DNA from: Patescibacteria group bacterium
GTDB lineage: Bacteria; Patescibacteriota; Minisyncoccia; Minisyncoccales; JAQTPW01
Length of the DNA: 64,000 nt
Assembly: GCA_043804755.1 (NCBI GenBank)
Contig: JAZDIT010000044.1
Coordinates: 24 to 64,023, forward strand
Direction: 5' to 3'
Shown here: positions 1 to 64,000 of the stretch, piece by piece
How positions within the stretch are numbered: position 1 is the stretch's first letter
Layout of the letters: each line of letters begins with the position of its first letter
Notes under the pieces: model-generated
Told to the model about the DNA's origin: nothing
The model's database searches: none
Seen by the model: only the letters and a program-made list of their open reading frames with translations
Position numbers and translations under genes: made by a program

Positions 1-71
1 TAAGGAGCGAGCCCGAAGCCAAAGCGCCCGCGAAGCGGGAAAGGGCGAGCGATTTTATTTGAATTATTACT

Positions 72-482
72 ATGCCAACAGTAAGACAATTAATTAAAAA
101 AGGAAGGGACAAAAAAAAGAAGCATACAAGAACGCCGGCTTTAAAATCCGGTTTTAATCCGTTGAAAAACCGGCCGAAGAAATTTTTATCTCCGTTTAAA
201 AGAGGAGTGTGCCTGAAGGTTTTTACCGTTACTCCCAAGAAGCCTAATTCGGCGCTGAGAAAAGTCTGCAGAGTACGCCTCACGAATCAAATGGAAGTTA
301 CGGCTTATATCCCGGGAGAAGGTCATAATTTGCAGGAACACTCAATCGTTCTAATAAGGGGAGGAAGAGTCAAGGATTTACCGGGTGTCAGATATCACGT
401 TGTCAGAGGAGTTTTGGATACGACCGGAGTTGAAAACAGAAAACAGGAAAGATCAAAATACGGAGTAAAAATGGCAAAGTAA
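72..482 (+). CDS. rpsL: 30S ribosomal protein S12
   Basis: Full-length S12 match ([11 protein letters not shown]...[15 protein letters not shown]...); first gene of the str operon order. Confidence 0.95.
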
Positions 483-485
483 TCT

Positions 486-950
486 ATGTCAAAAAAGAAA
501 ACAAGAAAAATAATACCGCCGGACATGAAATACAATAACGTCACGGTCCAAAAATTCATCAATCAGGTTATGAAAGGCGGGAAAAAAACAATAGCCAAAA
601 AATTAGTTTATGGCGCTTTTGATATTTTGAAGGAAAAAACCAAAAAAGATCCTTTGGAAATTTTCGATTTGGCGATTAAAAACGCATCGCCGCTTCTTGA
701 GGTAAAACCCAAAAGAATCGGAGGGGCCACTTATCAGGTTCCGAGAGAAGTGAGAGGAGACAGAAAACTGACGCTTGCAATAAGATGGATAATCCAGGCG
801 ACCAAAGCCAAAAAAGGAGTTCCGTTTAAAATAAAATTAGCCGAGGAAATAACAAATGCTGCGAATAACACAGGATCAGCAGTGAGGAAAAAGGAAGATA
901 CTCACCGTATGGCCGAGGCCAACAGGGCCTTTGCTCACTTTGCCTGGTAA
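486..950 (+). CDS. rpsG: 30S ribosomal protein S7
   Basis: S7 family sequence and position between rpsL and fusA. Confidence 0.93.
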
Positions 951-955
951 GATTT

Positions 956-3061
956 ATGCCCAGACTTTATCCAATTGAGAAATACCGTGATTTCGGAATA
1001 ATAGCTCACATAGACGCCGGAAAAACTACAACTTCCGAGCGAGTTTTATTTTACACGGGATTAACCCATAAAATCGGCGACATTGACGAGGGTACGACAG
1101 TAATGGATTTCATGATTCAAGAAAGAGAAAGGGGGATCACGATACAGTCGGCAGCTACGACTTGTTTTTGGAAACCGAGAAAAGAATCGCAGGGTAAAGA
1201 AAACGAATACAGGTTAAATCTTATCGATACTCCCGGCCACATTGATTTTACGGCCGAAGTCCAGAGATCTTTGAGGGTTTTGGACGGAGCGGTTGTCGTT
1301 TTTGACGGAGTTGCCGGAGTTGAACCCCAGTCGGAAACCGTTTGGAGACAAGCCGATAAATTCGGAACGCCGAGAATTTGTTTCATAAACAAAATGGACA
1401 GGATGGGTGCCGATTTCGAGGCCAGTTTGAAATCGATTTGGCAAAAATTGACCCCGAATGCGGTTGCCCTCCAAATTCCGATAGGTGCACAGGAAGATTT
1501 TGCCGGAGTCATCGATCTGATGGATATGAAATCCTTGAGATTCCAGGGGGACATGGGAGAAATTGTTATTGAAGAAGAAATTCCCCAAGACCTTAAGGGG
1601 AAAGCCGCAGAGTGGAGAAATAAAATGATTGAAAAAATTGCGGCAGAAGATGAAATTTTGCTTGAGAAATTTTTGGCGAAAGAAGAAATATCTGTCGATG
1701 AAATGCGCAAAGTCTTAAGAAAATCCACCATTGCATGCAAACTGGTTCCGGTGCTTTGCGGTTCTTCGTTGAAAAATAAGGGAGTCCAGCCGGTGCTTGA
1801 TGCAGTTTGTTTCTATCTGCCAAGCCCCATAGATCTTCCTCCGGTAAAAGGTATAGATCCGAAAACCGGTCAGGAAACCCAGAGGAAGGCTGACGATTCG
1901 GAACCATTTTCAGCTCTTGCATTTAAAATTACGGCAGATCCTTATGTAGGAACGCTGACTTTTTTCAGAGTTTATTCCGGTACCTTGCTTAAAGGCTCAT
2001 ATCTTTTGAACACATCGACCGGTGAGAAAGAAAGAATCGGAAGAGTTCTGAGGTTGTATGCGAATGAAAGAGAAGAAGTCGAAGAGGTTTTTGCCGGAGA
2101 CATCGCAGCTACCGTCGGTCTGAAGAATACTTTTACCGGTCATACGTTGTGCGATGAAAATCATCCTATAATTTTGGAGAAAATTATATTCCCCGAACCG
2201 GTAATCTCCATCAAAATCGAACCTAAGACAAAAGCCGATCAGGAAAAAATGGGCATGGCTTTAAAGAAAATGTCCGAAGAAGATCCGACTTTCAAGGTCA
2301 AAGGGGATTTGGAAACGGGAGATACGGTTATTTCCGGAATGGGGGAATTACATCTTGACATAATTGTCGACAGGATGAAAAGAGAATTCAAGGTTGAAGC
2401 CAATGTCGGCAGGCCACAAGTTGCCTACAAAGAGACGATTCGTCAGGAAGCTGAAGCAGAAGGCAAATACATTAAGCAATCCGGCGGTCGCGGCCAGTAC
2501 GGACATGTCTGGCTGAGGGTTAAACCTAAGGAAAGGGGCCAGGGATTTGAATTTATAGATGGCATTAAGGGAGGAACGATACCGCGGGAATTCATACCTG
2601 CCGTTGAAAAGGGTGTGAAAGAAGCAATGGACAAGGGAGTCATCGCCGGTTATCCTTTCGTGGATGCGGAAGTGACTTTATACGATGGTTCATTCCATGA
2701 AGTTGATTCTTCAGAAGTCGCATTCAAAATCGCGGCTTCAATGGCTCTTCAGGAAGCGGCAAAAAGAGCAAAGCCGGTTTTATTGGAACCGATAATGAAA
2801 TTGGAAGTGATAGTCCCCGAAGAATTTTTCGGAGACGCGATAGGAGATTTATCATCAAGAAGAGGAAAAATCGAAGAAACAAAAGACAGGCTGAATCTGA
2901 AGGTAATCGACGTAAAGGTGCCTTTGTCGGAAATGTTCGGGTATGCGACGGCTTTGAGATCCTTGACAGAAGGCCGAGGAACTTTTACTATGGAATTTGA
3001 CCATTATGAAGAAGTCCCTCCGAATATCACGCAGGAAATAGTCGAGGGTAAGAGGAAATAA
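956..3061 (+). CDS. fusA: Elongation factor G
   Basis: GTPase motifs [18 protein letters not shown]; 701 aa EF-G architecture. Confidence 0.95.
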
Positions 3062-3149
3062 GGAGGGATTTACAACATTGACAAATCGTTTAAAATCACT
3101 AAAATAACATTATAACTTTAATAAGCTAAATAATTAAAAATACAAATCT

Positions 3150-4349
3150 ATGGCAGAAAAAGAAAAATTTTTGAGGGAAAAGCCTCACGTAAATATCGGA
3201 ACGATAGGCCACGTCGACCATGGTAAAACCACAACCGTGGCGGCGATTTTGCATGTTTTAAAACTGAATGGTTTTAAAGCAAACGAAAAAGGAGTCGATC
3301 AAATTGATGCTGCTCCCGAAGAGAAAGCAAGAGGATTGACGATTTCCATCTCGCATCTCGAATACGAGACTGCAAAAAGACACTATGCGCATATCGATTG
3401 CCCCGGCCACGCCGACTATATCAAAAACATGATTACCGGCGCCGCGCAGATGGATGGCGCAATTTTGGTGGTATCCGCTCCCGATGGCCCGATGCCTCAG
3501 ACGAGGGAACACATAATTTTGGCGAGACAGGTCGGATTGCCCGCTTTGGTAGTTTTTCTGAACAAGGTTGATGCGGTTGATGATCCGGAAATCATTGATT
3601 TGGTTGAAAGCGAGGTGAGAGAGCTTTTGAAGAAATACGAATTCCCCGGAGATGAAATTCCGATAATACGCGGATCCGCGCTGAAAGCAATCGCGGCCAC
3701 ATCGGCCGATGATCCTGCCGCAAAAGCGATTATGGACTTGATGAACGCGGTTGACACTTATATTCCCACACCGGTCCGTGAAACCGACAAGCCGTTTTTG
3801 ATGGCTGTCGAAGATGTGTTCACGATCGAAGGCAGGGGAACTGTCGCGACGGGAAGAATAGAAAGAGGAATTGTAAAACCCAATGACGAAGTTGAATTAG
3901 TCGGGATCAAGCCGACTTCCAAAACGACTGCAGTCAGCGTCGAAATGTTCAATAAAATGCTGGATGAAGGAATGGCGGGCGATAATGTCGGAATTTTGTT
4001 AAGAGGTTTGAAAAAAGAAGATGTGGAAAGAGGACAAGTCCTGGCAAAGCCGGGATCCAGTACTCCCCATGAAGAGTTTGATGGCAAGGTTTACGTATTG
4101 TCGAAGGAAGAAGGCGGAAGACATACTCCTTTCTTCACCGGCTATAAACCCCAGTTGTATTTCAGAACTACTGATATAACCGGAGATGTTACTTTGCCGG
4201 AAGGCACGGAAATGGTCATGCCCGGAGACACTGCGCAATTGAAAATAAAATTAATCGCTCCAATCGCCATGGAAGAAAACCAGAGATTCGCGATAAGAGA
4301 AGGAGGAAAGACGGTGGGTGCCGGAGTGATTACCAAGATAATAAAATAA
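3150..4349 (+). CDS. tuf: Elongation factor Tu
   Basis: [18 protein letters not shown] motifs; 399 aa. Confidence 0.96.
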
Positions 4350-4388
4350 GACCTGATTTTTTAGGAACGCCTTACCGATTTACGCAAA

Positions 4389-4724
4389 ATGGCAAAGCCG
4401 AAAACAGAAGCAACCGAAAACAAAGCAAAGATCCGCATCAAATTGCGGGCTTACGATCACAAAGTGATCGACAGTTCAGCAAAACAAATTGTTGAAACCG
4501 CTTTGCGCTATGGTGCCGAAGTTTCCGGGCCTGCGCCGCTGCCGACAGAAATCAACAAGTATACGGTAAACAGATCTTCCTTTGTCCATAAAGATGCGCG
4601 GGAACAGTTTGAAATGAGGATGCACAAGAGATTGATTGACATACTGAATCCGAATCAGAAAGTGATAGACGCCCTGATGAGCTTAAACCTTCCTGCAGGA
4701 GTGGACATTGAGATAAAAATGTAA
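4389..4724 (+). CDS. rpsJ: 30S ribosomal protein S10 (short N-terminal extension)
   Basis: [16 protein letters not shown]... S10 core; follows tuf. Confidence 0.9.
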
Positions 4725-4731
4725 TTGAAAA

Positions 4732-4755
4732 CCCGCCGCAAGGCGGGTTTTGGTT
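4732..4755 (+). terminator. Rho-independent terminator-like hairpin after rpsJ (CCCGCCGCAAGGCGGG + TTTTGGTTT)
   Basis: GC stem with GCAA loop followed by a T-run, 8 nt after the rpsJ stop. Confidence 0.55.
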
Positions 4756-4845
4756 TATACTTGAAATAAAATCGCATTCAGGATTTCTTTGATATTGGTT
4801 GACGGATATAGATTTATATTTTATCGTTTAAGAAAGGAGGGACGT

Positions 4846-4875
4846 ATGTCGTATTTTTATCTAGCTTCAGCGTGA
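4846..4875 (+). CDS. 9-codon upstream ORF (MSYFYLASA) with consensus ribosome-binding site; possible leader peptide
   Basis: AAGGAGG at 4834-4840, ATG 5 nt downstream, stop TGA at 4873-4875; lies inside the rpsJ-rplC non-coding insert. Confidence 0.3.
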   Translation: MSYFYLASA

Positions 4876-5024
4876 GGCTGCCCAAAACCGCAAGACTATC
4901 CAGGTATGTAATTTCTGATTGGCAACTAGTCTTGTCGCCGGTATTCAGCAGCCTAACCCAATATGCCCGTTTATCTGTCTGTTGAAACATACCAACAGCT
5001 CTAAACGGGTCCTTTTTATTTTTT

Positions 5025-5048
5025 CCGCCGAAAGGCGGGTTTTGGTTT
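5025..5048 (+). terminator. Second copy of the terminator-like hairpin (CCGCCGAAAGGCGGG + TTTTGGTTTATA)
   Basis: Near-identical 30-nt direct repeat of the 4732-4760 element. Confidence 0.45.
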
Positions 5049-5114
5049 ATAGCTTAAATTTACCCGACAGGATTAAGATGGGTTTTCTAAATATTCTTGA
5101 ACTGGGGAAAACTG

Positions 5115-5143
5115 TTGACATTATGTTTGGCTTAATATATACT
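5115..5143 (+). promoter_or_regulatory. Candidate sigma70 promoter for rplC and downstream genes (TTGACA-17-TATACT)
   Basis: Consensus -35 hexamer, 17-nt spacer, 5/6 match at -10; about 115 nt upstream of rplC. Confidence 0.45.
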
Positions 5144-5217
5144 TTCTTTATGAGTATACTATCTACATCCTTCGTCTGTTGACGAAAGATTAGAACAAGT
5201 ACTAACCGTTTTAATTC

Positions 5218-5244
5218 GCGGGGTTAGTGCCCCGTGTTTTGTTG
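5218..5244 (+). promoter_or_regulatory. Attenuator-like hairpin in the rplC leader (GCGGGG-TTAGTG-CCCCG + TGTTTTGTTG)
   Basis: GC stem plus T-rich tail, ending 14 nt before the rplC ATG. Confidence 0.3.
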
Positions 5245-5258
5245 AAGAAACAAAAAGA

Positions 5259-5849
5259 ATGAAATTCATCATAGGAAAAAAAGTCGGAATGACGCAAATG
5301 TTTGATGAAAAAGGGAATATAACACCCCTGACTTTGATTGAAGCCGGCCCATGCGAAGTTTTGCAGTTAAAGAATATGGAAAAAGATGGCTATGAAGCTA
5401 CTCAGATTGGTTTTCAAAAAATAGAAAAGGCAAAAAGAATCAAAAAACCGCAAACCAGCAAACCTTTCAAGTTTATGAAAGAATTCAAGGGAGAAAACCT
5501 GAAAGTCGGAGATAAAATAGACGTTTCGGTTTTTAAAGAAGGAGACAAGGTGAAAATATCCGGAATTTCAAAAGGAAAAGGTTTCCAGGGGCCGATGAAG
5601 CGCCATGGTTTTCATGGCAGAGCTTCGGTAAGCCACGGTACGAAACACGAATTGAGAACTCCGGGATCCACCGGCTCTTCAATGCCGGAGCACGTTGCCA
5701 AGGGAAAGAAAATGGCCGGTCACATGGGGGCCGAAAGAGTGAGCGTTAAGGGTTTGAAAATAATGAAAATTGATTTGGAGAATAATTTGATAGCAATAAA
5801 GGGAGCAGTCCCCGGAAGAAGGGGGACTTTATTGGAAATAAAAGGATAA
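5259..5849 (+). CDS. rplC: 50S ribosomal protein L3
   Basis: L3 family sequence (KKVGMTQMFDEKGN...). Confidence 0.93.
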   Translation: MKFIIGKKVGMTQMFDEKGNITPLTLIEAGPCEVLQLKNMEKDGYEATQIGFQKIEKAKRIKKPQTSKPFKFMKEFKGENLKVGDKIDVSVFKEGDKVKISGISKGKGFQGPMKRHGFHGRASVSHGTKHELRTPGSTGSSMPEHVAKGKKMAGHMGAERVSVKGLKIMKIDLENNLIAIKGAVPGRRGTLLEIKG

Positions 5850-6481
5850 TGGTTAAAATAACAGCTTACAACCAGGAAGGGGAAGAAACGACAGAAGTCC
5901 TTTTGCCGAAGGAGGTTTTTGAAGTTAAAATGAACCCGGATTTGATACACCAGATAATTGTTTCACAGCTGTCTAACCAAAGGCAGGTTATTGCCAGCAC
6001 CAAAACCAGAAGCGAGGTTTCGGGAGGAGGCAGAAAACCATGGAGACAGAAAGGAACGGGTCGCGCGAGGCACGGTTCGACCAGATCTCCTTTGTGGCGC
6101 CATGGCGGGATAACTTTTGGGCCGAGAAACAAGGTTGTTTTCAAAAGAGAAATTCCCGAAAAGATGAGAAAAACGGCTCTTTTTATAGCGTTATCGGATA
6201 AAGTAAAAGACAATCTGCTGATAGTTTTGGATGATTTAAAATTGGAAAAGACAAAGACCAAAATTATGGCAGGCATTTTAAATAAACTTCCCTTAAAGGG
6301 AAAAACAGCATTGATTGTTTTGCCGAAAATGGAAAAGAGTTTGATCTCGGCTTCCCGCAATATCCCCGGAATCGGCACAACTCAGGCCAAAGATCTGAAT
6401 TGTCTGGACGTGCTTTCATATAAATACCTGATTTTATTAAAGGACAGCATAAAAGTAATAAAGGAAATTCTTTGTAAATAA
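5849..6481 (+). CDS. rplD: 50S ribosomal protein L4
   Basis: L4 family; overlaps the rplC stop. Confidence 0.9.
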   Translation: MVKITAYNQEGEETTEVLLPKEVFEVKMNPDLIHQIIVSQLSNQRQVIASTKTRSEVSGGGRKPWRQKGTGRARHGSTRSPLWRHGGITFGPRNKVVFKREIPEKMRKTALFIALSDKVKDNLLIVLDDLKLEKTKTKIMAGILNKLPLKGKTALIVLPKMEKSLISASRNIPGIGTTQAKDLNCLDVLSYKYLILLKDSIKVIKEILCK

Positions 6482-6486
6482 AAGTT

Positions 6487-6879
6487 ATGGCTTTTAATAT
6501 TTTTAAAAAAGAGGAATCCGGTGCGAAAGAAGTTGCGGTTCCGAAAAGCGAGGAGAAAAAAGAAAAAACAGCGAGAACGCCGAAAGGAAAGAGGCCCGGT
6601 TTTGCCTGGAGGATTCTAAAAGCTGCGCATGTCACCGAAAAAGCAACCGATTTATCCAATAAGGACAAGTATATTTTCAACGTTTACAAGAATGCAAATA
6701 AAAACGAAATACGGAAAGAAGTAGAAAACATATACGGCGTAAATGTCGTTTCTGTGAACATAATCAACGTCCATGGAAAGAAAAGAAGATTGGGAAAGAC
6801 CATGGGAATCAAGCCGGGATACAAGAAAGCGATCGTCGGAATACAAAAAGGACAAAAAATAGAACTGATGCCGAGATAA
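6487..6879 (+). CDS. rplW: 50S ribosomal protein L23 (N-terminal basic extension)
   Basis: L23 core in the C-terminal 90 aa; operon position. Confidence 0.88.
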   Translation: MAFNIFKKEESGAKEVAVPKSEEKKEKTARTPKGKRPGFAWRILKAAHVTEKATDLSNKDKYIFNVYKNANKNEIRKEVENIYGVNVVSVNIINVHGKKRRLGKTMGIKPGYKKAIVGIQKGQKIELMPR

Positions 6880-6891
6880 TTTTAAACAAGT

Positions 6892-7683
6892 ATGGTTTAT
6901 TCGAAATTATTTACAAAAAAAGAACCCGAAAAAAGATTGCTTTTGTCTTTGAGAAGAAAGGCGGGACGCTCCACTTCATCGGGAAGAATAACGGTCAGGC
7001 ATCAGGGAGGCGGCGTGAAAAGACTTTACAGGATAATCGATTTCGGTCAGGAAAAAATAAACGTTCCGGGCAAAATTTCGGCCATTGAATACGATCCCAA
7101 CAGAACTTCTTTCATAGGTTTGGTAGAATATAATGACGGCGATAAAAGATATGTTATTTTGGCCAAAAATTTAAATGTGGGAGATTCAGTAATTTGTGCC
7201 GATAATACGGAATTGAAAATCGGCAATCGGACAAAACTGAAAAATATACCAATCGGTACGGAAGTTTATAATATAGAAATCGAGCCCGGAAAAGGCGGAA
7301 AACTCGTGCGGGGAGCGGGAACTGCAGCAAAAGTTATCGCCCAGGAGCCTCCGTTTACGCATTTGGAAATGCCGTCGGGGGAAAGCAGAAAATTTCCTCA
7401 GGAAAGTTTTACTTCATTGGGAGTAGTTTCGCACGAAAAGCACACATTCGAAATTTTGGGTAAAGCAGGTCTTAACAGAAAGAAAGGAATCAGGCCGACA
7501 GTACGCGGAACCGCGATGAATCCCGTTGACCACCCCCACGGAGGGGGAGAAGGAAAGACAACGACCGGGTTGAAGTATTCGAAGACGCCCTGGGGTAAGC
7601 CGGCACGGGGAGTCAAAACCAGAAAGAGATTTTGGACAGACAGATTTATTCTTAAGAGAAGACAAAAAAAGAACAAGAAATAA
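6892..7683 (+). CDS. rplB: 50S ribosomal protein L2
   Basis: L2 motifs (GRNxxGxITxRHxGGG, MNPVDHPHGGGEG). Confidence 0.95.
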   Translation: MVYSKLFTKKEPEKRLLLSLRRKAGRSTSSGRITVRHQGGGVKRLYRIIDFGQEKINVPGKISAIEYDPNRTSFIGLVEYNDGDKRYVILAKNLNVGDSVICADNTELKIGNRTKLKNIPIGTEVYNIEIEPGKGGKLVRGAGTAAKVIAQEPPFTHLEMPSGESRKFPQESFTSLGVVSHEKHTFEILGKAGLNRKKGIRPTVRGTAMNPVDHPHGGGEGKTTTGLKYSKTPWGKPARGVKTRKRFWTDRFILKRRQKKNKK

Positions 7684-7704
7684 GTTTTAATATTCAAAAT
7701 AAAC

Positions 7705-8043
7705 ATGTCTAGATCACTTAAAAAAGGTCCCTTTGTCGATCAAAGACTTCTGGAAAAAATTCAGAAGCTGAAACCGGATTCAAAGGATATCATAAAAACC
7801 TGGAAAAGAGCCTGTTCCATTACGCCGGAAATGGTTGGTTTTACTTTCGGAGTGCATAACGGAAAGGATTTCATAACCGTAAAAGTGAATGAAGATATGG
7901 TAGGCCACAAACTGGGCGAGTTTTCCCCGACGACTAAATTTTCAAGACATGGAGGAAGAATGCAAAGGGAATTGGAATCCAAAGTGGTTGAAAAAGAGGC
8001 CGTAAAGGTTGAAGAAGTAAAGAAAGAACCTAAAGCAAAATAA
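7705..8043 (+). CDS. rpsS: 30S ribosomal protein S19 (C-terminal Lys/Glu-rich extension)
   Basis: S19 core ([11 protein letters not shown]...HNGK...). Confidence 0.92.
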
Positions 8044-8095
8044 GAACCTGCGCAAGCGTAGAACCTTGATTCTTCGCTCCGCTCAGAAAAAAATT
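8041..8095 (+). repeat. Intercistronic palindromic repeat unit (variant), rpsS-rplV junction
   Basis: TAAGAACCTGCGCAAGCGTAGAACCTTGATTCTTCGCTCCGCTCAGAAAAAAATT-ATG; member of the family seen at six loci. Confidence 0.8.
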
Positions 8096-8620
8096 ATGAT
8101 TGCCACCGCAAAGCTTAAATATTTAAGGATAGCTCCCAGAAAAGTCAGGCTCGTAGCGGATTTGATAAGAGGAAAAAGAACTGATAGGGCTCAGGCCGTT
8201 TTGAGCTTTGCGAACAAAAAATCGGCACTAATTATCCTTAAACTTTTAAAACAGGCGATAGCCAACGCAAAAAACAATTTGCATCTGGACGAGTCAAATT
8301 TATACATATCGAAAATAACAGTTGACGGAGGACCTATGCTGAAAAGATTCCGGCCGCGAGCCAGAGGGTCAGCTTATGAAATTCAGAAAAAAACTTCGCA
8401 TATCCTGATCGTCCTCGATGAAATTGAAAAAAGAGGGAAAAAAGAAAAAATCGTCAGAGAACCTGTAAAGGCGGAAGAAGAAGTGGCCGCTGAAAAACCG
8501 CAGGAAAAATCCGGTGAGGAAGTGACGGCGAAAAAATCGAAAATGAAAGTGGAAAAAGAAATCGCAAGGCCGAGAACAGGAAAGGGAACCACTAAAATTT
8601 TCAGAAGGAAATCTTTTTAG
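8096..8620 (+). CDS. rplV: 50S ribosomal protein L22 (C-terminal Lys/Glu-rich extension)
   Basis: Start moved to the ATG at 8096 (MIATAKLKYLRIAPRKVRLVADLIRG); the track's TTG start at 8066 lies inside the repeat. Confidence 0.9.
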   Translation: MIATAKLKYLRIAPRKVRLVADLIRGKRTDRAQAVLSFANKKSALIILKLLKQAIANAKNNLHLDESNLYISKITVDGGPMLKRFRPRARGSAYEIQKKTSHILIVLDEIEKRGKKEKIVREPVKAEEEVAAEKPQEKSGEEVTAKKSKMKVEKEIARPRTGKGTTKIFRRKSF

Positions 8621-8623
8621 AAT

Positions 8624-9277
8624 ATGACACACAAAGTTCACCCTAAAATTTTTCGGATAAGAGTAACGGCGGATTGGGATTCGAGATGGCTGGATAAAAA
8701 GAGATTTGTTTACAATTTGGAAGAGGATTATAGAATCCGCGAATTTTTAAATAAAAAACTGGCCAAAGTCGGAATAGAAAAAATTGAAATCGAGAGAGCA
8801 CCTGGAAAGGTTAATGTAATCTTATCCAGCGCGCGGCCTGGTTTGATTTTCGGAAGAGGAGGTGCGGGCATCGAAGAAATAAAGAAGGAAATAAGCAGAA
8901 AGATATTGAAAAAAGTGGCCGGGAAAGTTCCCGAATTCAGGCTGGAAGTGAAGGAAATCAGAAATCCCTGGTTGTCCTCGACCTTATCTGCACAATATAT
9001 AGCCCAGCAGCTTGAAAAAAGAATGCCGTTCAGGAGAGTTTTGAAGCAGGTTATGGGTAAAATTACCGCGAATAAAGAGGTAAAGGGAGCAAGGATAAAT
9101 GTCGGAGGCAGATTGGACGGATCGGAAATAGCAAGAAAGGAAGTCATGAAACAGGGTCGGCTTCCCCGCCAGACGATAAGAGCCGACATAGATTATGGAA
9201 CCGCGGAAGCTAATTGTACTTATGGAATAATCGGGATTAAAATCTGGATATATAAAGGAGAAAAATTCGAATCATAA
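8624..9277 (+). CDS. rpsC: 30S ribosomal protein S3
   Basis: S3 family, KH domain. Confidence 0.93.
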   Translation: MTHKVHPKIFRIRVTADWDSRWLDKKRFVYNLEEDYRIREFLNKKLAKVGIEKIEIERAPGKVNVILSSARPGLIFGRGGAGIEEIKKEISRKILKKVAGKVPEFRLEVKEIRNPWLSSTLSAQYIAQQLEKRMPFRRVLKQVMGKITANKEVKGARINVGGRLDGSEIARKEVMKQGRLPRQTIRADIDYGTAEANCTYGIIGIKIWIYKGEKFES

Positions 9278-9298
9278 TGAAAAATACAAACGAAATTC

Positions 9299-9703
9299 AT
9301 GTTGCAACCAAAAAGAGTAAAACATAGAAAATGGAAAAAAGGAGTATCAATCGGTATTGAAACGCGGGGGACGACTTTGGTTTTCGGAACGTACGGATTG
9401 AAAAGCATGGGTTCATCTTTTATTACGGCAAGGCAATTGGAAGCAGCAAGACGCACCATTTTGAGATATTTGAAAAAGGGCGGAAAATTTTGGATAAGAA
9501 TTTTTCCCGATAATCCGGTTACAAGCAAAGGATCGGAAGTTCCGATGGGAGGCGGGAAAGGAATGGTTGACCATTACGCGGCCCACGTGAATCCTGGAAG
9601 AATAATTTTCGAACTGGAAGGGTTGAAGGAGGAGGTTGCCAAAGTGGCTTTGGGCATGGCTGCCGATAAATTGTCGGTAAAAACAAAATTTGTTAAAAGA
9701 TAA
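9299..9703 (+). CDS. rplP: 50S ribosomal protein L16
   Basis: L16 family (MLQPKRVKHRK...). Confidence 0.93.
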   Translation: MLQPKRVKHRKWKKGVSIGIETRGTTLVFGTYGLKSMGSSFITARQLEAARRTILRYLKKGGKFWIRIFPDNPVTSKGSEVPMGGGKGMVDHYAAHVNPGRIIFELEGLKEEVAKVALGMAADKLSVKTKFVKR

Positions 9704-9745
9704 GAATCTTACCTTCGGTAAGAGTCTTGATTCCATAAATTTCAC
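9701..9745 (+). repeat. Degenerate intercistronic repeat unit, rplP-rpmC junction
   Basis: TAAGAATCTTACCTTCGGTAAGAGTCTTGATTCC...; UUCG-loop hairpin flanked by AGAAYCTT direct repeats. Confidence 0.6.
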
Positions 9746-9771
9746 TACGTTCAATTTATGAAAATAAAAAA

Positions 9772-9960
9772 ATGAAAATCAGCGAATTACGTCAAAAATC
9801 AAAAGATGAATTGAAAAAAATTTCTGATGATAGCCGGGAGAAATTGAGGCAGTTGAGATTTGATTTAGCCTCAGGCAAAGTGAAGAATGTACGCGAGATA
9901 CGTCAGATAAAAAAAGACATCGCGAGAATAATGACATTATTTAAACAAAATCTTAAATAA
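9772..9960 (+). CDS. rpmC: 50S ribosomal protein L29
   Basis: L29 family, 62 aa, operon position. Confidence 0.88.
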   Translation: MKISELRQKSKDELKKISDDSREKLRQLRFDLASGKVKNVREIRQIKKDIARIMTLFKQNLK

Positions 9961-9965
9961 TATTT

Positions 9966-10295
9966 ATGGCAAAAAAGCAACTAAAAGGAAAAATTGTTTC
10001 GAATAAAATGCTGGAAACGGTCGTTGTTAAGATTGTAAGGATAAAAGAACACAAAAAATACAAAAGGCGTTACAAGACGCAAAAGAAATACAAGGCCGAT
10101 ACCCTGAAAAAGGTTTATAATGTCGGTGATACGGTTTTGATAGAAGAATGCAGCCCGATTTCCAAAGACAAAAAATGGAAAGTCATTAAAAGATTGGCGG
10201 AAAGCAAGTTGATTGAGGCGGAAGAGATTATTGAGCCGGAAATCGAAAAAAAAGAGGAAATAAAGACAGAAGAAAAAACAACAGAGGTAAAATAA
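9966..10295 (+). CDS. rpsQ: 30S ribosomal protein S17 (C-terminal acidic extension)
   Basis: S17 core (GKIVSNKMLETVVVKIVR...). Confidence 0.9.
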   Translation: MAKKQLKGKIVSNKMLETVVVKIVRIKEHKKYKRRYKTQKKYKADTLKKVYNVGDTVLIEECSPISKDKKWKVIKRLAESKLIEAEEIIEPEIEKKEEIKTEEKTTEVK

Positions 10296-10296
10296 A

Positions 10297-10668
10297 ATGA
10301 TACAACTGAGAACAAGATTAAAAGTCGCCGATAATACGGGAGCGAAAATCCTGCAGTGTTTTCATATTTTAGGAGGAAGCAAAAGGAAATGGGGCCAACT
10401 GGGCGACATGATAGTCGGCGTCGTAAAAGAAGCGGAGCCCAGGAGATTGGTAAAAAAACATGAGGTAATCAGGGCGGTTATCATAAGGCAAAAGAAATTA
10501 TACAAGAGACGGGACGGTTCATATATCCGTTTTGACGACAATGCCTGTGTCATTTTGGAAGGAAAAACCAAGGAACCGAAAGGGGGACGAATTTTAGGTC
10601 CCGTTGCAAAGGAAGTGAAAGAAAAGGGATTTGACAATGTTGCGGCTTTGGCCGAAGAGTTAATATAA
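10297..10668 (+). CDS. rplN: 50S ribosomal protein L14
   Basis: MIQLRTRLKVADNTGAK... L14. Confidence 0.95.
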   Translation: MIQLRTRLKVADNTGAKILQCFHILGGSKRKWGQLGDMIVGVVKEAEPRRLVKKHEVIRAVIIRQKKLYKRRDGSYIRFDDNACVILEGKTKEPKGGRILGPVAKEVKEKGFDNVAALAEELI

Positions 10669-10776
10669 GAACCTTCGCAAAGCGAAGAACCTTGGATGTC
10701 TGCGGCAAATAAGAACCTTGCCTTCGGCAAGAACCTTGTCTTTTCACTGCGGCTCAGAAATAAAATATTCAAAATT
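10666..10776 (+). repeat. Two tandem intercistronic repeat units, rplN-rplX junction
   Basis: TAAGAACCTTCGCAAAGCGAAGAACCTTGG... then TAAGAACCTTGCCTTCGGCAAGAACCTTGTC...GGCTCAGAAATAAAAT. Confidence 0.85.
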
Positions 10777-11082
10777 ATGAAATTGAAAAAAGGAGATACA
10801 GTTTTAATAATTTCGGGAAAATACCGTGGTAAAAAGGGAAAAGTTTTGGTTTCTTTTCCTGAAGCGGAAAAGGTTTTGGTTGAAGGGATTAATATAAGGA
10901 AAAAGCACCAGAAGGCAAAAAAAGAGGGACAAAAGGGTCAGATAATAGAGATGCCTGCTCCCATTTCGGTTTCGAATGCGATGCTGGTTTGTCCCAAATG
11001 CGGCCAGGCCACGAGAATTGGTTCAAAATTAGTTGAAAAAAAGAGATACAGGAGCTGCAAGAAATGCGGCCAAGAAATATAA
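10777..11082 (+). CDS. rplX: 50S ribosomal protein L24 with a C-terminal Cys4 zinc ribbon
   Basis: Start moved to the ATG at 10777 (MKLKKGDTVLIISGKYRGKKGKV); C-terminus CPKCGQ...CKKCGQ; the track's N-terminal extension is a translated repeat. Confidence 0.9.
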   Translation: MKLKKGDTVLIISGKYRGKKGKVLVSFPEAEKVLVEGINIRKKHQKAKKEGQKGQIIEMPAPISVSNAMLVCPKCGQATRIGSKLVEKKRYRSCKKCGQEI

Positions 11083-11134
11083 GAACCTTGCCTACGGCAA
11101 GAACCTTGTTTCTTCGCTGAGGCTCAGAAATAAA
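11080..11134 (+). repeat. Intercistronic repeat unit, rplX-rplE junction
   Basis: TAAGAACCTTGCCTACGGCAAGAACCTTGTTTCTTCGCTGAGGCTCAGAAATAAA-ATG. Confidence 0.85.
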
Positions 11135-11689
11135 ATGACATATTTGCAAGAAAAATATAAAAAAGAAGTTATTCCTGCAATGAAGGAAAAATTCGGATTC
11201 AAAAGTCCGATGGCGGTTCCCAGAATTGAAAAAATAGTCGTGAATACCGGTTTCGGAAGGGGAGTTGCCGGAAAGTCTTCTGAAGATCAAAAGAAAATAC
11301 AAAAGGGTATTTCGGACGATTTGGATTTGATTTGTGGCCAAAAGTCAATTTTAAAACCGGCCAAAAAATCCATAGCTAGTTTTAAAATTAGAGAAGATAT
11401 GCCCATAGGAGCCGCAGTTACCTTAAGGAGGAAAAAAATGTATGATTTTCTTGAAAGGCTAATTCAAATAACATTGCCGAGAATGCGCGACTTTCGGGGA
11501 GTGGATTCAAAGGCGGTTGATAAAAGAGGAAATTTGACTTTGGGGATAAAAGAACATATTGTTTTTCCGGAAGTATCACCCGAAAGAGCAAAAAACATCT
11601 TTGGATTGGAGATTACCATCGTTATGAATGCGAGAAACAAGGAAGAGGGCGTACAATTATTAAAATTAATGGGTTTTCCTTTAAAGTAA
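11135..11689 (+). CDS. rplE: 50S ribosomal protein L5
   Basis: Start moved to the ATG at 11135 (MTYLQEKYKKEVIPAM...); L5 family. Confidence 0.92.
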   Translation: MTYLQEKYKKEVIPAMKEKFGFKSPMAVPRIEKIVVNTGFGRGVAGKSSEDQKKIQKGISDDLDLICGQKSILKPAKKSIASFKIREDMPIGAAVTLRRKKMYDFLERLIQITLPRMRDFRGVDSKAVDKRGNLTLGIKEHIVFPEVSPERAKNIFGLEITIVMNARNKEEGVQLLKLMGFPLK

Positions 11690-11734
11690 ATTAAATAATA
11701 AACTTTCTGTTAATTTCTTATTATATCCGAAATT

Positions 11735-11920
11735 ATGGCAACGAAATCACAAATCGAAAAATCTAAAAAAAAGCCTAAATTCAAATGCAGGGTTGTCAGA
11801 AGATGCTTCAGATGCGGCAGAAAAAGAGCATATATGCGAAAATTCGGATTATGCAGGGTTTGTTTCAGGGAAATGGCCAACAAAGGATTGATCCCAGGGA
11901 TCAGGAAATCATCTTGGTAA
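11735..11920 (+). CDS. rpsN: 30S ribosomal protein S14, zinc-binding type Z
   Basis: 61 aa, [26 protein letters not shown]. Confidence 0.93.
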
Positions 11921-11959
11921 AAGAACAGAAAACAAAAATAATAAATTTCAAACATCACC

Positions 11960-12346
11960 ATGGATAAAATCTCCGAAATGCTAACCTCAATAAGAAATGC
12001 ACAAGCCGTGTTGAAACCGGCGATTTCTGTTCCTTATTCGGATTTGAAATACGAAATCGCAAAGATACTGGAAAAGGAAGGATTTGTCGAAAAAATTGAG
12101 AAAAAAGGGAAAAAAGTCAAAAAAACCTTTGAAATAAATTTGAAATACAAAGACGGATATCCAGCAATTTCCGGCCTGAAAAAAGTTTCAAAGCCTGGGC
12201 AAAGGATTTACGTAAATTACAAGGAGATTAAGCTGGTTATGGGAGGATTCGGATTTTCCGTCATTTCCACCTCAAAAGGCGTTTTGACCAACAAAGAAGC
12301 GAGAAAACAAAAAGTCGGAGGAGAATTAATTTGTGAAGTTTGGTAA
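11960..12346 (+). CDS. rpsH: 30S ribosomal protein S8
   Basis: S8 family. Confidence 0.92.
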   Translation: MDKISEMLTSIRNAQAVLKPAISVPYSDLKYEIAKILEKEGFVEKIEKKGKKVKKTFEINLKYKDGYPAISGLKKVSKPGQRIYVNYKEIKLVMGGFGFSVISTSKGVLTNKEARKQKVGGELICEVW

Positions 12347-12347
12347 C

Positions 12348-12914
12348 ATGAGCAGAATAGGGAAAAAGCCAATAAAAATACCAGAAAAAGTTGAGGTTAA
12401 AATAGATTGTGTCACACCAACGACCCAAAAGATTTTCGTTTCCGGACCGAAGGGTGAATTGTCTTTGGATGTTCCGAAAGAAGCCAGAGCCGAAATAAAA
12501 GAAGGCAGTATATTCGTTTATCCGCAGGTTGAAACGAAAAAAACTAAAGCAATGTGGGGATTATTTAGAGCGTTGATTTTTAATCTGATAGAGGGCGTAA
12601 CAAAAGGATATGAAAAGAAGCTGGAAATTGAGGGTATAGGTTATGGCGCTCAGGCGATAGGAGCAGAATTGGAATTAAAAGTCGGATATATTAATACTAT
12701 AAAGTTAAAGGCTCCCGCCGGAATAAATTTTTCGACTGAAAAGAACGTAATTACCGTTTCAGGGATAGATAAGGAATTGGTCGGCCAGATTGCGGCGAAA
12801 ATCAGGAAAATAAAACCAGTCGAACCCTATAAAGGGAAAGGAATAAAATATGTGGGAGAAGTTGTCAGGAGAAAAGTCGGTAAGAGAGTAGCTGCAACCA
12901 CTCCCGGAGCTTAA
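12348..12914 (+). CDS. rplF: 50S ribosomal protein L6
   Basis: Start at the ATG at 12348 ([12 protein letters not shown]); L6 family. Confidence 0.92.
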
Positions 12915-12919
12915 AAAAT

Positions 12920-13312
12920 ATGTTAGAAAGAAAAGGCAAAAGAATAAGGCGTCATAAAAGAATCAGAGCCAAAATAACCGGCACGAAAGAGAGGCCACGT
13001 CTTGGAGTTTTCTGTTCAAATGCACATATCTATGCGCAATTGATAAATGACGAAAAGGGCAAGGTTTTGGCGATTGCAAGCGATCTCAAATTGAAGAAGC
13101 AGCAAACCGGACAAAAAAGCGAAGTCAAAAAAGAAGGAGAGATAAAAAGAACGGGAAAGGTGGCCAAGGCTTTTGAAGTGGGCAAATTATTGGCAAAATC
13201 GGCCATGGAGCTGAAAATCGAAAATGTTGTTTTTGACAGAGGAGGTTTCCAGTATCACGGGGTGGTTAAAGCTTTGGCAGACGGAGCCAGAGAGGGAGGA
13301 TTAAAATTTTAA
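12920..13312 (+). CDS. rplR: 50S ribosomal protein L18
   Basis: L18 family. Confidence 0.9.
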
Positions 13313-13329
13313 ATTAAACATCAGAGAAA

Positions 13330-13872
13330 ATGGAAAACACGCAAAAAGAAACAAGTAAAAAAACGGACAGGCCTCAATTTTCGATGAACAGGCGGTCGTT
13401 TTCTCCTAAACCGGCTTCGGAGTTTGATTCGAAACTTCTGGATTTGGCGAGGGTTACAAGAGTCACTAAAGGTGGAAAACAAATGAGATTCCGTGCCGTT
13501 GTCGTCATCGGAGACAAGATAAAAAGAGTCGGCGTAGGAGTTGCAAAGGGTCTGGATGTCCAGCAAGCCGTTGAAAAAGCGACAAGGATGGCCAGAAAGA
13601 ACATGATTGAAGTGCCGATAGTCCAGGGTTCAATTCCGCACGAAGTTTATGCGAAATACGGACCGGCTGAAGTTTTACTCCGTCCGCAAAGGAAAGGAAG
13701 AGGTTTGGTGGCGGGAGGAACCGTAAGGGTTATTTGCGCTTTGGGAGGAATAAAGGATATTTCTTCGAAAATTTTAGGAAGAACGGGAAATAAATTGAAC
13801 AATGCAATGGCGACAATCATAGCATTAAAAAAGATTAAACATGGAATTACACCAGTTAAGGCCAACTCATAA
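13330..13872 (+). CDS. rpsE: 30S ribosomal protein S5
   Basis: S5 family (dsRBD plus S5 C-terminal domain). Confidence 0.92.
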   Translation: MENTQKETSKKTDRPQFSMNRRSFSPKPASEFDSKLLDLARVTRVTKGGKQMRFRAVVVIGDKIKRVGVGVAKGLDVQQAVEKATRMARKNMIEVPIVQGSIPHEVYAKYGPAEVLLRPQRKGRGLVAGGTVRVICALGGIKDISSKILGRTGNKLNNAMATIIALKKIKHGITPVKANS

Positions 13873-14272
13873 GCGGAAAAAAACAAAAAGAATAGGAAGA
13901 GGAGGCGTCCATGGATTCAATTGCGGCAGGGGAGCCAAGGGCCAGAATTCGAGAGCCGGAAAGAAATTCAAGCCGATTATCCGCGAATTGATTAAAAGAT
14001 ATCCCAAACTGAGAGGTTACAGATCCAAGAAAATTAATGATAAGCCCGCGGTTTTGAATTTGGAAATTCTGGACAAAAAGTTTGAAAGTGGGGATAAAAT
14101 ATCGCCGAAAGTGTTGATAGAAAAAAGAATAATCCGTAGAATAAATGGTAGAGTCCCCAAAGTCAAGATTCTGAGCAAGGGGGAGTTGAAAAAAGCCTTG
14201 ATTTTCGAAAATATCTCAGTTTCAAAAATCGCAAAAGAGAAAATCGAGAAAGCCGGCGGCGAAATAAAATAG
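13841..14272 (+). CDS. rplO: 50S ribosomal protein L15 (follows S5 directly; no L30 gene)
   Basis: MELHQLRPTHKRKKTKRIGRGG... L15; overlaps the rpsE 3' end by 32 nt. Confidence 0.9.
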   Translation: MELHQLRPTHKRKKTKRIGRGGVHGFNCGRGAKGQNSRAGKKFKPIIRELIKRYPKLRGYRSKKINDKPAVLNLEILDKKFESGDKISPKVLIEKRIIRRINGRVPKVKILSKGELKKALIFENISVSKIAKEKIEKAGGEIK

Positions 14273-14293
14273 AGGAATCGTTTCAAAAAATAA

Positions 14294-15574
14294 ATGAATT
14301 GGTTCAATAAATTAATCCAAATTTTCAAAACACCGGATCTGAGGAAAAAAATCCTCTTTGTATTGGGGATTTTTGCTATTTTCAGGATAATGGCGAATAT
14401 TCCCGTCCCGGGGATCGACGCCGAAAATATCAAGAATTTCTTCAATCAATTCCAGGTTTTCGGACTTTTGAATGCTTTCACCGGAGGAGCTTTGGATAAT
14501 CTTTCAATCATTATGTTAGGATTAGGGCCTTATATCACCGCCACGATTATTTTTCAGTTGCTGACGATGATTTTTCCCCAACTCGAAAAAATATACAAGG
14601 AAGAAGGAGCAGCCGGACGCCAAAAATTCAATCAGTATTGCCGGATAGGCGCCGTACCTTTGGCCGCTCTTCAGGCCTATGCAATGCTTATGCTTTTCCA
14701 AAGACAGAACGTCATCGGCACATTGTCGCCGAGCGTACTTTTAACTTCTATAGTCACAATTACCGCGGGCGCAGTATTTTTGATGTGGCTCGGAGAATTG
14801 ATTTCCGAAAAAGGAATAGGAAACGGAGTTTCTCTCCTTATTTTTGCCGGAATCGTAGCCGATTTTCCGAACAGTTTACGGCAGATACTTGTCGCCTGGG
14901 ACCCTTCTAAAATTCTTTTTTATATTTTATTTTTCACGATGTCTCTGCTTATCATAGCTGGCGTCGTTTTAATCAATGAGGCAAGAAGAAACATACCCGT
15001 TTCTTACGCCAAAAGAGTTCGGGGCACGAAAATGTACGGGGGCGTTTCCACCTACCTGCCTCTGAACGTAAATCCGGCAGGTGTAATCCCCATAATTTTC
15101 GCATTGTCGATTTTAATGATTCCCGGAATGGTGGGAAGTTTCTTGAGCGGGGCGAGCGGCCAAGTCGGGAACATTGCAAAAGGCGTTGCCGATTTTTTCC
15201 AGGATCCCTGGACGAACGGTATATTTTATTTCGTACTGGTCGTCGTTTTCACTTACTTTTATACCGCAGTCACGTTTGATCCCAAAGCCATTTCGGAAAA
15301 TCTTCAAAAAATGGGTGGATTTGTGCCGGGAATTCGTCCCGGGCAGTCAACCGCAAGTTTCATGTATTATATCCTGAATCGAGTGCTGTTAATCGGAGCT
15401 TTATTTTTGGGCACGATCGCCATCATGCCTTCGATTGTCCAGGGCATAACCAATATCCAGCAATTCCAATTTTTAGTCGGGGGCACTTCGCTACTCATCG
15501 TTGTTTCCGTTGTTCTGGAGACCATGAGGCAGATAAAAGCCCAGCTTCAGATGAGGGATTATGAAACTTTCTAA
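14294..15574 (+). CDS. secY: Preprotein translocase subunit SecY
   Basis: 10-TM SecY family; spc operon position. Confidence 0.95.
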   Translation: MNWFNKLIQIFKTPDLRKKILFVLGIFAIFRIMANIPVPGIDAENIKNFFNQFQVFGLLNAFTGGALDNLSIIMLGLGPYITATIIFQLLTMIFPQLEKIYKEEGAAGRQKFNQYCRIGAVPLAALQAYAMLMLFQRQNVIGTLSPSVLLTSIVTITAGAVFLMWLGELISEKGIGNGVSLLIFAGIVADFPNSLRQILVAWDPSKILFYILFFTMSLLIIAGVVLINEARRNIPVSYAKRVRGTKMYGGVSTYLPLNVNPAGVIPIIFALSILMIPGMVGSFLSGASGQVGNIAKGVADFFQDPWTNGIFYFVLVVVFTYFYTAVTFDPKAISENLQKMGGFVPGIRPGQSTASFMYYILNRVLLIGALFLGTIAIMPSIVQGITNIQQFQFLVGGTSLLIVVSVVLETMRQIKAQLQMRDYETF

Positions 15575-16238
15575 AAAAAATCCACTAATTATAATTTTAC
15601 TCGGCAAATCCGGCTCCGGAAAAGGTACGCAGGCCGATCTTTTGGTTGAAAAGTTCAAGCTTGATTATATAGGAAGCGGAGACCTGTTAAGGAACAGGGC
15701 AAAGAAAAACGACTTTGTCGGCAAAAGAATTGCCCAAATTCTTTCAGAAGGAGATCTTATCCCGCTGCCTGCGATTTTTAAATTATGGATGGATGAAACG
15801 GAGAAAATCATAAACAAAAACAAAAACTTCCGGGGTATGGTTATGGACGGAAATCCTAGAAGAATCATGGAAGCTTACCTCATTGACGATGTTTTCAAAT
15901 TTTACAGATGGGACAAAAATGTGAAAGTGTTTCTGGTAGATATTTCCGACAAGGAGGCGATTTGGCGGCTGACAAACAGGAGAATCTGCAAAAAGTGCAA
16001 AGAAATAGTTCCTTTCACGAAAGAGTTCAGAAACATAAAAGTTTGCCCGCAGTGTGGCGGCGAGCTTGAAAAACGATCAGATGATACGATAAGCTCCGTC
16101 AAAAAAAGATTGGCCTGGTTTCGGAAAGACGTACAGCCGATAGTGAATTATTACAAAAAAGCGGGAAAACTGGTAAAAATTGACGGGGAGCAGAGCATAG
16201 AAAACGTTTTCAAAGACATTTTAAAGGCGCTTAAATGA
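15561..16238 (+). CDS. adk: Adenylate kinase with a zinc-binding lid
   Basis: GKSGSGKGTQ P-loop; lid CKKC...CPQC. Confidence 0.93.
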   Translation: MKLSKKNPLIIILLGKSGSGKGTQADLLVEKFKLDYIGSGDLLRNRAKKNDFVGKRIAQILSEGDLIPLPAIFKLWMDETEKIINKNKNFRGMVMDGNPRRIMEAYLIDDVFKFYRWDKNVKVFLVDISDKEAIWRLTNRRICKKCKEIVPFTKEFRNIKVCPQCGGELEKRSDDTISSVKKRLAWFRKDVQPIVNYYKKAGKLVKIDGEQSIENVFKDILKALK

Positions 16239-16251
16239 CCTTTTGGGAAAC

Positions 16252-17061
16252 ATGATCAAAATAAAAACTTCCGAAGAGATTGAAATAATATCAGAGGGTG
16301 GAAAAATCCTGGCAGGAATTATGAAAGAGCTGGAAAAGCAGGTTAAGCCGGGAATTGCCACAAAAGAACTAGACAGGCTCGCAGAGGGCCTGATTTTAAA
16401 TTCAGGAAGCGAATGTTCGTTCAAAAATTATTGTGTGCCAGATGACAGTTCTTTGCGGGATCCGTATCCCTCCTGTCTTTGCACTTCCATAAATGAAGAA
16501 ATCGTCCATGCGATACCTTCCGTAAGGGTCTTAAAAGAAGGGGATATCCTTTCGCTGGATTTGGGACTGAAACATAACGGTTTCCATTCTGATATGGCCC
16601 TGACCGTTCCGGTGGGCGAAGTTGACCAAAAGGTCAGGAAACTGATTGAGGTTACTAAAGAGGCATTGGAAATAGGGATAAAACAAATAAAGCCGGGAAA
16701 CAAGATCGGCGACATCAGCCGGGCCATACAAAAATACGTAGAAGGCTGGGGGTTCAACGTCGTCCGTGAACTTTGCGGCCATGGCATAGGAAAAGATGTC
16801 CACGAAGATCCGGAAATTCTGAATTCTGTTTCTTTTGACAAGATAACCGTGGATAAAGTGGATTATTACGGTAACGGGGAAATAGAATTGAAAGAAGGCA
16901 TGGTTTTGTGCGTGGAACCGATGGTGACGGTGGGCGATTGGCGGATCAAAAGATCAAAAGACGGATTCGGATTTGAAACGAAGGACGGTAGTTTGTCGTG
17001 CCACTTCGAGCACACGATAGCCGTCACAAAAAACGGCCATTCGATTTTAACTGCACTATAG
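16252..17061 (+). CDS. map: Methionine aminopeptidase type I
   Basis: MetAP fold; start set at the ATG at 16252 (the track used TTG at 16243). Confidence 0.9.
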   Translation: MIKIKTSEEIEIISEGGKILAGIMKELEKQVKPGIATKELDRLAEGLILNSGSECSFKNYCVPDDSSLRDPYPSCLCTSINEEIVHAIPSVRVLKEGDILSLDLGLKHNGFHSDMALTVPVGEVDQKVRKLIEVTKEALEIGIKQIKPGNKIGDISRAIQKYVEGWGFNVVRELCGHGIGKDVHEDPEILNSVSFDKITVDKVDYYGNGEIELKEGMVLCVEPMVTVGDWRIKRSKDGFGFETKDGSLSCHFEHTIAVTKNGHSILTAL

Positions 17062-17066
17062 GAACT

Positions 17067-17090
17067 GCGCCGGGCATCCGGCGCTTTTTA
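17067..17090 (+). terminator. Rho-independent terminator after map (GCGCCGGGCATCCGGCGC + TTTTTA)
   Basis: Perfect GC hairpin followed by a T-run. Confidence 0.7.
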
Positions 17091-17136
17091 ATTTTAAGAT
17101 TGATTTAAGATCTGCAAAACGGTAAAATAACATAAT

Positions 17137-17859
17137 ATGCATCTATCCGTTGTCATTCCGGCCTATAATGAAGAAAAAAGATTGCCCAAAACTCTTGAGG
17201 TAATTGACTTGTATCTGGAAAAGAAAAATTACGATTATGAGATAATCGTTGTTTCGGACGGATCGAAAGATAAAACTGCTGAAACCGTGAATAGTTTGAA
17301 ATCGCATATTGCAAACTTGAAATTGATCGATAATAAAGAAAATCGCGGTAAAGGATATGTCACGAGACAGGGAATGCTTGCAGCTGCCGGAGATTTCAGA
17401 TTGTTTACCGACGCCGATGATTCAACCTCAATCGATCAAATCGAAAAAATGTGGCCCGAATTTGAAAACGGTTACGATATAGTCATCGGTTCACGGGACG
17501 TGAAAGGCGCCATTTTGGATCCGCCTCAGCCGTGGATAAGGAAAAACGTTCTGGGCGAAGGATTTGAACTGTTCAGAAAAATTGTCATCGGCCTTTGGGA
17601 CATCCATGATACCCAGTGCGGATTCAAATGTTTTACGAAAAAATCGGCGGAAGCAATTTTTCCGAAATGCACCATTGACCGTTTCGCATTCGATCCGGAA
17701 ATTCTGGTTATTGCCAGAAAAATGGAATGCAAAATAAAAGAAATTCCCGTCATCTGGAAAAACGACCTGTCTTCCACGGTTAAATTGAAATCAATGATAA
17801 AGATGGCCCTCGATTTGATAAAAATCAGACTGAATTTGATTAATAAAAAATATGGATAA
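17137..17859 (+). CDS. GT2 family glycosyltransferase (polyprenol/dolichol-phosphate sugar transferase-like)
   Basis: VVIPAYNEE ... DADDS ... GFKCF motifs of GT-A family 2. Confidence 0.8.
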   Translation: MHLSVVIPAYNEEKRLPKTLEVIDLYLEKKNYDYEIIVVSDGSKDKTAETVNSLKSHIANLKLIDNKENRGKGYVTRQGMLAAAGDFRLFTDADDSTSIDQIEKMWPEFENGYDIVIGSRDVKGAILDPPQPWIRKNVLGEGFELFRKIVIGLWDIHDTQCGFKCFTKKSAEAIFPKCTIDRFAFDPEILVIARKMECKIKEIPVIWKNDLSSTVKLKSMIKMALDLIKIRLNLINKKYG

Positions 17860-18910
17860 AAAACCTGCCCCGTCCCGAATCGGAAGTTCCGGTGCGGGGT
17901 TTCCTTCGGAGTTGAGGTTCGATCCTGTCAGCAGGGATTGGGTTGTTATTGCCACTGGACGGGCGAAAAGACCGGAAATGTTCAAGGACGAATCGAGAAA
18001 AAAAGAAAACGCGCCGAAAGAAGATTGTCCGTTTTGTAAAATGAGCAAGCAGGAAAAACCCGCTTTAATCATATCCGGCGGGAAAAAAGCGGTGATTGGC
18101 GATAAATTGCCGGACGACTGGTCGGTAGTCGTAATACCGAACAAATACCCCGCTTTCTGCAAATCTGATTCATTGAACGCAAGATCTGACGGTCCCTATC
18201 AGATAATGGATAGCGTCGGTTTCCACGAAGTCGTCATAACGCGGGACCATGAGAAAAAACTGGCCAATTTATCTTTAGAGCAAATGAAAGAGGTGATTGA
18301 CGCGTATCAGGATAGATATCTGGTTTTGAAAAAAAACAAATTCGTATCTTATATTTTGATTTTTCACAACAGCTCCCGGGAAGCCGGAGCTTCCATCGCC
18401 CATCCGCACTCGCAAATAATTGCAATTCCTTTTATAGATCCCGATCTCCATTCCAGTATTAACGGTTCCAGGGTTTATTTCCAAACTCACGAAGAATGCG
18501 TCCATTGCGTGATGTTGGATTGGGACAGAAAGGATGGCAGGAGAATCGTTTTCGAAAACGAAGATTTTGTCGTTTTAATACCATTCGCTTCCCGGATAGC
18601 TTTCGAAACGAGGGTTTATCCCAAAAAACATCAGGTGCATTTCGAGGATATAACCGATAACCAGAAAAAATTCTTTGCCGAGGCCCTTAAAGTCGCCCTG
18701 GAAAAGCTTTACAAAGGGCTTGATGACCCTCCGTACAATTTTTTCATCCATACGGCTCCCTGCGACGGCAGAGATTATGGCCATTATCACTGGCATCTGG
18801 AAATTTTTCCCAAAACTTCCACGTGGGCCGGATTCGAACTTGGAGCGGGTATCGAGATTTCAACTATTGAGCCGGAAGCGGCCGCGGAGTACTTAAGAAA
18901 GCAGAAATAA
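17852..18910 (+). CDS. galT: Galactose-1-phosphate uridylyltransferase (HIT family, class I)
   Basis: CPFC zinc site, HPHSQ active-site motif, 352 aa. Confidence 0.8.
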   Translation: MDKKPAPSRIGSSGAGFPSELRFDPVSRDWVVIATGRAKRPEMFKDESRKKENAPKEDCPFCKMSKQEKPALIISGGKKAVIGDKLPDDWSVVVIPNKYPAFCKSDSLNARSDGPYQIMDSVGFHEVVITRDHEKKLANLSLEQMKEVIDAYQDRYLVLKKNKFVSYILIFHNSSREAGASIAHPHSQIIAIPFIDPDLHSSINGSRVYFQTHEECVHCVMLDWDRKDGRRIVFENEDFVVLIPFASRIAFETRVYPKKHQVHFEDITDNQKKFFAEALKVALEKLYKGLDDPPYNFFIHTAPCDGRDYGHYHWHLEIFPKTSTWAGFELGAGIEISTIEPEAAAEYLRKQK

Positions 18911-18913
18911 TTT

Positions 18914-19675
18914 ATGAAGCCATTAATTGTTGCAAACTGGAAATGCAAACCCGCGACTTCTAAAGAGGCCGTTGAACTCTTCAATAAGATATCGGAAGGC
19001 GTGGAAGATGCCAGAAACGTTGAGGTTGTTATTTGCCCTCCTTTTATTTATCTCCCTGAAATCAATAATAAATATCACATATCACTTGGCGCCCAGAATT
19101 GTTTTTTAGATAAAAAAGATGTTTCCAGCCAGGTTATTTCTCCGCAAGCTGCGAAAGAAGCCGGATGCGAATATATAATTATCGGGCATTCTTCACGAAG
19201 AATTTTTTTAGGGGAAACTGACGAAATAGTAAACAGGGGGTTAAAGGATGCCCTTTTTGCCGGTCTTTTGCCGATCTTTTGCACGGGCGAGACAAACAAA
19301 GAGAGAGAAATGGGTCGGACTGAAGATGTTTTAGAAAGGCAAATTAGAAAAGGATTGGATGGAATCTCCGCCAGTGAGGTTTCGAAGATCGTGATCACAT
19401 ATGAACCCGTATGGGCGATCAGTGAAGGCGATCCTTACAAGACAAAAGAAATTCCCACTCCCGAGAATATAAAAAAAGCCAAAGTTTTTATCGAAAATAT
19501 TCTTAAGAAAATCTACGGTAGTGGTGGTGGTACCATCAGAATTATTTATGGCGGCAGTGCCAATGCGGATAATTCAAAATGGATTTTAGAGGACGCCGGC
19601 ATGGATGGGCTTCTGGTGGGCGGCGCTTCTCTTGACCCGCAGGAGTTCTTGAAAATTGTAAAAAACTGCCGCTAA
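18914..19675 (+). CDS. tpiA: Triosephosphate isomerase
   Basis: ANWK, IIGHSSRR, YEPVWAI, GGS motifs. Confidence 0.9.
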   Translation: MKPLIVANWKCKPATSKEAVELFNKISEGVEDARNVEVVICPPFIYLPEINNKYHISLGAQNCFLDKKDVSSQVISPQAAKEAGCEYIIIGHSSRRIFLGETDEIVNRGLKDALFAGLLPIFCTGETNKEREMGRTEDVLERQIRKGLDGISASEVSKIVITYEPVWAISEGDPYKTKEIPTPENIKKAKVFIENILKKIYGSGGGTIRIIYGGSANADNSKWILEDAGMDGLLVGGASLDPQEFLKIVKNCR

Positions 19676-19698
19676 ACAAGCTGTAAAATTCCAAAAAT

Positions 19699-19718
19699 GC
19701 CGCTTTGAGCGGCGTTTT
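19699..19718 (+). terminator. Rho-independent terminator after tpiA (GCCGCTTTGAGCGGC + GTTTT)
   Basis: Hairpin plus T tract. Confidence 0.6.
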
Positions 19719-19721
19719 CAT

Positions 19722-19750
19722 TAGACAGTTTACATTCGTTATTTTATAAT
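19722..19750 (+). promoter_or_regulatory. Candidate promoter TAGACA-17-TATAAT; ATG at 19757 sits at +7 (leaderless start)
   Basis: 5/6 at -35 and 6/6 at -10, 17-nt spacer; no ribosome-binding site before the ATG. Confidence 0.4.
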
Positions 19751-19756
19751 AAATCT

Positions 19757-20008
19757 ATGAAGGAAGATTATTTAAAAAATTTAAAGGAGTTTTCTCAAGG
19801 TCTAATAGGCCTCGGCCAGCTTATAGAGGAAAGCTTGTTACGAAAGCAGTCCCTCGAAGATGAGATAAAAAAAAGAGAAGCGGAAATAAGAAAGATACAG
19901 AACGATATTTTCGCCTTAAAAAGCGAATTAACCAAAGTCGGAATGGATCTGGTGAATCTTGAAGCGAGAAGAGAAGAGATCGGGAAGAAAAAGGATAAAA
20001 ATGCCTAA
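19757..20008 (+). CDS. Small coiled-coil protein (83 aa), function unknown
   Basis: Heptad-rich Glu/Lys sequence; overlaps the alaS start by 8 nt. Confidence 0.4.
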   Translation: MKEDYLKNLKEFSQGLIGLGQLIEESLLRKQSLEDEIKKREAEIRKIQNDIFALKSELTKVGMDLVNLEARREEIGKKKDKNA

Positions 20009-21776
20009 TATGAATTCCGTGGAACTTCGTAAGTCTTTTCTGGATTTTTTCAGGGAGAAAGGACATACCATCATACCATCGGCTTCTTTGATCCCCGAAA
20101 ACGATCCGACGGTGCTTTTTACCACCGCCGGCATGCACCCTCTGGTGCCTTTTTTGTTGGGGGAGAAACATCCCGGTGGAAAGAAATTGGCGAATGTTCA
20201 GATTTGCATCCGGACGGACGATATTGAGGAAGTAGGAGACGAAGTCCACCATACTTTTTTTGAGATGTTGGGTAACTGGTCACTTGGCGATTATTTCAAA
20301 GAGGAGACTATTAAATTGAGTTTTGAATTTTTAACATCAGAAAAATGGCTGAATATCAATAAAGACAATCTGGCCGTTTCTGTTTTTGTTGGAGATGAAG
20401 ATGCCCCAAAAGATCAGGAATCGAAAAAAATCTGGCTTGATCTTGGTATCTCCGAATCAAGAATAAAAGAACTTCCCAAGAAAGACAACTGGTGGGGACC
20501 GGCCGGGCAAACCGGGCCTTGCGGTCCGGATACGGAAATGTTTTATTGGGTCGGGACGGAAGCGGTTCCTAAAGAGTTTAATCCGACAGACAAAAGATGG
20601 GTGGAGATTTGGAATGATGTTTTTATGCAGTATTTCAAGGATATGGATGGAAAATATGAACCGCTTCCCCAGAAAAATGTTGATACCGGCATGGGTCTGG
20701 AAAGGATGCTGTCTGCGATGAACGGTCTGGCAGACGATTATAAAACGGATGTTTTCTTGCCGATCATCGAAAAAATAGAGGAATTGTCTGGCAAAAAATA
20801 TGAAGAAAACAAAAAAGAATTCAGGATTATTGCCGACCACGTTAAAGCCGCCACTTTTATCATTGGCGACCGAAAGGGAGTAGAACCGTCCAATTCTGGC
20901 CGAGGTGACGTAGTTAGACGCCTGTTAAGAAGAGCCATTCTTAGCGGAAGGGAATTAAGTTTACCGAAATTTTTTTTGGTACCATTAGTTAAAAAAATTA
21001 TTAAAATTTATGGTACTGCTTATCCGGAAATTAAGAGAAAAGAAAATGATGTTATAACTATAGTTGAAAATTGGGAAGAAAAATTCGAGAAAAGTATAGA
21101 AGCTGGAATAAAAGAAACTACTTCGCAAATAAGGACTTACAATGGGCTAACAGGAGTCGCAGCTTTTAAATCTTATCAAAGTTCAGGAACGCCCATCTCG
21201 GGTAGTATAAAAATAGCTAAAAAATTAGGTGTTAAAATCTCTCCAAATATAGAGCAAGAATTTAAGGAAGAACTTAGAAAACATCAAGAACTTTCCAGAA
21301 CCGCTTCCGCCGGAATGTTCAAAGGTGGTTTGGCTGATTCGGGCCTTCAGGCTACAAAATACCATACTGCAACCCATCTTTTGTTGGCGGTCCTGAGGCA
21401 GGTTTTAGGAGAGGGAGTTTTCCAAAAAGGCAGCAACATCACTGCGGAAAGAATGAGATTCGATTTCTCCCATCCCCAAAAAATGACGGAAGAAGAGATA
21501 AATAAAGTGCAGGACTTGGTGAATCAAAAAATCAAGGAAGATATGTCCGTAATATGCGAAGAAATGCCCCTGTCGGAAGCCAAAGAAAAAAAAGTAATGG
21601 GTGTTTTCGAAAGCAAATACGGAGACATCGTGAAGGTTTATACGATAGGCGATTTTTCACGGGAAATTTGCGGTGGTCCGCACGTTGCAAAAACATTCTC
21701 ATTGGGTAAATTTAAAATTGTAAAAGAAGAATCTTCTGGTGCGGGAGTCAGAAGAATAAAGGCGGTTTTGGAGTAG
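20001..21776 (+). CDS. alaS: Alanyl-tRNA synthetase, short form (catalytic plus editing core; no C-terminal C-Ala/DHHA1 region)
   Basis: Class II AlaRS N-terminal domain, HTATHLL editing motif; start set at the ATG at 20001. Confidence 0.85.
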   Translation: MPNMNSVELRKSFLDFFREKGHTIIPSASLIPENDPTVLFTTAGMHPLVPFLLGEKHPGGKKLANVQICIRTDDIEEVGDEVHHTFFEMLGNWSLGDYFKEETIKLSFEFLTSEKWLNINKDNLAVSVFVGDEDAPKDQESKKIWLDLGISESRIKELPKKDNWWGPAGQTGPCGPDTEMFYWVGTEAVPKEFNPTDKRWVEIWNDVFMQYFKDMDGKYEPLPQKNVDTGMGLERMLSAMNGLADDYKTDVFLPIIEKIEELSGKKYEENKKEFRIIADHVKAATFIIGDRKGVEPSNSGRGDVVRRLLRRAILSGRELSLPKFFLVPLVKKIIKIYGTAYPEIKRKENDVITIVENWEEKFEKSIEAGIKETTSQIRTYNGLTGVAAFKSYQSSGTPISGSIKIAKKLGVKISPNIEQEFKEELRKHQELSRTASAGMFKGGLADSGLQATKYHTATHLLLAVLRQVLGEGVFQKGSNITAERMRFDFSHPQKMTEEEINKVQDLVNQKIKEDMSVICEEMPLSEAKEKKVMGVFESKYGDIVKVYTIGDFSREICGGPHVAKTFSLGKFKIVKEESSGAGVRRIKAVLE

Positions 21777-21792
21777 ATGTTTTTGTGATAAA

Positions 21793-23013
21793 ATGGAAAA
21801 GGTAGGAAAAATCAAAGGGATGAAATCTTTTTTATTCAATAGATCCAGAAGAAAAGCCCTTTTGGCCGTAGATTTTGGAAGCGAATCGGTAAAATCTCTC
21901 GCATTCGGGAAGGAAAACGGGAAAATTCTGATTTTCGGCCATTCGATCCATTATTTTGAAAACCCGGAAATATTCGGAAGAGCCGCTTTGGCGGAAGAAT
22001 TCGTAAAAACGGCAATTTCAAATTCAATAAATGACTTGAAAAGACAGAATAATAAGGAACTCGACGGGGTAATTCTCGGATTGCCGTCCAGCATTCTGAA
22101 GGCGAGAATTTTCTGCGAAACATATGAACGGGGGAAAAGCCCGAAGAAAATTAGCGGGAAAGAAGAAAAAAATATTTACGGTTTGGTTATTGAGCAGGCG
22201 AAAAAGAACATATCCCGGATTTATGCCGAAGACCACGGAATTATGCCTCAGGATATCCATTTTATTGTTCTGAAAATATCAGGGATAAAAATCGATGGCT
22301 ATGAGGTGGAAAAAATTTCAGGTTTTTCGGGAGAAACGATAGAATTTAAGTTTGTGGCAACTTTTTTGCCGAAACATTATCTGGAAATTTTTGAGAGGAT
22401 TTTTAACCAACTGGGGTTAAAAATCCTGCGGATAACCCATGAGATAGAATTGTTGCCGGATATTATTTCGAATACGGCTTCGGATGGCATTTTCATCGAT
22501 TTGGGAGGAGATATCACCCAAATATTCCTTGTAAGGAAAGGTGAATTAGAAAAGTTTGAAGAAGTGAACGTTGGCGGAAGAATTTTTTCGAGAATAATTT
22601 CTCAAACGCTCGGGATTTCCGATGATGAAGCGAGAATTATAAAAGAAAAATACACGAATAAAGAACTGTCTGAAGAAGGCAGGAGAAAATTAAAAGAGAT
22701 TATTTCAAGAGATTTGCAGAATTGGTTCGATAATTTAAAATTAAAACTGTTCAAGAATAAAAAGTTCTTGCCTTCGCAGATTTTCATCTTCGGAGGGGGA
22801 AGCCGGATGCTTGGGGTTGAGGATATTCTTACTGATGGTGACTGGGGATCCAATCCGCTTTCCGAAGACCCTGTTTTGGCAGAGCCTTATTTTTCATTTA
22901 TTTCCAACCCCAAAGCTAAACCAATTTCGCCCTTCGATATCAAAAAGAACATAGATATTATAAAAGGATTAAATAACCCGCAATTTACGCCAGTTTTTCT
23001 TCAAATAAAATGA
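21793..23013 (+). CDS. Actin-fold ATPase of the PilM/FtsA family
   Basis: LLAVDFGSESVKS, IDLGGDITQI, FGGGSRMLG phosphate/adenosine motifs. Confidence 0.55.
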   Translation: MEKVGKIKGMKSFLFNRSRRKALLAVDFGSESVKSLAFGKENGKILIFGHSIHYFENPEIFGRAALAEEFVKTAISNSINDLKRQNNKELDGVILGLPSSILKARIFCETYERGKSPKKISGKEEKNIYGLVIEQAKKNISRIYAEDHGIMPQDIHFIVLKISGIKIDGYEVEKISGFSGETIEFKFVATFLPKHYLEIFERIFNQLGLKILRITHEIELLPDIISNTASDGIFIDLGGDITQIFLVRKGELEKFEEVNVGGRIFSRIISQTLGISDDEARIIKEKYTNKELSEEGRRKLKEIISRDLQNWFDNLKLKLFKNKKFLPSQIFIFGGGSRMLGVEDILTDGDWGSNPLSEDPVLAEPYFSFISNPKAKPISPFDIKKNIDIIKGLNNPQFTPVFLQIK

Positions 23014-24290
23014 ACAATCAACCTCCAAAAATTTTCGATATACTGCCTCCGCAAAAACAAAAAATAGAATATAATCTATCCCCCAAAAAACCGGAAAAAC
23101 GTCCGTCGGCAACGTCCGAAAAGAAAAACGATTCCAGGCCCTCTTTTCTCAAGAAATTCCTGATACTTTTATTTTTTTTGATAATAATATTCGTTTTGGC
23201 TTCGCAATTTCTTCTGGCGAGAACTGAAATCCAAATTTGGCCCGAAACCCAAACTCTCGGTTCAAAAGAAAAGATAACGGTAAATACGGCTCAGAGTACG
23301 GTAAGCGTTTCTGCAAAAAGCATTCCCGGGAAGATTTTCGAAGAGGAAAAAACGGTTTCACAGGAGTTTCTGGCAACCGGAAAAGTCACAAAGGGCGAGA
23401 AAGCCCAAGGCAAGATTGTGGTTTATAATAATTATTCCACCGCAGCGCAGGTTTTAGTGGCTAATACGAGATTCATTTCCTCCGACGGAAAACTTTTCAG
23501 GACCGTTGAAAAAGTTACGATACCGGGCGGCACTCTTTCTGGCGGTAAACTTCAGCCGGGCTCACTCGAAATAAAAGTTGTCGCGGACCAGGCTGGTGAG
23601 GATTACAATATCGGAGCCACGACATTTTCCATACCGGGTTTCGTGGGTACTCCGAAATACACTGCTTTTTACGGAAAATCTTTTGAGAAAATGACGGGCG
23701 GATCAATCGGCGAAGTTCCGCAGGTTACGAAAGAAGATCTCGATAAGGCTAAAAAAGCCCTGACAGACAGAGTTCTCGAGGAAGGCGAAGCGTCTTTGAA
23801 AGTCAAAATTCCCTCTGACTATATTTTGCTTGACGGAGCGATAACTTCCGAAATTATTTCGGCTACCTCTTCCGCGATTGTAGGAAAAGAAAGCAAAAAT
23901 TTCACTTATCAAGCCAAAGCAAAATTAAAAGCAGTAGTTTTTAAGGAATCAGATTTCAAAAATTTTCTCATGGAAATAGCCGTTTCCAAAAAGCCGGATG
24001 GACAAAAAATCCAGGAAGAGAGTTTGAAATCGGGATCGATTACCGTTGATTCGATTGATATAAATGCGGGGAAAATTTCTTTGAGTTTTGATATGTCCGC
24101 CAAAACTTATTCGGACATTAATGAAGAACAGCTGAGGGAAGCATTGAATGGAAAGCCCATTGAAGAAGCCCAACAAATAATGTCCAACCAAGAGGGAATT
24201 GTCAAAGCTCAGATAAAATCCTGGCCTTTCTGGATAAGCAGGATGCCGGAAGACGCCGAAGAAGTCAAAATAGAGCTCATTCTTGACTAG
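23010..24290 (+). CDS. Bitopic membrane protein, PilN-like N-terminus plus large extracytoplasmic domain
   Basis: N-terminal KIFDILPP peptide, then a single TM helix; 4-nt overlap with the upstream ATPase gene. Confidence 0.4.
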   Translation: MNNQPPKIFDILPPQKQKIEYNLSPKKPEKRPSATSEKKNDSRPSFLKKFLILLFFLIIIFVLASQFLLARTEIQIWPETQTLGSKEKITVNTAQSTVSVSAKSIPGKIFEEEKTVSQEFLATGKVTKGEKAQGKIVVYNNYSTAAQVLVANTRFISSDGKLFRTVEKVTIPGGTLSGGKLQPGSLEIKVVADQAGEDYNIGATTFSIPGFVGTPKYTAFYGKSFEKMTGGSIGEVPQVTKEDLDKAKKALTDRVLEEGEASLKVKIPSDYILLDGAITSEIISATSSAIVGKESKNFTYQAKAKLKAVVFKESDFKNFLMEIAVSKKPDGQKIQEESLKSGSITVDSIDINAGKISLSFDMSAKTYSDINEEQLREALNGKPIEEAQQIMSNQEGIVKAQIKSWPFWISRMPEDAEEVKIELILD

Positions 24291-24326
24291 GGGAGGATAA
24301 TCTGGTAATATTTAACCATTGCCCAT

Positions 24327-24551
24327 TTGATGAACCAAGATAAAAGAAATTTACAGAAAAGAGGAATAGTTCTGGAGGCTTTACCAAGCACGCTTTTTAA
24401 GGTAAAGTTGGAAGACGGGAAAGAGGTTTTAGCCCATTTGGCTGGAAAATTAAGAATATTCAGAATCAAAATTTTACCAGGTGATAAAGTGATGGTGGAA
24501 ACTAATCCCTATGACGAAAAGAGGGGAAGAATAGTTTACAGGGGAAAATAA
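24327..24551 (+). CDS. infA: Translation initiation factor IF-1
   Basis: S1-like OB fold; IF-1 family. Confidence 0.92.
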
Positions 24552-24639
24552 TCTCACTCGGCGCGATATGGGCGCGTAATAACGAATTGTTGTTGACCAA
24601 TAATTCGTTTCATGTTATATATTTAATGTTTTGTCATAA

Positions 24640-24753
24640 ATGAAAGTTAAGCCTTCCGTCAAAAAAATTTGTAAAAATTGTGAAGTCGTCCGCAGAAAGG
24701 GGCGAGTTTATATAATATGCAAAAACCCCAAGCATAAACAGCGTCAGGGGTAA
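24640..24753 (+). CDS. rpmJ: 50S ribosomal protein L36 (zinc ribbon)
   Basis: [37 protein letters not shown]; missed by the 60-aa ORF cutoff. Confidence 0.93.
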
Positions 24754-24770
24754 ACTCTTATCAATATTTT

Positions 24771-25160
24771 ATGCCGAGAATCGCAGGGATAAGCATCCCG
24801 GAAAACAAACAAATAGGGATAGCGTTGGGATATATTTATGGAATAGGTCCTTCTTTAAGCAGGAAAATTTTGAATGAGGCCAAGATTGAACCTACGCGAA
24901 AGGCATCCGAATTGACCACGGATGAGGTTTCGCGTCTGAAAGACATTATTGAAAAAAATTACAAAATCGAGGGGGAACTGAGGAGAGAAATTATGATGAA
25001 TATAAAGCGATTAAAAGATATAAACAGCTGGAGAGGCGTTCGTCATATTAAGGGACTGCCGGTCAGGGGACAAAGGACTAAAACAAATACGAGAACCGTC
25101 AGAGGAAATGTCAGAAAAACCGTAGGTTCCGGAAGAAAACCTGCGGCGGAAGCAACGTAA
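24771..25160 (+). CDS. rpsM: 30S ribosomal protein S13
   Basis: MPRIAGISIPENKQIGIALGYIYGIG... Confidence 0.95.
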   Translation: MPRIAGISIPENKQIGIALGYIYGIGPSLSRKILNEAKIEPTRKASELTTDEVSRLKDIIEKNYKIEGELRREIMMNIKRLKDINSWRGVRHIKGLPVRGQRTKTNTRTVRGNVRKTVGSGRKPAAEAT

Positions 25161-25172
25161 TAGATAATCTAA

Positions 25173-25628
25173 ATGGGGAAAAAGCACGTAATTAAAAAAA
25201 GCGAAGAAGAATTGGTGAAAGAAGGGGCTAAGATGGAAGAAAATTTGAAAAAAGAGCCCCAAATAGTCGCGCCATCAAAAAGGATTGACGAGGGGCGCGT
25301 CTATATCAAATCTTCCTATAATAACACGATAATTACTTTGACCGATAAGAACGGCAATGTTTTAGGTTGGGTAAGTTCTGGCGGAATCGGATTTAAGGGA
25401 AGCAAAAAAGCCACCCCGTTTGCCGCGTCGAAAGTCGCGGAAAATGTCGCACAGATTGCCCAAAAGATCGGGGTTTCGAAGATCGCGGTTTTTGTGAAAG
25501 GGATAGGATCGGGCAGAGAATCGGCAATAAGGTCATTAGCAGCCAGAGGATTCGATATCCTTTCCATTAAAGACGAGACACCCATACCTCACAACGGTTG
25601 TCGTCCGCCAAAAACAAGAAGGGTTTAA
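25173..25628 (+). CDS. rpsK: 30S ribosomal protein S11 (N-terminal extension)
   Basis: S11 core ([27 protein letters not shown]). Confidence 0.9.
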
Positions 25629-25650
25629 CAATTTTCGTCACACTCAAATT

Positions 25651-26280
25651 ATGGAAGATCCAAAATGTAAAATTTGCAGAAGATTAGGAACCAAAGTCTT
25701 TTTGAAAGGAGACCGCTGTTATTCTGCGAAATGCGCTTTCTTAAGAAGACCATATCCGCCAGGTCCGAAACACAAAAGAAGGACACGCCAGCTTTCCGAA
25801 TACGGAAAAGAATTAGCCGAAAAGCAAAAATTAAAAAATTGGTATAATTTGAATGAGGGGCAGTTCAGAAATTACGTTAAAAAGGTTCTTTCCAAGCGAG
25901 GAAAAGTGGAGAATGCGGCCGAGGAACTTATCGTCAATCTGGAGAATCGTTTTGACAACGTGGTTTTTCGGCTGGGGTTCGCTCCTTCAAGGCCTCAGGC
26001 TCAGCAGATAGTTTCTCACGGTCTTTTGTCCGTTAACGGAAAAACTATAGATACTCCGTCTCACAAAATGAAAATCGGAGACGTCATAAGCCCTCGTCCT
26101 CAGAAAATTAAAAAAATTATTTTCCAAAATCTTAAAAATATTATTAAAAATTATAAAACTCCGAAATGGCTGCAGCTTGATGCCGAAAAATTGGAAGGGA
26201 AGGTAATCGGAAAGCCGACCATTGGAGAAGCGGCGCCGCCAGCGGAGGTTTCAGTTATTTTCGAATTTTATTCTCGATAA
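25651..26280 (+). CDS. rpsD: 30S ribosomal protein S4 (zinc-ribbon N-terminus)
   Basis: CKICRRLG...CYSAKC Cys4; S4 domain. Confidence 0.92.
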   Translation: MEDPKCKICRRLGTKVFLKGDRCYSAKCAFLRRPYPPGPKHKRRTRQLSEYGKELAEKQKLKNWYNLNEGQFRNYVKKVLSKRGKVENAAEELIVNLENRFDNVVFRLGFAPSRPQAQQIVSHGLLSVNGKTIDTPSHKMKIGDVISPRPQKIKKIIFQNLKNIIKNYKTPKWLQLDAEKLEGKVIGKPTIGEAAPPAEVSVIFEFYSR

Positions 26281-26303
26281 ATTAACCATTAATAAACTAA
26301 TTC

Positions 26304-27089
26304 ATGATTCCCTTACCAACTCAACCAAAAATCGTCAAAAGAGAAGGAAACAAAGTCCTGTTCGAGATAGAGGCTTTATATCCCGGATACGGGGTCACGG
26401 TCGGAAACTCCTTGAGAAGGGTTTTGTTGTCGTCTCTGCAGGGGGCCGCAGTAACCCAAATGAAAATAAAAGGTGTTTCCCATGAATTCTCGACCATCCC
26501 GGGCATCAAAGAAGACGTCATAACGATAATGCTCAATTTGAAAAAATTGAGGTTCCGCGCCTTTTCCGACGAGCCTCAAATGGGCAGACTGCATATAAAG
26601 GGCGAGAAAGAAGTAAAGGGCTCCGATTTTGAATTACCGAGCCAGGTGGAACTGATAAATGGCGACAGCCATATAGCTTCTTTGACCGCCAAAACTTCCG
26701 ATTTGGAACTGGAAATAACGATAGAAAAGGGAATCGCATATTCTCCGCGCGAAGGCAGAAAAAAAGAAAAAGTAGAGATAGGAACGATTCCCATAGATGC
26801 GATTTTCTCTCCGATTAAAAGAATAAGTTTTAAAGTTGAAAATATGCGCGTCGGTGAAAGAACTGATTTTGACAAGCTTTCTCTGGAGATTGAAACCGAT
26901 GGTACGGTAAAGCCGGAAACGGCATTCGCACAGGCTTCAGAAACCCTGGTCAAACATTTTTCATTGCTTGCAGAGACATTTCAAACAGAAGAATCATTAC
27001 CGTCGGCTAAAACCGCATCGGGAAAAAAGGCAAGAAAGAAAAAGACAGTTTCTTCCGTAAAAAAACATGAGAAAAAGAAAAAAGGGTAG
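26304..27089 (+). CDS. rpoA: DNA-directed RNA polymerase alpha subunit, N-terminal domain only (no alpha-CTD; Lys-rich tail)
   Basis: Alpha NTD motifs (GNSLRRVLLSS...); 261 aa ending in KKARKKKTVSSVKKHEKKKKG. Confidence 0.88.
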   Translation: MIPLPTQPKIVKREGNKVLFEIEALYPGYGVTVGNSLRRVLLSSLQGAAVTQMKIKGVSHEFSTIPGIKEDVITIMLNLKKLRFRAFSDEPQMGRLHIKGEKEVKGSDFELPSQVELINGDSHIASLTAKTSDLELEITIEKGIAYSPREGRKKEKVEIGTIPIDAIFSPIKRISFKVENMRVGERTDFDKLSLEIETDGTVKPETAFAQASETLVKHFSLLAETFQTEESLPSAKTASGKKARKKKTVSSVKKHEKKKKG

Positions 27090-27417
27090 AAAATTAAGCC
27101 TGAAAACCGATCAGAGAAAAGCGCTTTTGAGATCGGTGGCAGAATCTCTTTTCTTAAAAGAAAAGATAAAAACTACTGAAGCCAAAGCCAAGGAGGTTGC
27201 CGGTTTGGTGGAAAAAATGATAACGAAAGCCAAAAAAGGCGACATGGCGGCAGTGCGAAGTCTATCGAGATTTTTTTCGGATAGAATAGTGAAAAAGCTG
27301 ATAAAAGAAATCGCACCGAGATATGTGGCCAGAATGGGAGGCTATACCAGAATAATCAAACTTGGACCGAGGAAAAACGATGCCTCAAAAATGGCGATAG
27401 TGGAATTAGTTAAATAA
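27067..27417 (+). CDS. rplQ: 50S ribosomal protein L17
   Basis: L17 family. Confidence 0.9.
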   Translation: MRKRKKGRKLSLKTDQRKALLRSVAESLFLKEKIKTTEAKAKEVAGLVEKMITKAKKGDMAAVRSLSRFFSDRIVKKLIKEIAPRYVARMGGYTRIIKLGPRKNDASKMAIVELVK

Positions 27418-27555
27418 GAACCTTCGCTTCGCGAAGAACCTTGATTCTTCAGAAATAAGAACCTTCGCTTCGCGAAGAACCTCGATTCTTCGGAAATAAG
27501 AGCATTCGCTTCGCAAAGAACCTTGATTCTTCGCAAGCTCAAAAATGAAAATAAA
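27415..27555 (+). repeat. Tandem array of three intercistronic palindromic repeat units (41-nt period), rplQ-rplM junction
   Basis: TAAGAACCTTCGCTTCGCGAAGAACCTTGATTCTTCAGAAA, then a near-identical second unit, then a third unit extended to GCTCAAAAATGAAAATAAA-ATG. Confidence 0.9.
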
Positions 27556-27903
27556 ATGGAGCGCAAAACTTATACAATAGACGCAACAAACAGAGTATTG
27601 GGAAGATTGGCGGTGCAGATAGCAAATTTATTGAGGGGGAAAAGGAAAACGGATTACGTTCCTTATAAAGATATGGGAGATTTCGTCGTGGTGAAGAATA
27701 TCAAAAGCATCATGGTGACCGGGAAAAAAACCGATCAAAAAAAGTACTACAGCCATTCCGAGTATTTGGGAGGCCTCAAGGAAATATCCTATAAAAAACT
27801 TTTCGAAAAAAATCCGGCGGAAGTCCTGAAAAGAGCCGTTTTCGGGATGCTGCCCATAAATAAGCTCAGAAACGAGCAAATTAAAAGATTGATAATAGAG
27901 TAA
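27556..27903 (+). CDS. rplM: 50S ribosomal protein L13
   Basis: Start moved to the ATG at 27556 (MERKTYTIDATNRVLGRLAVQIANLLRGK). Confidence 0.92.
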   Translation: MERKTYTIDATNRVLGRLAVQIANLLRGKRKTDYVPYKDMGDFVVVKNIKSIMVTGKKTDQKKYYSHSEYLGGLKEISYKKLFEKNPAEVLKRAVFGMLPINKLRNEQIKRLIIE

Positions 27904-27910
27904 ACCAATT

Positions 27911-28432
27911 ATGGAAAAAACCGTTACCAAAAAAATCGTAAAGAAGGAAGCAAAAGATGTGAAAGAAAAAAAACCGAGAGCGGTGAAGACTAAGAAAAAG
28001 GCTGAAATTTCAGCAGAAGTGGTCAAACTGGTTTCAAAACCCGGAAAATATTTTGAAGCTGTCGGAAGAAGAAAAACTTCAATAGCCAGAGTGAGAATTT
28101 TTCCGCAGGACGAAGGAGATTTTTCGGTCAACGGAAAAACCCTCGATCAATATTTCGGCGACAAAGATCTCCAAACGATAGCTCAAGATTCTCTGAATGC
28201 GATGAATACTTCCGATAAATTCCGCGTTTCAGTCGTATTAAAGGGCGGCGGTTTGCACTCACAGGCCGAAGCGATAAGACATGGAATAGCAAGAGCCTTG
28301 GTTTTATTTAATTCTGAATTCAAGAAAAAATTAAAAAAAGCAGGATTCTTGACGAGAGATCCGAGAATGAGAGAGAGAAAGAAGTTCGGTTTGAAGAGAG
28401 CAAGAAGAGCGCCACAGTGGCAAAAACGGTAA
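27911..28432 (+). CDS. rpsI: 30S ribosomal protein S9 (about 40-aa Lys-rich N-terminal extension)
   Basis: S9 core with C-terminal ...KRARRAPQWQKR. Confidence 0.9.
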   Translation: MEKTVTKKIVKKEAKDVKEKKPRAVKTKKKAEISAEVVKLVSKPGKYFEAVGRRKTSIARVRIFPQDEGDFSVNGKTLDQYFGDKDLQTIAQDSLNAMNTSDKFRVSVVLKGGGLHSQAEAIRHGIARALVLFNSEFKKKLKKAGFLTRDPRMRERKKFGLKRARRAPQWQKR

Positions 28433-28458
28433 AATCCATCATCCACACAATGATTTCA

Positions 28459-28485
28459 GGGTTGAGTTTTACTCAACCCTTTTAA
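28459..28485 (+). terminator. Rho-independent terminator after rpsI (GGGTTGAGTTTTACTCAACCC + TTTT)
   Basis: 8-bp stem plus T-run. Confidence 0.65.
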
Positions 28486-28520
28486 ATAATCCGTTATTCC
28501 TGTATAATTACATTACTAAT

Positions 28521-29204
28521 ATGCTACACGAGATTATAGATAAATTTTATTTGGACAGGCAAAAAGACAAAGATCAACGCCATTTTTATATTACCGATGC
28601 GGGAAAATGTCCGCGGGCTATATTCTTCAAATTCAAAAACGCTCCCAGGGAAGAAATGGGTGCGAATATTCTGAGAATGTTCGATCACGGAGATCACATC
28701 CATCAGTTGATAATGAAGCCTTTACTTTCCGTCAGGGAAATCCATGTGGTCGCTTCCGAAGTGAATATCCCGCCCCAGGCGCTTATTTCGGGCCGGGCAG
28801 ATGCGATTTTAAGCGATGGGAAAGATTTGTATGTTCTTGATATAAAAAGCATGAACAGCATGATTTTTAAAAACCTTGAAGCTGCCAAAGAAGAAAATAT
28901 TGATCAAGTCCAGCTATATTTGCACTATTTCAGGATTCCCAAAGGGTTGCTCTTATACGTTGATAAGGACAGGCTCGATTTGAAAGAGTTTGAGGTGGTC
29001 TATGACAAAGAAAGGGCGGAAAATCTTCTAAAAAATTTGAGTGAATTGAAAGAAAAAATAGATAAAAACACTATCCCTACGAGAATCGCAAGCTATCCCG
29101 ATGATTGGCAATGTAAATATTGCGCTTTCAAAGAAATTTGCAAAATGGCGAATGGCGGTGAGATTGGCTGGGAGGATTTCAAAAAAAAGATAGAAAAAAG
29201 TTAA
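28521..29204 (+). CDS. Cas4-like PD-(D/E)xK nuclease with Fe-S cluster cysteines (DUF83/RecB-nuclease family), standalone
   Basis: N-terminal Cys (GKCP), GRADAIL, LDIK, QLYLHY motifs; C-terminal C-x2-C-x5-C (CKYCAFKEIC). Confidence 0.7.
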   Translation: MLHEIIDKFYLDRQKDKDQRHFYITDAGKCPRAIFFKFKNAPREEMGANILRMFDHGDHIHQLIMKPLLSVREIHVVASEVNIPPQALISGRADAILSDGKDLYVLDIKSMNSMIFKNLEAAKEENIDQVQLYLHYFRIPKGLLLYVDKDRLDLKEFEVVYDKERAENLLKNLSELKEKIDKNTIPTRIASYPDDWQCKYCAFKEICKMANGGEIGWEDFKKKIEKS

Positions 29205-29240
29205 CAAAAAAACAGCCCGTACGGGCTGTTTTTTTGTTTG
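29205..29240. terminator. Bidirectional terminator between convergent genes (A7-CAGCCCGTACGGGCTG-T7)
   Basis: Perfect palindrome flanked by an A-run and a T-run. Confidence 0.75.
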
Positions 29241-29245
29241 AAAAC

Positions 29246-30538
29246 TTATGGAAGCAACTTCGCTGAAGAGAGAATATCGCCTTCCGACAATGCGTAAAGC
29301 CTGTTATCGGCGGTGTTGAAAGATAATTCAGGCGCATTGAATTCTCCGAAATCGTAAATGTTTATTTTGTCCCGATTGTCAATTTCGCTGATTTTTATGC
29401 TGTTTCCGGTATTGAACGCAATATAATTGGAATTTATCCAGAAGATATCTCCGATTTTTTCAGAAAAGCGGTTCAGGAACAATTTGTCGCCGGTTTTCCC
29501 CAGCGGCGGCTCATTGCTGTCCTGCAGGAAAAGAATCCAAATTTCGTAATCAGAAAAGTAGACGATTTTTCTCGAATCAGGCGATAACTTCAGGCCTTTT
29601 ATTGGTTCAAAGAATTCTTCAAAAATTCCCGATTGTGAATTCAACTGATATAATACTTGATTCTCCTGGATGAAAATTTGCCCGGGGAAAATAACTAATT
29701 TATATTCGGTTTCCTGTTTCAAAGAAAATGGTGTTGAATTGATTTTTTCCTTTTGCATATATGTTAGATCGGATTTGTAGACATACCCCGAATTATCCAG
29801 ATAATAAATATTACTGTTAATTCTTTGGGAAACGATAATATCCGCGGGAATCGAGGTGGTTGCTTTTTCTGTGAGAACCGGCGGATTTTTGCCGATATCG
29901 AGAGTAAAATTTTTCATCTGTTCTTTCATGCCGATATCCAGATTGATTTCAAGGGGATTTTGAGTAAATTGGACATTCAACAAATCTGCCCCCTTCTGAT
30001 AAATATCTTTTTCGCTAATCAGCTGGCTTTTGACGCCATTCGAAAGATTGTACAATTTTAACGTCCATATATCCGTTCCTCCTGCGGCTTGATTTTCCCG
30101 AATAACCATATTCTTTCCGTCAGGCGATAACCAAAAATCTTCTGCATTTTCGGTCAGAATTGTATAATTCTGATTTTCTGGAAACAAAACTATTGATTTT
30201 ATCTCGGTCACGGTTTTTTCTTTTATTTCCAGATTCTTTTCCCACGATTTGTATCCTTCCTTTTTTACAGTAATTTTATAATTTTTGGGCAATAAATTTT
30301 CAATAAGAATTGAACCGAAGAAAAAATCGGTCCTTTTCGACAACTTATCGTCAACATAGATTTCGGCTTGTTTTGGGTCAGTTTTTACGAAAATTCCGCC
30401 CGTTTGAGTTATTTTTTTGGCGGTAAAATCGAATCTATATCCCTGAGAATACAAAACCGCGACGGGAGCCGCTATTAAAAATAAAAGAAAGCAAGCGAAA
30501 AAGAGTATAGTTCGGGTTCTTTTAGTCATTTTAAACAT
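29246..30538 (-). CDS. Membrane-anchored PEGA-domain / TolB-like beta-propeller protein
   Basis: N-terminal TM helix; PEGA-like block (PKNYKITVKKEGYKSW); repeated SPDG/SPDS propeller-like motifs; start set at MFKM because the track's upstream extension covers a promoter. Confidence 0.55.
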   Translation of the reverse strand: MFKMTKRTRTILFFACFLLFLIAAPVAVLYSQGYRFDFTAKKITQTGGIFVKTDPKQAEIYVDDKLSKRTDFFFGSILIENLLPKNYKITVKKEGYKSWEKNLEIKEKTVTEIKSIVLFPENQNYTILTENAEDFWLSPDGKNMVIRENQAAGGTDIWTLKLYNLSNGVKSQLISEKDIYQKGADLLNVQFTQNPLEINLDIGMKEQMKNFTLDIGKNPPVLTEKATTSIPADIIVSQRINSNIYYLDNSGYVYKSDLTYMQKEKINSTPFSLKQETEYKLVIFPGQIFIQENQVLYQLNSQSGIFEEFFEPIKGLKLSPDSRKIVYFSDYEIWILFLQDSNEPPLGKTGDKLFLNRFSEKIGDIFWINSNYIAFNTGNSIKISEIDNRDKINIYDFGEFNAPELSFNTADNRLYALSEGDILSSAKLLP

Positions 30539-30542
30539 TCCT

Positions 30543-30571
30543 ATTCTACAACAAAAATGCGCTTTTTGCAA
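30543..30571 (-). promoter_or_regulatory. Candidate minus-strand promoter (TTGCAA-17-TAGAAT) for the PEGA protein gene
   Basis: Reverse-complement reading of 30543-30571. Confidence 0.4.
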
Positions 30572-30581
30572 TTGTGCTTAT

Positions 30582-30610
30582 TTGACAAAACTGTGATAAT
30601 TAGGTAGAAT
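30582..30610 (+). promoter_or_regulatory. Consensus-like sigma70 promoter TTGACA-17-TAGAAT for the GC-rich island genes
   Basis: 6/6 at -35, 17-nt spacer, 5/6 at -10; GGAGG ribosome-binding site 5 nt before the ATG at 30656. Confidence 0.55.
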
Positions 30611-30655
30611 ATTCCATAGTGGAAACAGCACCTGAACAACTGAAACGGAGGCGAA

Positions 30656-30892
30656 ATGGCTGCTAACATCGTCATCAGGACCCAGAGTAATACTGTCCAT
30701 GTGTTTGATAAAAATAACAATCCGGTTCCCTTATTTGAGGGGAAGTATGAGGAGGTAAAATATCGAATTTGCTTGCAGTTTCAAGGAAACGACACAATTT
30801 TTGTAAATCAAACGCGACCGGGTCAGAACGACTTGGTCAAGAAAAGGGAGTGGCAATATGAAAGCGGAAGAACTCAAAAAGGAATTCTATGA
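30656..30892 (+). CDS. Hypothetical protein (78 aa), GC-rich island
   Basis: ORF with promoter plus ribosome-binding site; about 50% GC against a 38% background. Confidence 0.5.
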   Translation: MAANIVIRTQSNTVHVFDKNNNPVPLFEGKYEEVKYRICLQFQGNDTIFVNQTRPGQNDLVKKREWQYESGRTQKGIL

Positions 30893-31580
30893 CGCCGGTA
30901 AGTTTACTGAAGGTCTGGCTGCGGTCATCAAGGCACTTCAGGATTCGACTGGGAACGATGATCCTGAATGGCCCAATTTGCTCGCCCTAAAAGCGTGGTT
31001 CCATTACCGCCTCAAAGACTATGCTCTCGCCCAGGATTCGGCAAAGGAAGCAGGGCCGGTTTTATGGGCCCGAGAGTGTTTGGCCTACATTGCCGCTTAC
31101 GTGGATAAAGATGATGCGGCATTGCGGCAATTTCTGGATGAGCTCGGCGATAACATCAACGTCACCAATGCCATGATCATTCGTGCCAGAGATAATGACA
31201 GCACTATTGCTCACGGCGAAGTCCTCATGAGAACACTTCTCATCCGCGGCGAAGGGGTAGAGACTGCTAATCTCTATCATAACGCCGGTCGTTACTTCCT
31301 GGCAAAGCCGAGGGACGACAGCGACTACGTTCTGGCTCTGGGATTTTTCACGGTCGCTGCGGCTCTATATGGCACTACTGGAAATTGGCATCACCGGGGC
31401 GCTCTCGCCTTCTGGCGATCTAGTGCCCTAGAACATTTTATGGACAAAAAATCTGCCATAAGCGCCGTCGAAGATTCTCTCCGCTGCTGGACCGAGGCGA
31501 TAGCTCTTGATCCGACAAACAAGCAGCATCTGGAAAAATGGCAAGGCGCCATTAACCGGTTAAGCGAACTCCGGAAATAA
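30858..31580 (+). CDS. Hypothetical alpha-helical protein (240 aa), GC-rich island
   Basis: AAAAGGGAG ribosome-binding site before the ATG; GC-rich codons; no recognisable family. Confidence 0.55.
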   Translation: MKAEELKKEFYDAGKFTEGLAAVIKALQDSTGNDDPEWPNLLALKAWFHYRLKDYALAQDSAKEAGPVLWARECLAYIAAYVDKDDAALRQFLDELGDNINVTNAMIIRARDNDSTIAHGEVLMRTLLIRGEGVETANLYHNAGRYFLAKPRDDSDYVLALGFFTVAAALYGTTGNWHHRGALAFWRSSALEHFMDKKSAISAVEDSLRCWTEAIALDPTNKQHLEKWQGAINRLSELRK

Positions 31581-31585
31581 TCAAT

Positions 31586-31627
31586 GCGCCCGGTCGACGT
31601 TGTCGACCAGGCGCTATTTTATTTCGT
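31586..31627 (+). terminator. Rho-independent terminator (13-bp GC-rich stem GCGCCCGGTCGAC/GTCGACCAGGCGC + TATTTTATTTCGTTTTT)
   Basis: Long hairpin plus T-rich tail. Confidence 0.75.
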
Positions 31628-31649
31628 TTTTAAATAGTAGAATATTAAA

Positions 31650-32834
31650 ATGACCATTTTCCCTAAAATAGAACAAATAACCAGAGATGCGACACTATCG
31701 CATTTCTTTTTGATGTTCGGATACAAGCTGTTTTCCATTTACTTTCCCTTGTTTTTGGTTTCAAAGAATTTTTCATTACACCAAATAGGGTATACAAATT
31801 TTCTCATATATCTTCCGATGGCGCTTTTTGCTCCAATTGCCGGATATCTCAGTCACAGAATAAATCTGGCGGTTCTTTCAGCCTTGGGCATCGCAGGATA
31901 CGGAATCTATGCTTTGGGGATGATTATTTTCCCCACTAATTTTACTTTTTATTTATTCCAGATAGTTTTGGGTATTTCAGCCGCTCTGTTTTTTGTCTCT
32001 TCCCGGGCGATGCTGATGGGTTCTAAATTGGAGAGCTACGACAGGGCTTTTGCATGGTTTTATTCGGCCAATTCCTATGCTGCCGCCATTTCCCCGGCAA
32101 TAGGGGCTTTAATCATCTGGAGATTCGGTTTTATCGGTGTTTTCGTTTTGAGTTTGGTTTTGCAGTTTTTCAACGCCATTTTCTTCTTTAGGCGATTTAA
32201 GAAACAAGTTACTCACCTGCCCGATAATATTAAGATTGGGGAATCTGTGAAAAATTATTTTTCATCCCTTGGAAAGATTAAGAATAAAAACAACTCTCCT
32301 TTCATTTTGATTTCTTTTTTAGTTTTGATTTTAGCCGGGTTTAACAATACCTTTTTTGTCTTGTATTTAAAAAATCTTGGTATGTCGCAGAGTCAAATTT
32401 TAATATTCAATTCTCTCTTAAACCTGGTGTTCTTGCCAACCTCTCTGTGGGTGATAAAATGGGTTTCCAAATTCAGGAGCGAGATCAATGTTTCTTGGGG
32501 AAGTCAGGTTGCCGGATTTTTTTCTTTTTTGCTTGGTGGATTCTACAGCATCATGAATTTTTATACCGTATTTGTTGTGACACTCGGAAACTACATTGGA
32601 AGCTTGATCGCCGACTCCGGTCGAAGCGGTCTTTTGTCCAGAAAGTTAAAAGATCACACCGAAGAATCGGCGGCTATCGATACTATTTTTTCTCCATTGG
32701 CCACGTCGATCGGGGCCGTAATCGGAGGATTGATCATCGGTCCCCTGGGGTATCCTTTGATATTCGTCGGTTTCGGGGCGTTGCTTTTCGGTTCGGGATT
32801 TTTTACGAGAATATTTACAAAGAGCGGAAATTAA
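31650..32834 (+). CDS. MFS transporter
   Basis: 12 predicted TM helices, MFS-like loop motifs. Confidence 0.75.
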   Translation: MTIFPKIEQITRDATLSHFFLMFGYKLFSIYFPLFLVSKNFSLHQIGYTNFLIYLPMALFAPIAGYLSHRINLAVLSALGIAGYGIYALGMIIFPTNFTFYLFQIVLGISAALFFVSSRAMLMGSKLESYDRAFAWFYSANSYAAAISPAIGALIIWRFGFIGVFVLSLVLQFFNAIFFFRRFKKQVTHLPDNIKIGESVKNYFSSLGKIKNKNNSPFILISFLVLILAGFNNTFFVLYLKNLGMSQSQILIFNSLLNLVFLPTSLWVIKWVSKFRSEINVSWGSQVAGFFSFLLGGFYSIMNFYTVFVVTLGNYIGSLIADSGRSGLLSRKLKDHTEESAAIDTIFSPLATSIGAVIGGLIIGPLGYPLIFVGFGALLFGSGFFTRIFTKSGN

Positions 32835-32925
32835 CTACACTCTGTTTCGGAAAGCACCCGTTGCCAGCCGATCGGGCGCTATTTTATTTCTTTTAAATTC
32901 TGCTAAAATATTGATGTTTCGGGGT

Positions 32926-32954
32926 TTGTCAAAAACAAAAAAATCGGATAATAT
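32926..32954 (+). promoter_or_regulatory. Candidate promoter TTGTCA-17-TAATAT upstream of mreB
   Basis: Spacing and hexamer matches. Confidence 0.3.
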
Positions 32955-32979
32955 TAAAAAAGCAAAGCGATAAAATTAC

Positions 32980-33993
32980 ATGTCTATATTCGTAAGAAAA
33001 ATCGGAATCGATTTGGGGACCTGCAACTCGGTCGTATTTATACCGGGCAAAGGGCCCGTTTTACAGGAGCCGTCAGTAGTGGCGGTGACTTTGGATGACA
33101 ACAAAATTCTGGCGGTAGGGGAGGCGGCAAAAGAAATGACAGGAAGGACTCCCGACACAATAAAAGTGTATCGTCCTTTGCGGGACGGCGTCATAGCCGA
33201 TTACAGGGTTACCCAGGCAATGCTTAAACATTTCATCGATAAAGTTTCGGGTACCCTGAAATTTTTAAAACCTGAATTGTTGATAGGAGTTCCCGCAGGC
33301 ATTACTTCCACGGAAAGGAGGGCGGTTATCGAAGCCGGAGTCTCGGCAGGAGCCAAAGCGGTTTATATAGCGAAAGAACCAATACTGTCTGCTATCGGAG
33401 CGGGGGTTCCCATTAATTCCTGTTCGGGACACATGATTGTAGATATTGGCGGAGGAACGTCGGAAGTGGCTGTAATTTCTTTGGGAGGAATAGTAACCTG
33501 CCATTCTCTGAGAGTAGCTGGAGACAAACTTGATGCCGCAGTTTCCGATTACATAAAGAAAAAATATAATCTCGCAATCGGGGAGCAGACTGCCGAAGAA
33601 ATCAAAATAAGAGTGGGTACCGCTTTGCCCGAAAAAGAGGAAAAATTCATCGAAATAAGAGGAAGAGATCTGGTTTTGGGTCTTCCCAAAAATATCAGAG
33701 TTTCTTCAAGCGAAGTTTGTGAAGCAATGAGCGACACTCTCGCCGAAATAATCCAGGTCATAAAATTGGTATTGAGGGACACTCCGCCGGAATTGTCGGC
33801 GGACATTATGGATAAAGGCATGGTTTTAGCCGGCGGCGGGGCTTTACTGCGGAATATCGACAAATTGATTTCCCAGAATACCGGAGTTCCGTGCATCCTG
33901 GCTGAAGATCCTCTGTTGTGCGTTGCAAAGGGAACGGGCTTGATGCTTGAAAGCTTGGACGTTTATAAAAAGAGCTTAATGAGCAAAAAATGA
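32980..33993 (+). CDS. mreB: Rod shape-determining protein MreB (paralog 1)
   Basis: GIDLGTCNSVVF ... actin-fold MreB family. Confidence 0.9.
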   Translation: MSIFVRKIGIDLGTCNSVVFIPGKGPVLQEPSVVAVTLDDNKILAVGEAAKEMTGRTPDTIKVYRPLRDGVIADYRVTQAMLKHFIDKVSGTLKFLKPELLIGVPAGITSTERRAVIEAGVSAGAKAVYIAKEPILSAIGAGVPINSCSGHMIVDIGGGTSEVAVISLGGIVTCHSLRVAGDKLDAAVSDYIKKKYNLAIGEQTAEEIKIRVGTALPEKEEKFIEIRGRDLVLGLPKNIRVSSSEVCEAMSDTLAEIIQVIKLVLRDTPPELSADIMDKGMVLAGGGALLRNIDKLISQNTGVPCILAEDPLLCVAKGTGLMLESLDVYKKSLMSKK

Positions 33994-34871
33994 AAATAAT
34001 CGGCCATCAAAATAACTGGCGGTTTCTGAAAAATTTGGCGGAAATCGGTAATTTTTCGCATGCATTTCTTTTTTGCGGCCGCGAGCATCTGGGCAAGAAA
34101 ACGATAGCGGTTGAATTCTTAAAACTGGTTTTCGGAAAAGATATTTCAATGCATTCCGATTTCAACCTTGTGGAGCCCCTGGAAAATGAAATTCAGATTT
34201 CCCAGATAAGGGATTTGAACTGGAAGCTTTCTTTAAAACCTTTTTCTGCGCCATTCAAGGCCGCGATAATAGATAAAGCGCATTTGATGAATCAGGAGGC
34301 ACAGAATTGTTTCCTGAAAACGCTGGAAGAGCCGAAGGGCAAAACGGTACTTATTTTAATCAGCGAATATCCCGAGTTACTATTACCGACGATACGTTCG
34401 AGGGTCCAAAAAGTGAAATTTTATCCGGTTGGGAAAAAAGAAATAGAAAATTATTTAACGGAAGAAAAGAGATCTCTGGAAGAGATAAAATTGCTTTCCG
34501 AAATTTCCATGGGCAGACCGGGGATAGCGATTGATTTCATTTCCGATCCGCAAAAACTGACCGGTTTCAAGAAAAGGGTCAGGGAGCTTACCGCCGTTTT
34601 AAATTCCGATTTGGCCTCGCGTTTCCAATACGCAAAAGATTTATCGGAGGCAGGCGATCTGAAAGAAATCCTGAATATCTGGCTTGATTACTTCAGAAAT
34701 ATCCTTCTTTCAAACTTGAAATTGCAGAAAAACTGGATGACTCTGAAAAAGGATTATACGCTTGAAAAGCTGAAAATCATTTTAAAAAACATACAAACCA
34801 CGATATTCCTGATTTCAACGACAAATATAAATCAGAAACTGGCTTTGGAATTATTACTAATGGAAATATAA
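33990..34871 (+). CDS. holB: DNA polymerase III delta-prime subunit
   Basis: Degenerate Walker A, CFLKTLEEP and PTIRSR clamp-loader motifs. Confidence 0.75.
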   Translation: MKIIGHQNNWRFLKNLAEIGNFSHAFLFCGREHLGKKTIAVEFLKLVFGKDISMHSDFNLVEPLENEIQISQIRDLNWKLSLKPFSAPFKAAIIDKAHLMNQEAQNCFLKTLEEPKGKTVLILISEYPELLLPTIRSRVQKVKFYPVGKKEIENYLTEEKRSLEEIKLLSEISMGRPGIAIDFISDPQKLTGFKKRVRELTAVLNSDLASRFQYAKDLSEAGDLKEILNIWLDYFRNILLSNLKLQKNWMTLKKDYTLEKLKIILKNIQTTIFLISTTNINQKLALELLLMEI

Positions 34872-34874
34872 CAT

Positions 34875-35435
34875 ATGGCAATTTACCAAGATATCATCGA
34901 CAGGATAAAGCCCGAATGCGACAAAACCGTTTCGTTCTTCAACAGAGAAATGGAAAAAATAAGGACCGGCAGGGCAACACCGGCTTTGGTCGAAGACGTG
35001 GTTGTTGATTGTTTCAACCAGAAGCTTCCTCTAAAGCAATTAGGAGCCATTTCGATTCCTGAAGCCAGACAGATTCTCATACAGCCGTGGGATGCGTCCT
35101 ATATTCCCGGAATAGTCGCGGCTCTCGAAAGGACCGGAGTCGGTGCAAATCCGATAGTCGATAAAAATTCAATCCGGATAAGCCTTCCTTTGATTACGGC
35201 GGATTACCGCAAGGATTTGATGCGCTTGATTTCCGAAAAGCAGGAAGAAGCCCGCAAAACGATCAGAAAATGGCGCGAGGAAGCGTGGAACGAAATACAG
35301 GTGGGTTTTCGCGAAAGTACTGTCAGGGAAGACGACAAGTTCAGGGCAAAAGACGATTTGCAAAAATTGGTCGATGAATATAGCAAAAAAATAGAAGAGA
35401 TAGGGGAAAGGAAGAAAAAAGAAACCGAACTTTAA
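34875..35435 (+). CDS. frr: Ribosome recycling factor
   Basis: RRF family. Confidence 0.92.
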   Translation: MAIYQDIIDRIKPECDKTVSFFNREMEKIRTGRATPALVEDVVVDCFNQKLPLKQLGAISIPEARQILIQPWDASYIPGIVAALERTGVGANPIVDKNSIRISLPLITADYRKDLMRLISEKQEEARKTIRKWREEAWNEIQVGFRESTVREDDKFRAKDDLQKLVDEYSKKIEEIGERKKKETEL

Positions 35436-35436
35436 A

Positions 35437-36519
35437 ATGTTTTTGACAATTACCATCGCTTTTTTTAGTTTAATAGGGCTTGTTGTTCTCCATGAATTCG
35501 GGCATTTTATCGTTGCCAAGCGCTTTGGCGTGAGAGTCGAGGAATTCGGCATCGGCTATCCTCCGAAATTATTCGGAAAGAAAATCGGCGAAACCGTTTA
35601 TTCCCTGAACCTTCTGCCTTTCGGCGCCTTCGTGAAAATGCCGGGCGAAATCGAACAATCCGACGACCCGAGGAGTTTTTTCAATAAACCGGTATGGCAA
35701 AGAGCGCTGATTGTCGTTGCCGGAGTGGTATCATTCTGGATAATTGCAGCCGTTTTATTCAGCATAGTTTTAATGATGGGGGCGCCTACGGCCATTTCCG
35801 ATGAGGAAACGGCTGGCATTGTGAATCCAAAGGTTCAGATTACCGCAGTTGCGAAAGATTCTCCCGCTTTTGTGGCCGGTTTGCAGGCTGGAGATAACAT
35901 AATAGGAATAAAAGTTCCCGGTGCGGATTTCACGGATATCAACAAGGTGAAAGATTTTCAGGATTTTGTAAATTTGTCCAAAGGGCAAAGCATCGATTTA
36001 AAAATAGAAAGGGGTAATGAAAATTTCGAGGTCAATCTGGTTTCGCGCTTAAATCCTCCCAACGGAGAAGGCCCCTTGGGGGTAGCTTTGGTCAGAGTTG
36101 CGATTATGAGCCATCCCTGGTGGCAAGCTCCCTGGCAGGGGATTCTAGCCACTTTTGACACGACAAAGGGAGTCATTTTGGGTTATGCCAGAGCTTTAAC
36201 GAATCTTTTTAACGGATTGCCTACGGGAGTAGAACTTACGGGGCCTGTCGGAATAGTATCTTTATTCAGCCAGGTCGGAAAATTGGGAGTGAATTATTTT
36301 CTGCAGTTTGTCGCAATCATCGCCGTTTATGTCGCGATATTCAACATTTTACCCATTCCTTCGGTTGATGGCGGGAAACTTTTATTTCTTGCCATAGAAG
36401 CAGTACGGAGAAAGCCCGTCAATCCGAAAATCGAGCAGGGCATTACCACCGTTTTTTTCACCCTTCTGCTTTTAGTGATGGTTTGGGTAACTATAAAAGA
36501 CGTAATAAGATTGTTTTGA
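35437..36519 (+). CDS. rseP: RIP metalloprotease RseP (site-2 protease, M50, with PDZ domain)
   Basis: LHEFGHF HExxH motif within a TM helix; PDZ region. Confidence 0.85.
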   Translation: MFLTITIAFFSLIGLVVLHEFGHFIVAKRFGVRVEEFGIGYPPKLFGKKIGETVYSLNLLPFGAFVKMPGEIEQSDDPRSFFNKPVWQRALIVVAGVVSFWIIAAVLFSIVLMMGAPTAISDEETAGIVNPKVQITAVAKDSPAFVAGLQAGDNIIGIKVPGADFTDINKVKDFQDFVNLSKGQSIDLKIERGNENFEVNLVSRLNPPNGEGPLGVALVRVAIMSHPWWQAPWQGILATFDTTKGVILGYARALTNLFNGLPTGVELTGPVGIVSLFSQVGKLGVNYFLQFVAIIAVYVAIFNILPIPSVDGGKLLFLAIEAVRRKPVNPKIEQGITTVFFTLLLLVMVWVTIKDVIRLF

Positions 36520-36550
36520 TATAAACAAAATCAAGATTTTATTTTAAAAA

Positions 36551-37795
36551 ATGCGCCAATCAAAACTTTTTACAAAGATTTCAAAAGAATTTCCAAAAGA
36601 TGAAAGCAGCATCAACGCCCGTTTTCTGATAAGAGCCGGTTTTATCGACAAATTAATGTCGGGCGTATTTTCATTTCTTCCGTTGGGTTTGGCTGTCATG
36701 GGAAAAATTGAAAACATCATCCGCGAAGAAATGAACAAAATCGGAGGCCAGGAAATTTTATTGCCGGCTCTGCATCCCAAAGAAAACTGGCAGCTTACCG
36801 ACAGATGGAAATATCCCGAGATGTTTAAACTCAAGAATCGGGCGGAAAAAGATTTCAGTCTGGGGTGGACTCATGAGGAAATCGTCACGCCTTTGATCAA
36901 AAAATTCGTAAAATCCTACAAAGATCTTCCGGTTTACGTTTACCAGTTTCAGGATAAATTTCGCGACGAATTGCGGGCAAAATCCGGTCTTTTGAGAGGG
37001 ATGGAATTCACAATGAAAGATCTCTATTCTTTTCATGCGAGTGAGAGCGATTTAGACGAATATTATGAAAAGGTAAAAGGAGCTTATTTCAGGATTTTCG
37101 AGCGCTGCGGTCTTGGGAAAGTGACTTTTCTGACTTTGGCCTCGGGGGGCGCTTTCAGCAAATATTCCCACGAATTTCAGACGATAACCCCCTATGGGGA
37201 AGACGAGATACATCTCTGCCCTAAATGCAAAATTGCCGTCAATAAGGAAATTATCGAAGACGAAAAACATATGTGTCCCGGATGCAAACGCAAGAATATG
37301 GAAGCCAAGAAATCAATTGAAGTCGGCAATATTTTCAAACTCGGAAATAAATTTTCAGAACCCTTCGGGCTGAAATTCAAGGAAAAAGACGGCAGTGAAA
37401 AGTTATTGTCGATGGGATGCTACGGAATAGGTTTGGGGCGATTAATGGGAGCCGTCGTCGAAGTTCACCACGACGAAAAGGGAATTATCTGGCCAAGAAC
37501 CGTATCTCCTTTCCTGGCGCATCTGATTGAAATAAAGGGACAAAATTCGAAAGTTAAAAAAGAAGCCGAAAAACTTTATCAGGTTTTACAGAAAAAAGAA
37601 GTAGAAGTATTATATGACGATAGGGACGACAAAACTGCCGGAGAAAAGTTCGCAGAGTGCGATCTCATCGGGATTCCCGTTAGAATAGTCGTTTCCGAGA
37701 GAACTTTGGAAAGGGGCTGCGCCGAAATCAAAGGAAGGCAGGAAGAAAAAACAAAATTAATAAAATTAAGCCAAGTCACAAAAAATGTTGGATAA
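36551..37795 (+). CDS. proS: Prolyl-tRNA synthetase, short bacterial-type without editing insertion; Cys4 insert
   Basis: Class II motifs; CPKC...CPGC insertion. Confidence 0.85.
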   Translation: MRQSKLFTKISKEFPKDESSINARFLIRAGFIDKLMSGVFSFLPLGLAVMGKIENIIREEMNKIGGQEILLPALHPKENWQLTDRWKYPEMFKLKNRAEKDFSLGWTHEEIVTPLIKKFVKSYKDLPVYVYQFQDKFRDELRAKSGLLRGMEFTMKDLYSFHASESDLDEYYEKVKGAYFRIFERCGLGKVTFLTLASGGAFSKYSHEFQTITPYGEDEIHLCPKCKIAVNKEIIEDEKHMCPGCKRKNMEAKKSIEVGNIFKLGNKFSEPFGLKFKEKDGSEKLLSMGCYGIGLGRLMGAVVEVHHDEKGIIWPRTVSPFLAHLIEIKGQNSKVKKEAEKLYQVLQKKEVEVLYDDRDDKTAGEKFAECDLIGIPVRIVVSERTLERGCAEIKGRQEEKTKLIKLSQVTKNVG

Positions 37796-38837
37796 AATTT
37801 GGAAAATATTTTCGGAAGACATCGCAATTGATTTGGGAACGGCAAATTCCGAGGTTTATGTAAGGGGGCGGGGAATAATCATCCAGGAACCGAGCGTCGT
37901 TGCCATCAACCAAAAAACCGGGCAGATTCTTGCAATAGGCGAGGAGGCGAAAAAAATGGTTGGCAGAACGCCGGCTCATATCGTGGCTACAAGACCTCTG
38001 AGATCGGGCGTGATTTCCGATTTTGAAGTGACCGAGCAGATGCTCAGATATTTTATTGAAAAAGCCCAACGGAAAAAATTCGCTTTGTCGGCCAGGCCAA
38101 GAGTTATAATAGGTATTCCTTCCGGGGTGACGGAGGTGGAGAAAAAAGCCGTGATAGATGCCGCAAAATCGGCCGGAGCGAGGGAAGTTTTTTTGATTGA
38201 AGAACCAATGGCTGCTGCGATAGGCGCACGGCTTCCGGTACAGGAAGCGGGCGGGAATTTCATAGTCGATATCGGCGGAGGAACCGCGGAAATCGCAATA
38301 ATCTCCCTTGGCGGAATAGTTTTATCCAAAAGTTTGAGGATAGCGGGCGACAAACTGAATGAAGACATAATCCAGTTTGCTCAGGAAGAATATAAGCTCC
38401 TTATCGGGGAAAGAACCGCCGAAGCGATTAAAATCGGAATAGGATCGGCTTATCCGCTGAAGGAAAAAAGGGAGCTTCCCATGCGCGGAAGGAACTTGGT
38501 AACGGGCCTTCCTGAAGAAATACTCGTTTCGGATGAAGATATAAGGAGAGCCATGGAAAAATCCGTAAAGAGAATTGTCACTGAAATCAAAACCGCAGTG
38601 GAAGAGAGTCCGCCGGAATTGCTGGCTGACATCATGGCGTCGGGAATTTATTTTTCGGGCGGGGGATCTTTGTTGCGCGGATTGGATATTCTTGTGGCTA
38701 AAGAAACGAAAATTCCCACGCGCCTTATTGAAGACCCGATGACTGCGGTTGTGAGGGGAGCGGGAATGGTTCTGGAAAATCTTGATGAACTCGAAGACGT
38801 GCTCGTGGAAACTGCGGAACTCGAACCGCCAAAATAA
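37785..38837 (+). CDS. mreB: Rod shape-determining protein MreB (paralog 2)
   Basis: AIDLGTANSEVYV...; full MreB fold. Confidence 0.9.
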   Translation: MLDKIWKIFSEDIAIDLGTANSEVYVRGRGIIIQEPSVVAINQKTGQILAIGEEAKKMVGRTPAHIVATRPLRSGVISDFEVTEQMLRYFIEKAQRKKFALSARPRVIIGIPSGVTEVEKKAVIDAAKSAGAREVFLIEEPMAAAIGARLPVQEAGGNFIVDIGGGTAEIAIISLGGIVLSKSLRIAGDKLNEDIIQFAQEEYKLLIGERTAEAIKIGIGSAYPLKEKRELPMRGRNLVTGLPEEILVSDEDIRRAMEKSVKRIVTEIKTAVEESPPELLADIMASGIYFSGGGSLLRGLDILVAKETKIPTRLIEDPMTAVVRGAGMVLENLDELEDVLVETAELEPPK

Positions 38838-38890
38838 GAACCTTCGCTTCGCGAAGAACCTTGATTCCTCGCTAACGCTCAGAAATAACG
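38835..38890 (+). repeat. Intercistronic repeat unit, mreB-gatC junction
   Basis: TAAGAACCTTCGCTTCGCGAAGAACCTTGATTCCTCGCTAACGCTCAGAAATAACG-ATG. Confidence 0.85.
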
Positions 38891-39175
38891 ATGTTATCTA
38901 AAGAAGAAGTACAACATATCGCAAAACTTGCGAGATTAGGCATTACTTCCGAAGAAGAAGGAGAATTTGCGAAAGATCTTTCTTCGATTTTGGATTACAT
39001 TGAAAAACTTAAAAAAGTAGACGTTTCGAATATCCCGCCTGCCAGCCATGCCGTTTTGGTTGAGAATATGATGAGAGAAGATTCGGAGGGGGAAAAATCC
39101 GACGGCCAAAAACTATTGGGTTTGTCTCCGGAAACGAAAGACGGATTTTTAAAAGTAAAATCGATTTTCAAATGA
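38891..39175 (+). CDS. gatC: Glu/Asp-tRNA amidotransferase subunit C
   Basis: GatC family, 94 aa. Confidence 0.88.
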
Positions 39176-40596
39176 TGGATCCGACCTCACTCACAATCGA
39201 AGAAACTCATGAAGGACTGGAAAAAAAAGAATTTTCAGCCGTTGAATTGTGCAAATCCTACCTTAATTCGATAAAAGAAAAGGACAAGGAAATCCATGCC
39301 TTCCTTTCTTTAAACGAAGAGTCTGCTCTTTCTCAGGCGAAAGATATTGATAATCTAATTTCGGAAAAAAAATCAATTTCGGTTTTGTCCGGGATTCCTT
39401 CGGCGATAAAAGATGTCATCTTGGTCGAAGGATTAAAATGCACGGCAGGTTCCAAGATACTTGAAAATTATAAAGCTCCTTATGATGCAACTGTCATCAA
39501 AAAGTTAAAGGCACAGGGTGTAGTGATACTCGGCAAGACGAATATGGACGAGTTTGCCATGGGAAGTTCTACCGAAAATTCCGCTTTCGGACCGACCAAG
39601 AATCCTCACAATTTGGAAAGAGTTTCCGGCGGGTCTTCGGGCGGATCGGCGGCGGCAGTCGCGGCAAATATGTGCACATTCGCCCTCGGGTCTGATACAG
39701 GCGGATCTATACGGCAGCCCGCATCGTTTTGCGGAGTTGTAGGATTGAAACCGACCTACGGGGCGGTTTCCCGATATGGTTTGATGGCGATGGCTTCTTC
39801 ACTGGACCAAATAGGACCGTTTGCGAAAACGGTTGCAGATTGCAAAACCGTTTTTGACATAATAAAAGGAAAGGATACTTTCGATTCGACCAGCGTTGAC
39901 ATTAATCTAAAATCTGAAATTTTAAATCTTAAATCTTTAAAGATCGGCGTTCCCAAAGAATATTTTATAAAAGGAATGGATCCAGAAGTTGAACGGCTTG
40001 TGAGGGAAGCGATAAAAAAAATTGAAAACACGGGAGCAAAAATAGAAGAAATCAGTTTGCCGCATACGGAATATGCATTGGCAACCTATTATATAATTAT
40101 GCCGGCCGAAGTTTCCGCCAATTTGGCGAGATACGACGGGATAAAATACGGGTTATCCAAAAGCGGCGGCAAGGATCTGCTGGATGTTTACTTGCAGAGC
40201 AGGGAAGAAGGATTCGGCAAGGAAGCCAGAAGGAGGATAATGCTGGGAACCTACACTTTATCAGCCGGATATTACGATGCCTATTATCTGAGGGCTCAAA
40301 AGGTCAGGACATTGATAAAAAACGACTTCGAGGATGTTTTCAAAAAAGTTGATGCCATTTTTACGCCCGTATCTCCGACTACGGCATTCAAAATAGGCGA
40401 AAAAGTAGAAGATCCGTTAACGATGTATCTGTCCGATATTTTCACCGTTTCGGTGAATCTGGCGGGTTTACCTGCAATTTCCATACCTTGTGGTAAAATA
40501 AATAAATTGCCGGTCGGTTTGCAAATTATCGGCAAGCCCTTCGAGGAACAGAAAATTTTGGAAATCGGAGAAATTATCGAAAAACAATTGAAATAA
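39172..40596 (+). CDS. gatA: Glu/Asp-tRNA amidotransferase subunit A
   Basis: Amidase signature ([12 protein letters not shown]). Confidence 0.93.
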
Positions 40597-40598
40597 AT

Positions 40599-41126
40599 AT
40601 GCCGACAGATATAAACGATATAATCCAATATTTGAGTCCGATTATTTCAACCATTTACAGATGGTTGCCCGTATTAAGGATTGTCTTTTTGGCGATCTCC
40701 GTATTTCTTTTTGGGTTTATAATTTTCGCTTTGCTTAATACAACCTGGCTGAATAAATTATATCTGTGGGATGCGAAGGAATTTCTTACCAAACAGCCCT
40801 ATACGGTCAAAAAACTTTTTAAACAATGGCAGAAAATAAAAGTCCGGTTGGAGACAGGTATGGAAACGGAATATAAGCTGGCCGTTATTGAAGCGGACTC
40901 TCTCACTGATGATATTTTAAAGAGGATGGGATTTTTTGGAGAAACGCTGGGAGAAAGATTGGAAAAGGTGACAACAGCTATTCTCCCCGATATTGCCGAA
41001 TTGGCGGAAGCGCATAAAATCCGCAATAATATAGTCCGTGACCCCGACTACAGGTTATCAGCGGACGAAACAAAGAAAGTAATCGGTTCGTACGAAAAAG
41101 CCTTGGTCGAATTGCAGGCGCTGTAA
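40599..41126 (+). CDS. Hypothetical membrane-anchored protein
   Basis: N-terminal TM helix, then a helical cytoplasmic domain. Confidence 0.5.
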   Translation: MPTDINDIIQYLSPIISTIYRWLPVLRIVFLAISVFLFGFIIFALLNTTWLNKLYLWDAKEFLTKQPYTVKKLFKQWQKIKVRLETGMETEYKLAVIEADSLTDDILKRMGFFGETLGERLEKVTTAILPDIAELAEAHKIRNNIVRDPDYRLSADETKKVIGSYEKALVELQAL

Positions 41127-41133
41127 CGGATTA

Positions 41134-41162
41134 TTGAAATCGGGAGGAAAACGTGTTAAACT
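41134..41162 (+). promoter_or_regulatory. Candidate promoter TTGAAA-17-TAAACT upstream of the tRNA cluster
   Basis: Hexamer matches and spacing. Confidence 0.3.
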
Positions 41163-41177
41163 GTAGGCACCGCGCAT

Positions 41178-41249
41178 CGCGGGGTAGAGAACGGGTTATC
41201 TCGCGACTCTCATAAGGTCGAGAAGTGGGTTCAAGTCCCACCCCCGCAA
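41178..41249 (+). tRNA. tRNA-Met (CAU), initiator-like
   Basis: Hand-folded cloverleaf: acceptor CGCGGGG/CCCCGCA with C1:A72 mismatch, A11:U24 in the D stem, anticodon loop CUCAUAA, T arm GTGGG-TTCAAGT-CCCAC. Confidence 0.65.
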
Positions 41250-41295
41250 CAATCTGACTTCTCCGCCTAATAGGCGCTAAAAAGCCTCAGACCAG

Positions 41296-41367
41296 GCCGG
41301 CATAGCTCAGTGGTAGAGCAATGGCATCATAAGCCAGTGGTCGAGGGTCCGAATCCCCCTGCCGGCA
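41296..41367 (+). tRNA. tRNA with CAU anticodon (elongator Met or Ile2)
   Basis: Acceptor GCCGGCA/TGCCGGC, D arm GCTCAGTGGTAGAGC, anticodon loop AUCAUAA. Confidence 0.6.
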
Positions 41368-41379
41368 TAAAGAAAACGA

Positions 41380-41455
41380 GGACTCATGGTGTAGCCTGGT
41401 CTAACACGCCTCCCTGTCACGGAGGAGATCGGGGGTTCAAATCCCCCTGGGTCCG
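41380..41455 (+). tRNA. tRNA-Asp (GUC)
   Basis: Acceptor GGACTCA/TGGGTCC, anticodon loop CUGUCAC, T arm GGGGG-TTCAAAT-CCCCC, discriminator G. Confidence 0.65.
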
Positions 41456-41502
41456 CAACATAAAATATCCTTTTTGGATGTTTTTTGTTTTTGTTGGAAA
41501 AT

Positions 41503-41536
41503 TAATAAAAATAAAAACCCCGGTCTCGAACCGGGG
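41503..41536 (-). terminator. Rho-independent terminator for the minus-strand pyrEF gene (CCCCGGT-CTCGA-ACCGGGG, then a T-run on the minus strand)
   Basis: Hairpin with an A-run on the plus side (a T-run for the minus transcript). Confidence 0.65.
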
Positions 41537-41559
41537 CTTCACGCATTTATGATTGCGTG

Positions 41560-42867
41560 TTAGTTGATGTTAAGCTCCTCCTTCAGGAGGCGTTTCACTT
41601 CGGCAACGGGATCGGCCGCGCCGAAAATCTGTCGGCCCATCACGAGCTTGCTGGCGCCATTGTTTCTGGCATTGACCGGAGTATCTACCCTCCCTTGGTC
41701 GTTTGGATCAACACCAGGCGAACGGATTCCCGGAGTCGCGAGTTCCTTGTCGGGATAAAGGCGCTTGAGTTCTGACACCTCTTCCGCAGAACAGACGAAA
41801 CCATGGACGCCGGCGCGATTGGCAATCTCCGCCAGCTTCAGGACTTCTTCCATCGGGCGGCGTGTATAAATTTCCTCACAGGTGCCTTCCTTGAGCGAGG
41901 TCAGTACGGTAACTGCGAGAACCTTTGTCGGAGTGTCTTTGAGTAACTCGACCGCTGCCTTTGCCATCTCCTCCCCACCCGATGCATGGATGGTTGCGGC
42001 CCATGGTGGGTTGGGAAGCAAGTGTTTGATGATATTCTCCACAGTGTTCTTGATGTCATGGCATTTGAGGTCTGCCATGACCCGGCCGTACACCTGCAGG
42101 TTCGGGATGAGGTCCTTGATCCCCTCGTTTAGGAGGAGGTCGTTAGCCTTCAGGATACATCCTGAAGTTCTCAACTGGTCGATCACCGGCAGGATTTCCT
42201 CCCAGCTCTTTCCGTCCAGAGCGACTATGAGGGGATTTTTCTGTTCCACCTCGGCATCGCACCGCAACATGAGCCCGCTCGTAATGAGATATTTGCGGAT
42301 GTCATGAAGAGTTAAACCGGGCCAGATGCCTACCTTGATGCCCATTTCCTGGAACTTCTTTTTCCATCCCTGTTGCCGGTCAACCAGCACGATGTGGGGC
42401 AGAACTTGGAGTCCCATGGAAACGCACTTTAGGTATGGCGCTAGTTTGGAGGCGCCGTCGGTTATGACGTCATCGATTATGCACACGCTTTCATCGAATC
42501 TTGCCTCGCCGATGACGTCTGCTTTGGCCACCCTTCCTTCTTTCGGTTTCTCCCGAAGGGTAACGTAGGGGATGCCCGTTTTGACGGATATGAGGCCAGC
42601 AAAACAGCTGACCGCATCGGGCACTTCCGCGAACCGGTCGGGGCCGAGGCGCCGCAGTGCGTTGGCATATGTCTCCGCTAAGAAATCTAGCGCCTTTGGG
42701 TAGTTTCTGGCGTCTCTCAGATTAATATAAATATCTGTCTTCCCGCCACTCTTAAGCGGCAGGCTCCGGGCGTTGTCGGACTTGATCAAACCGTAATGGA
42801 GGAGCTCCTCTATTACAGAGATCTGTTCCCATTTAGTCAGCCAGGGTTGTCCAGAAATGTCCATCAT
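41560..42867 (-). CDS. Fused orotate phosphoribosyltransferase / OMP decarboxylase (PyrE-PyrF, UMP-synthase-like); GC-rich, probably acquired
   Basis: N-terminal PRPP-binding motif (IIDDVITDGAS); C-terminal OMPdecase motifs (LIVALDG, DLKCHDIKNT); about 55% GC; GGAGGGAG ribosome-binding site. Confidence 0.75.
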   Translation of the reverse strand: MMDISGQPWLTKWEQISVIEELLHYGLIKSDNARSLPLKSGGKTDIYINLRDARNYPKALDFLAETYANALRRLGPDRFAEVPDAVSCFAGLISVKTGIPYVTLREKPKEGRVAKADVIGEARFDESVCIIDDVITDGASKLAPYLKCVSMGLQVLPHIVLVDRQQGWKKKFQEMGIKVGIWPGLTLHDIRKYLITSGLMLRCDAEVEQKNPLIVALDGKSWEEILPVIDQLRTSGCILKANDLLLNEGIKDLIPNLQVYGRVMADLKCHDIKNTVENIIKHLLPNPPWAATIHASGGEEMAKAAVELLKDTPTKVLAVTVLTSLKEGTCEEIYTRRPMEEVLKLAEIANRAGVHGFVCSAEEVSELKRLYPDKELATPGIRSPGVDPNDQGRVDTPVNARNNGASKLVMGRQIFGAADPVAEVKRLLKEELNIN

Positions 42868-43029
42868 CTTTCTCCCTCCCTTTTTAGATTTTGAGCCAAT
42901 AAAATCTTATAAATTTACCTCCTTTTATTTATTGAATTTTCGGCTTGCTGACCCCAATATGCCACAAAATTTAAAAAAAATCAAGAGGCACTTTTGGCTG
43001 GCTATTAGAGTTTTCCACATATTTTGGGG

Positions 43030-43058
43030 TTGATTTCAGCTTAAAATTAAGGTAAAAT
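43030..43058 (+). promoter_or_regulatory. Candidate promoter TTGATT-17-TAAAAT for pheST
   Basis: Hexamers and spacing; 9 nt before the ATG region. Confidence 0.4.
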
Positions 43059-43066
43059 GATAGAAT

Positions 43067-44104
43067 ATGGCGGTCAAATTTAATCTGAAAATACTGAAAA
43101 ATCAGATCAAAAAAGGGATAGATAGCGCAAAAGACGAGAAAGAACTGAATGATATTCTAAAGGAATATATGGGTAAAAAAGGGCATCTGACCCTTATTTT
43201 GCGTTCTTTAGAGAGATTGCCTAAAGCAAAAAGAGCAAAAATAGGCAAAGAAGCAAATGAACTGAAAAATTATTTTCGGGTTCAGTTTGAAGAAAAAGCC
43301 GGGAAAGTCAAAGAAAAAATGCATAATGAAGCGGATGCGAAAGAGTGGATTGATATAACCGTGCCAGGGAAGAAACCGGCTCTCGGCCATTTAAATCCTT
43401 TGACGTTGGCAAAAATGGAAGTGGAGGAAATTTTCCAGTCAATGGGGTTTTCTGTTGTACAAGGTCCCGACATCGAAACCGAATGGTATAATTTCGATGC
43501 TTTGAATATTCCCAAAGATCATCCCGCAAGAGACCAATGGGACACTTTTTGGCTGAAAACCGATAATAACCCGCAACTGCTGCTTAGAACGCACACAAGC
43601 CCCGTCCAGGCGCGCTACATGGAAAAAAACAATCCGCCCTTGAGGATAATCGTTCCGGGAGACGTTTTCAGGCATGAAGCCACCGACGCCTCGCACGAAT
43701 TCCAGCTTTATCAGGTGGAAGGATTGATGGTGGATAAGGGAATTTCCGCCGCAAATTTCAAGGCGATTGTGGAAGAATTCTTTAAAAGATTTTTCAAAAA
43801 AGAGACAAAAATAAGATTAAGGCCTGATTTTTTCCCTTTTACGGAACCTTCCTTTGACGTCAGCATAAGTTGCCTGGTTTGCGGAGGAAAGGGTTGCCCA
43901 GTTTGCAAACAAACCGGTTGGGTGGAAGTTGCCGGCGCCGGAATGGTTCACCCGAACGTTTTCAAAAATTCAGGGCTGAATCCCAAAGAATGGCAGGGAT
44001 GGGCATTCGGTTTCGGTTTGGAAAGATTGACTATGATGAAATATAAAATAGATGATATCAGATTGTTCCGTTCCGGAGATTTAAGATTTTTAAATCAATT
44101 CTGA
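43067..44104 (+). CDS. pheS: Phenylalanyl-tRNA synthetase alpha subunit
   Basis: Class II core motifs. Confidence 0.92.
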   Translation: MAVKFNLKILKNQIKKGIDSAKDEKELNDILKEYMGKKGHLTLILRSLERLPKAKRAKIGKEANELKNYFRVQFEEKAGKVKEKMHNEADAKEWIDITVPGKKPALGHLNPLTLAKMEVEEIFQSMGFSVVQGPDIETEWYNFDALNIPKDHPARDQWDTFWLKTDNNPQLLLRTHTSPVQARYMEKNNPPLRIIVPGDVFRHEATDASHEFQLYQVEGLMVDKGISAANFKAIVEEFFKRFFKKETKIRLRPDFFPFTEPSFDVSISCLVCGGKGCPVCKQTGWVEVAGAGMVHPNVFKNSGLNPKEWQGWAFGFGLERLTMMKYKIDDIRLFRSGDLRFLNQF

Positions 44105-46140
44105 TGAAATTTTCATATAACTGGTTACAATCTTTTTTCACAAAAAAATTGCCTATACCCGAAGAACTGGCAAAAGTTTTAACGTTACATTTCGCGGAAG
44201 TTGAAGATGTAAAAAAAGAAGGAAACGATTCCGTCCTGGATATCGATGTCAGGCCTAACAGGGCCGGCGATTGCTTATCTCATATTGGCATTGCGCGGGA
44301 AATATCAGCGATATTGAATTACAAATTAAAAATTCCGGATTCCAAATTTATTGAAGATAAAAAGCTTAAAGCAAGAGATTTTGTAAGCGTAAGATTTGAA
44401 GGTAAGGGTCCCTGTGCAAGATATACGGCAAGGGTCGTCAGCGGATTGGAAGTGGGTCCTTCGCCGGAATGGATTCAGGAAAGGCTGCGAGTCTGCGGTT
44501 TGAGGCCGATTAACAACGTCGTTGATATAGCAAACTACGTTATGCTTGAAACGGGTCAACCTCTGCATGCCTTTGATAATGAGAAAATAGAGGGCAGGGG
44601 AATAGTGGTGAGATTCGCAAAAAACGGGGAAAGAATCGTAACTCTGGACGAAAACAAATATGATCTGGATGATGAAATATTAGTGATTGCCGACAGTAAA
44701 AAACCGATGGCGATAGCGGGTATTAAAGGCGGAAAAATTCCCGAAGTGGATAAAAATACGAAAACGATAGTCATAGAGTCGGCAAATTTCAATTCTCAGG
44801 TTATCAGAAGGGCTTCAGGGAAAATAAATTTAAAAACGGATGCTTCTTTGAGATTTGAGCATGGGATAGACCCGAACATGGCGGAATCTGCGATAAACAG
44901 GGCGGCATATCTGATTAAAAAAATTGCCGGCGGGAGAGTAACAGGAGGATTAATCGATATTTACCCGAAAAAAATTTTCCCGAAGTTTATAAAACTGGAT
45001 TTGGCATATGCAAAAAGTCTTTTAGGAGTGGAAATTCCCACGGAAAAGATAAAAACTATTCTCGAAAATCTTGATTTCGAAATCAGAAACAGAAAATTAA
45101 AGAATCCGAAATTTTTGGACATCAAAGTCCCGACCCGCAGGATTGACGTTTCAATACCGGAAGACCTGATCGAAGAAATCGGAAGAATTTACGGTTATGG
45201 AAAAATTACCGCCGTTTTCCCCAGAACCTCTCTTATCCCTCCGAAAAGGAACTTGGATATTTTCTGGGAGGATGCAGTGAAGAATATTCTGAAAGAAATC
45301 GGTTTCACGGAGGTTTACAATTATTGTTTCATATCGGATGCGGATAAAGACATATTCGGTAACGGGAAACTGATTGAAATTGAAAATCCTTTGAGTGTCG
45401 ACCAAAAATATCTGAGGCCGAGCTTGGTACCGAATTTATTGAAAGCCGTCCAAAAAAACGAAAAGAATTCGGGGAAAATTAAAATTTTCGAACTCGGGAA
45501 AACTTTTAAAAAAGAAGGAAGCGATTTTAAAGAGAAAAGAATGCTTACCCTTGCGGTTTTGGGAGAAGAATTTTACGGGTTAAAAGGCGTTGCTGATGCA
45601 TTGTTGGAGAAGCTTGGCATAGGAAATGTCTGGTATGATTCGTTCAAGCCGACTCCCGAGGAAACCAAATTATCGATGTGGCATTCAAAAAAGTGCGCGG
45701 AAGTCAAAATCGACGATAAGGAAATCGGCTTTCTTGGAGAAATTTCCCCAAGAGTTCTCGGAGATCTGAAAATTTCCAGAACAACCGTGCTGGATATTGA
45801 TTTCGATTTATTGTGCAAACATTGTTCGGAAGAGCATGAATACCGGCCGATTTCCAAATTTCCGGCCGCAGTGCGCGATATTTCAATCCTGGTTCCAAAA
45901 GACGTATTGGTTGAGGAAGTTTTAAATAAAATCGAAAAAGCCGGAGGAAACACCATACGCGACATAGATCTTTTCGATATTTATGAAGGTAATGAACTCC
46001 CCGGGCAGAAGAAAAATCTGGCTTTCCATATAATCTATCAGGCAGAAGACAGAACGCTGTCTTCGGTCGAAATAGACGAGATACAAAATAAAATAATAAA
46101 AGCTTTGGAAAAGATGTCGGAATGGCAGGTAAGAAAATAA
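44104..46140 (+). CDS. pheT: Phenylalanyl-tRNA synthetase beta subunit (short form)
   Basis: B3/B4, B5 and anticodon-binding domains; 678 aa. Confidence 0.9.
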   Translation: MKFSYNWLQSFFTKKLPIPEELAKVLTLHFAEVEDVKKEGNDSVLDIDVRPNRAGDCLSHIGIAREISAILNYKLKIPDSKFIEDKKLKARDFVSVRFEGKGPCARYTARVVSGLEVGPSPEWIQERLRVCGLRPINNVVDIANYVMLETGQPLHAFDNEKIEGRGIVVRFAKNGERIVTLDENKYDLDDEILVIADSKKPMAIAGIKGGKIPEVDKNTKTIVIESANFNSQVIRRASGKINLKTDASLRFEHGIDPNMAESAINRAAYLIKKIAGGRVTGGLIDIYPKKIFPKFIKLDLAYAKSLLGVEIPTEKIKTILENLDFEIRNRKLKNPKFLDIKVPTRRIDVSIPEDLIEEIGRIYGYGKITAVFPRTSLIPPKRNLDIFWEDAVKNILKEIGFTEVYNYCFISDADKDIFGNGKLIEIENPLSVDQKYLRPSLVPNLLKAVQKNEKNSGKIKIFELGKTFKKEGSDFKEKRMLTLAVLGEEFYGLKGVADALLEKLGIGNVWYDSFKPTPEETKLSMWHSKKCAEVKIDDKEIGFLGEISPRVLGDLKISRTTVLDIDFDLLCKHCSEEHEYRPISKFPAAVRDISILVPKDVLVEEVLNKIEKAGGNTIRDIDLFDIYEGNELPGQKKNLAFHIIYQAEDRTLSSVEIDEIQNKIIKALEKMSEWQVRK

Positions 46141-46161
46141 GAAATCATATTATTATTCAAC

Positions 46162-48084
46162 ATGACAAAAGAAAACAAACCAGAATCAAACTATACGGCA
46201 AAAGATATTTATGTTTTGGAAGGGCTTGATCCGGTCAGGAAACGGCCGGCAATGTATATAGGTTCTACGGGACCGGACGGTCTTCATCATTTGGTTTGGG
46301 AAGTGGTTGATAATTCGCTTGATGAAGCGATGGCCGGCTTCGCAAAAAACATTGAAGTTGCTTTGCTTGTGCATGACAGAGTGAGAACAAGCGATGACGG
46401 AAGGGGAATTCCCGTTGATATACATAAGCAAACGAAAAAATCCGCCCTGGAAACAGTTATTACCACTTTGCATGCGGGTGGAAAATTCGGCGGAGAGGCC
46501 TATAAAGTTTCAGGAGGTTTGCACGGAGTCGGAATTTCGGTGGTCTGTGCACTATCTACATGGATGAGGGCGGAAGTTTGCCGGGACGGATTTCTGCACG
46601 CGCAGGAATATTCAAAAGGAAAAGTGAAAACACCCGTCAGAAAAGAAGGAAAATGCAAAAAAACCGGAACGACAATAATCTTTGAACCCGATGTGGAAAT
46701 TTTCAAAGAAATAAAGTTTGAATCGAAAAGAATAATCAACCATCTGAGGCAACAGGCCTATCTTACGAAAGGAGTCAGGATCAACATTATCGACAGCAGA
46801 GAAAAACCGGAAAAAACATACACATTTTATTTTGAAGGAGGTCTCGCTTCATATGTGAAGTATCTTATAAAAGGAAGCGTTCCAAGGCATCCGAATCTGT
46901 TTTACGTTTCTGGAGAATACGGCGGAATTTTGGTTGAAGCCGGTTTCCAATATACCGAAGAATTCGAAACCTATGAAGAAAGTTTCGCAAATAACATCTG
47001 GACGCAAGAAGGAGGCACTCACCTTACCGGTTTCAGGACTGCGATAACAAGAACATTCAACGATTATGCAAGGAAAAACAGTCTTCTCAAAGAAGATGAA
47101 GAGAATTTAAGCGGAGAAGATATAAGGGAAGGACTGACCGGAGTCGTTTCGGTGAAAATACAGGAACCTCAATTCGAGGGCCAGACAAAAGCAAAACTCG
47201 GCAATGCCGAGGCAAAAGTATCAGTAGAAAACGTGGTCTCCGATGCTTTGGCGGATTTTCTCGAGAGAAACCCGCAGGATGCGAGAGCTATCATCGAAAA
47301 ATGCATTTTGTCACAAAAGGCGAGGAAAGCTGCAAAAGTTGCAAAGGAAACGGTTTTAAGAAAGGGAATTCTCGATGGGTTGGCTTTACCCGGAAAATTG
47401 GCGGATTGCACCTCGCGAAAACCAGAAGAATGTGAATTATTTATAGTAGAAGGTGAATCGGCTGGTGGTTCAAGCCGCCAGGCGAGAGACAGACATTTTC
47501 AGGCCATTTTGCCCTTAAGAGGGAAAATACTGAATGTGGAAAGAGCGCGCCTCGATAAAATTTTGGAATCAAAAGAAATTAAATCTTTGATCATAGCTTT
47601 GGGCATGGCTATTGCGGATGATTTTGATATTGAAAAAGCCAGATACCATAAAATAGTTATAATGTGTGATGCCGATTCGGATGGAAACCACATAAGGACT
47701 TTGCTTTTGACCTTCTTTTACCGGCACTTCAGGCCTATAATCGAGAGGGGATATTTGTATATCGCCCAGCCGCCTCTTTACAGAATCCAGTCGGGAAAAG
47801 ACATAAAATACGCATATTCAGAGGAACAGAAGAATGAAGTGGTAAAATCCCTTAAAAAAGCAATCGGTATAAATATCCAAAGATATAAGGGTTTGGGAGA
47901 AATGAACGCTGAACAACTCTGGGAGACGACAATGGATCCAAAAAACAGGGTTTTGTTGCAGGTTGCCATTGATAATACAAAAGAGGCCGACAGAACCTTC
48001 GATATTTTGATGGGCGACGAGGTTTTACCGAGAAAAAAATTCATCCAGACGTACGCAAAGAAAGTGAGAAATCTGGACATATAA
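46162..48084 (+). CDS. gyrB: DNA gyrase / topoisomerase IV subunit B
   Basis: GHKL ATPase, TOPRIM (EGESAGG, DADSDG). Confidence 0.92.
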   Translation: MTKENKPESNYTAKDIYVLEGLDPVRKRPAMYIGSTGPDGLHHLVWEVVDNSLDEAMAGFAKNIEVALLVHDRVRTSDDGRGIPVDIHKQTKKSALETVITTLHAGGKFGGEAYKVSGGLHGVGISVVCALSTWMRAEVCRDGFLHAQEYSKGKVKTPVRKEGKCKKTGTTIIFEPDVEIFKEIKFESKRIINHLRQQAYLTKGVRINIIDSREKPEKTYTFYFEGGLASYVKYLIKGSVPRHPNLFYVSGEYGGILVEAGFQYTEEFETYEESFANNIWTQEGGTHLTGFRTAITRTFNDYARKNSLLKEDEENLSGEDIREGLTGVVSVKIQEPQFEGQTKAKLGNAEAKVSVENVVSDALADFLERNPQDARAIIEKCILSQKARKAAKVAKETVLRKGILDGLALPGKLADCTSRKPEECELFIVEGESAGGSSRQARDRHFQAILPLRGKILNVERARLDKILESKEIKSLIIALGMAIADDFDIEKARYHKIVIMCDADSDGNHIRTLLLTFFYRHFRPIIERGYLYIAQPPLYRIQSGKDIKYAYSEEQKNEVVKSLKKAIGINIQRYKGLGEMNAEQLWETTMDPKNRVLLQVAIDNTKEADRTFDILMGDEVLPRKKFIQTYAKKVRNLDI

Positions 48085-48126
48085 GAGATTTGACATTTTT
48101 ACCGTCTTCGGTTACCATAAAAGTGT

Positions 48127-48145
48127 GGCCGAAAGGCCGTTTTTT
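48127..48145 (+). terminator. Rho-independent terminator after gyrB (GGCCGAAAGGCC + TTTTTT)
   Basis: GNRA-like loop hairpin plus T6. Confidence 0.7.
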
Positions 48146-48165
48146 AAAACGCAAAATTTATTACC

Positions 48166-48357
48166 ATGGGAATTTTTACAAAAATTACAACATTTTTTAA
48201 GGAGGTCGCAATAGAAATGAAAAAGGTTAACTGGCCCACCCGCCAGGAAACGATAAAATACACCTTGATAGTTCTGGGTATTTCGGTAGGAGTGGCCATT
48301 TATCTCGGTGGCCTCGATTTTCTGTTTACTACGATATTAAACAGGTTTGTATTTTAA
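48166..48357 (+). CDS. secE: Preprotein translocase subunit SecE
   Basis: 63 aa, single C-terminal TM; precedes nusG. Confidence 0.85.
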   Translation: MGIFTKITTFFKEVAIEMKKVNWPTRQETIKYTLIVLGISVGVAIYLGGLDFLFTTILNRFVF

Positions 48358-48359
48358 CC

Positions 48360-48905
48360 ATGCCAAGACAAATTCTTCCACAAGAAAGAAATTGGTACGT
48401 ACTCCACACGTATTCGGGTTATGAAGATGCTGTTGCCAAAAATTTGAAACAGCGTATTGAATCGTTGGGAATGGAAGATAAGATTTTCAACGTCATTGTG
48501 CCAAAGGAAAAAAAGATTAAAATAAAGGACGGAAAGAGAAGAGTGACCGAAGAAAAGGTTTATCCGGGATATGTATTGGTGGAAATGGTAGTTACCGATG
48601 ATTCCTGGTATGTCGTCAGAAATACTCCGAATGTAACCGGATTTGTCGGAGCGGGTACCACTCCTGTACCGGTTTCAAAAGAAGAAATAGACAATCTGAA
48701 AAAGAGAATGGGGGTTGAAGAACCGCAATATAAGATAGAAGTTGAAGTCGGAGATTTGGTAAAAATTGTCGACGGCCCTTTCAAGGATTTCGACGGAAAA
48801 GTTTCCGAAGTCGATGCCGAAAGGGGAAAAGTGAAAGTGTTGGTCAATATGTTCGGTCGAGATACTCCAGTCGAATTGGATTCGTTACAAATTAAGAAAG
48901 TTTAA
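48360..48905 (+). CDS. nusG: Transcription termination/antitermination factor NusG
   Basis: NGN plus KOW domains. Confidence 0.92.
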   Translation: MPRQILPQERNWYVLHTYSGYEDAVAKNLKQRIESLGMEDKIFNVIVPKEKKIKIKDGKRRVTEEKVYPGYVLVEMVVTDDSWYVVRNTPNVTGFVGAGTTPVPVSKEEIDNLKKRMGVEEPQYKIEVEVGDLVKIVDGPFKDFDGKVSEVDAERGKVKVLVNMFGRDTPVELDSLQIKKV

Positions 48906-48917
48906 TTACTAATCACT

Positions 48918-49340
48918 ATGGCTAAAAAGATAAAAGCGGTACTTAAATTGCATATTCCTGCTTCACAAGCTACTCCCGCGCCTCCCGTAGGACCGGCTTT
49001 GGCTCAGCACGGATTAAACATTATGGAATTCTGCCAGAAATTCAATGCCGCTACAAAAGATCTGGTTGGCTTTAAAATTCCCGTTGAAATCATCGTTTAC
49101 GAAAACAGGACATATGATTTTGTTTTGCATCAGCCGCCTGCGTCAGAACTATTGAAAAAAGCTTTAGGAATCGAAAAGGGTTCAGGCGAACCCAATAAGA
49201 CCAAAGTCGCCAAGATCACGAAAGCTCAGCTTCGCGAAATTGCTGAAAAGAAAATGCAGGATCTGAATGCAAACGATATTGAAGCTGCGATGAAGATTAT
49301 CGAAGGAACTGCTAAAAACATGGGAATTACTGTTGAGTAA
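48918..49340 (+). CDS. rplK: 50S ribosomal protein L11
   Basis: L11 family ([19 protein letters not shown]). Confidence 0.95.
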
Positions 49341-49354
49341 TTCCTGTTTTTTAT

Positions 49355-49894
49355 ATGGCACAAAGACCATCAAAAGACGAATATTATCTCAATATTTCGA
49401 GACAAATCGGTTTAAGATCAACCTGTTTTAGAAATAAAGGGGGCGCGCTTATTGTTCGCGAAGATCAGATTGTTGCCACCGGTTATATCGGCGCTCCGAG
49501 GAAGACAAAAGACTGTTTGGAAAGAGGTGAATGCTTAAGAGACAGATTAAAAATTCCTCACGGGAAAAGGTACGAGATGTGTCGTTCGGTGCATGCCGAA
49601 ATGAATGCGATAGTCAACGCAGCCAGAGCTGGAGTAAGTCTTCTCGGCGCGGATATTTACATTTCCTTTGAAAATCCTAAAGATGGTACTCCTAGAGACA
49701 GTTTTCCGTGCTTTATATGCAAAAAATTAATCATCAATTGCGGAATAAACAGGGTAGTTTGTTCTACCGCAGAAGATAAAATGATAACCTTTCGGGTGTC
49801 TGATTGGGTTAAAGATTGGCAGGAAAAGGATCTCGTGGACGATGAACATCAATTCGGCACAGATTTAAATCTCAAGGAAGGACTCAAGGAATAA
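49355..49894 (+). CDS. dCMP deaminase (cytidine/deoxycytidylate deaminase family)
   Basis: HAEMNAI ... PCFICKKLI zinc-binding motifs. Confidence 0.85.
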   Translation: MAQRPSKDEYYLNISRQIGLRSTCFRNKGGALIVREDQIVATGYIGAPRKTKDCLERGECLRDRLKIPHGKRYEMCRSVHAEMNAIVNAARAGVSLLGADIYISFENPKDGTPRDSFPCFICKKLIINCGINRVVCSTAEDKMITFRVSDWVKDWQEKDLVDDEHQFGTDLNLKEGLKE

Positions 49895-49895
49895 C

Positions 49896-50468
49896 ATGCA
49901 AAATAAAATTGTTTGCGTTGTGGGTATGGCGGGTTCGGGAAAGAGCATAGTGTCTGATGAGCTGGTTAAAACCGGCTTTTTATATTTAAGATTCGGTCAG
50001 ATCACACTTGATAAAATCAAAGAAGATGGACTTGAAGTAAATGAGGTTAATGAAAAAAAAGTGAGGGAGGATTTTAGAAAACAGTTTGGAATGGGGGCTT
50101 TTGCAATTTTGAACATTCCTAAAATTGAAGAATTGCTAAAAAAGACAAATGTGGCAGTTGACGGACTTTACAGCTGGTCGGAATACAGAATCCTAAAGGA
50201 GAAATACGGCGATTCGATGTATGTTGTGGCAGTGTATGCTCCGCCGAAAATGAGGTATGATAGATTAGAAAATCGGAGTGCCGAAAATGACAATAATAAC
50301 CGTTTCCGGCCGTTCACAAGAAAAGAAGCAAAGAATAGAGATTACGCAGAGATCGAAAACATAGAGAAGGGGGGACCGATCGCGATGGCGGATTTCACCA
50401 TAATGAATACCGGTACGACAGATGAACTTAAAAAAGAGATTAATAAATTTTTAACGCTTATTGGATAA
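49896..50468 (+). CDS. P-loop nucleoside/nucleotide kinase of unknown specificity
   Basis: GMAGSGKS Walker A; NMP-kinase-like size; sits between dCMP deaminase and tmk. Confidence 0.45.
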   Translation: MQNKIVCVVGMAGSGKSIVSDELVKTGFLYLRFGQITLDKIKEDGLEVNEVNEKKVREDFRKQFGMGAFAILNIPKIEELLKKTNVAVDGLYSWSEYRILKEKYGDSMYVVAVYAPPKMRYDRLENRSAENDNNNRFRPFTRKEAKNRDYAEIENIEKGGPIAMADFTIMNTGTTDELKKEINKFLTLIG

Positions 50469-50473
50469 ACACC

Positions 50474-51106
50474 ATGCAAAAAAACACATATCCCGGGAAA
50501 TTCATAGTTTTTGAAGGTTTGGACGGTTCGGGGCAGAGCACGCAGGCAGGAAAATTAGTTGATTTTTTGAACGAACCGAAACAAAAATTAAAATTCGGGC
50601 ATACCGGTGCTCATCTTACAAAAGAGCCTACTTCATACTTGATAGGAGGTCTCCTCAGAAGCCAATTGAGTGGAGATTGGAAATCTTCGCAGGAATGTCT
50701 CCAATTGCTTTTTTCAGCCGATAGAGCACATCATTTGGAGAAAGAAATTATTCCCTTGCTTGAAAGAGGAGTAACTGTTGTTTGCGATCGTTATTTTTTT
50801 TCAACAATGGCTTACGGTTCTTTGGATATAAAAGATAAAAAATGGTTGGTAGATTTGAATAGAAATTTTCTGTATCCCGATATAACTTTTTTATTAAAAG
50901 TTTCTCCGAAAGTCTGTATAGAAAGAATTAATAAAACTCGTTACGGAGTAACTTTATTTGAGAAAGAGCAATCATTAGCGAAGGTATGGCAGAATTTTAT
51001 TGTTCTACCAAAGAAATTCAAAAACATCCATGTTATTAATGGAGAAAAATCAGTTGACAAAGTTTTTGAAGACATACGGAAGATTATAAATGGGAAATTA
51101 GTATAA
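50474..51106 (+). CDS. tmk: Thymidylate kinase
   Basis: FIVFEGLDGSGQST P-loop; DRY motif. Confidence 0.88.
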   Translation: MQKNTYPGKFIVFEGLDGSGQSTQAGKLVDFLNEPKQKLKFGHTGAHLTKEPTSYLIGGLLRSQLSGDWKSSQECLQLLFSADRAHHLEKEIIPLLERGVTVVCDRYFFSTMAYGSLDIKDKKWLVDLNRNFLYPDITFLLKVSPKVCIERINKTRYGVTLFEKEQSLAKVWQNFIVLPKKFKNIHVINGEKSVDKVFEDIRKIINGKLV

Positions 51107-52401
51107 TGGCGAAAATCTTCGTTTACGATGAATTTGCACCCGAGGACATTGCGATGATGCAGGCTCTTTATTCGAGGAGCCCAAAAAGCGTTACAGAGCA
51201 TGTTGAACAGGTAAAACAGACTGGCTCGGGCAAGTTCATGGAACGGTTTTATGTCGGTTACGGACATGCGAGCATTGCCGATTGCGGAAGTACCACCATT
51301 TTTATCGAAGGAATCAGCATTTTGGGGGATAAAGCAATCCAGGATTGGCCTTTTTACAGCGGACAGGAAACAAGCACCCGGTATGTTGATATGGCCAAAA
51401 GACCGATTGTCGATCCGATAGGCACGGGAGCATCGAAAAAGATACTCGATAAATGGATGGCATTCTACGCGGAAAATCTGCCCTTGATGGAAAGATTTTT
51501 AACAGGAAAGTACCCCAAAAAAGAATCCGACGATGAAAATGTTTACAAAAAAGCAATCAAAGCAAGAGCATTTGACATTTTGAGGGCATTTTTGCCAGCA
51601 GGAATCACAACACAACTTAGCTGGCACACAAATCTGAGGCAGGCTTGGGACAAGCTTTCCATTTTAAGGTATCACCCGTTAGATGAGGTCAGAACGACTG
51701 CAGAAAGCATCCTTGCAAAATTAAAAGAAAAGTATCCGCATAGTTTCAGCCATCGTCCGACGGAAGAGCAGGAGAGTTACAGGGAATATGCCGGCAAGAA
51801 TTACTTTTTATTCAATCCGCCGAAAGAAGAGGTGGTTGAATTTTCTTTAAAAACAGACATTAAGAAGGAAGAGTTGGAGAAATATAAGGATATAACAGAG
51901 AACAGACCCCCAAGGACGGGTCTCCCCATCTTCCTTTTCGAGTTGGGAATCTTGACCTTTGATCTTATTTTAGATTACGGCTCTTTCAGAGATTTGCACA
52001 GACACAGAAATGGGATTTGTCGGGTTCCGCTTTTGAGAACGGATATAGGGTTCAATCCCTGGTATCTGGAAGAATTGCCGGCCGATATAAAAGAAAAAGC
52101 TCTAAAACTTATAGAAGAACAGAAAGAGACAATCACGAAATTAAATGCGCCTCCGGAGATTTTGCAATATTATATCGCTCTCGGGTTCAATGTGCCATGC
52201 CACATTACTTACGGTTTGCCCGCGACCGTTTATGTCGTAGAATTGAGATGCGGGAAAATGGTACACCCGACTTTGAGAAAAATTGCGTTCAAGATGAGAG
52301 AGGCCTTGCTTGATAGATTTCCGAATCTTAAAATGAATTGCGACCTGGAACCCAGCGAATGGGACGTTTCAAGGGGTCTTCAGGATATAATAAAGAAATA
52401 A
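51106..52401 (+). CDS. ThyX-like (flavin-dependent thymidylate synthase family) protein, apparent tandem pseudo-dimer
   Basis: Second half has an RHR motif (LHRHRNG); first half has a GH...S..E.S.RY block resembling the ThyX substrate-binding region; 431 aa is about twice a ThyX monomer. Confidence 0.45.
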   Translation: MAKIFVYDEFAPEDIAMMQALYSRSPKSVTEHVEQVKQTGSGKFMERFYVGYGHASIADCGSTTIFIEGISILGDKAIQDWPFYSGQETSTRYVDMAKRPIVDPIGTGASKKILDKWMAFYAENLPLMERFLTGKYPKKESDDENVYKKAIKARAFDILRAFLPAGITTQLSWHTNLRQAWDKLSILRYHPLDEVRTTAESILAKLKEKYPHSFSHRPTEEQESYREYAGKNYFLFNPPKEEVVEFSLKTDIKKEELEKYKDITENRPPRTGLPIFLFELGILTFDLILDYGSFRDLHRHRNGICRVPLLRTDIGFNPWYLEELPADIKEKALKLIEEQKETITKLNAPPEILQYYIALGFNVPCHITYGLPATVYVVELRCGKMVHPTLRKIAFKMREALLDRFPNLKMNCDLEPSEWDVSRGLQDIIKK

Positions 52402-52403
52402 AT

Positions 52404-53096
52404 ATGGAAATTTCAAAATTAATCGACCAGACATTTTTAAAAGCTGATGCGACAGATGAAGAGATAAAAAAGGTTTGCGAAGAGACGGCGAAATACGGAT
52501 TCCGCGGGCTTTGTGTTTTACCCCAGCACACGAAATTGGCCAAAGAGTTGCTGAGGAATTCCGGAGTCAAAGTCACGACTCTGATTGATGAGCCGACTGG
52601 TGCGAGTTTGCATGAAAGAAGAATAGAAATGGTAAGAAAGGCGAAAGAGGACGGTTCCGATGAAGTTGATGTTGTTATGAAGATCGACATTTTCAAAAAC
52701 GGAAAATACGGTGAGGTTTTGGCCGATCTCAAGGAAATTACACCGATTCTTCCCACGAAAGTGATCATTGGTTCCGGTTATCTTACCGACGAAGAGATTA
52801 AGAAAGCATCTGAAACAGTAAAGGAATCCGGAGCAATTTGCGTAAAGACCGCTACCGTGAATGATCCTTTGGATCATTCGGAATTGGATGAAAAGACGAA
52901 ACATGTGAGAATAATGCGGGAATCAGCACCAGGATTATTGATAAAAGCGGCAGGTTCAATAAGAACTTTAGCTGATTTAAAACAGATATTTGAAGCCGGA
53001 GCTGATATCATCGGAACCAGTTCCGGTGTTGAAATCGTAAATGAAGCAACCGGTGCCGGGATAACAACTGACGAGGAGTGGAGGAAAATAGAGTAG
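52404..53096 (+). CDS. deoC: Deoxyribose-phosphate aldolase
   Basis: DeoC family (IDQTFLKADATDEEI, VKT Schiff-base lysine region); start moved to the ATG at 52404. Confidence 0.8.
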   Translation: MEISKLIDQTFLKADATDEEIKKVCEETAKYGFRGLCVLPQHTKLAKELLRNSGVKVTTLIDEPTGASLHERRIEMVRKAKEDGSDEVDVVMKIDIFKNGKYGEVLADLKEITPILPTKVIIGSGYLTDEEIKKASETVKESGAICVKTATVNDPLDHSELDEKTKHVRIMRESAPGLLIKAAGSIRTLADLKQIFEAGADIIGTSSGVEIVNEATGAGITTDEEWRKIE

Positions 53097-53254
53097 GGCG
53101 CTCAGGTAATGTTTTCCAAGGATATACAATAATTTTCCCAGCGTGAAAATTTTGTTCATTTCTCGGCTCGCTGTTTGTAACCATGCCAGCTCGCCTGCGA
53201 AGTGCTCCTTGCAAAGCATTGCCCTCGCTTTGGGAGAAAAATAAAATAAATAAA

Positions 53255-54703
53255 ATGCCTTATAAACCAACAATCGGGCTGGAAATTCACATAGAGCTGA
53301 ATACCAAAACGAAGATGTTCTGCGGTTCTTTGAACAACCCGGAAGAAAGACGTCCCAACGTCAATGTTTGCCCCGTCTGTATGGGCCATCCGGGAACTTT
53401 GCCCGTCATAAACGAAGAAGCGGTCAAAAAGACAATCAAAACTGGCCTTGCTCTAAACTGCCAAATTCCCGAATATTCCAAGTTTGACAGGAAAAATTAT
53501 TTTTATCCCGACCTGCCGAAGGGCTATCAGATTTCACAGTACGATATGCCTCTTTGCAAGGAAGGATATCTGGAAATTACCGGAAGAAAAATCAGAATAA
53601 CGCGCGTTCATCTGGAAGAAGATACCGGAAGGTTGATACATCCCGAGGGAGCCGGTTATTCCCTGGTTGATTTTAACAGGGCAGGAATTCCGTTGATGGA
53701 ACTTGTAACCGAGCCGGATATCGGTTCTGGCCAGGAAGCCAAAGATTTCGCCGAAGAACTACATCGAATTTTACATTACCTTGAAGTTTCCGATGCTGAT
53801 ATGGAAAAAGGCGAAATGCGAGTAGAAGTAAACATTTCTCTTTCAAAAAATGAGAAACTGGGGACAAAAGTTGAAATCAAAAACTTGAATTCATTCCGTT
53901 CAGTTGAGAGGGGAATTGATTTTGAAACCAAAAGGCAAGCCGAATTGCTAGAGAAGGGAGAAAAAATCATTCAGGAAACCCGGGGTTGGGATGACGTAAA
54001 GGGAATCACTTACAGCCAGCGGGAAAAAGAAGAAGCCCACGATTACAGATATTTTCCCGAACCGGATCTCCCTCCGCTTCATTTTGTTCCAGAATACATT
54101 ACAAAAATACGTGCCGAAGTTTCGGAATTGCCTCAGCAAAAACGGGCAAGATTCAAAAGGGAATTTGAATTGGATGAGAAAACGATTGAAATTTTTGTCC
54201 AAAATAAACACCTTGGAGAGTATTTCGAAAAAGTCATCAGTGAGTTTGGACCCAACCTCTCGCACGAGAAAATTATGGATCTCATAAAGCTTGCGTCAAA
54301 TTACCTGATTTCCGACCTGCTCGGATTGCTGAAAGGAGAGCCAATATCCGGGAATTTCCCGATAACTCCTGAAAACTTCGCACAGTTTATAGGTCTTATT
54401 TGCGATGAAAAAATATCCAGTAAACTGGCAAAGCAAATCTTGCCTGAAATGTTTACAACAGGTGCCGATCCCAACCATATTATAGAAGAAAAAGGGTTGG
54501 AACAGATAACCGATAAATTGGAGATTGAAAACATAATAAGAGAGATAATCGCAAAAAATCCCAAAGTTGTTGAGGACTACAAAAGAGGAAAAGAAAACTC
54601 TGTGCAGTTTCTTATAGGTCAGATAATGGCCCAAACGAATGGTAAAGCCAATCCCCAAATAGCCAGGGGAACATTGCTGGAAGAATTGACAAAACTGAAA
54701 TAA
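53255..54703 (+). CDS. gatB: Glu/Asp-tRNA amidotransferase subunit B
   Basis: GatB family; start moved to the ATG at 53255 (MPYKPTIGLEIH). Confidence 0.92.
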   Translation: MPYKPTIGLEIHIELNTKTKMFCGSLNNPEERRPNVNVCPVCMGHPGTLPVINEEAVKKTIKTGLALNCQIPEYSKFDRKNYFYPDLPKGYQISQYDMPLCKEGYLEITGRKIRITRVHLEEDTGRLIHPEGAGYSLVDFNRAGIPLMELVTEPDIGSGQEAKDFAEELHRILHYLEVSDADMEKGEMRVEVNISLSKNEKLGTKVEIKNLNSFRSVERGIDFETKRQAELLEKGEKIIQETRGWDDVKGITYSQREKEEAHDYRYFPEPDLPPLHFVPEYITKIRAEVSELPQQKRARFKREFELDEKTIEIFVQNKHLGEYFEKVISEFGPNLSHEKIMDLIKLASNYLISDLLGLLKGEPISGNFPITPENFAQFIGLICDEKISSKLAKQILPEMFTTGADPNHIIEEKGLEQITDKLEIENIIREIIAKNPKVVEDYKRGKENSVQFLIGQIMAQTNGKANPQIARGTLLEELTKLK

Positions 54704-54714
54704 TCTCGTATAAT
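54686..54714 (+). promoter_or_regulatory. Perfect consensus sigma70 promoter TTGACA-17-TATAAT upstream of mraZ
   Basis: 6/6 and 6/6 hexamers with a 17-nt spacer; AAGGAGG ribosome-binding site and ATG follow at 54738-54755. Confidence 0.65.
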
Positions 54715-54752
54715 ATTAAACTATAACGTTCATTCATAAGGAGGCGGGGAAA

Positions 54753-55184
54753 ATGGTTACGAGAGGATTTTTCGGCTCGCATTTGTGTCGTCTCGCTGGA
54801 AACAGATTGCCGCTTCCGAGTAAATATCGTTCAGCATTCGGAGGGAAAGCGTTTATCGGGTTGAGCCCTGATAAATGTTTGGTTCTGTTTCCTGACTTTC
54901 CCGGAAAATTTCCGGGGACGATTACAGTGCAGGAAATTTCTGTGTGTAGCGGCAGTTTGATTACTCTGTCAAGGATCACAACTGCCAAAGAGGTGGTAGT
55001 TGCAGGTTGCGGGGATTATCTTGAGATCTGGGACAGTTTTAAAAGGTGGGAAAAAGAAAAAAAGAAAGCACAGAGGTTTTTGTTTAAATTGTTGAAGACA
55101 AAGGAGGATAGCGCATGGATGTTATTCTTGAGGAACTTCGCAAGAAATTTCCTCCGTTTAATAGCAATTGGTCTGGGGAAATAA
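54753..55184 (+). CDS. mraZ: Transcriptional regulator MraZ
   Basis: Two MraZ-type repeats (GNRLPLPSKYR...CLVLFP and ...DYLEIWDSFKRW). Confidence 0.7.
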   Translation: MVTRGFFGSHLCRLAGNRLPLPSKYRSAFGGKAFIGLSPDKCLVLFPDFPGKFPGTITVQEISVCSGSLITLSRITTAKEVVVAGCGDYLEIWDSFKRWEKEKKKAQRFLFKLLKTKEDSAWMLFLRNFARNFLRLIAIGLGK

Positions 55185-55242
55185 AAAGGCGATGGCGGGA
55201 GTCGCGTAAACTTCTGAATTCTCGCCTTCGGGCAAGCAAAAA

Positions 55243-55270
55243 GCGCGGATAGTCGATGACTGTCCGCGCT
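55243..55270. terminator. Bidirectional terminator between mraZ and convergent miaA (GCGCGGATAGTC-GAT-GACTGTCCGCGC)
   Basis: 12-bp stem with one mismatch; T-run on the minus side. Confidence 0.7.
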
Positions 55271-55271
55271 A

Positions 55272-56174
55272 TTAATTTAGAAAAGGCTTAATCAGTTTCT
55301 CTGTTTCTATGTAGTTTTTTATCCAGTGTATGCGTTTGTCTCTTTTGAACCATGTCATCTGGCGTTTTGAGAAATGTCTAATTTTCTTTTGAAGGAGTTC
55401 AACCATTTCCTTATAACTTATTTTTTTCTGCAGATATAGGGCGATATATCGGTATTCCAAGCCAAATTCTTCCAATCTTTTCCAGGAAATTCCCGATTTG
55501 CGGAGTTTTTTTATTTCCGAAACCATTCCCGACTTCAATCTTCTTAGAAGGCGTTTGCGGATTAATTTTTTAAGTTCATCAGGTTCTTTTTTAACGCCAA
55601 TCAATAAAACGGGATAGGGGAGCGGTTTTCCTTTTAAAACAGGTATAGGTTTTTTAGTTTTTCTGACTATTTCAATCGCCCTTATCAGTCTTCGTGGATT
55701 ATTTTTATCAATGTTTCTTGCCCTTTTTGGGTCTAGTTCTTTCAAAATATCGTAAAGTTCTTTTACCGATTTTTTTTCAAGTTTTTTTCTTAGTTCCCAG
55801 TCAGGAATAACTTCAGGAATTATCGTTCCGTCTATCAGCGACTGTATATAGAATCCGGTTCCGCCGCAGATAATCGGAATTTTTTTCTTGGTGAAAATTT
55901 TATTCAGAGCTTTTTCCGCCAATTCCCTGTATTCCGTAACGGTGAATCTTTTTTTGGGACTGGAAACATCCAAAAGATAATGGGGAATATTCCGCATTTC
56001 TTTTTTAGTCACCTTGCCAGTCCCGATATCCATTCCTCTGTAAACCTGTCTGGAATCGGCCGAAATCACTTCTCCATCGAATTTTTTCGCAAGTTTTACG
56101 GCTAGGTCGGATTTGCCCGAAGCAGTGGGGCCCAAAACAACAATTATTTTTCTATTTATTTTTGGTTTTTTCAT
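55272..56174 (-). CDS. miaA: tRNA dimethylallyltransferase
   Basis: GPTASGKS P-loop; MiaA family. Confidence 0.9.
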   Translation of the reverse strand: MKKPKINRKIIVVLGPTASGKSDLAVKLAKKFDGEVISADSRQVYRGMDIGTGKVTKKEMRNIPHYLLDVSSPKKRFTVTEYRELAEKALNKIFTKKKIPIICGGTGFYIQSLIDGTIIPEVIPDWELRKKLEKKSVKELYDILKELDPKRARNIDKNNPRRLIRAIEIVRKTKKPIPVLKGKPLPYPVLLIGVKKEPDELKKLIRKRLLRRLKSGMVSEIKKLRKSGISWKRLEEFGLEYRYIALYLQKKISYKEMVELLQKKIRHFSKRQMTWFKRDKRIHWIKNYIETEKLIKPFLN

Positions 56175-57162
56175 TTATCAATTTGTTTAGGATTTTCCAC
56201 CTCCTTATTTTTTCCATTGAAGAGATGTTATCTTTCATTTTCGAAACCGCGGTTTCCGGACGCGGAGAGTATTTATTCACAAACGCAATGTCAAACTTCA
56301 AATCTTTCGCGAACTTTCTTGTATTCTCGAATTGCAGCCGTGTTTCACCCGGAAATCCGACGATGAAATCGGTGGCCAGATTAACATCCGGGATTTTTTT
56401 CCTTATTTTTTCGATTAGTTTTTTATATTCCCTTGCAGTATAAGTGCGGTTCATCAATTTTAAAATTTTATCGTCTCCCGACTGTACTGGAATGTACAGA
56501 TATTTTGATATTTTTTTATTTCCGGCAATCGTGTTGATAAGCTTATCCGAAAAATCTTTCGGGTTAGAAGACAGAAAATGAATTGAGAAGTCTCCGGTAA
56601 TATCGCTTACTTTCTTGAGCAGTTTTGCGAAATTAATGTTTCCCGCTTTATAATCATTAACATTCTGTCCGAGAAGACATATCTCTTTGTAGCCATTTTT
56701 AACCGCTCGTTTTGCTTCCCTGATGATTTCTTCTGAAGGACGGCAGGACAGACTGCCTCTTGTTTGCGGAACGACGCAATATGTGCAGGAATTTTTGCAT
56801 CCGTAGGAAATCGGGATCAAAGCTCTTTTATCGTTCCTGCAAGGAGAAGTGTCGGAATACTTTTTATTGTCGATAAAGAGATCAAATTTATCTTTAAGTT
56901 TTTTCAGGTCTTGTTTTAAAACACAGCCAGCCAGCGCTATTTTGAGTTTTGGATTTTTATCTTTAAGTTCTTGAAAGTTTTTGACAACGCCATAAATCCT
57001 GTCTACGGCAGATTGCCTTACCGAGCACATATTTACCACCAAAAAATCCGCTTCGATGATATCCAGGGCGGGTTTATATTTTTTTCTTTCCAAATCCGCC
57101 GCGATTCTCTCCGAGTCCGATTTATTCATCTGACAGCCGTAGGTAAGGATAAAGTATTTCAT
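56152..57162 (-). CDS. Radical-SAM methylthiotransferase (MiaB/RimO family) without the C-terminal TRAM domain
   Basis: N-terminal MTTase domain plus CKNSCTYC radical SAM motif; 336 aa. Confidence 0.75.
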   Translation of the reverse strand: MKYFILTYGCQMNKSDSERIAADLERKKYKPALDIIEADFLVVNMCSVRQSAVDRIYGVVKNFQELKDKNPKLKIALAGCVLKQDLKKLKDKFDLFIDNKKYSDTSPCRNDKRALIPISYGCKNSCTYCVVPQTRGSLSCRPSEEIIREAKRAVKNGYKEICLLGQNVNDYKAGNINFAKLLKKVSDITGDFSIHFLSSNPKDFSDKLINTIAGNKKISKYLYIPVQSGDDKILKLMNRTYTAREYKKLIEKIRKKIPDVNLATDFIVGFPGETRLQFENTRKFAKDLKFDIAFVNKYSPRPETAVSKMKDNISSMEKIRRWKILNKLINEKTKNK

Positions 57163-57181
57163 CTTTTACATATTAAAATAG

Positions 57182-57206
57182 AAAAACAGCTCCTTTGGGC
57201 TGTTTT
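57182..57206. terminator. Terminator-like hairpin (A5-CAGCTCCTTTGGGCTG-T4) between minus-strand genes
   Basis: Palindrome with flanking A and T runs. Confidence 0.45.
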
Positions 57207-57218
57207 CCTTATTTTCAA

Positions 57219-58814
57219 TTAATGAATCTCCTCTTTCTTTTCCTTTATGAAATATCTCCATTGTTCCAAAAGTTCTACGAAAATCTGGAAAGGCAGGTCT
57301 ATGAGGGCGATTACGAATACCAGAGCAGTGTTATACTTGTTCCATTGTCCGGAAAGCCATTTACCCAGTCTTATGAAGGGGAGCGAAATCCAGTCAATCA
57401 AGAATCCGAGAAATCCACCCTTTTCTTCCTCAATAGATAATTCTTTCGCTCTTTCTTTTATTTTTGTACCGGCAAAGAAAATGAGCGAAAAAAACAGGAC
57501 AAATATTATTCTTGATGGCCAACTGAAGTCTAATTTTCCAAGCCCCCACCAGATCAGACAGAATGTCAGGAAAAAAGTTGCGGAATAAAGTATGAAAATT
57601 GTGCCCTCCATTATGGCATTTTTTATGTAAGCGGAATGTATCGGATAAACGTCTTTTTTCTCGGTTTCGTAAACAACCTTCATCGTTTCCATAATGACTT
57701 TTTCCAGATTGCTTTTCCTGGGAGGTGTGATGCTCAGAACTAAAATAAGCATCAGAAGCGGGGGAATCGCGACATTCAGCCCCATGGCCTGCCAGCTGAA
57801 TTGGTGGAGTATTTTTGTGTCGATGGGCCATTCAATCAGAAGGGCCAGAAGCATTTTTGTAATGAAAATGGAAATCGTGCTGTAGGCCGCCGCACGCGAC
57901 ACCCTGGATTTCTGCTGCCGTAATCTCAACTGGTAAAATTCCCTTATTTTGGTTTCAAGAATTTCAGGATTACTCAAATTCTCATAGGCTCTGGTCGGGT
58001 CGTTTGATAAAATGTCGCTTAAAATCAAGTAAGGAGTGTCGTATTTTTCGCAGACTCTGTAAAATTTTTCAGAAAGCGGATGACGAAGCTGTTTCGAAAT
58101 ATCATCCCAGATAGAATAGACGTTTTTTGTCACTTCATCCAGTACGCTTTTGTTGGATTCTTCCAAAAGGAGGTTCCATTGCGGGAATCTTCTTTTCAGC
58201 AGATGATAAACGACGATTGGGGCATCCAGCTTGAAAAGAGCCTTATGGACGGCGATATAAATTTGGATGTTTTTTTCTTCATCGGACAGGCCGTCTATAA
58301 GCTTAATTTTCTCCTTCATCAGATCCGACATATACTCTATCATTATTCTTTCTTCCCTTGACGGATCAAGTATTTCTTCCACTTCGCATGCCGCAATCGT
58401 GGACATCCAGTCCTGAAGCCGGACTCTGCTTTTCCCTCCTTCCGGATGGCTGTTTTCGATTATGAATATATATTTGTCCAGTACTTTCTGGACGGTGCCT
58501 ATTTTCGATTCGGGTATTTTGTCGTTCGGGAAATGGCCCCCTCTTATCAATTCGAGCACGAACGGCTGGGCCTCGATTTTTTGCCCCACTCTCAGAAATA
58601 ATTTTCTTTTGAGAATTCTTTCTATGGCACCTCTCCTGAGAAGGTGTTCTTCGCGCCAGTCTATTACGCCCCTGATTTTTTCGTAAAAAGCGGCAACCTG
58701 GCTGGCAACTTCATCGACGTGTATCGTAGCGACGCCCTCTTTTTTCTGGAGGGAATCGTACCAGGCTTTGTGCTGCTGCAGCAATTTTTGCGTTTGTTGG
58801 GATAATTCTGTCAT
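57219..58814 (-). CDS. Hypothetical protein with a large soluble N-terminal domain and a C-terminal polytopic membrane region
   Basis: 531-aa ORF; several hydrophobic helices in the last 230 aa; no recognised motif. Confidence 0.5.
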   Translation of the reverse strand: MTELSQQTQKLLQQHKAWYDSLQKKEGVATIHVDEVASQVAAFYEKIRGVIDWREEHLLRRGAIERILKRKLFLRVGQKIEAQPFVLELIRGGHFPNDKIPESKIGTVQKVLDKYIFIIENSHPEGGKSRVRLQDWMSTIAACEVEEILDPSREERIMIEYMSDLMKEKIKLIDGLSDEEKNIQIYIAVHKALFKLDAPIVVYHLLKRRFPQWNLLLEESNKSVLDEVTKNVYSIWDDISKQLRHPLSEKFYRVCEKYDTPYLILSDILSNDPTRAYENLSNPEILETKIREFYQLRLRQQKSRVSRAAAYSTISIFITKMLLALLIEWPIDTKILHQFSWQAMGLNVAIPPLLMLILVLSITPPRKSNLEKVIMETMKVVYETEKKDVYPIHSAYIKNAIMEGTIFILYSATFFLTFCLIWWGLGKLDFSWPSRIIFVLFFSLIFFAGTKIKERAKELSIEEEKGGFLGFLIDWISLPFIRLGKWLSGQWNKYNTALVFVIALIDLPFQIFVELLEQWRYFIKEKKEEIH

Positions 58815-58819
58815 ATAAT

Positions 58820-60544
58820 TTATTTTTTCTCCGTTACCTCCATTTTAATCCTTTCTAAGAATTTAGTTAATTTCAATACTTCAATTTCTTTTTTGCCTCT
58901 CGACCTTACTGCAACCGACTTTGCTTTCACTTCCTTGTCGCCGACAACCAGCAGGTAGGGAATTTTCTGCATTTCCCCGTTTCTTATTCTTTTGGAAACC
59001 GTGTCATTGTCATTGCTCAGCTCACAACGGATGTCAGCTTCTACAAGGGTTTTGACCACCTGTTCCGCATATTTATTATGGGTTTCGGAAATCGGAATTA
59101 CGCAGGCCTGTATCGGGCTTATCCAAAGAGGAAATGCACCGCCGAAATGCTCGGTGAGAATTCCTATAAACCTTTCAAGGGAGCCGTATATTACTCTGTG
59201 GATTACAACGGGAGTTTTCTCTTTTCCGTCTTTGTCTATGAAAGTGAGTTTGAAATTTTTCGGTATCTGAAAATCAAGCTGAATTGTTCCCAACTGCCAT
59301 TCCCGTCCCAGCGAATCTTTCATCAGAATGTCGATCTTCGGTCCGTAAAAAGCTCCGTCTCCTTCTAACACCACGAAAGGTTTTTTACTGCCCTTTAGGA
59401 TTTCTTTCAGTTCTTTTTCCGCCTTATCCCAGGTGCTCACATCACCCATGAATTTTTCAGGTCTTGTACCAAATCTGAAAGAATATTCAAGGTTGAATAT
59501 AGAATAAAACTTTTCGGCTATTTCAAATATTTTTTCATACTCTTCTTTTATCTGGTCTTCGGAGATGAAAATATGGGCATCGTCTTGGGTAAATTCCCGT
59601 ACCCTGAGCAATCCGTTAAGAGTGCCGGAACGTTCATAACGGTGCAGGATATCGCAGTCGGACAGGCGGAGAGGAAGTTCACGATAACTTCTGCTTTTGC
59701 TTCCGAAAACAATCATCGCATTCGGGCAATTCATAGGCTTCAATCCATATATTTCGCTTTCTTCCGTTTCACAAAGAAACATTTCTTCGCGATAATGATC
59801 CCAATGGCCCGACGTTATATACAGCTCTTTTTTATTCAAAAGGGGACTTCTTATTTCTTTGTAGCCGTATTTTATATGTTCCTTTCTCCAAAAATCCAGA
59901 AGTTGATTCAGCAGAATAATGCCTTTGGGCAGCCAGTAAGCCATTCCGGGCGCGGTTTCGTGAAACATAAACAAATCCAGTTGCGGACCCAGCTTCCGGT
60001 GGTCTCTTTTTTCGGTTTCTTCCTGCAATTTCAGATAATCCTCGAGTTCTTTTTTAGTTTCGAAGGCCAAGCCGTAAATTCTGGTCAGCATCTGGTTTTT
60101 TTCCGAGCCTCTCCAATAAGCTCCAGCCAGTTTGAGCAGTTTGAAGGCATCTGTCGGAATTTCTTTCGTTGACTCCACATGTGGTCCGGCGCAGAGGTCT
60201 ATGAATCCGACGGCTCCCGAAGGAAGAATGGTTTCATAAATAGTGATATTTCCTTCCAATTCATTTACAAGTTCTATTTTATAAGGCTGGCTGGCAAATA
60301 TTTTTTCCGCTTCGGACTTTGATACACATTTTTTAACGAATTTTATATCTTGCCCTATCAATTCCCGCATTTCCCTTTCTATTATCGGAAGATCCTCCAA
60401 GGTTATGGGGTTTTTCAATCCAAAATCGTAATAAAAGCCGTTTTCTATCGCAGGCCCTATCCCGAATTTTACATCTGGATACAGTTTCTGGACGGCAAAA
60501 GCCATGATGTGCGATAACGAATGGCGAGTTGTTTCCTGTTTCAT
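58820..60544 (-). CDS. thrS: Threonyl-tRNA synthetase (short form, no N-terminal TGS domain)
   Basis: Class II core, anticodon-binding domain, editing HxxxH region. Confidence 0.9.
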   Translation of the reverse strand: MKQETTRHSLSHIMAFAVQKLYPDVKFGIGPAIENGFYYDFGLKNPITLEDLPIIEREMRELIGQDIKFVKKCVSKSEAEKIFASQPYKIELVNELEGNITIYETILPSGAVGFIDLCAGPHVESTKEIPTDAFKLLKLAGAYWRGSEKNQMLTRIYGLAFETKKELEDYLKLQEETEKRDHRKLGPQLDLFMFHETAPGMAYWLPKGIILLNQLLDFWRKEHIKYGYKEIRSPLLNKKELYITSGHWDHYREEMFLCETEESEIYGLKPMNCPNAMIVFGSKSRSYRELPLRLSDCDILHRYERSGTLNGLLRVREFTQDDAHIFISEDQIKEEYEKIFEIAEKFYSIFNLEYSFRFGTRPEKFMGDVSTWDKAEKELKEILKGSKKPFVVLEGDGAFYGPKIDILMKDSLGREWQLGTIQLDFQIPKNFKLTFIDKDGKEKTPVVIHRVIYGSLERFIGILTEHFGGAFPLWISPIQACVIPISETHNKYAEQVVKTLVEADIRCELSNDNDTVSKRIRNGEMQKIPYLLVVGDKEVKAKSVAVRSRGKKEIEVLKLTKFLERIKMEVTEKK

Positions 60545-60577
60545 AAAATTATTTAAAATCTCTTTTGAATTTATTTT

Positions 60578-60739
60578 TTAGATAGGTGCAGACTCCTTCG
60601 CAATCTTTAATTTTTTCGCAAATGCTGCAACACCTCGGCAGCACGCATTTTCTGTGGCGTTGGATCTGTCTTTGCACATTTTCCATAATTGTTTTTCGCA
60701 TTTTTCAGCGGAAAAGATATATTCTTTTAAAGTTGCCAT
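60578..60739 (-). CDS. Small Cys-containing hypothetical protein (about 53 aa)
   Basis: ORF beginning MATLKEY..., four Cys; weak ribosome-binding site. Confidence 0.3.
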   Translation of the reverse strand: MATLKEYIFSAEKCEKQLWKMCKDRSNATENACCRGVAAFAKKLKIAKESAPI

Positions 60740-61074
60740 ATCTTTCTCAGCTCGGCGGAATTGGATACAGAGAATTTCAAATCCCCCCGTTCGTAAAATT
60801 TCCATTCCTTCTTTTCCAGTGCGAATTTGAATAACGACAGACCTTCTTCCCTGAAATTTTGTTCCGTGCTGTTTCCCTCAAAATATTCTATCGAGTATTC
60901 GTCTCCGCTTCCTTCGTAAGATTGCTTGCCGTAATTTTTCATTAAGTCATAGGCGTCTTTCTCGAAGTCTGTAAATTCGGCGGTATAGCCCACGGGAGTT
61001 ATGGAGTCCTTTCTGGCCAAACCGCAGCATCCTATCCGTGTATTTTTGAATTCTACTCTTCGTAATACAATCAT
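60727..61074 (-). CDS. Hypothetical protein (115 aa) immediately downstream of dnaE
   Basis: ORF starts 4 nt after the dnaE stop; no recognised family. Confidence 0.4.
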   Translation of the reverse strand: MIVLRRVEFKNTRIGCCGLARKDSITPVGYTAEFTDFEKDAYDLMKNYGKQSYEGSGDEYSIEYFEGNSTEQNFREEGLSLFKFALEKKEWKFYERGDLKFSVSNSAELRKIWQL

Positions 61075-61077
61075 ATT

Positions 61078-64000
61078 CTAAGCTTCCAAAACTTCTTCAA
61101 TCGTTTCACAGATGACCTTTATGGTTCCGTCGCGCGAATCTGTGCGTCCGGAAATGAATACTATCTTATTTTCCTGGAAAACCGCCGGATTCCTTTCTAT
61201 TACGCTGGGAAAAACCACTATCTCTATTTTATCATTCAAATCCTCAAGATTCACGAATAACATCGGTTTTCCGTTTTTTGTGATTATTTTCTTGAAAGAG
61301 GAAATAATACCTCCCACTTTGACATTTTTATTTTTCGCGCCTGATTTCACTTTGGAAATCGGAGAAACTTTTTTTTCAAAAATCTGTCTGAAATTTTCCA
61401 GCGGGTTGCTCGTGACAAAAAGCCCCAATAATTCCTTTTCCCAGGCCAACTTTTCGCGTTCGGTTGCGGGAGCGGCAGGCGATAATTGGAAATTGTGGCT
61501 TTGCTTTTGCTGTTCTCCGAGGGATTCAAACAGGCCCTTTTGCCCGTTCAGCTTGTTTTTTTGGGTTTCTCTGGCTATTTCAAGCAGTCTTTCAAGATTG
61601 GATAAAAGCAGATTTCTTTCGGCTAATCTATCAAAAGCCCCGGCTTTTATCAAGCTTTCAAGCGATTTCTTATTCAGGTCTTTGGAGTTTACCCTGTTTA
61701 CGAAATCCTCAATTGACGGAAAGGGGCCGTTGGCTTTTCTCTCGCTGGTAATCGCCTCAACCACATTCGTGCCCACATTTTTAACGGCTGTCAATCCGAA
61801 ACGAATCTGATTCTGGCCGGGCACCACGGTAAAGTTTGCCAAGCTTTCGTTAACATCGGGAGGCAGAACTTCGACTCCCATTTTTTTGCTTTCACCGATG
61901 AGAAACCCGATTCTTTCCACGTCGGTTCTTTCCGAAGTCAGAAGAGAGCCCATAAATTCAACAGGAAAATGAGTTTTTAGGTATGCCGTCTGATAAGCTA
62001 TCAGCGCGTAAGCCGTAGCATGAGACCTGTTGAAGGAGTAGCTGGCGAACGGTTCTATCCAGTGCCAAATTTTTTTTGCTATATCTTCCCTGACGCCGTT
62101 ATTTTTAGCTCCCATTATGAATTTTTCTTTCTGATCGGCCATCAGTTTTTTTATTTTCTTTCCGATGGCTTTTCTTAAAACGTCCGCTTCCCCCAGCGTG
62201 AAACCGCACAGTTCTCTGGCAATTTTCATGACCTGTTCCTGGTAGACTATGATTCCGTAAGTCGATTCAAGAATGGGTTTCAGTTTCGGATGCAGATATT
62301 CCACAATTTTCTTCTTGTTCTTTCCCGCCACGTAATCGGGTATCAAAGCCATAGGACCGGGTCTGTACAGGGCGCACATCACGATTATATCTTCCAAATC
62401 GGTGGGTTTTAACTGCTTCAAATACATCTGCATGCCTTCCGATTCAAGTTGGAACACTCCTATGGTATTTCCTTTTTGGAGGTTGCGGTAAGTTTCCTTG
62501 TCGTCAAGCGGGATCTTTTCCAGATCTATTTTTTTATTCTGTACTACGTAAATTCTGGCAAGGGTGTCTTCGATGATCGTCAGGTTCTTCAGCCCCAGCA
62601 GATCCATTTTCAAAAGTCCCAGATCTTCGATGGAATGCATTTCGTACTGGGTTACGATGTTGAGATCGTCTTGGGTGGGGTGCTGGAGAGGGACGATATT
62701 GTCCAGTGAATCGGCGGAAATCACTACTCCGCAGGCGTGCGTTGAAGCATGTCTTGCGACCCCTTCAAGCTTTTTTGCAAAATCAACCAATTTCTTGGCT
62801 TTAGGATCTTCCAGATATTCCTGCCTGAATTCTTTTATGCTCGCAAGCGATTGTTCGAGAGTGAAGCCGAAGGGTATTAATTTTGCGATTCTGTCGCAAT
62901 AGCTGTAAGGGTAGGCGAGAGCCCTTCCCACATCCCTTATCACGGCTCTTGCCGCCATTGTTCCGAAGGTGATGATTTGGGCGACGTGGTCTTTGCCGTA
63001 TTTTTCCGAAATATAATTTAGAACCTCGTTTCTTCTCCTGTCGGTGAAATCCAGATCAATATCGGGCATGGAAATTCTTTCGGGATTCAGAAATCTCTCA
63101 AAGAGAAGGTCGTACTTGATCGGGTCGATATTTGTGATTCCCAAGACATAAGATACTATTGACCCTCCGGCCGATCCTCTGCCCGGGCCCACGACTACGC
63201 GGTTTTGTTTTGCCCAGTTTACGAAATCCTGGACGATCAGGAAGTAGCCGGCAAATCCCGTTTTTTCGATTACAGACAATTCATATTCCAAACGTTCAAT
63301 AACTTCCTTGGATTTTTCCGGATATTTGTTTTCTAATCTCTGGTAGCAGAGTTCCTTCAGGTACTCTTCAGCTGTTTTTCCTTCCGGCAGCGACGGATAT
63401 TTAGGCAATTTTGTTTTGCCCAGTTCGAATTCAAAATTGCACATGTCCGCGATTTTCTGCGTGTTCTCCAGCGCTTCAGGAGAGTCCTTGAACGCTTCCG
63501 ACATTTCGTCGGGGCTTTTTAGCGAGAAATCTTCCCCCTTCATCGTCAGCCTTTCGGGGTCGTTCGGATCGGCACCGGTATTAATCAGCATCAGGATATC
63601 CTGGGCTTCGGCATCTTCGGGTTTCAGATAATGGGAGTCGCATGTCGCAACCAGCGGGATGCCGGTTTTTTTTGACATCGCAATCAGGGCATCGTTTATG
63701 ATTTTTTGCGAAGGTGTATTCGGATGATTCTGGATTTCCAGATAAAAACTGTCTGTACCGAACATCTTCTGATATTTCAAAGCAAGCTCTTCGGCTTCCT
63801 TTAATTTCTTTGACAGAATCAACTGGGGTATTTCTCCCTGAAGGCAGGCGGAAAGAGCCACTAAACCTCCGCTGTGTTTCTCAAGAAGTTCGTGGTCTAC
63901 CCGCGGCTTATAATAAAAACCCTCGAGGTGTGCTCGAGTAGTAAGTTTGACTAAATTTCTGTAACCTTCGGCATCCTTTGCCAAAAGGATCAGATGATAT
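61078..64000 (-). CDS. dnaE: DNA polymerase III alpha subunit, 5' end beyond the window
   Basis: Polymerase core motifs (palm/fingers), OB fold; the ORF runs off the window end. Confidence 0.92.
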   Translation of the reverse strand, partial: YHLILLAKDAEGYRNLVKLTTRAHLEGFYYKPRVDHELLEKHSGGLVALSACLQGEIPQLILSKKLKEAEELALKYQKMFGTDSFYLEIQNHPNTPSQKIINDALIAMSKKTGIPLVATCDSHYLKPEDAEAQDILMLINTGADPNDPERLTMKGEDFSLKSPDEMSEAFKDSPEALENTQKIADMCNFEFELGKTKLPKYPSLPEGKTAEEYLKELCYQRLENKYPEKSKEVIERLEYELSVIEKTGFAGYFLIVQDFVNWAKQNRVVVGPGRGSAGGSIVSYVLGITNIDPIKYDLLFERFLNPERISMPDIDLDFTDRRRNEVLNYISEKYGKDHVAQIITFGTMAARAVIRDVGRALAYPYSYCDRIAKLIPFGFTLEQSLASIKEFRQEYLEDPKAKKLVDFAKKLEGVARHASTHACGVVISADSLDNIVPLQHPTQDDLNIVTQYEMHSIEDLGLLKMDLLGLKNLTIIEDTLARIYVVQNKKIDLEKIPLDDKETYRNLQKGNTIGVFQLESEGMQMYLKQLKPTDLEDIIVMCALYRPGPMALIPDYVAGKNKKKIVEYLHPKLKPILESTYGIIVYQEQVMKIARELCGFTLGEADVLRKAIGKKIKKLMADQKEKFIMGAKNNGVREDIAKKIWHWIEPFASYSFNRSHATAYALIAYQTAYLKTHFPVEFMGSLLTSERTDVERIGFLIGESKKMGVEVLPPDVNESLANFTVVPGQNQIRFGLTAVKNVGTNVVEAITSERKANGPFPSIEDFVNRVNSKDLNKKSLESLIKAGAFDRLAERNLLLSNLERLLEIARETQKNKLNGQKGLFESLGEQQKQSHNFQLSPAAPATEREKLAWEKELLGLFVTSNPLENFRQIFEKKVSPISKVKSGAKNKNVKVGGIISSFKKIITKNGKPMLFVNLEDLNDKIEIVVFPSVIERNPAVFQENKIVFISGRTDSRDGTIKVICETIEEVLEA

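Follow-up and report, generated by a model that had tools for sequence, protein, structure and literature searches.

On the Patescibacteria contig studied here, the ribosomal protein genes run rpsL-rpsG-fusA-tuf-rpsJ and then, after a gap of 534 nt, rplC-rplD-rplW-rplB, which raises the question of what occupies the space between rpsJ (4389–4724) and rplC (5259–5849). The gap between the two genes is real; Pfam S10 and L4 were matched at the locus, and an NCBI Patescibacteria MAG protein matches the L3 protein at 100% identity. ARAGORN detected no tRNA or tmRNA in the gap. Over a 2-kb region, terminator-like sites (seven observed vs 2.5 ± 1.6 expected) and promoter-like sites (seven observed vs 3.2 ± 1.7 expected) were counted. 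An earlier note on this DNA had described five signals in the gap as a single structured insert of about 530 bp. All five are present at about the positions it gave, but they form two parts and not one element: an unconserved 5′ part (first 390 nt) with a repeated terminator-like hairpin, a short upstream ORF (uORF) and a nested inverted repeat, and a conserved 3′ part (last 145 nt) with a promoter and an attenuator-like hairpin. The comparison with related genomes that the note had proposed separates them in the same way, the 5′ 390 nt being lineage-specific and the 3′ promoter and leader conserved; structure conservation, the lack of which the note itself had named as counting against its claim, was not found for the 5′ 390 nt. 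We regard it as fairly likely that the gap is the boundary of two transcription units in three layers, namely a terminator, a private insert, and the promoter and leader of rplC.

The features of the 5′ part are:
4728–4759, + strand: terminator closing the rpsL-rpsG-fusA-tuf-rpsJ unit; 10-bp hairpin AAAACCCGCC-GCAA-GGCGGGTTTT, then a T-rich tail
4733–4767, + strand: direct repeat copy 1, 35 nt
4768–5024, + strand: unique 257-nt segment bounded by the repeat copies, read as a lineage-specific insertion
4799–4827, + strand: weak promoter-like site TTGACG-17-TATCGT, 9 of 12 positions, not conserved
4834–4875, + strand: AAGGAGG (4834–4840) and the 9-codon ORF MSYFYLASA (ATG 4846, TGA 4873–4875), seen in the sequence
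4875–4954, no strand assigned: long imperfect hairpin (nested inverted repeat), from inverted-repeat search and folding
4965–5024, + strand: second hairpin (4965–5009) followed by the T-rich tract TCCTTTTTATTTTTT, terminator-like on the + strand only
5025–5059, + strand: direct repeat copy 2, 35 nt, including a terminator-like hairpin (5024–5039) and TTTTGG

The rpsJ terminator hairpin begins 4 nt past the rpsJ stop and has ten pairs, six of them GC; it is symmetric and could therefore work in both directions. Homologous hairpins lie 3′ of rpsJ in four related loci (L106, L109, L113, L116), and a different, non-homologous terminator takes this place in L084. The two 35-nt repeat copies are 89% identical, lie 292 nt apart and both score as terminators (hairpin plus T-run); their 27-nt core occurs at only these two sites in the window (the whole 64-kb stretch of DNA analysed), with a chance expectation of 0. 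The near-identical direct repeats noted earlier, about 290 nt apart, are therefore real, with a start at 4733 instead of 4732 and a length of 35 instead of 30 nt, and the suggestion that duplicated hairpins flank a small inserted segment has held up, as the repeat borders 257 nt that are absent from relatives. The 292-nt insertion with its 35-nt borders (4733–5059) contains the uORF, two long hairpins and a second terminator.

The segment between the repeats (4768–5024) shows no similarity to any of 122 compared loci or to the rest of the window, and phage and plasmid databases gave no matches to the insert, and a phage or plasmid origin was rejected. The insertion lacks a counterpart in more than 30 related loci, relatives having other DNA or nothing at the corresponding site, and the segment is missing from the nearest relative (L081, L3 85% identical). 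The spacing from rpsJ to rplC in relatives ranges from 183 nt to 5.6 kb and includes unrelated cargo such as RelB/YafQ toxin-antitoxin pairs; L084 has the compact arrangement, with rpsJ, terminator, promoter, leader and rplC within 183 nt. A search of 5.8 billion proteins gave no homologue of the longest ORF of the insert (58 aa, minus strand), which is also absent from the annotated proteins of this MAG, and tblastx of the insert against all compared loci returned noise only, so that a protein gene, degraded or real, was rejected; a degraded coding gene in related genomes is one of the outcomes that the earlier note had named as counting against its claim. A transposable or integrative element was rejected as well despite the direct repeat: for 4733–5059 no recombinase, no ORF with homologues and no terminal inverted repeat were found, nor was a second copy in the window or the compared loci. 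By eye, ATGTCGTATTTTTATCTAG resembles ATGAGTATACTATCTA. Local alignment of 4768–5024 with 5060–5320 scored 28, below the shuffle mean of 32.3 (244 of 300 shuffles were equal or better); because this alignment does not rise above shuffles, an origin of the insert as a tandem duplication or pseudo-leader of the terminator-promoter-leader module was rejected. Judged from these comparisons, the insert is private to the lineage and, most likely, without a conserved role.

A reading that we consider unlikely is that the 5′ part (about 4799–5045) is a functional small gene, either a ~200-nt sRNA or a mini-ORF/leader-peptide unit, transcribed from its own promoter to tandem terminators. It would account for the promoter-like site at 4799–4827, the ATG placed 5 nt after AAGGAGG, the two hairpin and U-tract terminators in + strand orientation, the flanking 35-nt direct repeat and the strong folding; in the folding check that the earlier note had proposed, 4860–5050 folds better than all 200 shuffles, and does so on both strands (z = −3.7 on the + strand, −3.85 on the − strand). 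Yet at the inverted repeats one strand folds as well as the other, a feature that belongs to the DNA itself. The promoter-like site matches at just 9 of 12 positions and, being unconserved, may be due to chance. The uORF behind AAGGAGG lies where it had been described, but this is weak evidence, as AAGGAGG occurs 21 times in the window (12 ± 3.6 expected) and most genes of this ribosomal protein (r-protein) cluster lack a Shine-Dalgarno sequence, making the one at the uORF atypical for the genome; no homologue of MSYFYLASA was found among relatives. The nested inverted repeat, given as 4876–4945, is present and extends to about 4954 (outer arms GGCTGC at 4876–4881 and GCAGCC at 4948–4953). No homologue of the segment was found in related loci, the window, or phage, plasmid or protein databases, the closest relative lacks it, and the Rfam matches are terminator-driven chance hits, so that the sRNA gene with its own terminator proposed earlier is possible but has neither comparative support nor an Rfam match. 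As an observation on the insert itself, its strong folding, its U-tracts restricted to the + strand and its AAGGAGG-ATG arrangement could mean a real small transcription unit and not neutral DNA.

The features of the 3′ part are:
5115–5143, + strand: rplC operon promoter TTGACA-17-TATACT, 11 of 12 positions
5150–5244, + strand: conserved rplC operon leader RNA of about 95 nt, for which we infer a start near 5150
5153–5203, + strand: leader 5′ domain with P1, conserved internal loop and P2/P3 hairpin
5199–5207, + strand: candidate antiterminator strand X (GUACUAACC), sharing the P1 3′ strand
5217–5244, + strand: attenuator, hairpin CGCGGGGU-UAGU-GCCCCGUG then UUUUGUUG, ending 14 nt before the rplC ATG
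5222–5230, + strand: candidate antiterminator strand Y (GGUUAGUGC), reaching from within the terminator 5′ stem across the loop to the second base of the 3′ stem
5259–5849, + strand: rplC (uL3), first gene of the regulated operon, with rplD, rplW, rplB and rpsS closely behind

The window has only one perfect TTGACA-N17-TATAMT site besides this promoter, and TTGAC(A/G)-17-TATA(C/G/A)T with its 17-nt spacing is fixed in all 30 related loci with enough upstream sequence. A second promoter built on the GAGTATACT box was rejected; its spacing to any −35-like box is not conserved, since 11 to 18 nt separate GAGTATACT from the first −10 box, depending on the locus. In the leader, P1 pairs AGUAU (5153–5157) with GUACU (5199–5203) and is followed by the internal loop ACUR/MAYA, P2 and P3 make up the hairpin 5162–5194, and the attenuator hairpin (5217–5236; eight pairs, six GC) is followed by TTTTGTTG. 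In the consensus, a single terminator hairpin comes after P1 and P2, with P3 present or not, and no element overlaps the start codon.

A covariance model of the leader (R1) scores 86.5 bits at 5133–5247 and 64–115 bits in 32 other loci, with one match in each of the 33 loci and none elsewhere in the window. Four relatives found through their L3 protein (74–85% identity) carry the same promoter and leader immediately 5′ of rplC, and a metagenome scan with two leader boxes yielded 29 stretches, of which 28 are real. Across these leader-bearing loci, L3 identity to the window is 50–85%. Mean pairwise identity is 79% for the leader vs 71% for the first 450 nt of rplC, and 29 distinct leader sequences share 35 invariant columns. 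In every scan stretch that reaches the rplC start the leader lies 8–26 nt before the ATG, except in L083 and L100, where the distance is 132–144 nt with a palindromic element between. The attenuator core ACGGGGUUAGUGCCCCGU with its U-run occurs in all related loci, 8–26 nt 5′ of the ATG in most. The TTGACA-17-TATACT promoter and the attenuator-like hairpin with T tract are thus the two signals of the earlier note that comparison bears out, as promoter, leader and hairpin are conserved directly upstream of rplC in 32 loci. The leader is strictly associated with rplC and not with rpsJ: the upstream neighbour is a Laminin_G_3 gene in L081 and unrelated ORFs in L083, and in L105 the leader precedes rplC although rpsJ is 5.6 kb away. 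Five loci with 67–70% L3 identity (L086, L089, L119–L121) lack the 5′ domain and have the hairpin and U-run alone before rplC; the sensor domain is therefore clade-restricted, or the bare hairpin is enough there. L108 keeps X, Y and the terminator and has a different 5′ domain. An L3 scan of genome contigs returned only relatives of ≤50% identity among the matches listed, and a scan of viral contigs returned no further relatives.

The leader folds with a minimum free energy (MFE) of −35.6 kcal/mol (z = −5.8). Its pairing is kept in 92% of cells vs 31–58% when partners are slid, and the observed covariation score was reached by 0 of 500 shuffles. Four pairs in P2 have changes on both sides, one P2 pair occurring as AU (15), UA (8), GC (3) and CG (1), and because the length of the P2 hairpin varies, the two invariant boxes lie 46–63 nt from each other, measured end to end. 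No variation, and so no covariation, is seen in P1, the terminator stem and the antiterminator; the pattern of the metagenome scan itself forced part of this invariance, whereas the four loci found by L3 are independent of that pattern. A 9-bp alternative pairing of GUACUAACC with GGUUAGUGC is predicted to compete both with P1 and with the terminator. When the transcript is cut after GGGGUUAGUGC, folding gives all nine antiterminator pairs and no P1 as the MFE structure in 28 of 28 sequences, and the full-length RNA favours P1 plus terminator by 0.8–9.4 kcal/mol (mean 4.9). The X:Y duplex has −14.0 kcal/mol vs −9.5 ± 2.0 kcal/mol in shuffles (P = 0.03), and GUACUAAYC is complementary to GGUUAGUGC at nine of nine positions in all 29 sequences, the sole variable position of X (C or U) always facing G. 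A gapless 9-bp complement to the terminator region, G-U allowed, also arises in 18% of shuffled upstream sequences (P = 0.18), so that it is the duplex energy (P = 0.03) and conservation that speak for the antiterminator. The invariance of the terminator loop goes beyond what a plain terminator needs. In these predictions the leader has the make-up of an attenuator, a GC-rich hairpin with a U-run and a mutually exclusive helix that takes up the terminator 5′ strand. The stretch from the terminator to the ATG has no room for another promoter, and the essential operon is therefore transcribed through the terminator.

Taken together with analogous systems, it seems rather probable that the conserved rplC leader is a candidate r-protein leader acting by transcription attenuation, with uL4 or uL3 as the probable ligand; it would probably throttle ribosomal protein synthesis in this group of Patescibacteria. 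The scheme, in which we infer the ligand and the direction of regulation, would run as follows. Transcription of rpsL-rpsG-fusA-tuf-rpsJ would stop at the intrinsic terminator 4728–4759. At this terminator a 292-nt piece of DNA may have been inserted or duplicated, leaving the 35-nt direct repeat behind and amounting in effect to two additional + strand terminators; the rpsJ/rplC junction is tolerant of insertions across the whole clade. The rplC-rplD-rplW-rplB operon would be transcribed from the near-consensus promoter at 5115–5143 through the leader of about 95 nt. A surplus of a free r-protein encoded downstream, with uL4 as candidate by analogy with E. coli or uL3 as product of the first gene, would bind the 5′ domain and keep P1 closed, so that GUACUAACC is sequestered, the 5217–5236 hairpin forms and transcription stops before rplC. 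When the protein is absent, GUACUAACC would pair with GGUUAGUGC once this is transcribed, blocking the terminator and letting RNA polymerase enter rplC. Matches of 8–9 nt to E. coli 23S rRNA (GGUUAGUGC at 2318, GUACUAAU at 2877) are equally frequent in shuffled leaders, and rRNA mimicry was set aside as a clue to the ligand, the 8–9-mers at H101 and 2318 not being significant against this reference, which is E. coli and not Patescibacteria. For uL3, the literature confirms its role as stabiliser of domains 0 and VI and only that.

Other explanations of the leader were weighed against the same data. It is doubtful that the leader is a constitutive 5′ UTR element and no switch, its 5′ stem and the hairpin next to the start codon either shielding a highly expressed mRNA from RNases or supporting Shine-Dalgarno-independent initiation on the U-rich tract, with a fixed read-through of a weak terminator. 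That rplC, like most genes of the cluster, lacks a Shine-Dalgarno sequence would fit this, as would the short and interrupted U-run of the attenuator, the lack of covariation in the antiterminator, and the relatives that have no 5′ domain but still place a hairpin and U-run directly at the rplC ATG. A stabilising hairpin, however, has no need of an invariant 6-nt loop, nor of an invariant complementary 9-mer upstream or a conserved internal loop 50 nt away, all of them nevertheless kept across lineages with L3 down to 50–60% identity, and the three-way competition of P1, antiterminator and terminator is present in 28 of 28 sequences.

Quite unlikely, in our estimate, is a broader proposal in which either the leader is a minimal switch, riboswitch-like or RNA-responsive, with a metabolite, alarmone, ion or trans-acting RNA as its signal, or the private 292-nt insert is a new sRNA or mini-ORF module controlling the operon boundary. 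If true, a switch that does not respond to an r-protein would tie the main ribosomal protein operon to a physiological signal in ultra-small, host-dependent Patescibacteria. Taken by itself, riboswitch-like sensing of a non-r-protein signal (small molecule, alarmone, ion or trans-acting RNA) that links ribosome synthesis to physiology is very unlikely. The layout, a P1-closed domain followed by an antiterminator/terminator platform, is the usual one of riboswitches, and conserved unpaired nucleotides sit in the internal loop; the domain is tiny, though, its one internal loop measuring about 4 + 4 nt, and it has neither a pseudoknot nor a multi-helix junction; one r-protein operon is its only gene context. 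Together with the known r-protein leaders (PMC3616713, PMC7247131), this sole context indicates autogenous control. Finally, it is highly improbable that the invariant boxes are DNA operators at which a transcription factor represses the rplC operon just past its promoter: although AGTATACT and AGTACT are perfect DNA palindromes, both boxes are invariant at about +5 to +60 of the putative start and a −10-like TATACT also lies within GAGTATACT, the distance between the boxes has a spread of 17 nt owing to the variable length of the intervening hairpin, this hairpin keeps its pairing by compensatory changes, as is characteristic of RNA, the two boxes show complementarity to one another and to the terminator loop, and the spacing from the −10 box to GAGTATACT ranges over 11–18 nt.

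An r-protein leader acting by attenuation, the reading we prefer, would matter in several ways. To our knowledge, almost nothing has been described of regulatory RNAs in the Candidate Phyla Radiation (Patescibacteria), and a literature search returned no paper connecting this group to ribosomal protein leaders. At about 95 nt, the leader is a compact test case whose P1/antiterminator/terminator switch can be probed by mutation, and it could reveal how bacteria with reduced genomes balance r-protein and rRNA synthesis. The locus further shows that rpsJ is uncoupled from the remaining S10 operon in this lineage and that the resulting rpsJ/rplC boundary has come to receive accessory DNA, toxin-antitoxin modules among it. 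For annotation, the leader model could flag in many MAGs where the rplC operon begins. Autogenous control of S10-type operons is understood mechanistically only in Gammaproteobacteria, and the RNA is absent elsewhere (PMC3616713).

Comparison with known families gave no direct counterpart. Rfam 15 (4227 models, including r-protein leaders and sRNAs) at gathering thresholds returned only tRNAs in the window and six relatives, so that the Rfam scan proposed earlier assigns the gap to no family; scans by E-value reached at most 28 bits vs thresholds of 37–128 and were mostly terminator-driven. None of the invariant boxes occurs in published r-leader alignments (S10-Clostridia, L4-Archaeoglobi and 21 others). 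The E. coli S10 operon leader, to which the attenuator had been likened, is an L4-interacting RNA that mediates L4/NusA-dependent attenuation and translational repression and is restricted to Gammaproteobacteria (PMC3616713). The resemblance is a reasonable functional analogy: an operon holding rplC-rplD-rplW-rplB-rpsS is controlled in both, a hairpin domain comes first and a terminator hairpin sits right before the first cistron, and negative feedback by an encoded primary rRNA-binding protein would be the expected logic. It is not homology. The E. coli RNA lies 5′ of rpsJ, whereas the present one lies 5′ of rplC, with rpsJ in the upstream unit; the former has five hairpins (HA–HE), one over the S10 start, and no classical antiterminator (PMC3616713), whereas the latter has two domains and an apparent 9-bp antiterminator. 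The position of the E. coli type was found neither in the window nor in 32 related loci, its five-hairpin arrangement is not that of the consensus, and no similarity of the rplC leader to the E. coli leader was detectable by sequence or model.

Among other r-protein leaders, the L4-Archaeoglobi candidate, for which L4 was proposed as ligand from prior knowledge (Eckert & Weinberg 2020, PMC7247131), also lies upstream of rplC-rplD-rplW-rplB, but it is archaeal, gave no cmscan match and lacks the invariant boxes in its alignment. The S10 r-leader of Firmicutes/Clostridia, a candidate bacterial S10 operon leader outside Proteobacteria (Yao et al. 2007, as cited in PMC7247131), differs, as far as the citing paper describes it, in lying upstream of rpsJ, and its S10-Clostridia alignment lacks the invariant boxes. 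[quoted passage not shown] Like riboswitch-type platforms, the rplC leader uses the P1 3′ strand as the antiterminator 5′ strand, the nascent RNA forming the antiterminator and the full-length RNA the terminator, although its sensor is far simpler than metabolite aptamers and its gene context suggests a protein ligand. The rplC leader shares with r-protein leaders as a functional class that it is a structured and conserved RNA located in the 5′ UTR of such an operon.

The window comes from an uncultured Patescibacteria bacterium, and its L3 shares 100% identity with an NCBI MAG protein. The gap lies inside the classical str/S10/spc cluster of the window, and its 534 nt are the only large spacer of this ribosomal protein cluster.

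Genes of the window flanking the gap
72-482, rpsL
486-950, rpsG
956-3061, fusA
3150-4349, tuf
4389-4724, rpsJ
5259-5849, rplC, 3' of the 534-nt gap

Downstream of rplC the spacers are very short; rplD, rplW, rplB, rpsS, and further genes follow. The L23 gene (6487-6879) encodes 130 aa (126 to 161 aa in relatives), of which ~35 form an N-terminal extension rich in lysine and glutamate. In most genes of the cluster (window 72-19000), rplC, rpsJ, tuf, and fusA among them, no Shine-Dalgarno motif is recognisable at up to 25 nt from the start, and translation initiation in this organism seems largely Shine-Dalgarno-independent.

All five signals described in the earlier note exist in the gap. The terminator-like direct repeat is 35 nt long (4733-4767 and 5025-5059, 89% identity, offset 292 nt), and its 27-nt core has no further site in the 64 kb window (0 expected). 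Its two copies and a hairpin at 5217-5236 are the top three + strand terminator-like sites of the region. The 9-codon ORF (4846-4875) begins 5 nt after AAGGAGG (4834-4840). The nested inverted repeat is present but extends slightly further than described, from 4875 to 4954; together with a second hairpin (4965-5009) it gives 4860-5050 a fold better than 200 of 200 shuffles on either strand. The promoter TTGACA-17-TATACT (5115-5143) matches 11 of 12 positions; the window has just one other perfect TTGACA-N17-TATAMT site, of the TTGACA-N17-TATAAT type, at 54686-54714. No Rfam 15 family was found in the gap at threshold; the only RNA genes detected in the window by Rfam or ARAGORN form a tRNA cluster at 41178-41456 (two tRNA-Met CAT, one tRNA-Asp GTC).

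The filler of the 5' part (4768-5024 plus the second repeat copy) matched nothing in the 122 loci compared, the rest of the window, or phage and plasmid collections, and its longest ORF had no protein homologue. Only the rpsJ terminator is common to the window and four related loci (L106, L109, L113, L116). The likeness of the two repeat-led segments ends at 35 nt, which does not support an origin by tandem duplication of the promoter-leader module. Because the filler matches nothing and repeat similarity stops there, we read the direct repeat, mini-ORF, and nested inverted repeat as a private insertion at the operon boundary, which in effect puts two additional + strand terminators ahead of the rplC promoter. 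That this part is instead a small RNA or mini-ORF unit is unlikely: the AAGGAGG-ATG arrangement speaks for it, but counts for little as evidence of a gene because the heptamer occurs 21 times in the window and ribosomal protein genes there mostly lack a Shine-Dalgarno sequence. The earlier suggestion of an attenuator accompanied by an inserted element or small RNA gene is partly supported: the 3' 130 nt form a candidate attenuator-type leader and are the object of interest in the gap, whereas the synteny comparison makes the 5' 390 nt a lineage-specific insertion, unmatched in relatives and without evidence of conserved function.

The rpsJ|rplC junction behaves as an insertion hotspot. Among related loci with rpsJ on the same contig, rplC lies between 183 nt and 5.6 kb away, and the space is occupied by unrelated cargo: RelB-antitoxin/YafQ-toxin-type pairs (L093, L095, L110, and L114, there at 2872-3404), various small ORFs, and, in L105 (1114-6723), about eight ORFs in a block of 5.6 kb. 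L084 shows the compact state: 183 nt take in everything from the rpsJ stop through terminator, promoter, and leader to rplC. A palindromic repeat, TCTAACGGGGTTGACCCCGTTAGA, absent from the window, recurs across several related genomes (L082 2743-2756 and 2856-2869; L083 2981-2994; L106 2620-2633; L100, as a variant). One of the two L082 copies overlaps the -35 box, and in L083 and L100 the element sits between leader terminator and rplC ATG, placing them 132-144 nt apart.

Four relatives fetched through their L3 proteins (L081, L082, L083, and L084; 85, 78, 77, and 74% identity) share with the window a near-identical block directly 5' of rplC, in the order promoter, AUGAGUAUACURUCUAU, variable hairpin, AUAGMAYAAGUACUAAYC, short linker, ACGGGGUUAGUGCCCCGU, U-run, ATG. 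The likeness ends at the promoter, upstream of which the window has nothing in common with these loci; the gene upstream encodes a Laminin_G_3 protein in L081, and unrelated ORFs are found in L083. A metagenome scan with the pattern AGTACTAA-N(4-34)-GGGGTTAGTGCCCC returned 29 stretches, 28 with the full architecture and one chance match (L091). L3 in these loci is only 50-85% identical to that of the window. Because 22 nt are fixed by the pattern, it accounts in part for the invariance of these bases in the 28 loci, a constraint that does not apply to the four loci retrieved by L3. The leader ends 8-26 nt before the rplC ATG in every stretch that reaches it, except L083 and L100, and all 30 loci with sufficient upstream sequence carry TTGAC(A/G)-17-TATA(C/G/A)T. 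A covariance model trained on 29 distinct leader sequences found exactly one copy per locus (64-115 bits), the window copy (5133-5247) scoring 86.5 bits, and had no match in representatives of other phyla.

The window leader (5150-5262) folds with an MFE of -35.6 kcal/mol (z = -5.8).

Elements of the rplC leader
5153-5157 with 5199-5203, helix P1, AGUAU with GUACU
after P1, internal loop, ACUA / ACAA
5162-5194, helices P2/P3, followed by the terminator hairpin
5199-5207, strand X, GUACUAACC, P1 3' strand plus four more bases
5222-5230, strand Y, GGUUAGUGC, two terminator-stem Gs, all of the loop, and bases 1 and 2 of the 3' strand

For the 29 sequences the proportion of cells that pair is 92%, compared with 31-58% with slid partners, and none of 500 shuffles reached the observed covariation score. 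Four P2 pairs changed on both sides, one reading AU 15, UA 8, GC 3, CG 1; P1 and the terminator are invariant and carry no covariation information. Individual folds place hairpins differing in length and sequence at the same position. The spacing of the two invariant boxes shifts by up to 17 nt as a result, evidence in favour of an RNA and against a DNA operator.

This RNA has the makings of a terminator/antiterminator switch. GUACUAACC is perfectly complementary to GGUUAGUGC, and the only variable X:Y position (C or U) is always opposite G. In predicted folds, transcripts cut just after Y leave P1 open and form the 9-bp antiterminator in all 28 sequences folded, whereas in the complete leader P1 plus terminator is the favoured state, on average by 4.9 kcal/mol. 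In 97% of shuffles the duplex is weaker; helix length by itself is not significant (P = 0.18). For a mere terminator, invariance of the loop would be unnecessary. Because no promoter would fit between leader terminator and rplC ATG, this essential operon can be expressed only by read-through, and conditional termination is the natural interpretation. A free ribosomal protein of the operon might bind the P1/internal-loop/P2 domain and keep P1 shut, whereupon the terminator would form and transcription stop; once the protein is titrated off by rRNA, the antiterminator would form first and the operon be transcribed. Candidate ligands are uL4, by analogy with E. coli, or uL3, whose gene is first. 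Identities of 8-9 nt between leader and E. coli 23S rRNA are no better than chance. In the terminator-state fold of the window sequence alone (5207-5261), the U-run is predicted to pair with AACAAAAA just 5' of the ATG, and an outer helix to join CGUUUU (5207-5212) to the start-codon region; the two helices combined would also occlude the rplC start.

Two leader variants (L101 2392-2501, L111 1540-1648) carry a duplicated 5' box, TATACTATCTATGAAGTATACTATCTAT, resulting in a second TATACT/UCUAU segment between promoter and P1. The divergent L108 (465-587; L3 only 50% identical) keeps X, Y, AGUACUAACC, the promoter, and the GGGGUUAGUGCCCC terminator, with the P1/P2 domain swapped for a different hairpin, CGUCAUUGGAAAAUGACG. 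Five relatives with L3 67-70% identical lack the 5' domain but still show a GC-rich hairpin with a U-run just 5' of the rplC ATG (Nealsonbacteria L086 1149-1500; L089 1393-1500; L119 407-566; L120 191-305; L121 1403-1500), at rpsJ-rplC separations of 98-352 nt; L089 retains CUAACC...GGGUUAG and scores 23 bits with the covariance model. An attenuator-like hairpin before rplC may be general in this Patescibacteria branch.

The E. coli S10 leader, which the earlier note had likened to the hairpin and T tract, lies 5' of rpsJ, comprises five hairpins, and is restricted to Gammaproteobacteria (PMC3616713). The Patescibacteria leader differs in both position and architecture, and hence would work like the S10 leader without belonging to its family. 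L4-Archaeoglobi and S10-Clostridia candidates (PMC7247131) have only the gene context in common with it, their published alignments containing none of the invariant boxes, and we found no description of ribosomal protein leaders in the Candidate Phyla Radiation in the literature. The 3' 130 nt of the gap are a new candidate ribosomal protein leader and attenuator of a Patescibacteria clade, whose closest mechanistic analogue is the L20-dependent attenuator of B. subtilis infC-rpmI-rplT (PMC1865079).

Follow-up and report, generated by a model that had tools for sequence, protein, structure and literature searches.

The 64-kb window, i.e. the whole stretch of DNA that was analyzed, carries a family of short repeats whose nine units fill six junctions between co-directional genes (S19/L22, L16/L29, L14/L24, L24/L5, L17/L13, and MreB/GatC; Table 1). 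The identity of the flanking genes was confirmed with Pfam, which also showed the proteins encoded upstream of the six junctions to be full length. All nine units are located on the + strand, and the TAA stop codon of the upstream gene forms the start of every array. In a de novo repeat search, this family (D1) emerged as the largest direct-repeat family of the window, with 9 copies at 8037, 9698, 10663, 10707, 11077, 27412, 27453, 27494, and 38832. The sequence AAGAACCTTG, allowing at most one mismatch, occurs 18 times in the window compared with 6.5 expected occurrences, and none of 100 shuffles reached this count. A covariance model built from 12 copies, all from other genomes and with zero window sequence, recovers exactly the nine units on the + strand (E 1e-14 to 0.08), with the next match being noise; this search detected no intragenic copies within the 64-kb window, and the remaining intergenic gaps of the window contain zero copies. 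The repeats at six junctions, which a preliminary description had reported together with their sequence, are thus borne out by inspection, repeat finding, and an independent covariance model.

Table 1. Units of the repeat family in the 64-kb window, with the evidence for each.
Unit	Junction	Positions	Strand	Covariance model	Other evidence	Features
1	S19/L22	8041..8091	+	40.7 bits, E 2e-9	Pfam; repeat finding	begins on rpsS TAA; hairpin 1 CUGCG-CAAG-CGUAG with 1-nt deletion; terminal TAA decayed to AAA; rplV ATG at 8096
2	L16/L29	9701..9758	+	33.5 bits	Pfam; folding; repeat finding	diverged copy (GAATCTT / GAGTCTT, stem ACC/GGT); second hairpin long and AT-rich; gap extends 3' up to rpmC ATG at 9772
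3a	L14/L24, first of tandem pair	10666..10709	+	28.4 bits	Pfam; repeat finding	44 nt; begins on rplN TAA; hairpin 1 CGC-AAA-GCG; second half degenerate
3b	L14/L24, second of tandem pair	10710..10763	+	52.5 bits, E 1e-12	repeat finding	full length, TAA at end; then AT-rich spacer 10764-10776; rplX ATG at 10777
4	L24/L5	11080..11133	+	59.4 bits, E 1e-14	Pfam; folding	best copy; rplX stop is TAA at 11080; hairpin 1 11087-11101; hairpin 2 11108-11131; terminal TAA, then A, then rplE ATG at 11135
5a	L17/L13, first of three head-to-tail	27415..27455	+	49.4 bits	Pfam; repeat finding	41 nt; begins on rplQ TAA; second hairpin short
5b	L17/L13	27456..27496	+	30.5 bits	repeat finding	41 nt; 95% identity to unit 5a
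5c	L17/L13	27497..27548	+	13.6 bits, weak alone	repeat finding, 88% to unit 5a	decayed long-type unit (GAGCATT; terminal TGA); rplM ATG at 27556
6	MreB/GatC	38835..38888	+	53.7 bits, E 5e-13	Pfam; repeat finding	begins on mreB TAA; TAA at end, then CG; gatC ATG at 38891

The units had been described as filling the gaps from stop to start codon. Their start on the stop codon holds for all arrays, but the end at the ATG is not universal: window units stop 1-13 nt short of the next start codon, with a 13-nt AT-rich spacer at L14/L24. The L16/L29 gap, given as 9701-9745, does contain a copy, though a degenerate one, and extends to 9771. The units beginning at 27415 and 27456 (41 nt) and at 10666 (44 nt) possess a shortened or degenerate second hairpin. 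Units 6 and 5a, which are 11 kb apart, are identical in their first 33 nt, and this points to recent spread within the genome. Five of the six sites lie within ribosomal-protein operons, and every copy is oriented with transcription. The + strand, harboring all nine units, has a positive GC skew, and the flanking genes are likewise all on +, so that strand bias and gene-direction bias are inseparable here.

The element shows a defined anatomy, with (T)AAGAACCTT at its 5' end, (A/T)TAA at its 3' end, and two hairpins that are unlike each other. Hairpin 1 begins 7 nt from the 5' end and consists of a 6-bp stem and a 3-nt loop; the outer three pairs of the stem are supplied by the direct repeat AAGAACCTT, present on both sides. 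Hairpin 2 follows after a G and comprises a 5-bp AU-rich stem, a conserved UC/UC internal loop, a 2-3-bp GC stem, and a UUY loop; it finishes 2 nt from the 3' end and is shortened in some copies. Terminal inverted repeats are absent, with TAAGAACC and the reverse complement of the 3' end TTATTTCG matching at 3 of 8 bases (consensus, by eye). Promoter-like sites were not detected within the elements. In antisense, hairpin 1 followed by TTCTTAT was flagged as terminator-like, the T tract being poor. Outside the elements, one reverse-strand match to a 10-nt search pattern, with one mismatch, is located at 25881.

In 57 copies, 94% of the cells of the two-hairpin model are paired and double changes occur in 11 of 13 pairs; these values were reached by 0 of 500 shuffles, and slid controls are 39-50% paired. 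Both hairpins are therefore real and supported by compensatory changes. The 57-copy test bears out the earlier observation that stems differing between copies stay paired, and two of the checks proposed at that time, a covariance-model search and an examination of stem covariation, gave the nine window units and covariation in both hairpins, respectively. The conclusion drawn from paired stems, namely selection on RNA structure, does not follow, as the same pattern is expected of a DNA element that needs hairpins to move.

A further claim concerned two mutually exclusive helices. A riboswitch-like device would have the 3' arm of hairpin 1, GCGAAGAA, pair either with the 5' arm or with the downstream UUCUUCGC, thereby gating translation of the next gene. 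Folding units 4 and 1 to minimum free energy yields such an alternative helix, which is thus favorable in some window copies; it is a perfect 8-bp helix only in copies of the CGC/GCG type, not in most copies as had been stated. The comparison across the 57 copies speaks against a switch. The alternative helix is 75.4% paired versus 75.9% in shuffles and its value is reached by 443 of 500 shuffles, double changes occur in 2 cells versus 2.3 expected, and the covariation score is 0.066 versus 0.069, i.e. pairing and covariation equal the shuffled control. Moreover, the partner UCGC does not track changes in the inner stem of hairpin 1, and neither a conserved core resembling a ligand pocket nor an Rfam match was found. 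A structural switch is thus highly improbable.

The element is not conserved by position at orthologous ribosomal junctions. A survey of 85 related S10/spc loci (666 kb) yielded only two weak, diverged matches, both in the same locus (L120). In one relative (L206; 73% identity in L24), AT-rich spacers of 10-32 nt are present at all four ribosomal junctions, with the stops at matching codon positions, and in another (L123) the L14/L24 and L24/L5 junctions show a 1-nt spacer and an overlap. For the closest relatives, two genomes with 79% and 78% identity in L24, gene coordinates show a 103-nt L14/L24 gap and no L24/L5 gap. In other lineages, unrelated palindromes occupy the same junctions.

These data bear on the possibility that the repeats are cis-acting RNAs of polycistronic mRNAs, either a processing or stability signal or a spacer for termination-reinitiation, selected originally or after co-option. 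Hairpin 1 could guard the upstream cistron at its 3' end, with hairpin 2 shaping the region where the downstream cistron starts. This would agree with the window, where all nine units are sense, situated inside operons, anchored at stops, and placed shortly before start codons, mostly in highly expressed ribosomal-protein operons (five of six sites). Covariation in both hairpins and conservation of the core across CPR classes are in line with it as well, and the other hairpin-forming repeats found elsewhere at the same junctions suggest that structured spacers could be favored generally. It is opposed by the absence of the element from orthologous junctions, with spacers of 1-32 nt in close relatives, by the coding copies in other genomes described below, which are in frame and in some cases antisense (aminoacyl-tRNA synthetase, RecR, glycosyltransferase), and by a presence/absence difference of exactly 48 nt within a gene. 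Rfam provides zero family matches: at gathering thresholds, the whole window contains three tRNAs only, and a search of 10600-11200 at E up to 10 returned only noise. The processing or translational-coupling signal put forward in the preliminary description is opposed by the compact junctions or unrelated palindromes of relatives and by the occurrence of copies in both orientations relative to genes. A cis-acting RNA is accordingly considered unlikely, and any effect on operon mRNA, e.g. structure near start codons, would have come about secondarily, as a by-product or by co-option at a later time. The all-sense copies and the location of five of six sites in ribosomal-protein operons would also be expected if the element had been co-opted as an RNA.

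Outside the source genome, the presence of the family is patchy. Scanning a single genome of each species for the pattern AAGAACCTT-N9-AAGAACCTT revealed ~40 true copies in MAGs labeled Nealsonbacteria, Parcubacteria, Paceibacteria, Minisyncoccales, Wildermuthbacteria, Shapirobacteria, and Saccharibacteria; a Gribaldobacteria record, added by a separate search, also carries the element. True copies score 45-80 bits with the covariance model, compared with at most 30 bits for loci that have the search pattern alone. Head-to-tail tandems with a common T/TAA are found in the window (one double and one triple array) as well as in three other loci (L107, L060, and L096). A 27-nt core is near-identical across phylum-level lineages, which is unusual for selfish DNA and could mean that a conserved host factor or function is involved. 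A protein search with the frame-2 peptide KNLAFGKNL... returned five short ORFs only and missed the known PGM case, the query being very short for the word index. In a full-text literature search, a published description of the element was not found, and the motif matches were 16S primer sequences. Carriage by phages was considered as well; in viral contigs, the core pattern was detected at three loci, each of them an unrelated tandem repeat or a chance match. Mimicry of 16S rRNA was rejected, as AAGAACCTT is identical in sense to the universal 16S segment of primer 968F and cannot pair with it; the likeness, which concerns the 9-mer only, is a probable coincidence.

The two direct AAGAACCTT repeats, 18 bp apart, might instead be a DNA-level binding site for a nucleoid, replication, or uptake-signal-type host protein. 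Within the family, conservation is strongest in this pair of 9-mers, and exact occurrences of AAGAACCTT in the window are confined to the elements. Yet the 9-mer is not scattered in coding DNA as uptake signals are, most related genomes lack copies, and the variable bases between the repeats keep their pairing, which a duplex site would not need. Little credence is therefore given to a protein-binding site.

In other CPR genomes, the element is also found inside genes, as in-frame copies that measure 45, 48, 51, or 54 nt, are read in any of three frames, and point in either direction. The host genes encode L18, phosphomannomutase (PGM/PMM), TatD (two genomes), PGK, a class I aminoacyl-tRNA synthetase, RecR, a Mur ligase, and a glycosyltransferase, the copies in the synthetase, RecR, and glycosyltransferase genes being antisense. 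The inserts are spanned by Pfam domains and the ORFs stay open; only cases confirmed by Pfam or alignment were used for gene context, ORF-based tables being noisy from spurious antisense ORFs. Ordinary intergenic DNA of other genomes carries copies, too. Copies therefore do not always abut stop codons, a behavior the preliminary description had proposed to check.

One exact pair of filled and empty sites is available, which is intragenic and from another genome, while none from a very close relative exists for the window junctions. The phosphomannomutases of the pair (P0121/P0122) are 86% identical and differ by exactly 16 aa, i.e. 48 nt. The empty site reads AAAAAC-AATAAG-GTTTCT, with a single AATAAG, a sequence that in the filled gene flanks the insert at either end. 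The consensus of the 5' flank is A-A-W-A before TAAG, with A at position -1 in 40 of 47 copies, and resembles the element's own 3' end, R-A-A-W-T-A-A. Most copies have TAA at both ends, fitting equally well a duplication of 3-6 bp or a target plus the element's own 3' end.

Spread might also rely on host recombination or replication errors instead of a dedicated transposase: AT-rich AATAA sites could undergo microhomology-templated insertion or exchange sequence by gene conversion, and slippage could generate the tandems. The 6-nt direct repeat AATAAG at the filled site overlaps the element ends, as microhomology predicts, and the 95% identity of units 5a and 5b would allow slippage. A transposase was not encountered either: the window genes scanned with Pfam contain housekeeping functions only, and ten further window proteins gave nine housekeeping families and a tenth protein without match. 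With approximate IS200 TnpA and Escherichia coli RAYT queries, tblastn returned only noise from ~1.6 Mb, a weak test, as the DNA consisted of 64 kb of the source genome and small fragments of 8-20 kb. Conversely, the boundaries are precise and identical at dozens of unrelated sites and genomes, compensatory change maintains the hairpins, and the reach across distant CPR lineages is hard to achieve without specific machinery. Host-mediated spread is thus rated as quite improbable, slightly more so than an RNA signal.

The window repeats are most probably copies of a ~48-nt non-autonomous insertion element that is spread across Patescibacteria (CPR), and the family looks like selfish DNA rather than an operon signal. 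The element would insert at AT-rich (A)ATAA sites, leaving TAA or more at both ends. In the source genome, copies would have landed on or directly after the TAA stops of six compact junctions, and since the element's own 3' end would recreate the TAA target, further copies could have stacked head to tail at two of them. Purifying selection would retain only insertions that spare genes, i.e. those at stop codons or within spacers, and in-frame ones in protein loops that tolerate them. The stop-to-start appearance would arise because TAA targeting acts together with ancestral stop-start spacers of a few bases and with purifying selection. Of the three readings offered in the preliminary description, a miniature mobile element at stop-start junctions comes closest, with the correction that the target is the (A)ATAA sequence and not the junction.

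As for mobilization, the preferred guess is that single-stranded hairpin DNA may be acted upon by a trans-acting enzyme, as in IS200/IS605 and REP/RAYT, an analogy that is tentative at present. With similar reserve, the family might be a phylum-wide, previously undescribed, TAA-targeting element of ~48 nt without inverted ends, moved by conserved machinery on single-stranded hairpins. If so, it would add peptides of 15-18 residues to essential proteins including ribosomal protein L18 and would put structured spacers into ribosomal-protein operons, and some copies may be co-opted RNA structures.

CPR/Patescibacteria have very small, gene-dense genomes that are usually called streamlined, and the element shows selfish DNA persisting there. 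It is very small, common to distant CPR classes, and occupies stop codons of ribosomal operons and loops of essential enzymes; it also provides a second independent case of the in-frame insertion behavior known from Rickettsia palindromic elements (RPEs). It accounts for odd extensions or inserts seen when CPR proteins are aligned, and for the long "intergenic" gaps of compact operons; for annotators, short ORFs called over tandem arrays are likely spurious. No new signal for translation or processing is needed to account for the stop-to-start pattern, and a precise sequence and structure model is available for seeking the mobilizing enzyme.

Among the known systems, REPs are hairpin repeats that measure 20-40 nt, lack terminal inverted repeats, and frequently lie just 3' of stops in operons; RAYT is a Y1 HUH transposase. 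REPs are extragenic, show compensatory stem changes and a conserved short motif 5' of the stem (a GTAG-type 5' motif), and typically form inverted doublets. The element described here likewise forms hairpins, lacks terminal inverted repeats, is situated 3' of stops, and has a motif 5' of a compensatorily changing stem. It differs from REPs/REPINs in being also intragenic, in its 5' motif AAGAACCTT, and in its multiples, which are head-to-tail direct repeats, placing it outside the REP definition; a RAYT gene was not found in the searched DNA (weak tblastn with an approximate query).

Members of the IS200/IS605 family possess no terminal inverted repeats, carry a hairpin near each end, and insert beside a short specific sequence; the hairpins at the two ends of IS608-type elements resemble each other. 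With IS200/IS605-derived palindrome-associated elements (PATEs), the element shares the lack of terminal inverted repeats and the presence of one hairpin near each end, and its flank AAWA-TAA and the empty site AATAAG resemble its 3' end. Insertion of the PATE type beside a sequence resembling the 3' end would explain both the head-to-tail stacking and the apparent duplication. In contrast to PATEs, the two hairpins are unlike, a TnpA gene was not found (weak tblastn), and 48 nt is far below the size of described PATEs.

Mycobacterial interspersed repetitive units (MIRUs) are reportedly direct tandem repeats of 40-100 bp in intercistronic gaps, with unit ends overlapping stop and start codons, and thus recall the tandem direct units that fill intercistronic gaps in the window. 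Unlike the element, MIRUs are not known as hairpin elements or as single in-frame inserts in housekeeping genes, are known from mycobacteria only, and contain small ORFs thought to couple translation.

Examples of MITEs measure ~190-235 bp, and Chunjie can sit inside operons that stay unbroken (PMC10969869). Like classical MITEs (Correia, Chunjie, ERIC), of which some are co-transcribed and able to form in-frame fusions, the element is small and non-autonomous, has an AT-rich target and a flanking direct repeat, and is found within operons. It is shorter than these examples, and the terminal inverted repeats matching a parent IS by which MITEs are defined are absent from it.

In its behavior, the element resembles RPEs, a likeness that would concern the functional class and not shared ancestry. 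RPEs are short palindromic repeats dispersed in a reduced genome, which are inserted in frame into unrelated housekeeping genes with a peptide gained and the ORF kept, and also occur in intergenic regions (PMC10969869). The present repeat is also dispersed and dyad-symmetric (nine units in 64 kb, two covarying hairpins), is inserted in frame into unrelated genes with open ORFs in other CPR genomes, and shows presence/absence at the same site, as seen from the 48 nt of the P0121/P0122 pair and from the window's ribosomal junctions, which are empty in L206. By description, the two are set apart, RPEs being ~100-150 bp long and found in Rickettsia only versus 45-54 nt across CPR. Each RPE family has one preferred frame and a conserved peptide, whereas the element is read in three frames and in either orientation. 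It also captures stop codons, and its target is clearly of the TAA type.

The repeat found at six gene junctions of the window is an insertion with precise ends and a sequence-specific, AT-rich target, and its hairpins are kept by compensatory change. Reading of each junction established, as the preliminary description had it, one shared element at all six sites, consisting of TAAGAACCTT, a hairpin with a 6-bp stem and a 3-nt loop, AAGAACCTTG, and a second part with a ...GCTCAGAAATAA end. The family is clearly real and not a product of chance: an unsupervised repeat search ranked it first in size among the repeat families found there (D1, nine copies), and its core 10-mer is present far above chance. 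A covariance model built from 12 copies, all from other genomes, was run with filters off and recovered exactly the nine units, each of them on the + strand, with no further hit; the remaining window gaps harbor zero further copies. Two sites are tandem arrays, with two units at L14/L24 and three at L17/L13. Pfam confirmed the flanking genes (S19/L22, L16/L29, L14/L24, L24/L5, L17/L13, and MreB/GatC) and the completeness of the proteins upstream of all six arrays, hence the first TAA of the element is the true stop of the upstream gene.

By L24, relatives of the source genome, a Patescibacteria MAG, are of the Nealsonbacteria and Paceibacteria types. Across 85 S10/spc operon loci (666 kb, retrieved via L24 alone), just two weak, diverged model matches were obtained, both in one locus (L120) and at junctions other than those of the window. 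In a relative with 73% L24 identity (locus L206), each of the four ribosomal junctions has an AT-rich spacer, 10-32 nt long, and the upstream genes stop at the identical codon as those of the window; in another (L123), a 1-nt spacer and an overlap are found. The insertions are thus specific to their lineage, and they started right at the ancestral stop codon. The very same junctions carry quite different palindromic repeats in other lineages. Unrelated palindromes of 80-126 nt, of a different family in each lineage, lie at ribosomal-protein junctions of related CPR genomes (e.g. CGCTGAT...ATCAGCG; ACGAAATACGAAA...TTTCGTATTTCGT), and colonisation of such junctions by small palindromes seems to be general in CPR.

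A search for the pattern AAGAACCTT-N9-AAGAACCTT, with one genome per species, yielded 118 loci, ~40 of them true copies (45-80 bits in the covariance model, as against ≤30 bits for pattern-only loci). These occur in MAGs labelled Nealsonbacteria, Parcubacteria, Paceibacteria, Minisyncoccales, Wildermuthbacteria, Shapirobacteria, and Saccharibacteria. The family consensus, T-AAGAACCTT-GCCTTCGGC-AAGAACCTT-G-WTTYY-TCGCTTYGCTC-RRAAT-AA, is devoid of terminal inverted repeats. In 57 aligned copies, an alignment fitted to the model and thereby somewhat biased toward hairpin support, the stem positions of both hairpins covary, with 94% of cells paired and double changes in 11 of 13 pairs; these values were reached by none of the shuffles, and slid controls were 39-50% paired. 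In hairpin 2 the internal loop, UC/UC, is conserved, and the short GC stem itself covaries (GC to AU). Such covariation fits an RNA role and a DNA-hairpin role equally. A structural switch had also been proposed, in which the 3' arm of hairpin 1 pairs with downstream sequence instead, and RNAfold folds units 4 and 1 (L24/L5 and S19/L22) preferentially into this helix. Across the family, its pairing, double changes, and covariation are no better than in shuffles, and the switch is rejected; the complementarity is a by-product of two conserved sequences and not of a maintained structure.

Copies do not always abut stop codons. According to a reading-frame check across each copy, ten in other genomes are traversed by long ORFs, with element lengths of 45, 48, 51 or 54 nt and two sense and two antisense frames. 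The hosts are ribosomal protein L18, phosphomannomutase, TatD, phosphoglycerate kinase, a class I aminoacyl-tRNA synthetase, RecR, a Mur ligase, and a glycosyltransferase. Of eight inserts scanned, seven lie within a Pfam domain that is longer by the expected amount (PGM_PMM_IV with insert: 86 residues vs. 65 profile positions), and the glycosyltransferase insert is located between two domains. The sense frame beginning with TAA is never intragenic and is the one found at stop codons. TatD copies in two genomes share the identical codon position, after ...FDFKK/...FDYEK, which reflects an old insertion kept in both or else two hits on one hot spot; one has a long second hairpin, the other a short one. 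Some copies, including a triple tandem, adjoin sequence that looks tRNA-like by eye, which means that junctions of protein genes are not its only location. Five short database ORFs of 45-88 aa (P0241-P0245), matching the translated element and free of Pfam domains, are probably spurious gene calls over element arrays.

A single exact filled/empty pair is given by two phosphomannomutases, P0121 (with insert) and P0122, 86% identical over aligned columns, the latter being without exactly the 16 residues inserted in the former. In the DNA, the sequences around the site align closely; the empty site is AAAAAC-AATAAG-GTTTCT, and in the filled gene AATAAG borders the additional 48 bases on either side. 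The covariance model detects no element at the empty locus. Among 47 copies, invariant TAAG is preceded by A-A-W-A on the 5' flank, and the 3' end is R-A-A-W-T-A-A with variable sequence behind it, which assigns the G of TAAG to the element and indicates an (A)ATAA-like target resembling the element's own 3' end. A target duplication of 3-6 bp would give this pattern, and so would insertion 3' of a short, fixed sequence. The resemblance accounts for the head-to-tail arrays, where neighbouring units share one T/TAA (window, L107, L060, and L096). The suggested miniature mobile element aimed at stop-start junctions is supported with one change, in that this short site and not the junction itself is the target. 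The PGM and TatD genes with the element also hold other in-frame, GC-rich hairpin inserts. The one in PGM is not present in P0122 and has GCC-TCGCTTCGCTC-GGC in reverse, TCGCTTCGCTC being the loop motif of hairpin 2 placed in a different stem; the one in TatD directly follows the element.

Unconserved junctions, in-frame intragenic copies, and the exact filled/empty pair contradict an RNA role as primary explanation and leave the earlier regulatory readings (processing or coupling) without support. The window copies, which place one structure behind the stop and another 2-8 nt ahead of the start, may have a co-opted RNA role, but the data are explained without it; a duplex protein-binding site is less likely than an insertion element. 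We infer from these findings that the stop-to-start look stems from TAA targeting and lethality elsewhere. The TAA stop codon, followed by an ancestral stop-start spacer of 1-30 nt, would serve as insertion target. As the element either begins with TAA or restores it, an insertion there would spare the upstream protein, and the old spacer would stay before the ATG; insertions elsewhere in such a gene-dense genome would be lethal, and none are seen.

By analogy with IS200/IS605 and REP/RAYT, an enzyme in trans may mobilise the element in the form of a single-stranded DNA hairpin. Features in favour are that both ends have a hairpin close by and are not inverted repeats, that the target is like the 3' end, that units stack directly, and that the window copies are all on one strand. 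Their strand (+) has positive GC skew and would be the lagging-strand template if replication of the region left of ~55 kb proceeds rightward; all genes there are on this strand too, rendering replication and transcription bias inseparable. Against single-strand mobilisation count the unlikeness of the two hairpins and the failure to find a transposase, in weak tests (tblastn with IS200 TnpA/RAYT on small genome fragments; Pfam on window proteins); spread without a transposase is considered less likely. Near 55-56 kb, GC skew sign and gene orientation (+ to -) both switch at a cumulative skew peak, which may mark a replication terminus or a mere convergent gene boundary.

Elsewhere in the window, between rpsJ and rplC, a terminator-like hairpin with T tract occurs twice at a distance of 292 nt around a small extra ORF, each copy followed by TTTATA...TTGAAAT/TTAAAT; in relatives, this operon has a small unannotated or antitoxin-like ORF at another place. 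Unrelated genes are preceded at two places by almost the same strong promoter-like sequence (TTGACAAAACTG...TAGAAT / TATAAT). L24 ends in a CxxC...CxxC zinc-ribbon-like tail (CPKCGQ...CKKCGQ), its 101-aa form being common to CPR relatives.

Locations of element units and accompanying features (L-numbers: loci of other CPR genomes)
Feature	Location	Detail
Unit 3b	L14/L24	13-nt AT-rich spacer directly after unit
Unit 4	L24/L5	TAA-[element]-TAA-A-ATG
Unit 6	MreB/GatC	TAA-[element]-TAA-CG-ATG
TatD copies	L038:2396-2446; L001:7485-7529	
Copies beside tRNA-like sequence	L107:5433-5579; L003:6069-6106	
Extra hairpin inserts	L086 (reverse strand), PGM codons ~148-182; L038:2447-2546 (TatD)	
Other junction palindromes	L125:7520-7630; L127; L139/L145; L140; L148; L122:10307-10426; L120:10307-10406	L139/L145: L14/L24 and L24/L5 gaps
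Terminator-like hairpins	window 4733-4767; 5025-5059	
Small extra ORF	window 4919-5182	
L24 gene	window 10777-11082	
Promoter-like sequences	window 30582-30613; 54686-54717	
Skew switch site	window ~55200-55270	between 54753-55184 (+) and 55272-56174 (-)

No published description of the element was found in the literature, and it is classed as a small palindromic non-autonomous insertion element. A MITE in the strict sense is excluded by the absence of inverted ends, and with MIRUs only the intercistronic tandem habit is in common. The architecture is like that of REP and IS200/IS605-derived elements, whereas the defining traits of REP (extragenic position, GTAG, doublet) set these apart from the element. 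Rickettsia palindromic elements come closest in behaviour, since housekeeping genes carry them as in-frame insertions (PMC10969869); they are two to three times longer, confined to Rickettsia, and use one coding frame per family, whereas the present element uses several, sense and antisense. Among elements of this kind it is unusual in size, in the capture of TAA/stop codons, and in its spread across the phylum.

What the first reader, a model, noticed from the sequence alone, without database searches (positions are those of the whole stretch)
26304..27089. RNA polymerase alpha subunit lacks the C-terminal domain
RpoA is 261 aa: the dimerisation/assembly N-terminal domain is intact, but the ~80-aa alpha-CTD that binds UP elements and class I activators is absent. 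A Lys-rich tail (KKARKKKTVSSVKKHEKKKKG) replaces it and overlaps the rplQ start. Loss of the alpha-CTD implies a simplified promoter architecture; the basic tail might supply non-specific DNA contact.
Basis: seen in the sequence. Interest (0 to 1): 0.6.

Follow-up and report, generated by a model that had tools for sequence, protein, structure and literature searches.

The report
RNA polymerase alpha without its C-terminal domain
This Patescibacteria (CPR) genome encodes an RNA polymerase alpha subunit that truly lacks the DNA- and activator-binding C-terminal domain and ends in a short, disordered lysine-rich tail; the same truncation has arisen repeatedly among its relatives, but the loss has already been mentioned in print for Parcubacteria.

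Summary
The ORF at 26304-27089 (+) encodes a 261-aa RpoA with a complete N-terminal assembly domain and no alpha-CTD. L17 (rplQ) starts 23 nt before the rpoA stop, so there is no room for a CTD.

It is not a frameshift or an assembly error:
- More than 170 independent relatives have the same architecture.
- A CTD profile finds nothing in any frame of the 64-kb window.
- 13 of 25 Patescibacteria species representatives lack the CTD, against 0 of 54 loci from other phyla.

CTD-containing and CTD-less forms are interleaved on an NTD tree, which indicates at least 3 independent losses. No orphan CTD gene was found. All 5 "CTD-only" database proteins examined are fragments of ordinary rpoA genes, and 0 of 71 assessable metagenomic CTDs is unlinked to an NTD.

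CTD-less proteins almost always end in a polycationic tail. Net charge of the last 15 residues has a median of +6, against -1 for the linkers of CTD-containing relatives. One clade ends in KKRGRPKK, which resembles an AT-hook.

My best reading is a natural NTD-only alpha, which cannot use the canonical UP-element or class I activator route. The tail probably supplies non-specific contact with upstream DNA; that step is inferred, not tested.

A 2021 paper mentions alpha-CTD loss in Parcubacteria in one sentence. The recurrent loss and the basic tails seem undescribed in the searchable literature.

The parts
26304..27089 (+). rpoA CDS, 261 aa plus stop (NTD-only alpha subunit)
   Evidence: ORF list. 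PF01193 and PF01000, no PF03118. TIGR02027 250.5 bits against cut-off 227.8. The best 120 homologues are all 212-288 aa with the same two domains.
26304..26987 (+). alpha-NTD (residues 1-228): dimerisation and beta/beta' assembly domain; the last helix ends near F226
   Evidence: Aligns to B. subtilis alpha 22-226 and E. coli alpha 26-229. Invariant columns run up to F226 in 18 relatives. The AF2 model places its last helix at 204-225.
26988..27023 (+). Short variable spacer (residues 229-240, EESLPSAKTASG)
   Evidence: Not conserved in alignment A1. pLDDT is below 50 from residue 230.
27024..27086 (+). Polycationic tail (residues 241-261, KKARKKKTVSSVKKHEKKKKG), predicted to be disordered
   Evidence: Read from the sequence. 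12 K/R in 21 residues. pLDDT 29-36 with no secondary structure. Its basic character is shared by 139 of 166 CTD-less relatives.
27067..27089 (+). 23-nt dual-coding overlap: rpoA codons 255-261 plus the stop are read in another frame as L17 residues 1-8 (MRKRKKGR)
   Evidence: Read from the sequence. The L17 N-terminus MR[KH]RKKGRK is conserved in the related loci.
27067..27417 (+). rplQ (ribosomal protein L17, 116 aa); it follows directly and leaves no room for a CTD
   Evidence: PF01196, E=9.7e-34. rplQ starts -35 to +21 nt from the rpoA end in all 13 CTD-less related loci.
24771..26280 (+). Upstream genes of the alpha operon: rpsM (24771-25160), rpsK (25173-25628), rpsD (25651-26280)
   Evidence: ORFs. 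Pfam S4 and S11. The same order is seen in related contigs.

Best explanation
The gene encodes a genuine, lineage-typical NTD-only alpha subunit of a Patescibacteria (Parcubacteria/Paceibacteria-type) RNA polymerase.

**Shown.**
- The assembly domain is complete.
- The CTD-coding segment has been deleted, so rpoA now runs straight into rplQ.
- The same deletion has happened independently several times among close and distant relatives.
- No CTD is encoded elsewhere in the 64-kb window.
- No orphan CTD gene was found in the sampled relatives.

**Follows from established E. coli work** (Igarashi & Ishihama 1991; Ross et al. 1993, as cited in PMC8321222). Such an enzyme can assemble and carry out basal, sigma-directed transcription. 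It cannot recognise UP elements through alpha-CTD, and it cannot be recruited by class I-type activators that contact alpha-CTD.

**Inferred.**
- The roughly 33-residue disordered tail has a net charge of about +10. About +7 of that lies outside the rplQ overlap.
- There is one tail per alpha protomer, and each leaves the NTD where the interdomain linker normally leaves it.
- The tail therefore acts as an electrostatic, largely sequence-independent tether to DNA upstream of the -35 element.
- This would partly replace the non-specific upstream DNA contacts of alpha-CTD.
- In a separate clade the tail ends in an AT-hook-like KKRGRPKK, which could favour A/T-rich minor grooves.
For: **The CTD is truly absent.**
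- No PF03118 match at E<=1.
- A CTD HMM built from 65 real CTDs finds nothing in six frames of the window (best E=4.9). It also finds nothing in the +/-3 kb flanks of the 13 CTD-less loci.
- rplQ overlaps rpoA here, and abuts or overlaps it in 13 of 13 CTD-less loci.

**It is not an artefact.**
- All 120 of the best hits, from NCBI, JGI, ENA and Logan, are 212-288 aa without a CTD.
- 13 of 25 Patescibacteria species representatives lack the CTD, against 0 of 54 from other phyla.

**The loss is recurrent.**
- In 100 of 100 NJ bootstraps the window groups with CTD-containing L002, L006 and L010 to the exclusion of the other CTD-less clades.
- Within the window's own superclade there are 4-6 state changes in 200 of 200 bootstraps.

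**No CTD supplied in trans was found.**
- All 5 CTD-only proteins examined lie between an rpoA-NTD ORF and rplQ, or directly before rplQ at a contig start. They are explained by frameshifts, a masked run of N, an in-frame stop or a contig end.
- 0 of 71 assessable metagenomic CTDs is unlinked to an NTD.

**The tail looks selected.**
- K+R in the last 20 aa has a median of 55%, against 13.6% in the NTD; 139 of 166 tails reach 40% or more.
- Net charge of the last 15 aa has a median of +6, against -1 for CTD+ linkers, Mann-Whitney p=6e-8.
- Tails are basic in the 9 of 13 loci where rpoA does not overlap rplQ.
- The tail is predicted to be disordered.
- Six tails carry an RGRP core.
- CTD-containing relatives keep R, N, G and K at positions that I equate from memory with the E. 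coli DNA-binding residues R265, N268, G296 and K298. DNA contact by alpha would then be the ancestral state.
Against: - Nothing here tests DNA binding or promoter architecture.
- The window is only about 64 kb of a genome that is probably 0.5-1 Mb (my estimate). A CTD-like gene elsewhere cannot be excluded.
- Three CTD-less RpoAs have no tail at all (L005, P0089, P0211), and about 16% of tails are not strongly basic. The tail is therefore not indispensable.
- Lys-rich extensions are a general theme in this proteome; S9 and S11 have Lys-rich N-terminal extensions. Composition alone is weak evidence for a specific role.
- The last 7 residues are constrained by the overlapping L17 start.
- The window's own tail has no RGRP core.
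- Pfam AT_hook scores in relatives are below the gathering threshold (12.5-14.1 against 17.4 bits).
- The NJ trees rest on 225 columns. The exact number of losses is uncertain.
Confidence: 0.6

Rival explanations
1. Neutral relic. The CTD was lost through genome reduction and the tail has no function of its own. It is what remains of a K/E-rich linker plus read-through into A-rich DNA and the 5' end of rplQ, where the basic N-terminus of L17 yields Lys/Glu codons in the other frame.
For: - Seven of the 21 residues of the K-rich tail segment are dual-coded with L17 MRKRKKGR.
- The HEKKKK motif recurs in relatives, as expected from the overlap.
- Linkers of CTD+ relatives already contain many K and E.
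- The tail sequence is poorly conserved.
- Tail-less CTD-less RpoAs exist (L005, P0089, P0211).
- Lys-rich extensions are common in this proteome.
Against: - Tails are strongly basic in the 9 of 13 loci without any overlap.
- Tails are much more positive than CTD+ linkers (+6 against -1, p=6e-8).
- At least three independent clades converge on the same composition.
- The purine-rich coding strand of this window (positive GC and AT skew) would be expected to give mixed K/E/R/G. The tail ends are instead dominated by K.
Confidence: 0.28
2. The CTD is supplied in trans. A free-standing alpha-CTD, or a CTD fused to another protein, is encoded elsewhere in the genome and associates with RNAP or with promoters.
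For: The database holds many 63-118-aa proteins with PF03118 only. The window covers only part of the genome.
Against: - All 5 such proteins examined sit at the normal rpoA 3' position and are fragments.
- Most begin at an internal Met of the last NTD helix (MIxQLKAI...), as expected for miscalled partial genes.
- Of 80 metagenomic CTD loci, 69 are fused in frame to an NTD, 2 have the NTD just upstream in another frame, and 9 are at contig ends. None is an orphan.
- There is no CTD in six frames of the window.
Confidence: 0.05
3. Sequencing or assembly artefact: a frameshift, a premature stop or a chimeric join has truncated a normal rpoA.
For: Such artefacts do exist in public data (L081-L084).
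Against: - The ORF runs directly into an intact rplQ, with no remnant of a CTD in any frame.
- The same architecture appears in over 170 independent sequences from different assemblers and sources.
- The neighbouring genes are intact.
Confidence: 0.01
4. The tail is functional but does not contact promoter DNA. It might bind nascent RNA, rRNA or the ribosome (coupling), or an acidic partner protein.
For: Its composition resembles the RNA-binding extensions of ribosomal proteins in the same window. Many tails in the L042 clade have a long acidic stretch before the basic end, which suggests an intramolecular or partner interaction.
Against: No positive evidence. The tail emerges where the alpha linker normally leaves the NTD, and established RNAP structures place that point towards upstream DNA (my knowledge, not tested here). 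The AT-hook-like RGRP ends point to DNA.
Confidence: 0.06

Closest known systems
Laboratory C-terminal truncations of E. coli alpha, such as alpha-235 and alpha-256 (Igarashi & Ishihama 1991; Ross et al. 1993; cited in PMC8321222)
   Same: The NTD alone supports dimerisation, core assembly and basal transcription. UP-element response and class I activation are lost. The window protein ends at a position equivalent to E. coli residue ~229-235, followed by a tail.
   Different: The window protein is natural, fixed in a lineage and recurrent. It carries a polycationic tail that the laboratory truncations lack. From my own knowledge, E. coli does not tolerate the loss in vivo.
Alpha subunits lacking alpha-CTD in the extremely reduced endosymbionts Hodgkinia and Tremblaya (PMC8321222)
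   Same: Natural loss of alpha-CTD in reduced genomes, with the NTD retained.
   Different: In those endosymbionts the NTD is also eroded, and in some strains rpoA is absent altogether. Here the NTD is fully conserved. CTD+ sister lineages coexist, and a basic tail is present. The text I read does not say whether the endosymbiont proteins have basic tails.
Parcubacteria alpha-CTD loss, one sentence in PMC8321222 citing Nelson & Stegen 2015
   Same: The same phenomenon in the same group of organisms.
   Different: No data, distribution or tail description is given. The cited paper's main text and the supplements held list rpoA only as a core gene and do not mention the CTD.
Euglena chloroplast rpoA (Sheveleva et al. 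2002, as cited in PMC8321222; paper not held)
   Same: A bacterial-type alpha reported to lack the CTD.
   Different: Organellar context. I could not read the details.
Archaeal Rpo3 (D) and eukaryotic Rpb3/AC40
   Same: Homologous assembly platform (PF01193/PF01000) with no alpha-CTD.
   Different: The window protein is clearly the bacterial type. It scores 250 bits on TIGR02027, against 20 bits (E=3e-4) on archaeal subunit D model NF001988. It also sits in the bacterial alpha operon.
AT-hook (HMGA-type, PF02178) and Lys-rich tails of histone H1 or mycobacterial HupB
   Same: Disordered polycationic segments that bind DNA electrostatically. An RGRP core is present in the tails of one CTD-less clade.
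   Different: The window tail has no RGRP core. The relatives' motifs score below Pfam's threshold. Binding is untested.

Membership tests
Bacterial RNAP alpha subunit, orthologue of rpoA (TIGR02027) | Rpb3/Rpb11-type dimerisation domain (PF01193) with the inserted domain PF01000 | tested here: met
   PF01193 E=5e-21 (residues 26-219) and PF01000 E=1e-29 (residues 54-169). Aligns to solved alpha NTDs at E=1e-55.
Bacterial RNAP alpha subunit, orthologue of rpoA (TIGR02027) | Score above the curated equivalog cut-off | tested here: met
   TIGR02027 scores 250.5 bits against a cut-off of 227.8. The seven PRK05182-series rpoA models listed (NF003513-NF003519) fall below their cut-offs because the CTD part is missing.
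Bacterial RNAP alpha subunit, orthologue of rpoA (TIGR02027) | Position in the alpha operon (rpsM-rpsK-rpsD-rpoA-rplQ) | tested here: met
Canonical two-domain alpha (NTD-linker-CTD) | C-terminal helix-hairpin-helix domain PF03118 with the DNA-binding 265 determinant | tested here: not met
   No PF03118 match at E<=1. A custom CTD HMM finds nothing in six frames of the window (best E=4.9). rplQ starts inside the rpoA 3' end.
Natural NTD-only alpha subunits (CTD-less alpha of reduced genomes) | Intact NTD, no CTD in any frame, and the next gene follows at once | tested here: met
Natural NTD-only alpha subunits (CTD-less alpha of reduced genomes) | The architecture is conserved in independent relatives, so it is not a one-off lesion | tested here: met
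   120 of the 120 best hits. 13 of 25 Patescibacteria species representatives. 170 bona fide CTD-less sequences.
Natural NTD-only alpha subunits (CTD-less alpha of reduced genomes) | No CTD encoded anywhere else in the genome | tested here: inconclusive
   None in the 64-kb window and no orphan CTDs in relatives. The rest of the source genome is not available.
Natural NTD-only alpha subunits (CTD-less alpha of reduced genomes) | The RNAP assembles and transcribes without alpha-CTD | not testable with these tools
   Needs biochemistry. Inferred from E. coli truncation work cited in PMC8321222.
AT-hook DNA-binding motif (PF02178) | R-G-R-P core flanked by basic residues, scoring above Pfam's gathering threshold | tested here: not met
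   The window tail KKARKKKTVSSVKKHEKKKKG has no GRP core and gave no AT_hook hit at E<=1. Relatives with KKRGRPKK score 12.5-14.1 bits against 17.4, which is inconclusive for them.
Archaeal/eukaryotic Rpo3 (D) / Rpb3 | Best match to subunit D models | tested here: not met
   NF001988 gives only 20.4 bits over residues 179-228, against 250-270 bits for bacterial rpoA models.

The most novel reading that the evidence does not exclude
In Patescibacteria the folded alpha-CTD has been replaced repeatedly, at least three times and probably more. Its replacement is a disordered polycationic tail, and in one clade a bona fide AT-hook. The tail binds A/T-rich DNA upstream of promoters. It would be a convergent, minimal functional substitute for UP-element and upstream-DNA recognition. 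Closely related CTD+ and CTD- lineages would then form a natural experiment on what alpha-CTD does genome-wide.
Probability: 0.3. Interest if true: 0.7.

Novelty: new member of a known kind. Interest (0 to 1): 0.5.

Why it matters
Alpha-CTD is usually treated as a universal part of bacterial RNA polymerase. It reads UP elements and is the docking site for many activators, CRP-type class I activation among them.

A large, environmentally abundant group of bacteria has dispensed with it many times while keeping the rest of alpha intact. This suggests that regulation by activator recruitment through alpha is dispensable in these small-genome episymbionts.

Sister lineages with and without the domain, at 65-80% NTD identity, offer a clean comparative system. 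They could be used to ask how promoters and regulators co-evolve with the polymerase.

If the basic tails really bind upstream DNA, they would show the simplest way to keep that contact.

There is also a practical point. From my own knowledge, PF03118 is used as a single-copy marker in some completeness marker sets; I did not check this. If so, its genuine absence would bias completeness estimates for these genomes.

Tried and rejected
1. **Frameshift or premature stop.** Rejected. There is no CTD remnant in any frame, rplQ overlaps rpoA, and the architecture is shared by all close homologues.
2. **Downstream or nearby CTD ORF.** Rejected for the window and for the +/-3 kb flanks of 13 related loci.
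3. **Naturally split rpoA, with free-standing CTD genes.**
   - A CTD-profile search returned 120 short PF03118-only proteins.
   - All five contexts examined are artefacts: indel-ridden assemblies (L081, L082), a masked run of 10 N (L083), one in-frame TAA (L084) and a contig end (L085).
   - A metagenome scan found 0 orphans among 71 assessable loci.
   - The first attempt at that scan, with alignment A2, failed for lack of a conserved stretch.
4. **Lys-rich tail as a by-product of the rplQ overlap.** Rejected as the whole explanation. It is true only for the last 7 residues here, and 9 of 13 CTD-less loci have no overlap yet still have basic tails.
5. **Tail as a leftover linker.** Weakened, because CTD+ linkers are net negative.
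6. **AT-hook in the window's own tail.** Not present. It is seen only in relatives and is sub-threshold there.
7. **A trait of all CPR.** Rejected. 12 of 25 sampled Patescibacteria representatives keep a canonical CTD.
8. **Literature.**
   - Four searches that combined alpha-CTD or rpoA terms with CPR or Patescibacteria terms found no paper on the subject.
   - A fifth search found the one-sentence mention in PMC8321222.
   - The source that paper cites, Nelson & Stegen 2015, does not contain the claim in its main text or the supplements held.
   - The Euglena paper is not held.
9. **Rfam scan of the window.** Only three tRNAs.
10. **Organism names for distant CTD-less representatives.** Only "Patescibacteria group bacterium" or no name at all.

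Full report
**1. The observation**

The window carries the end of the spc operon and the alpha operon, in the order infA, rpsM, rpsK, rpsD, rpoA, rplQ, rplM, rpsI (Pfam assignments).

The ORF at 26304-27089 (+) encodes 261 aa.
- Pfam finds the Rpb3/Rpb11-type dimerisation domain PF01193 (residues 26-219) with the inserted domain PF01000 (54-169).
- PF03118, the alpha-CTD, does not match even at E<=1.
- NCBIfam rpoA models match only up to model positions ~230-253 of 298-344. TIGR02027 still passes its equivalog cut-off, 250.5 against 227.8 bits.
- Against solved structures, homology stops at query residues ~224-244. It aligns to B. subtilis alpha 22-226 and E. coli alpha 26-229.

The NTD is therefore complete and the protein ends where the interdomain linker would begin.

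Residues 229-261 read EESLPSAKTASGKKARKKKTVSSVKKHEKKKKG. They contain 13 K/R and 3 E, a net charge of about +10.

The rplQ ATG lies at 27067, 23 nt before the rpoA stop. No DNA is available for a CTD. An AlphaFold2 model (mean pLDDT 63, from a shallow alignment) reproduces the NTD fold, with its last helix at 204-225. It gives pLDDT 29-36 and no secondary structure for residues 230-261.

**2. Artefact or biology?**

The 120 best hits among 5.8 billion proteins are 65-84% identical and 212-288 aa long. All carry only PF01193 and PF01000. The names that exist are Parcubacteria, Patescibacteria, Pacebacteria and Nealsonbacteria.

A scan of one genome per GTDB species returned 80 loci. I translated rpoA in each and built a 111-position CTD HMM from the 65 CTD-containing ones.
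- The HMM finds no match in any of the six frames of the window (best E=4.9).
- It finds none in the +/-3 kb flanks of the CTD-less loci.
- Of 25 Patescibacteria-type loci, 13 lack the CTD (L001, 3, 4, 5, 8, 9, 16, 17, 19, 20, 21, 24, 42). Twelve have a canonical CTD (309-341 aa where the gene start lies within the contig).
- All 54 complete loci from other phyla have a CTD.
- In all 13 CTD-less loci rplQ starts -35 to +21 nt from the end of rpoA.

A frameshift, a premature stop or a downstream CTD ORF is therefore excluded.

**3. Is the CTD encoded separately?**

A profile of Patescibacteria CTDs returned 120 short proteins (63-118 aa) with PF03118 only. This looked at first like evidence for free-standing CTDs.
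- Most begin MIxQLKAI..., which is an internal Met in the last helix of the NTD.
- All five whose contigs I inspected lie directly before rplQ, four of them just after an rpoA-NTD ORF.
- Two are in assemblies where the neighbouring ribosomal genes are also fragmented (L081, L082).
- One follows a masked run of 10 N (L083).
- One follows a single in-frame TAA (L084).
- One starts 13 nt from a contig end (L085).

A metagenome scan with a narrower CTD profile gave 80 loci. In 69 the CTD is in the same ORF as an NTD. In 2 the NTD is just upstream in another frame. Nine are too close to a contig end to judge. None is an orphan.

I found no support for a CTD supplied in trans. The rest of the source genome could not be searched.

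**4. Distribution and history**

Among the 150 nearest representatives of clusters at 50% identity, 95 have a CTD and 55 do not. Some of the 55 are evident fragments or frameshift products.

On a neighbour-joining tree of the NTD (225 columns), CTD-less sequences form several separate clades.
- In 100 of 100 bootstraps the window groups with the CTD-containing L002, L006 and L010, to the exclusion of the CTD-less L016-L024 and L042 clades.
- Inside the window's own superclade there are 4-6 state changes in 200 of 200 bootstraps.
- CTD+ L006 nests among CTD- sequences in 193 of 200 replicates, L010 in 165 and L002 in 126.

I conclude that there were at least three independent losses, and probably many more. 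The exact number needs a better tree.

The CTD+ relatives keep R, N, G and K at positions that I equate from memory with E. coli R265, N268, G296 and K298, the DNA-binding residues. DNA contact by alpha would then be the ancestral state.

**5. The tail**

Across 170 bona fide CTD-less RpoAs the tail has a median length of 35 aa.
- K+R makes up a median of 55% of the last 20 residues, against 13.6% in the NTD.
- 139 of 166 tails reach 40% or more.

The tail is not simply the old linker. Net charge of the last 15 residues has a median of +6, against -1 for the linkers of CTD+ Patescibacteria (Mann-Whitney p=6e-8).

It is also not simply a by-product of the overlap with rplQ. In the window, H255-G261 (HEKKKKG) is the same DNA as L17 MRKRKKGR in another frame. 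The recurrent KKHEKKKK motif of close relatives probably reflects that overlap. But 9 of 13 CTD-less loci have no overlap and still have basic tails. The non-overlapping part of the window tail is also still +7.

Six tails, five of them in a distant clade, end in KKRGRPKK. This resembles an AT-hook core but scores below Pfam's threshold.

There are caveats.
- Three CTD-less proteins have no tail (L005, P0089, P0211).
- About 16% of tails are not strongly basic.
- Lys-rich extensions also occur on S9 and S11 in this window.

In the window, the RpoA C-terminus ties with ribosomal protein L2 as the most basic of 68 predicted proteins.

**6. Mechanism**

Shown: a complete assembly domain, a genuine and recurrent deletion of the CTD, and a disordered polycationic tail whose charge is convergently maintained.

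From established E. coli work, as summarised in PMC8321222: the NTD suffices for assembly and basal transcription, while UP-element recognition and class I activation need the CTD.

Inferred: the two tails per enzyme leave the NTD where the linker normally does. They act as electrostatic tethers to DNA upstream of -35, and are perhaps biased towards A/T in the RGRP clade. I give this step about 0.4-0.5.

The main rival is that the tail is a neutral relic (about 0.28). A CTD supplied in trans (0.05), another function for the tail (0.06) and an artefact (0.01) are less likely.

**7. Comparison with what is known**

The closest analogues are:
- laboratory alpha-235 and alpha-256 truncations of E. 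coli;
- the CTD-less alpha subunits of Hodgkinia and Tremblaya;
- Euglena plastid rpoA;
- more distantly, archaeal Rpo3 and eukaryotic Rpb3.

[quoted passage not shown] That paper's text and the supplements held list rpoA only as a core gene and never mention the CTD. Four other searches pairing alpha-CTD or rpoA terms with CPR or Patescibacteria terms found no paper on the subject.

The bare fact of the loss is therefore already in print. In the library I could search, the following appear not to be described: roughly half of the sampled lineages retain the CTD, the loss is recurrent, and polycationic or AT-hook-like tails replace it.

**8. Verdict**

It is a new member of a known kind, natural CTD-less alpha subunits of reduced genomes.

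The tail adds a twist that may be new and can be tested. Interest is moderate (0.5). The result would surprise many people who work on transcription, and it offers a natural CTD+/CTD- comparative system. The core fact has been noted before, and the functional part is untested.

Noticed in passing
window 27412-27533 and 38838-38870: A 41-nt unit is repeated three times in tandem between rplQ and rplM (92% matches). It contains the palindrome TTCGCTTCGCGAAG. The same 33-nt core occurs once more in another intergenic spacer at 38838-38870, where 0 matches are expected by chance. It looks like a dispersed REP-like or terminator-like intergenic repeat.
   Followed up: partly
window 28521-29204 (+): A 227-aa ORF directly after rpsI matches the PD-(D/E)XK nuclease superfamily (PF12705, E=1e-9) and Cas4 (PF01930, E=3.5e-7). 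It has a C-terminal Cys cluster (CKYCAFKEIC). I did not search for a CRISPR array or other cas genes.
   Followed up: partly
window 27911-28432 (rpsI) and 25173-25628 (rpsK): S9 (173 aa) has about 50 residues before its Pfam domain and S11 (151 aa) has about 40. Both extensions are Lys-rich. This is the same compositional theme as the RpoA tail, so Lys-rich extensions on nucleic-acid-binding proteins may be a proteome-wide habit of this lineage.
   Followed up: partly
L081-L085 (public contigs encoding CTD-only proteins P0347, P0321, P0298, P0357, P0285): Public protein collections hold many short alpha-CTD-only proteins from Patescibacteria. All five examined are fragments of ordinary rpoA genes, caused by indel-ridden assemblies, a masked run of 10 N, one in-frame TAA or a contig end. 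Most start at an internal Met of the last NTD helix.
   Followed up: yes
L042 (rpoA 2992-3825); also P0138, P0173, P0203, P0212, P0073: CTD-less RpoAs in a separate Patescibacteria clade have a long acidic stretch followed by KKRGRPKK at the extreme C-terminus. This is an AT-hook-like core; Pfam AT_hook scores 12.5-14.1 bits where it is detected (4 of the 6), below the 17.4-bit threshold.
   Followed up: partly
L005 (rpoA 2228-2905); P0089; P0211: These RpoAs lack both the CTD and any tail. In L005 the 225-aa protein stops right after the last NTD helix, with a 4-nt overlap onto rplQ. The basic tail is therefore not strictly required.
   Followed up: no
P0043, P0046, P0048, P0050, P0051, P0053 (Nealsonbacteria-type, 279 aa): In this group the basic tail is followed by an extra non-basic stretch, ...GRHYTLHPPASGPIKGRKFSL. 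Its end (GRKFSL) resembles the L17 N-terminus (GRKFSR), but the rpoA-rplQ junction in these genomes was not inspected. Another Nealsonbacteria genome (L010) keeps a full CTD.
   Followed up: no
window 26280-26304 and 27040-27067: I saw no obvious Shine-Dalgarno sequence upstream of either the rpoA or the rplQ start codon. The sequences are ...TAATAAACTAATTCATG and ...GTAAAAAAACATG. rplQ may depend on translational coupling through the overlap.
   Followed up: no
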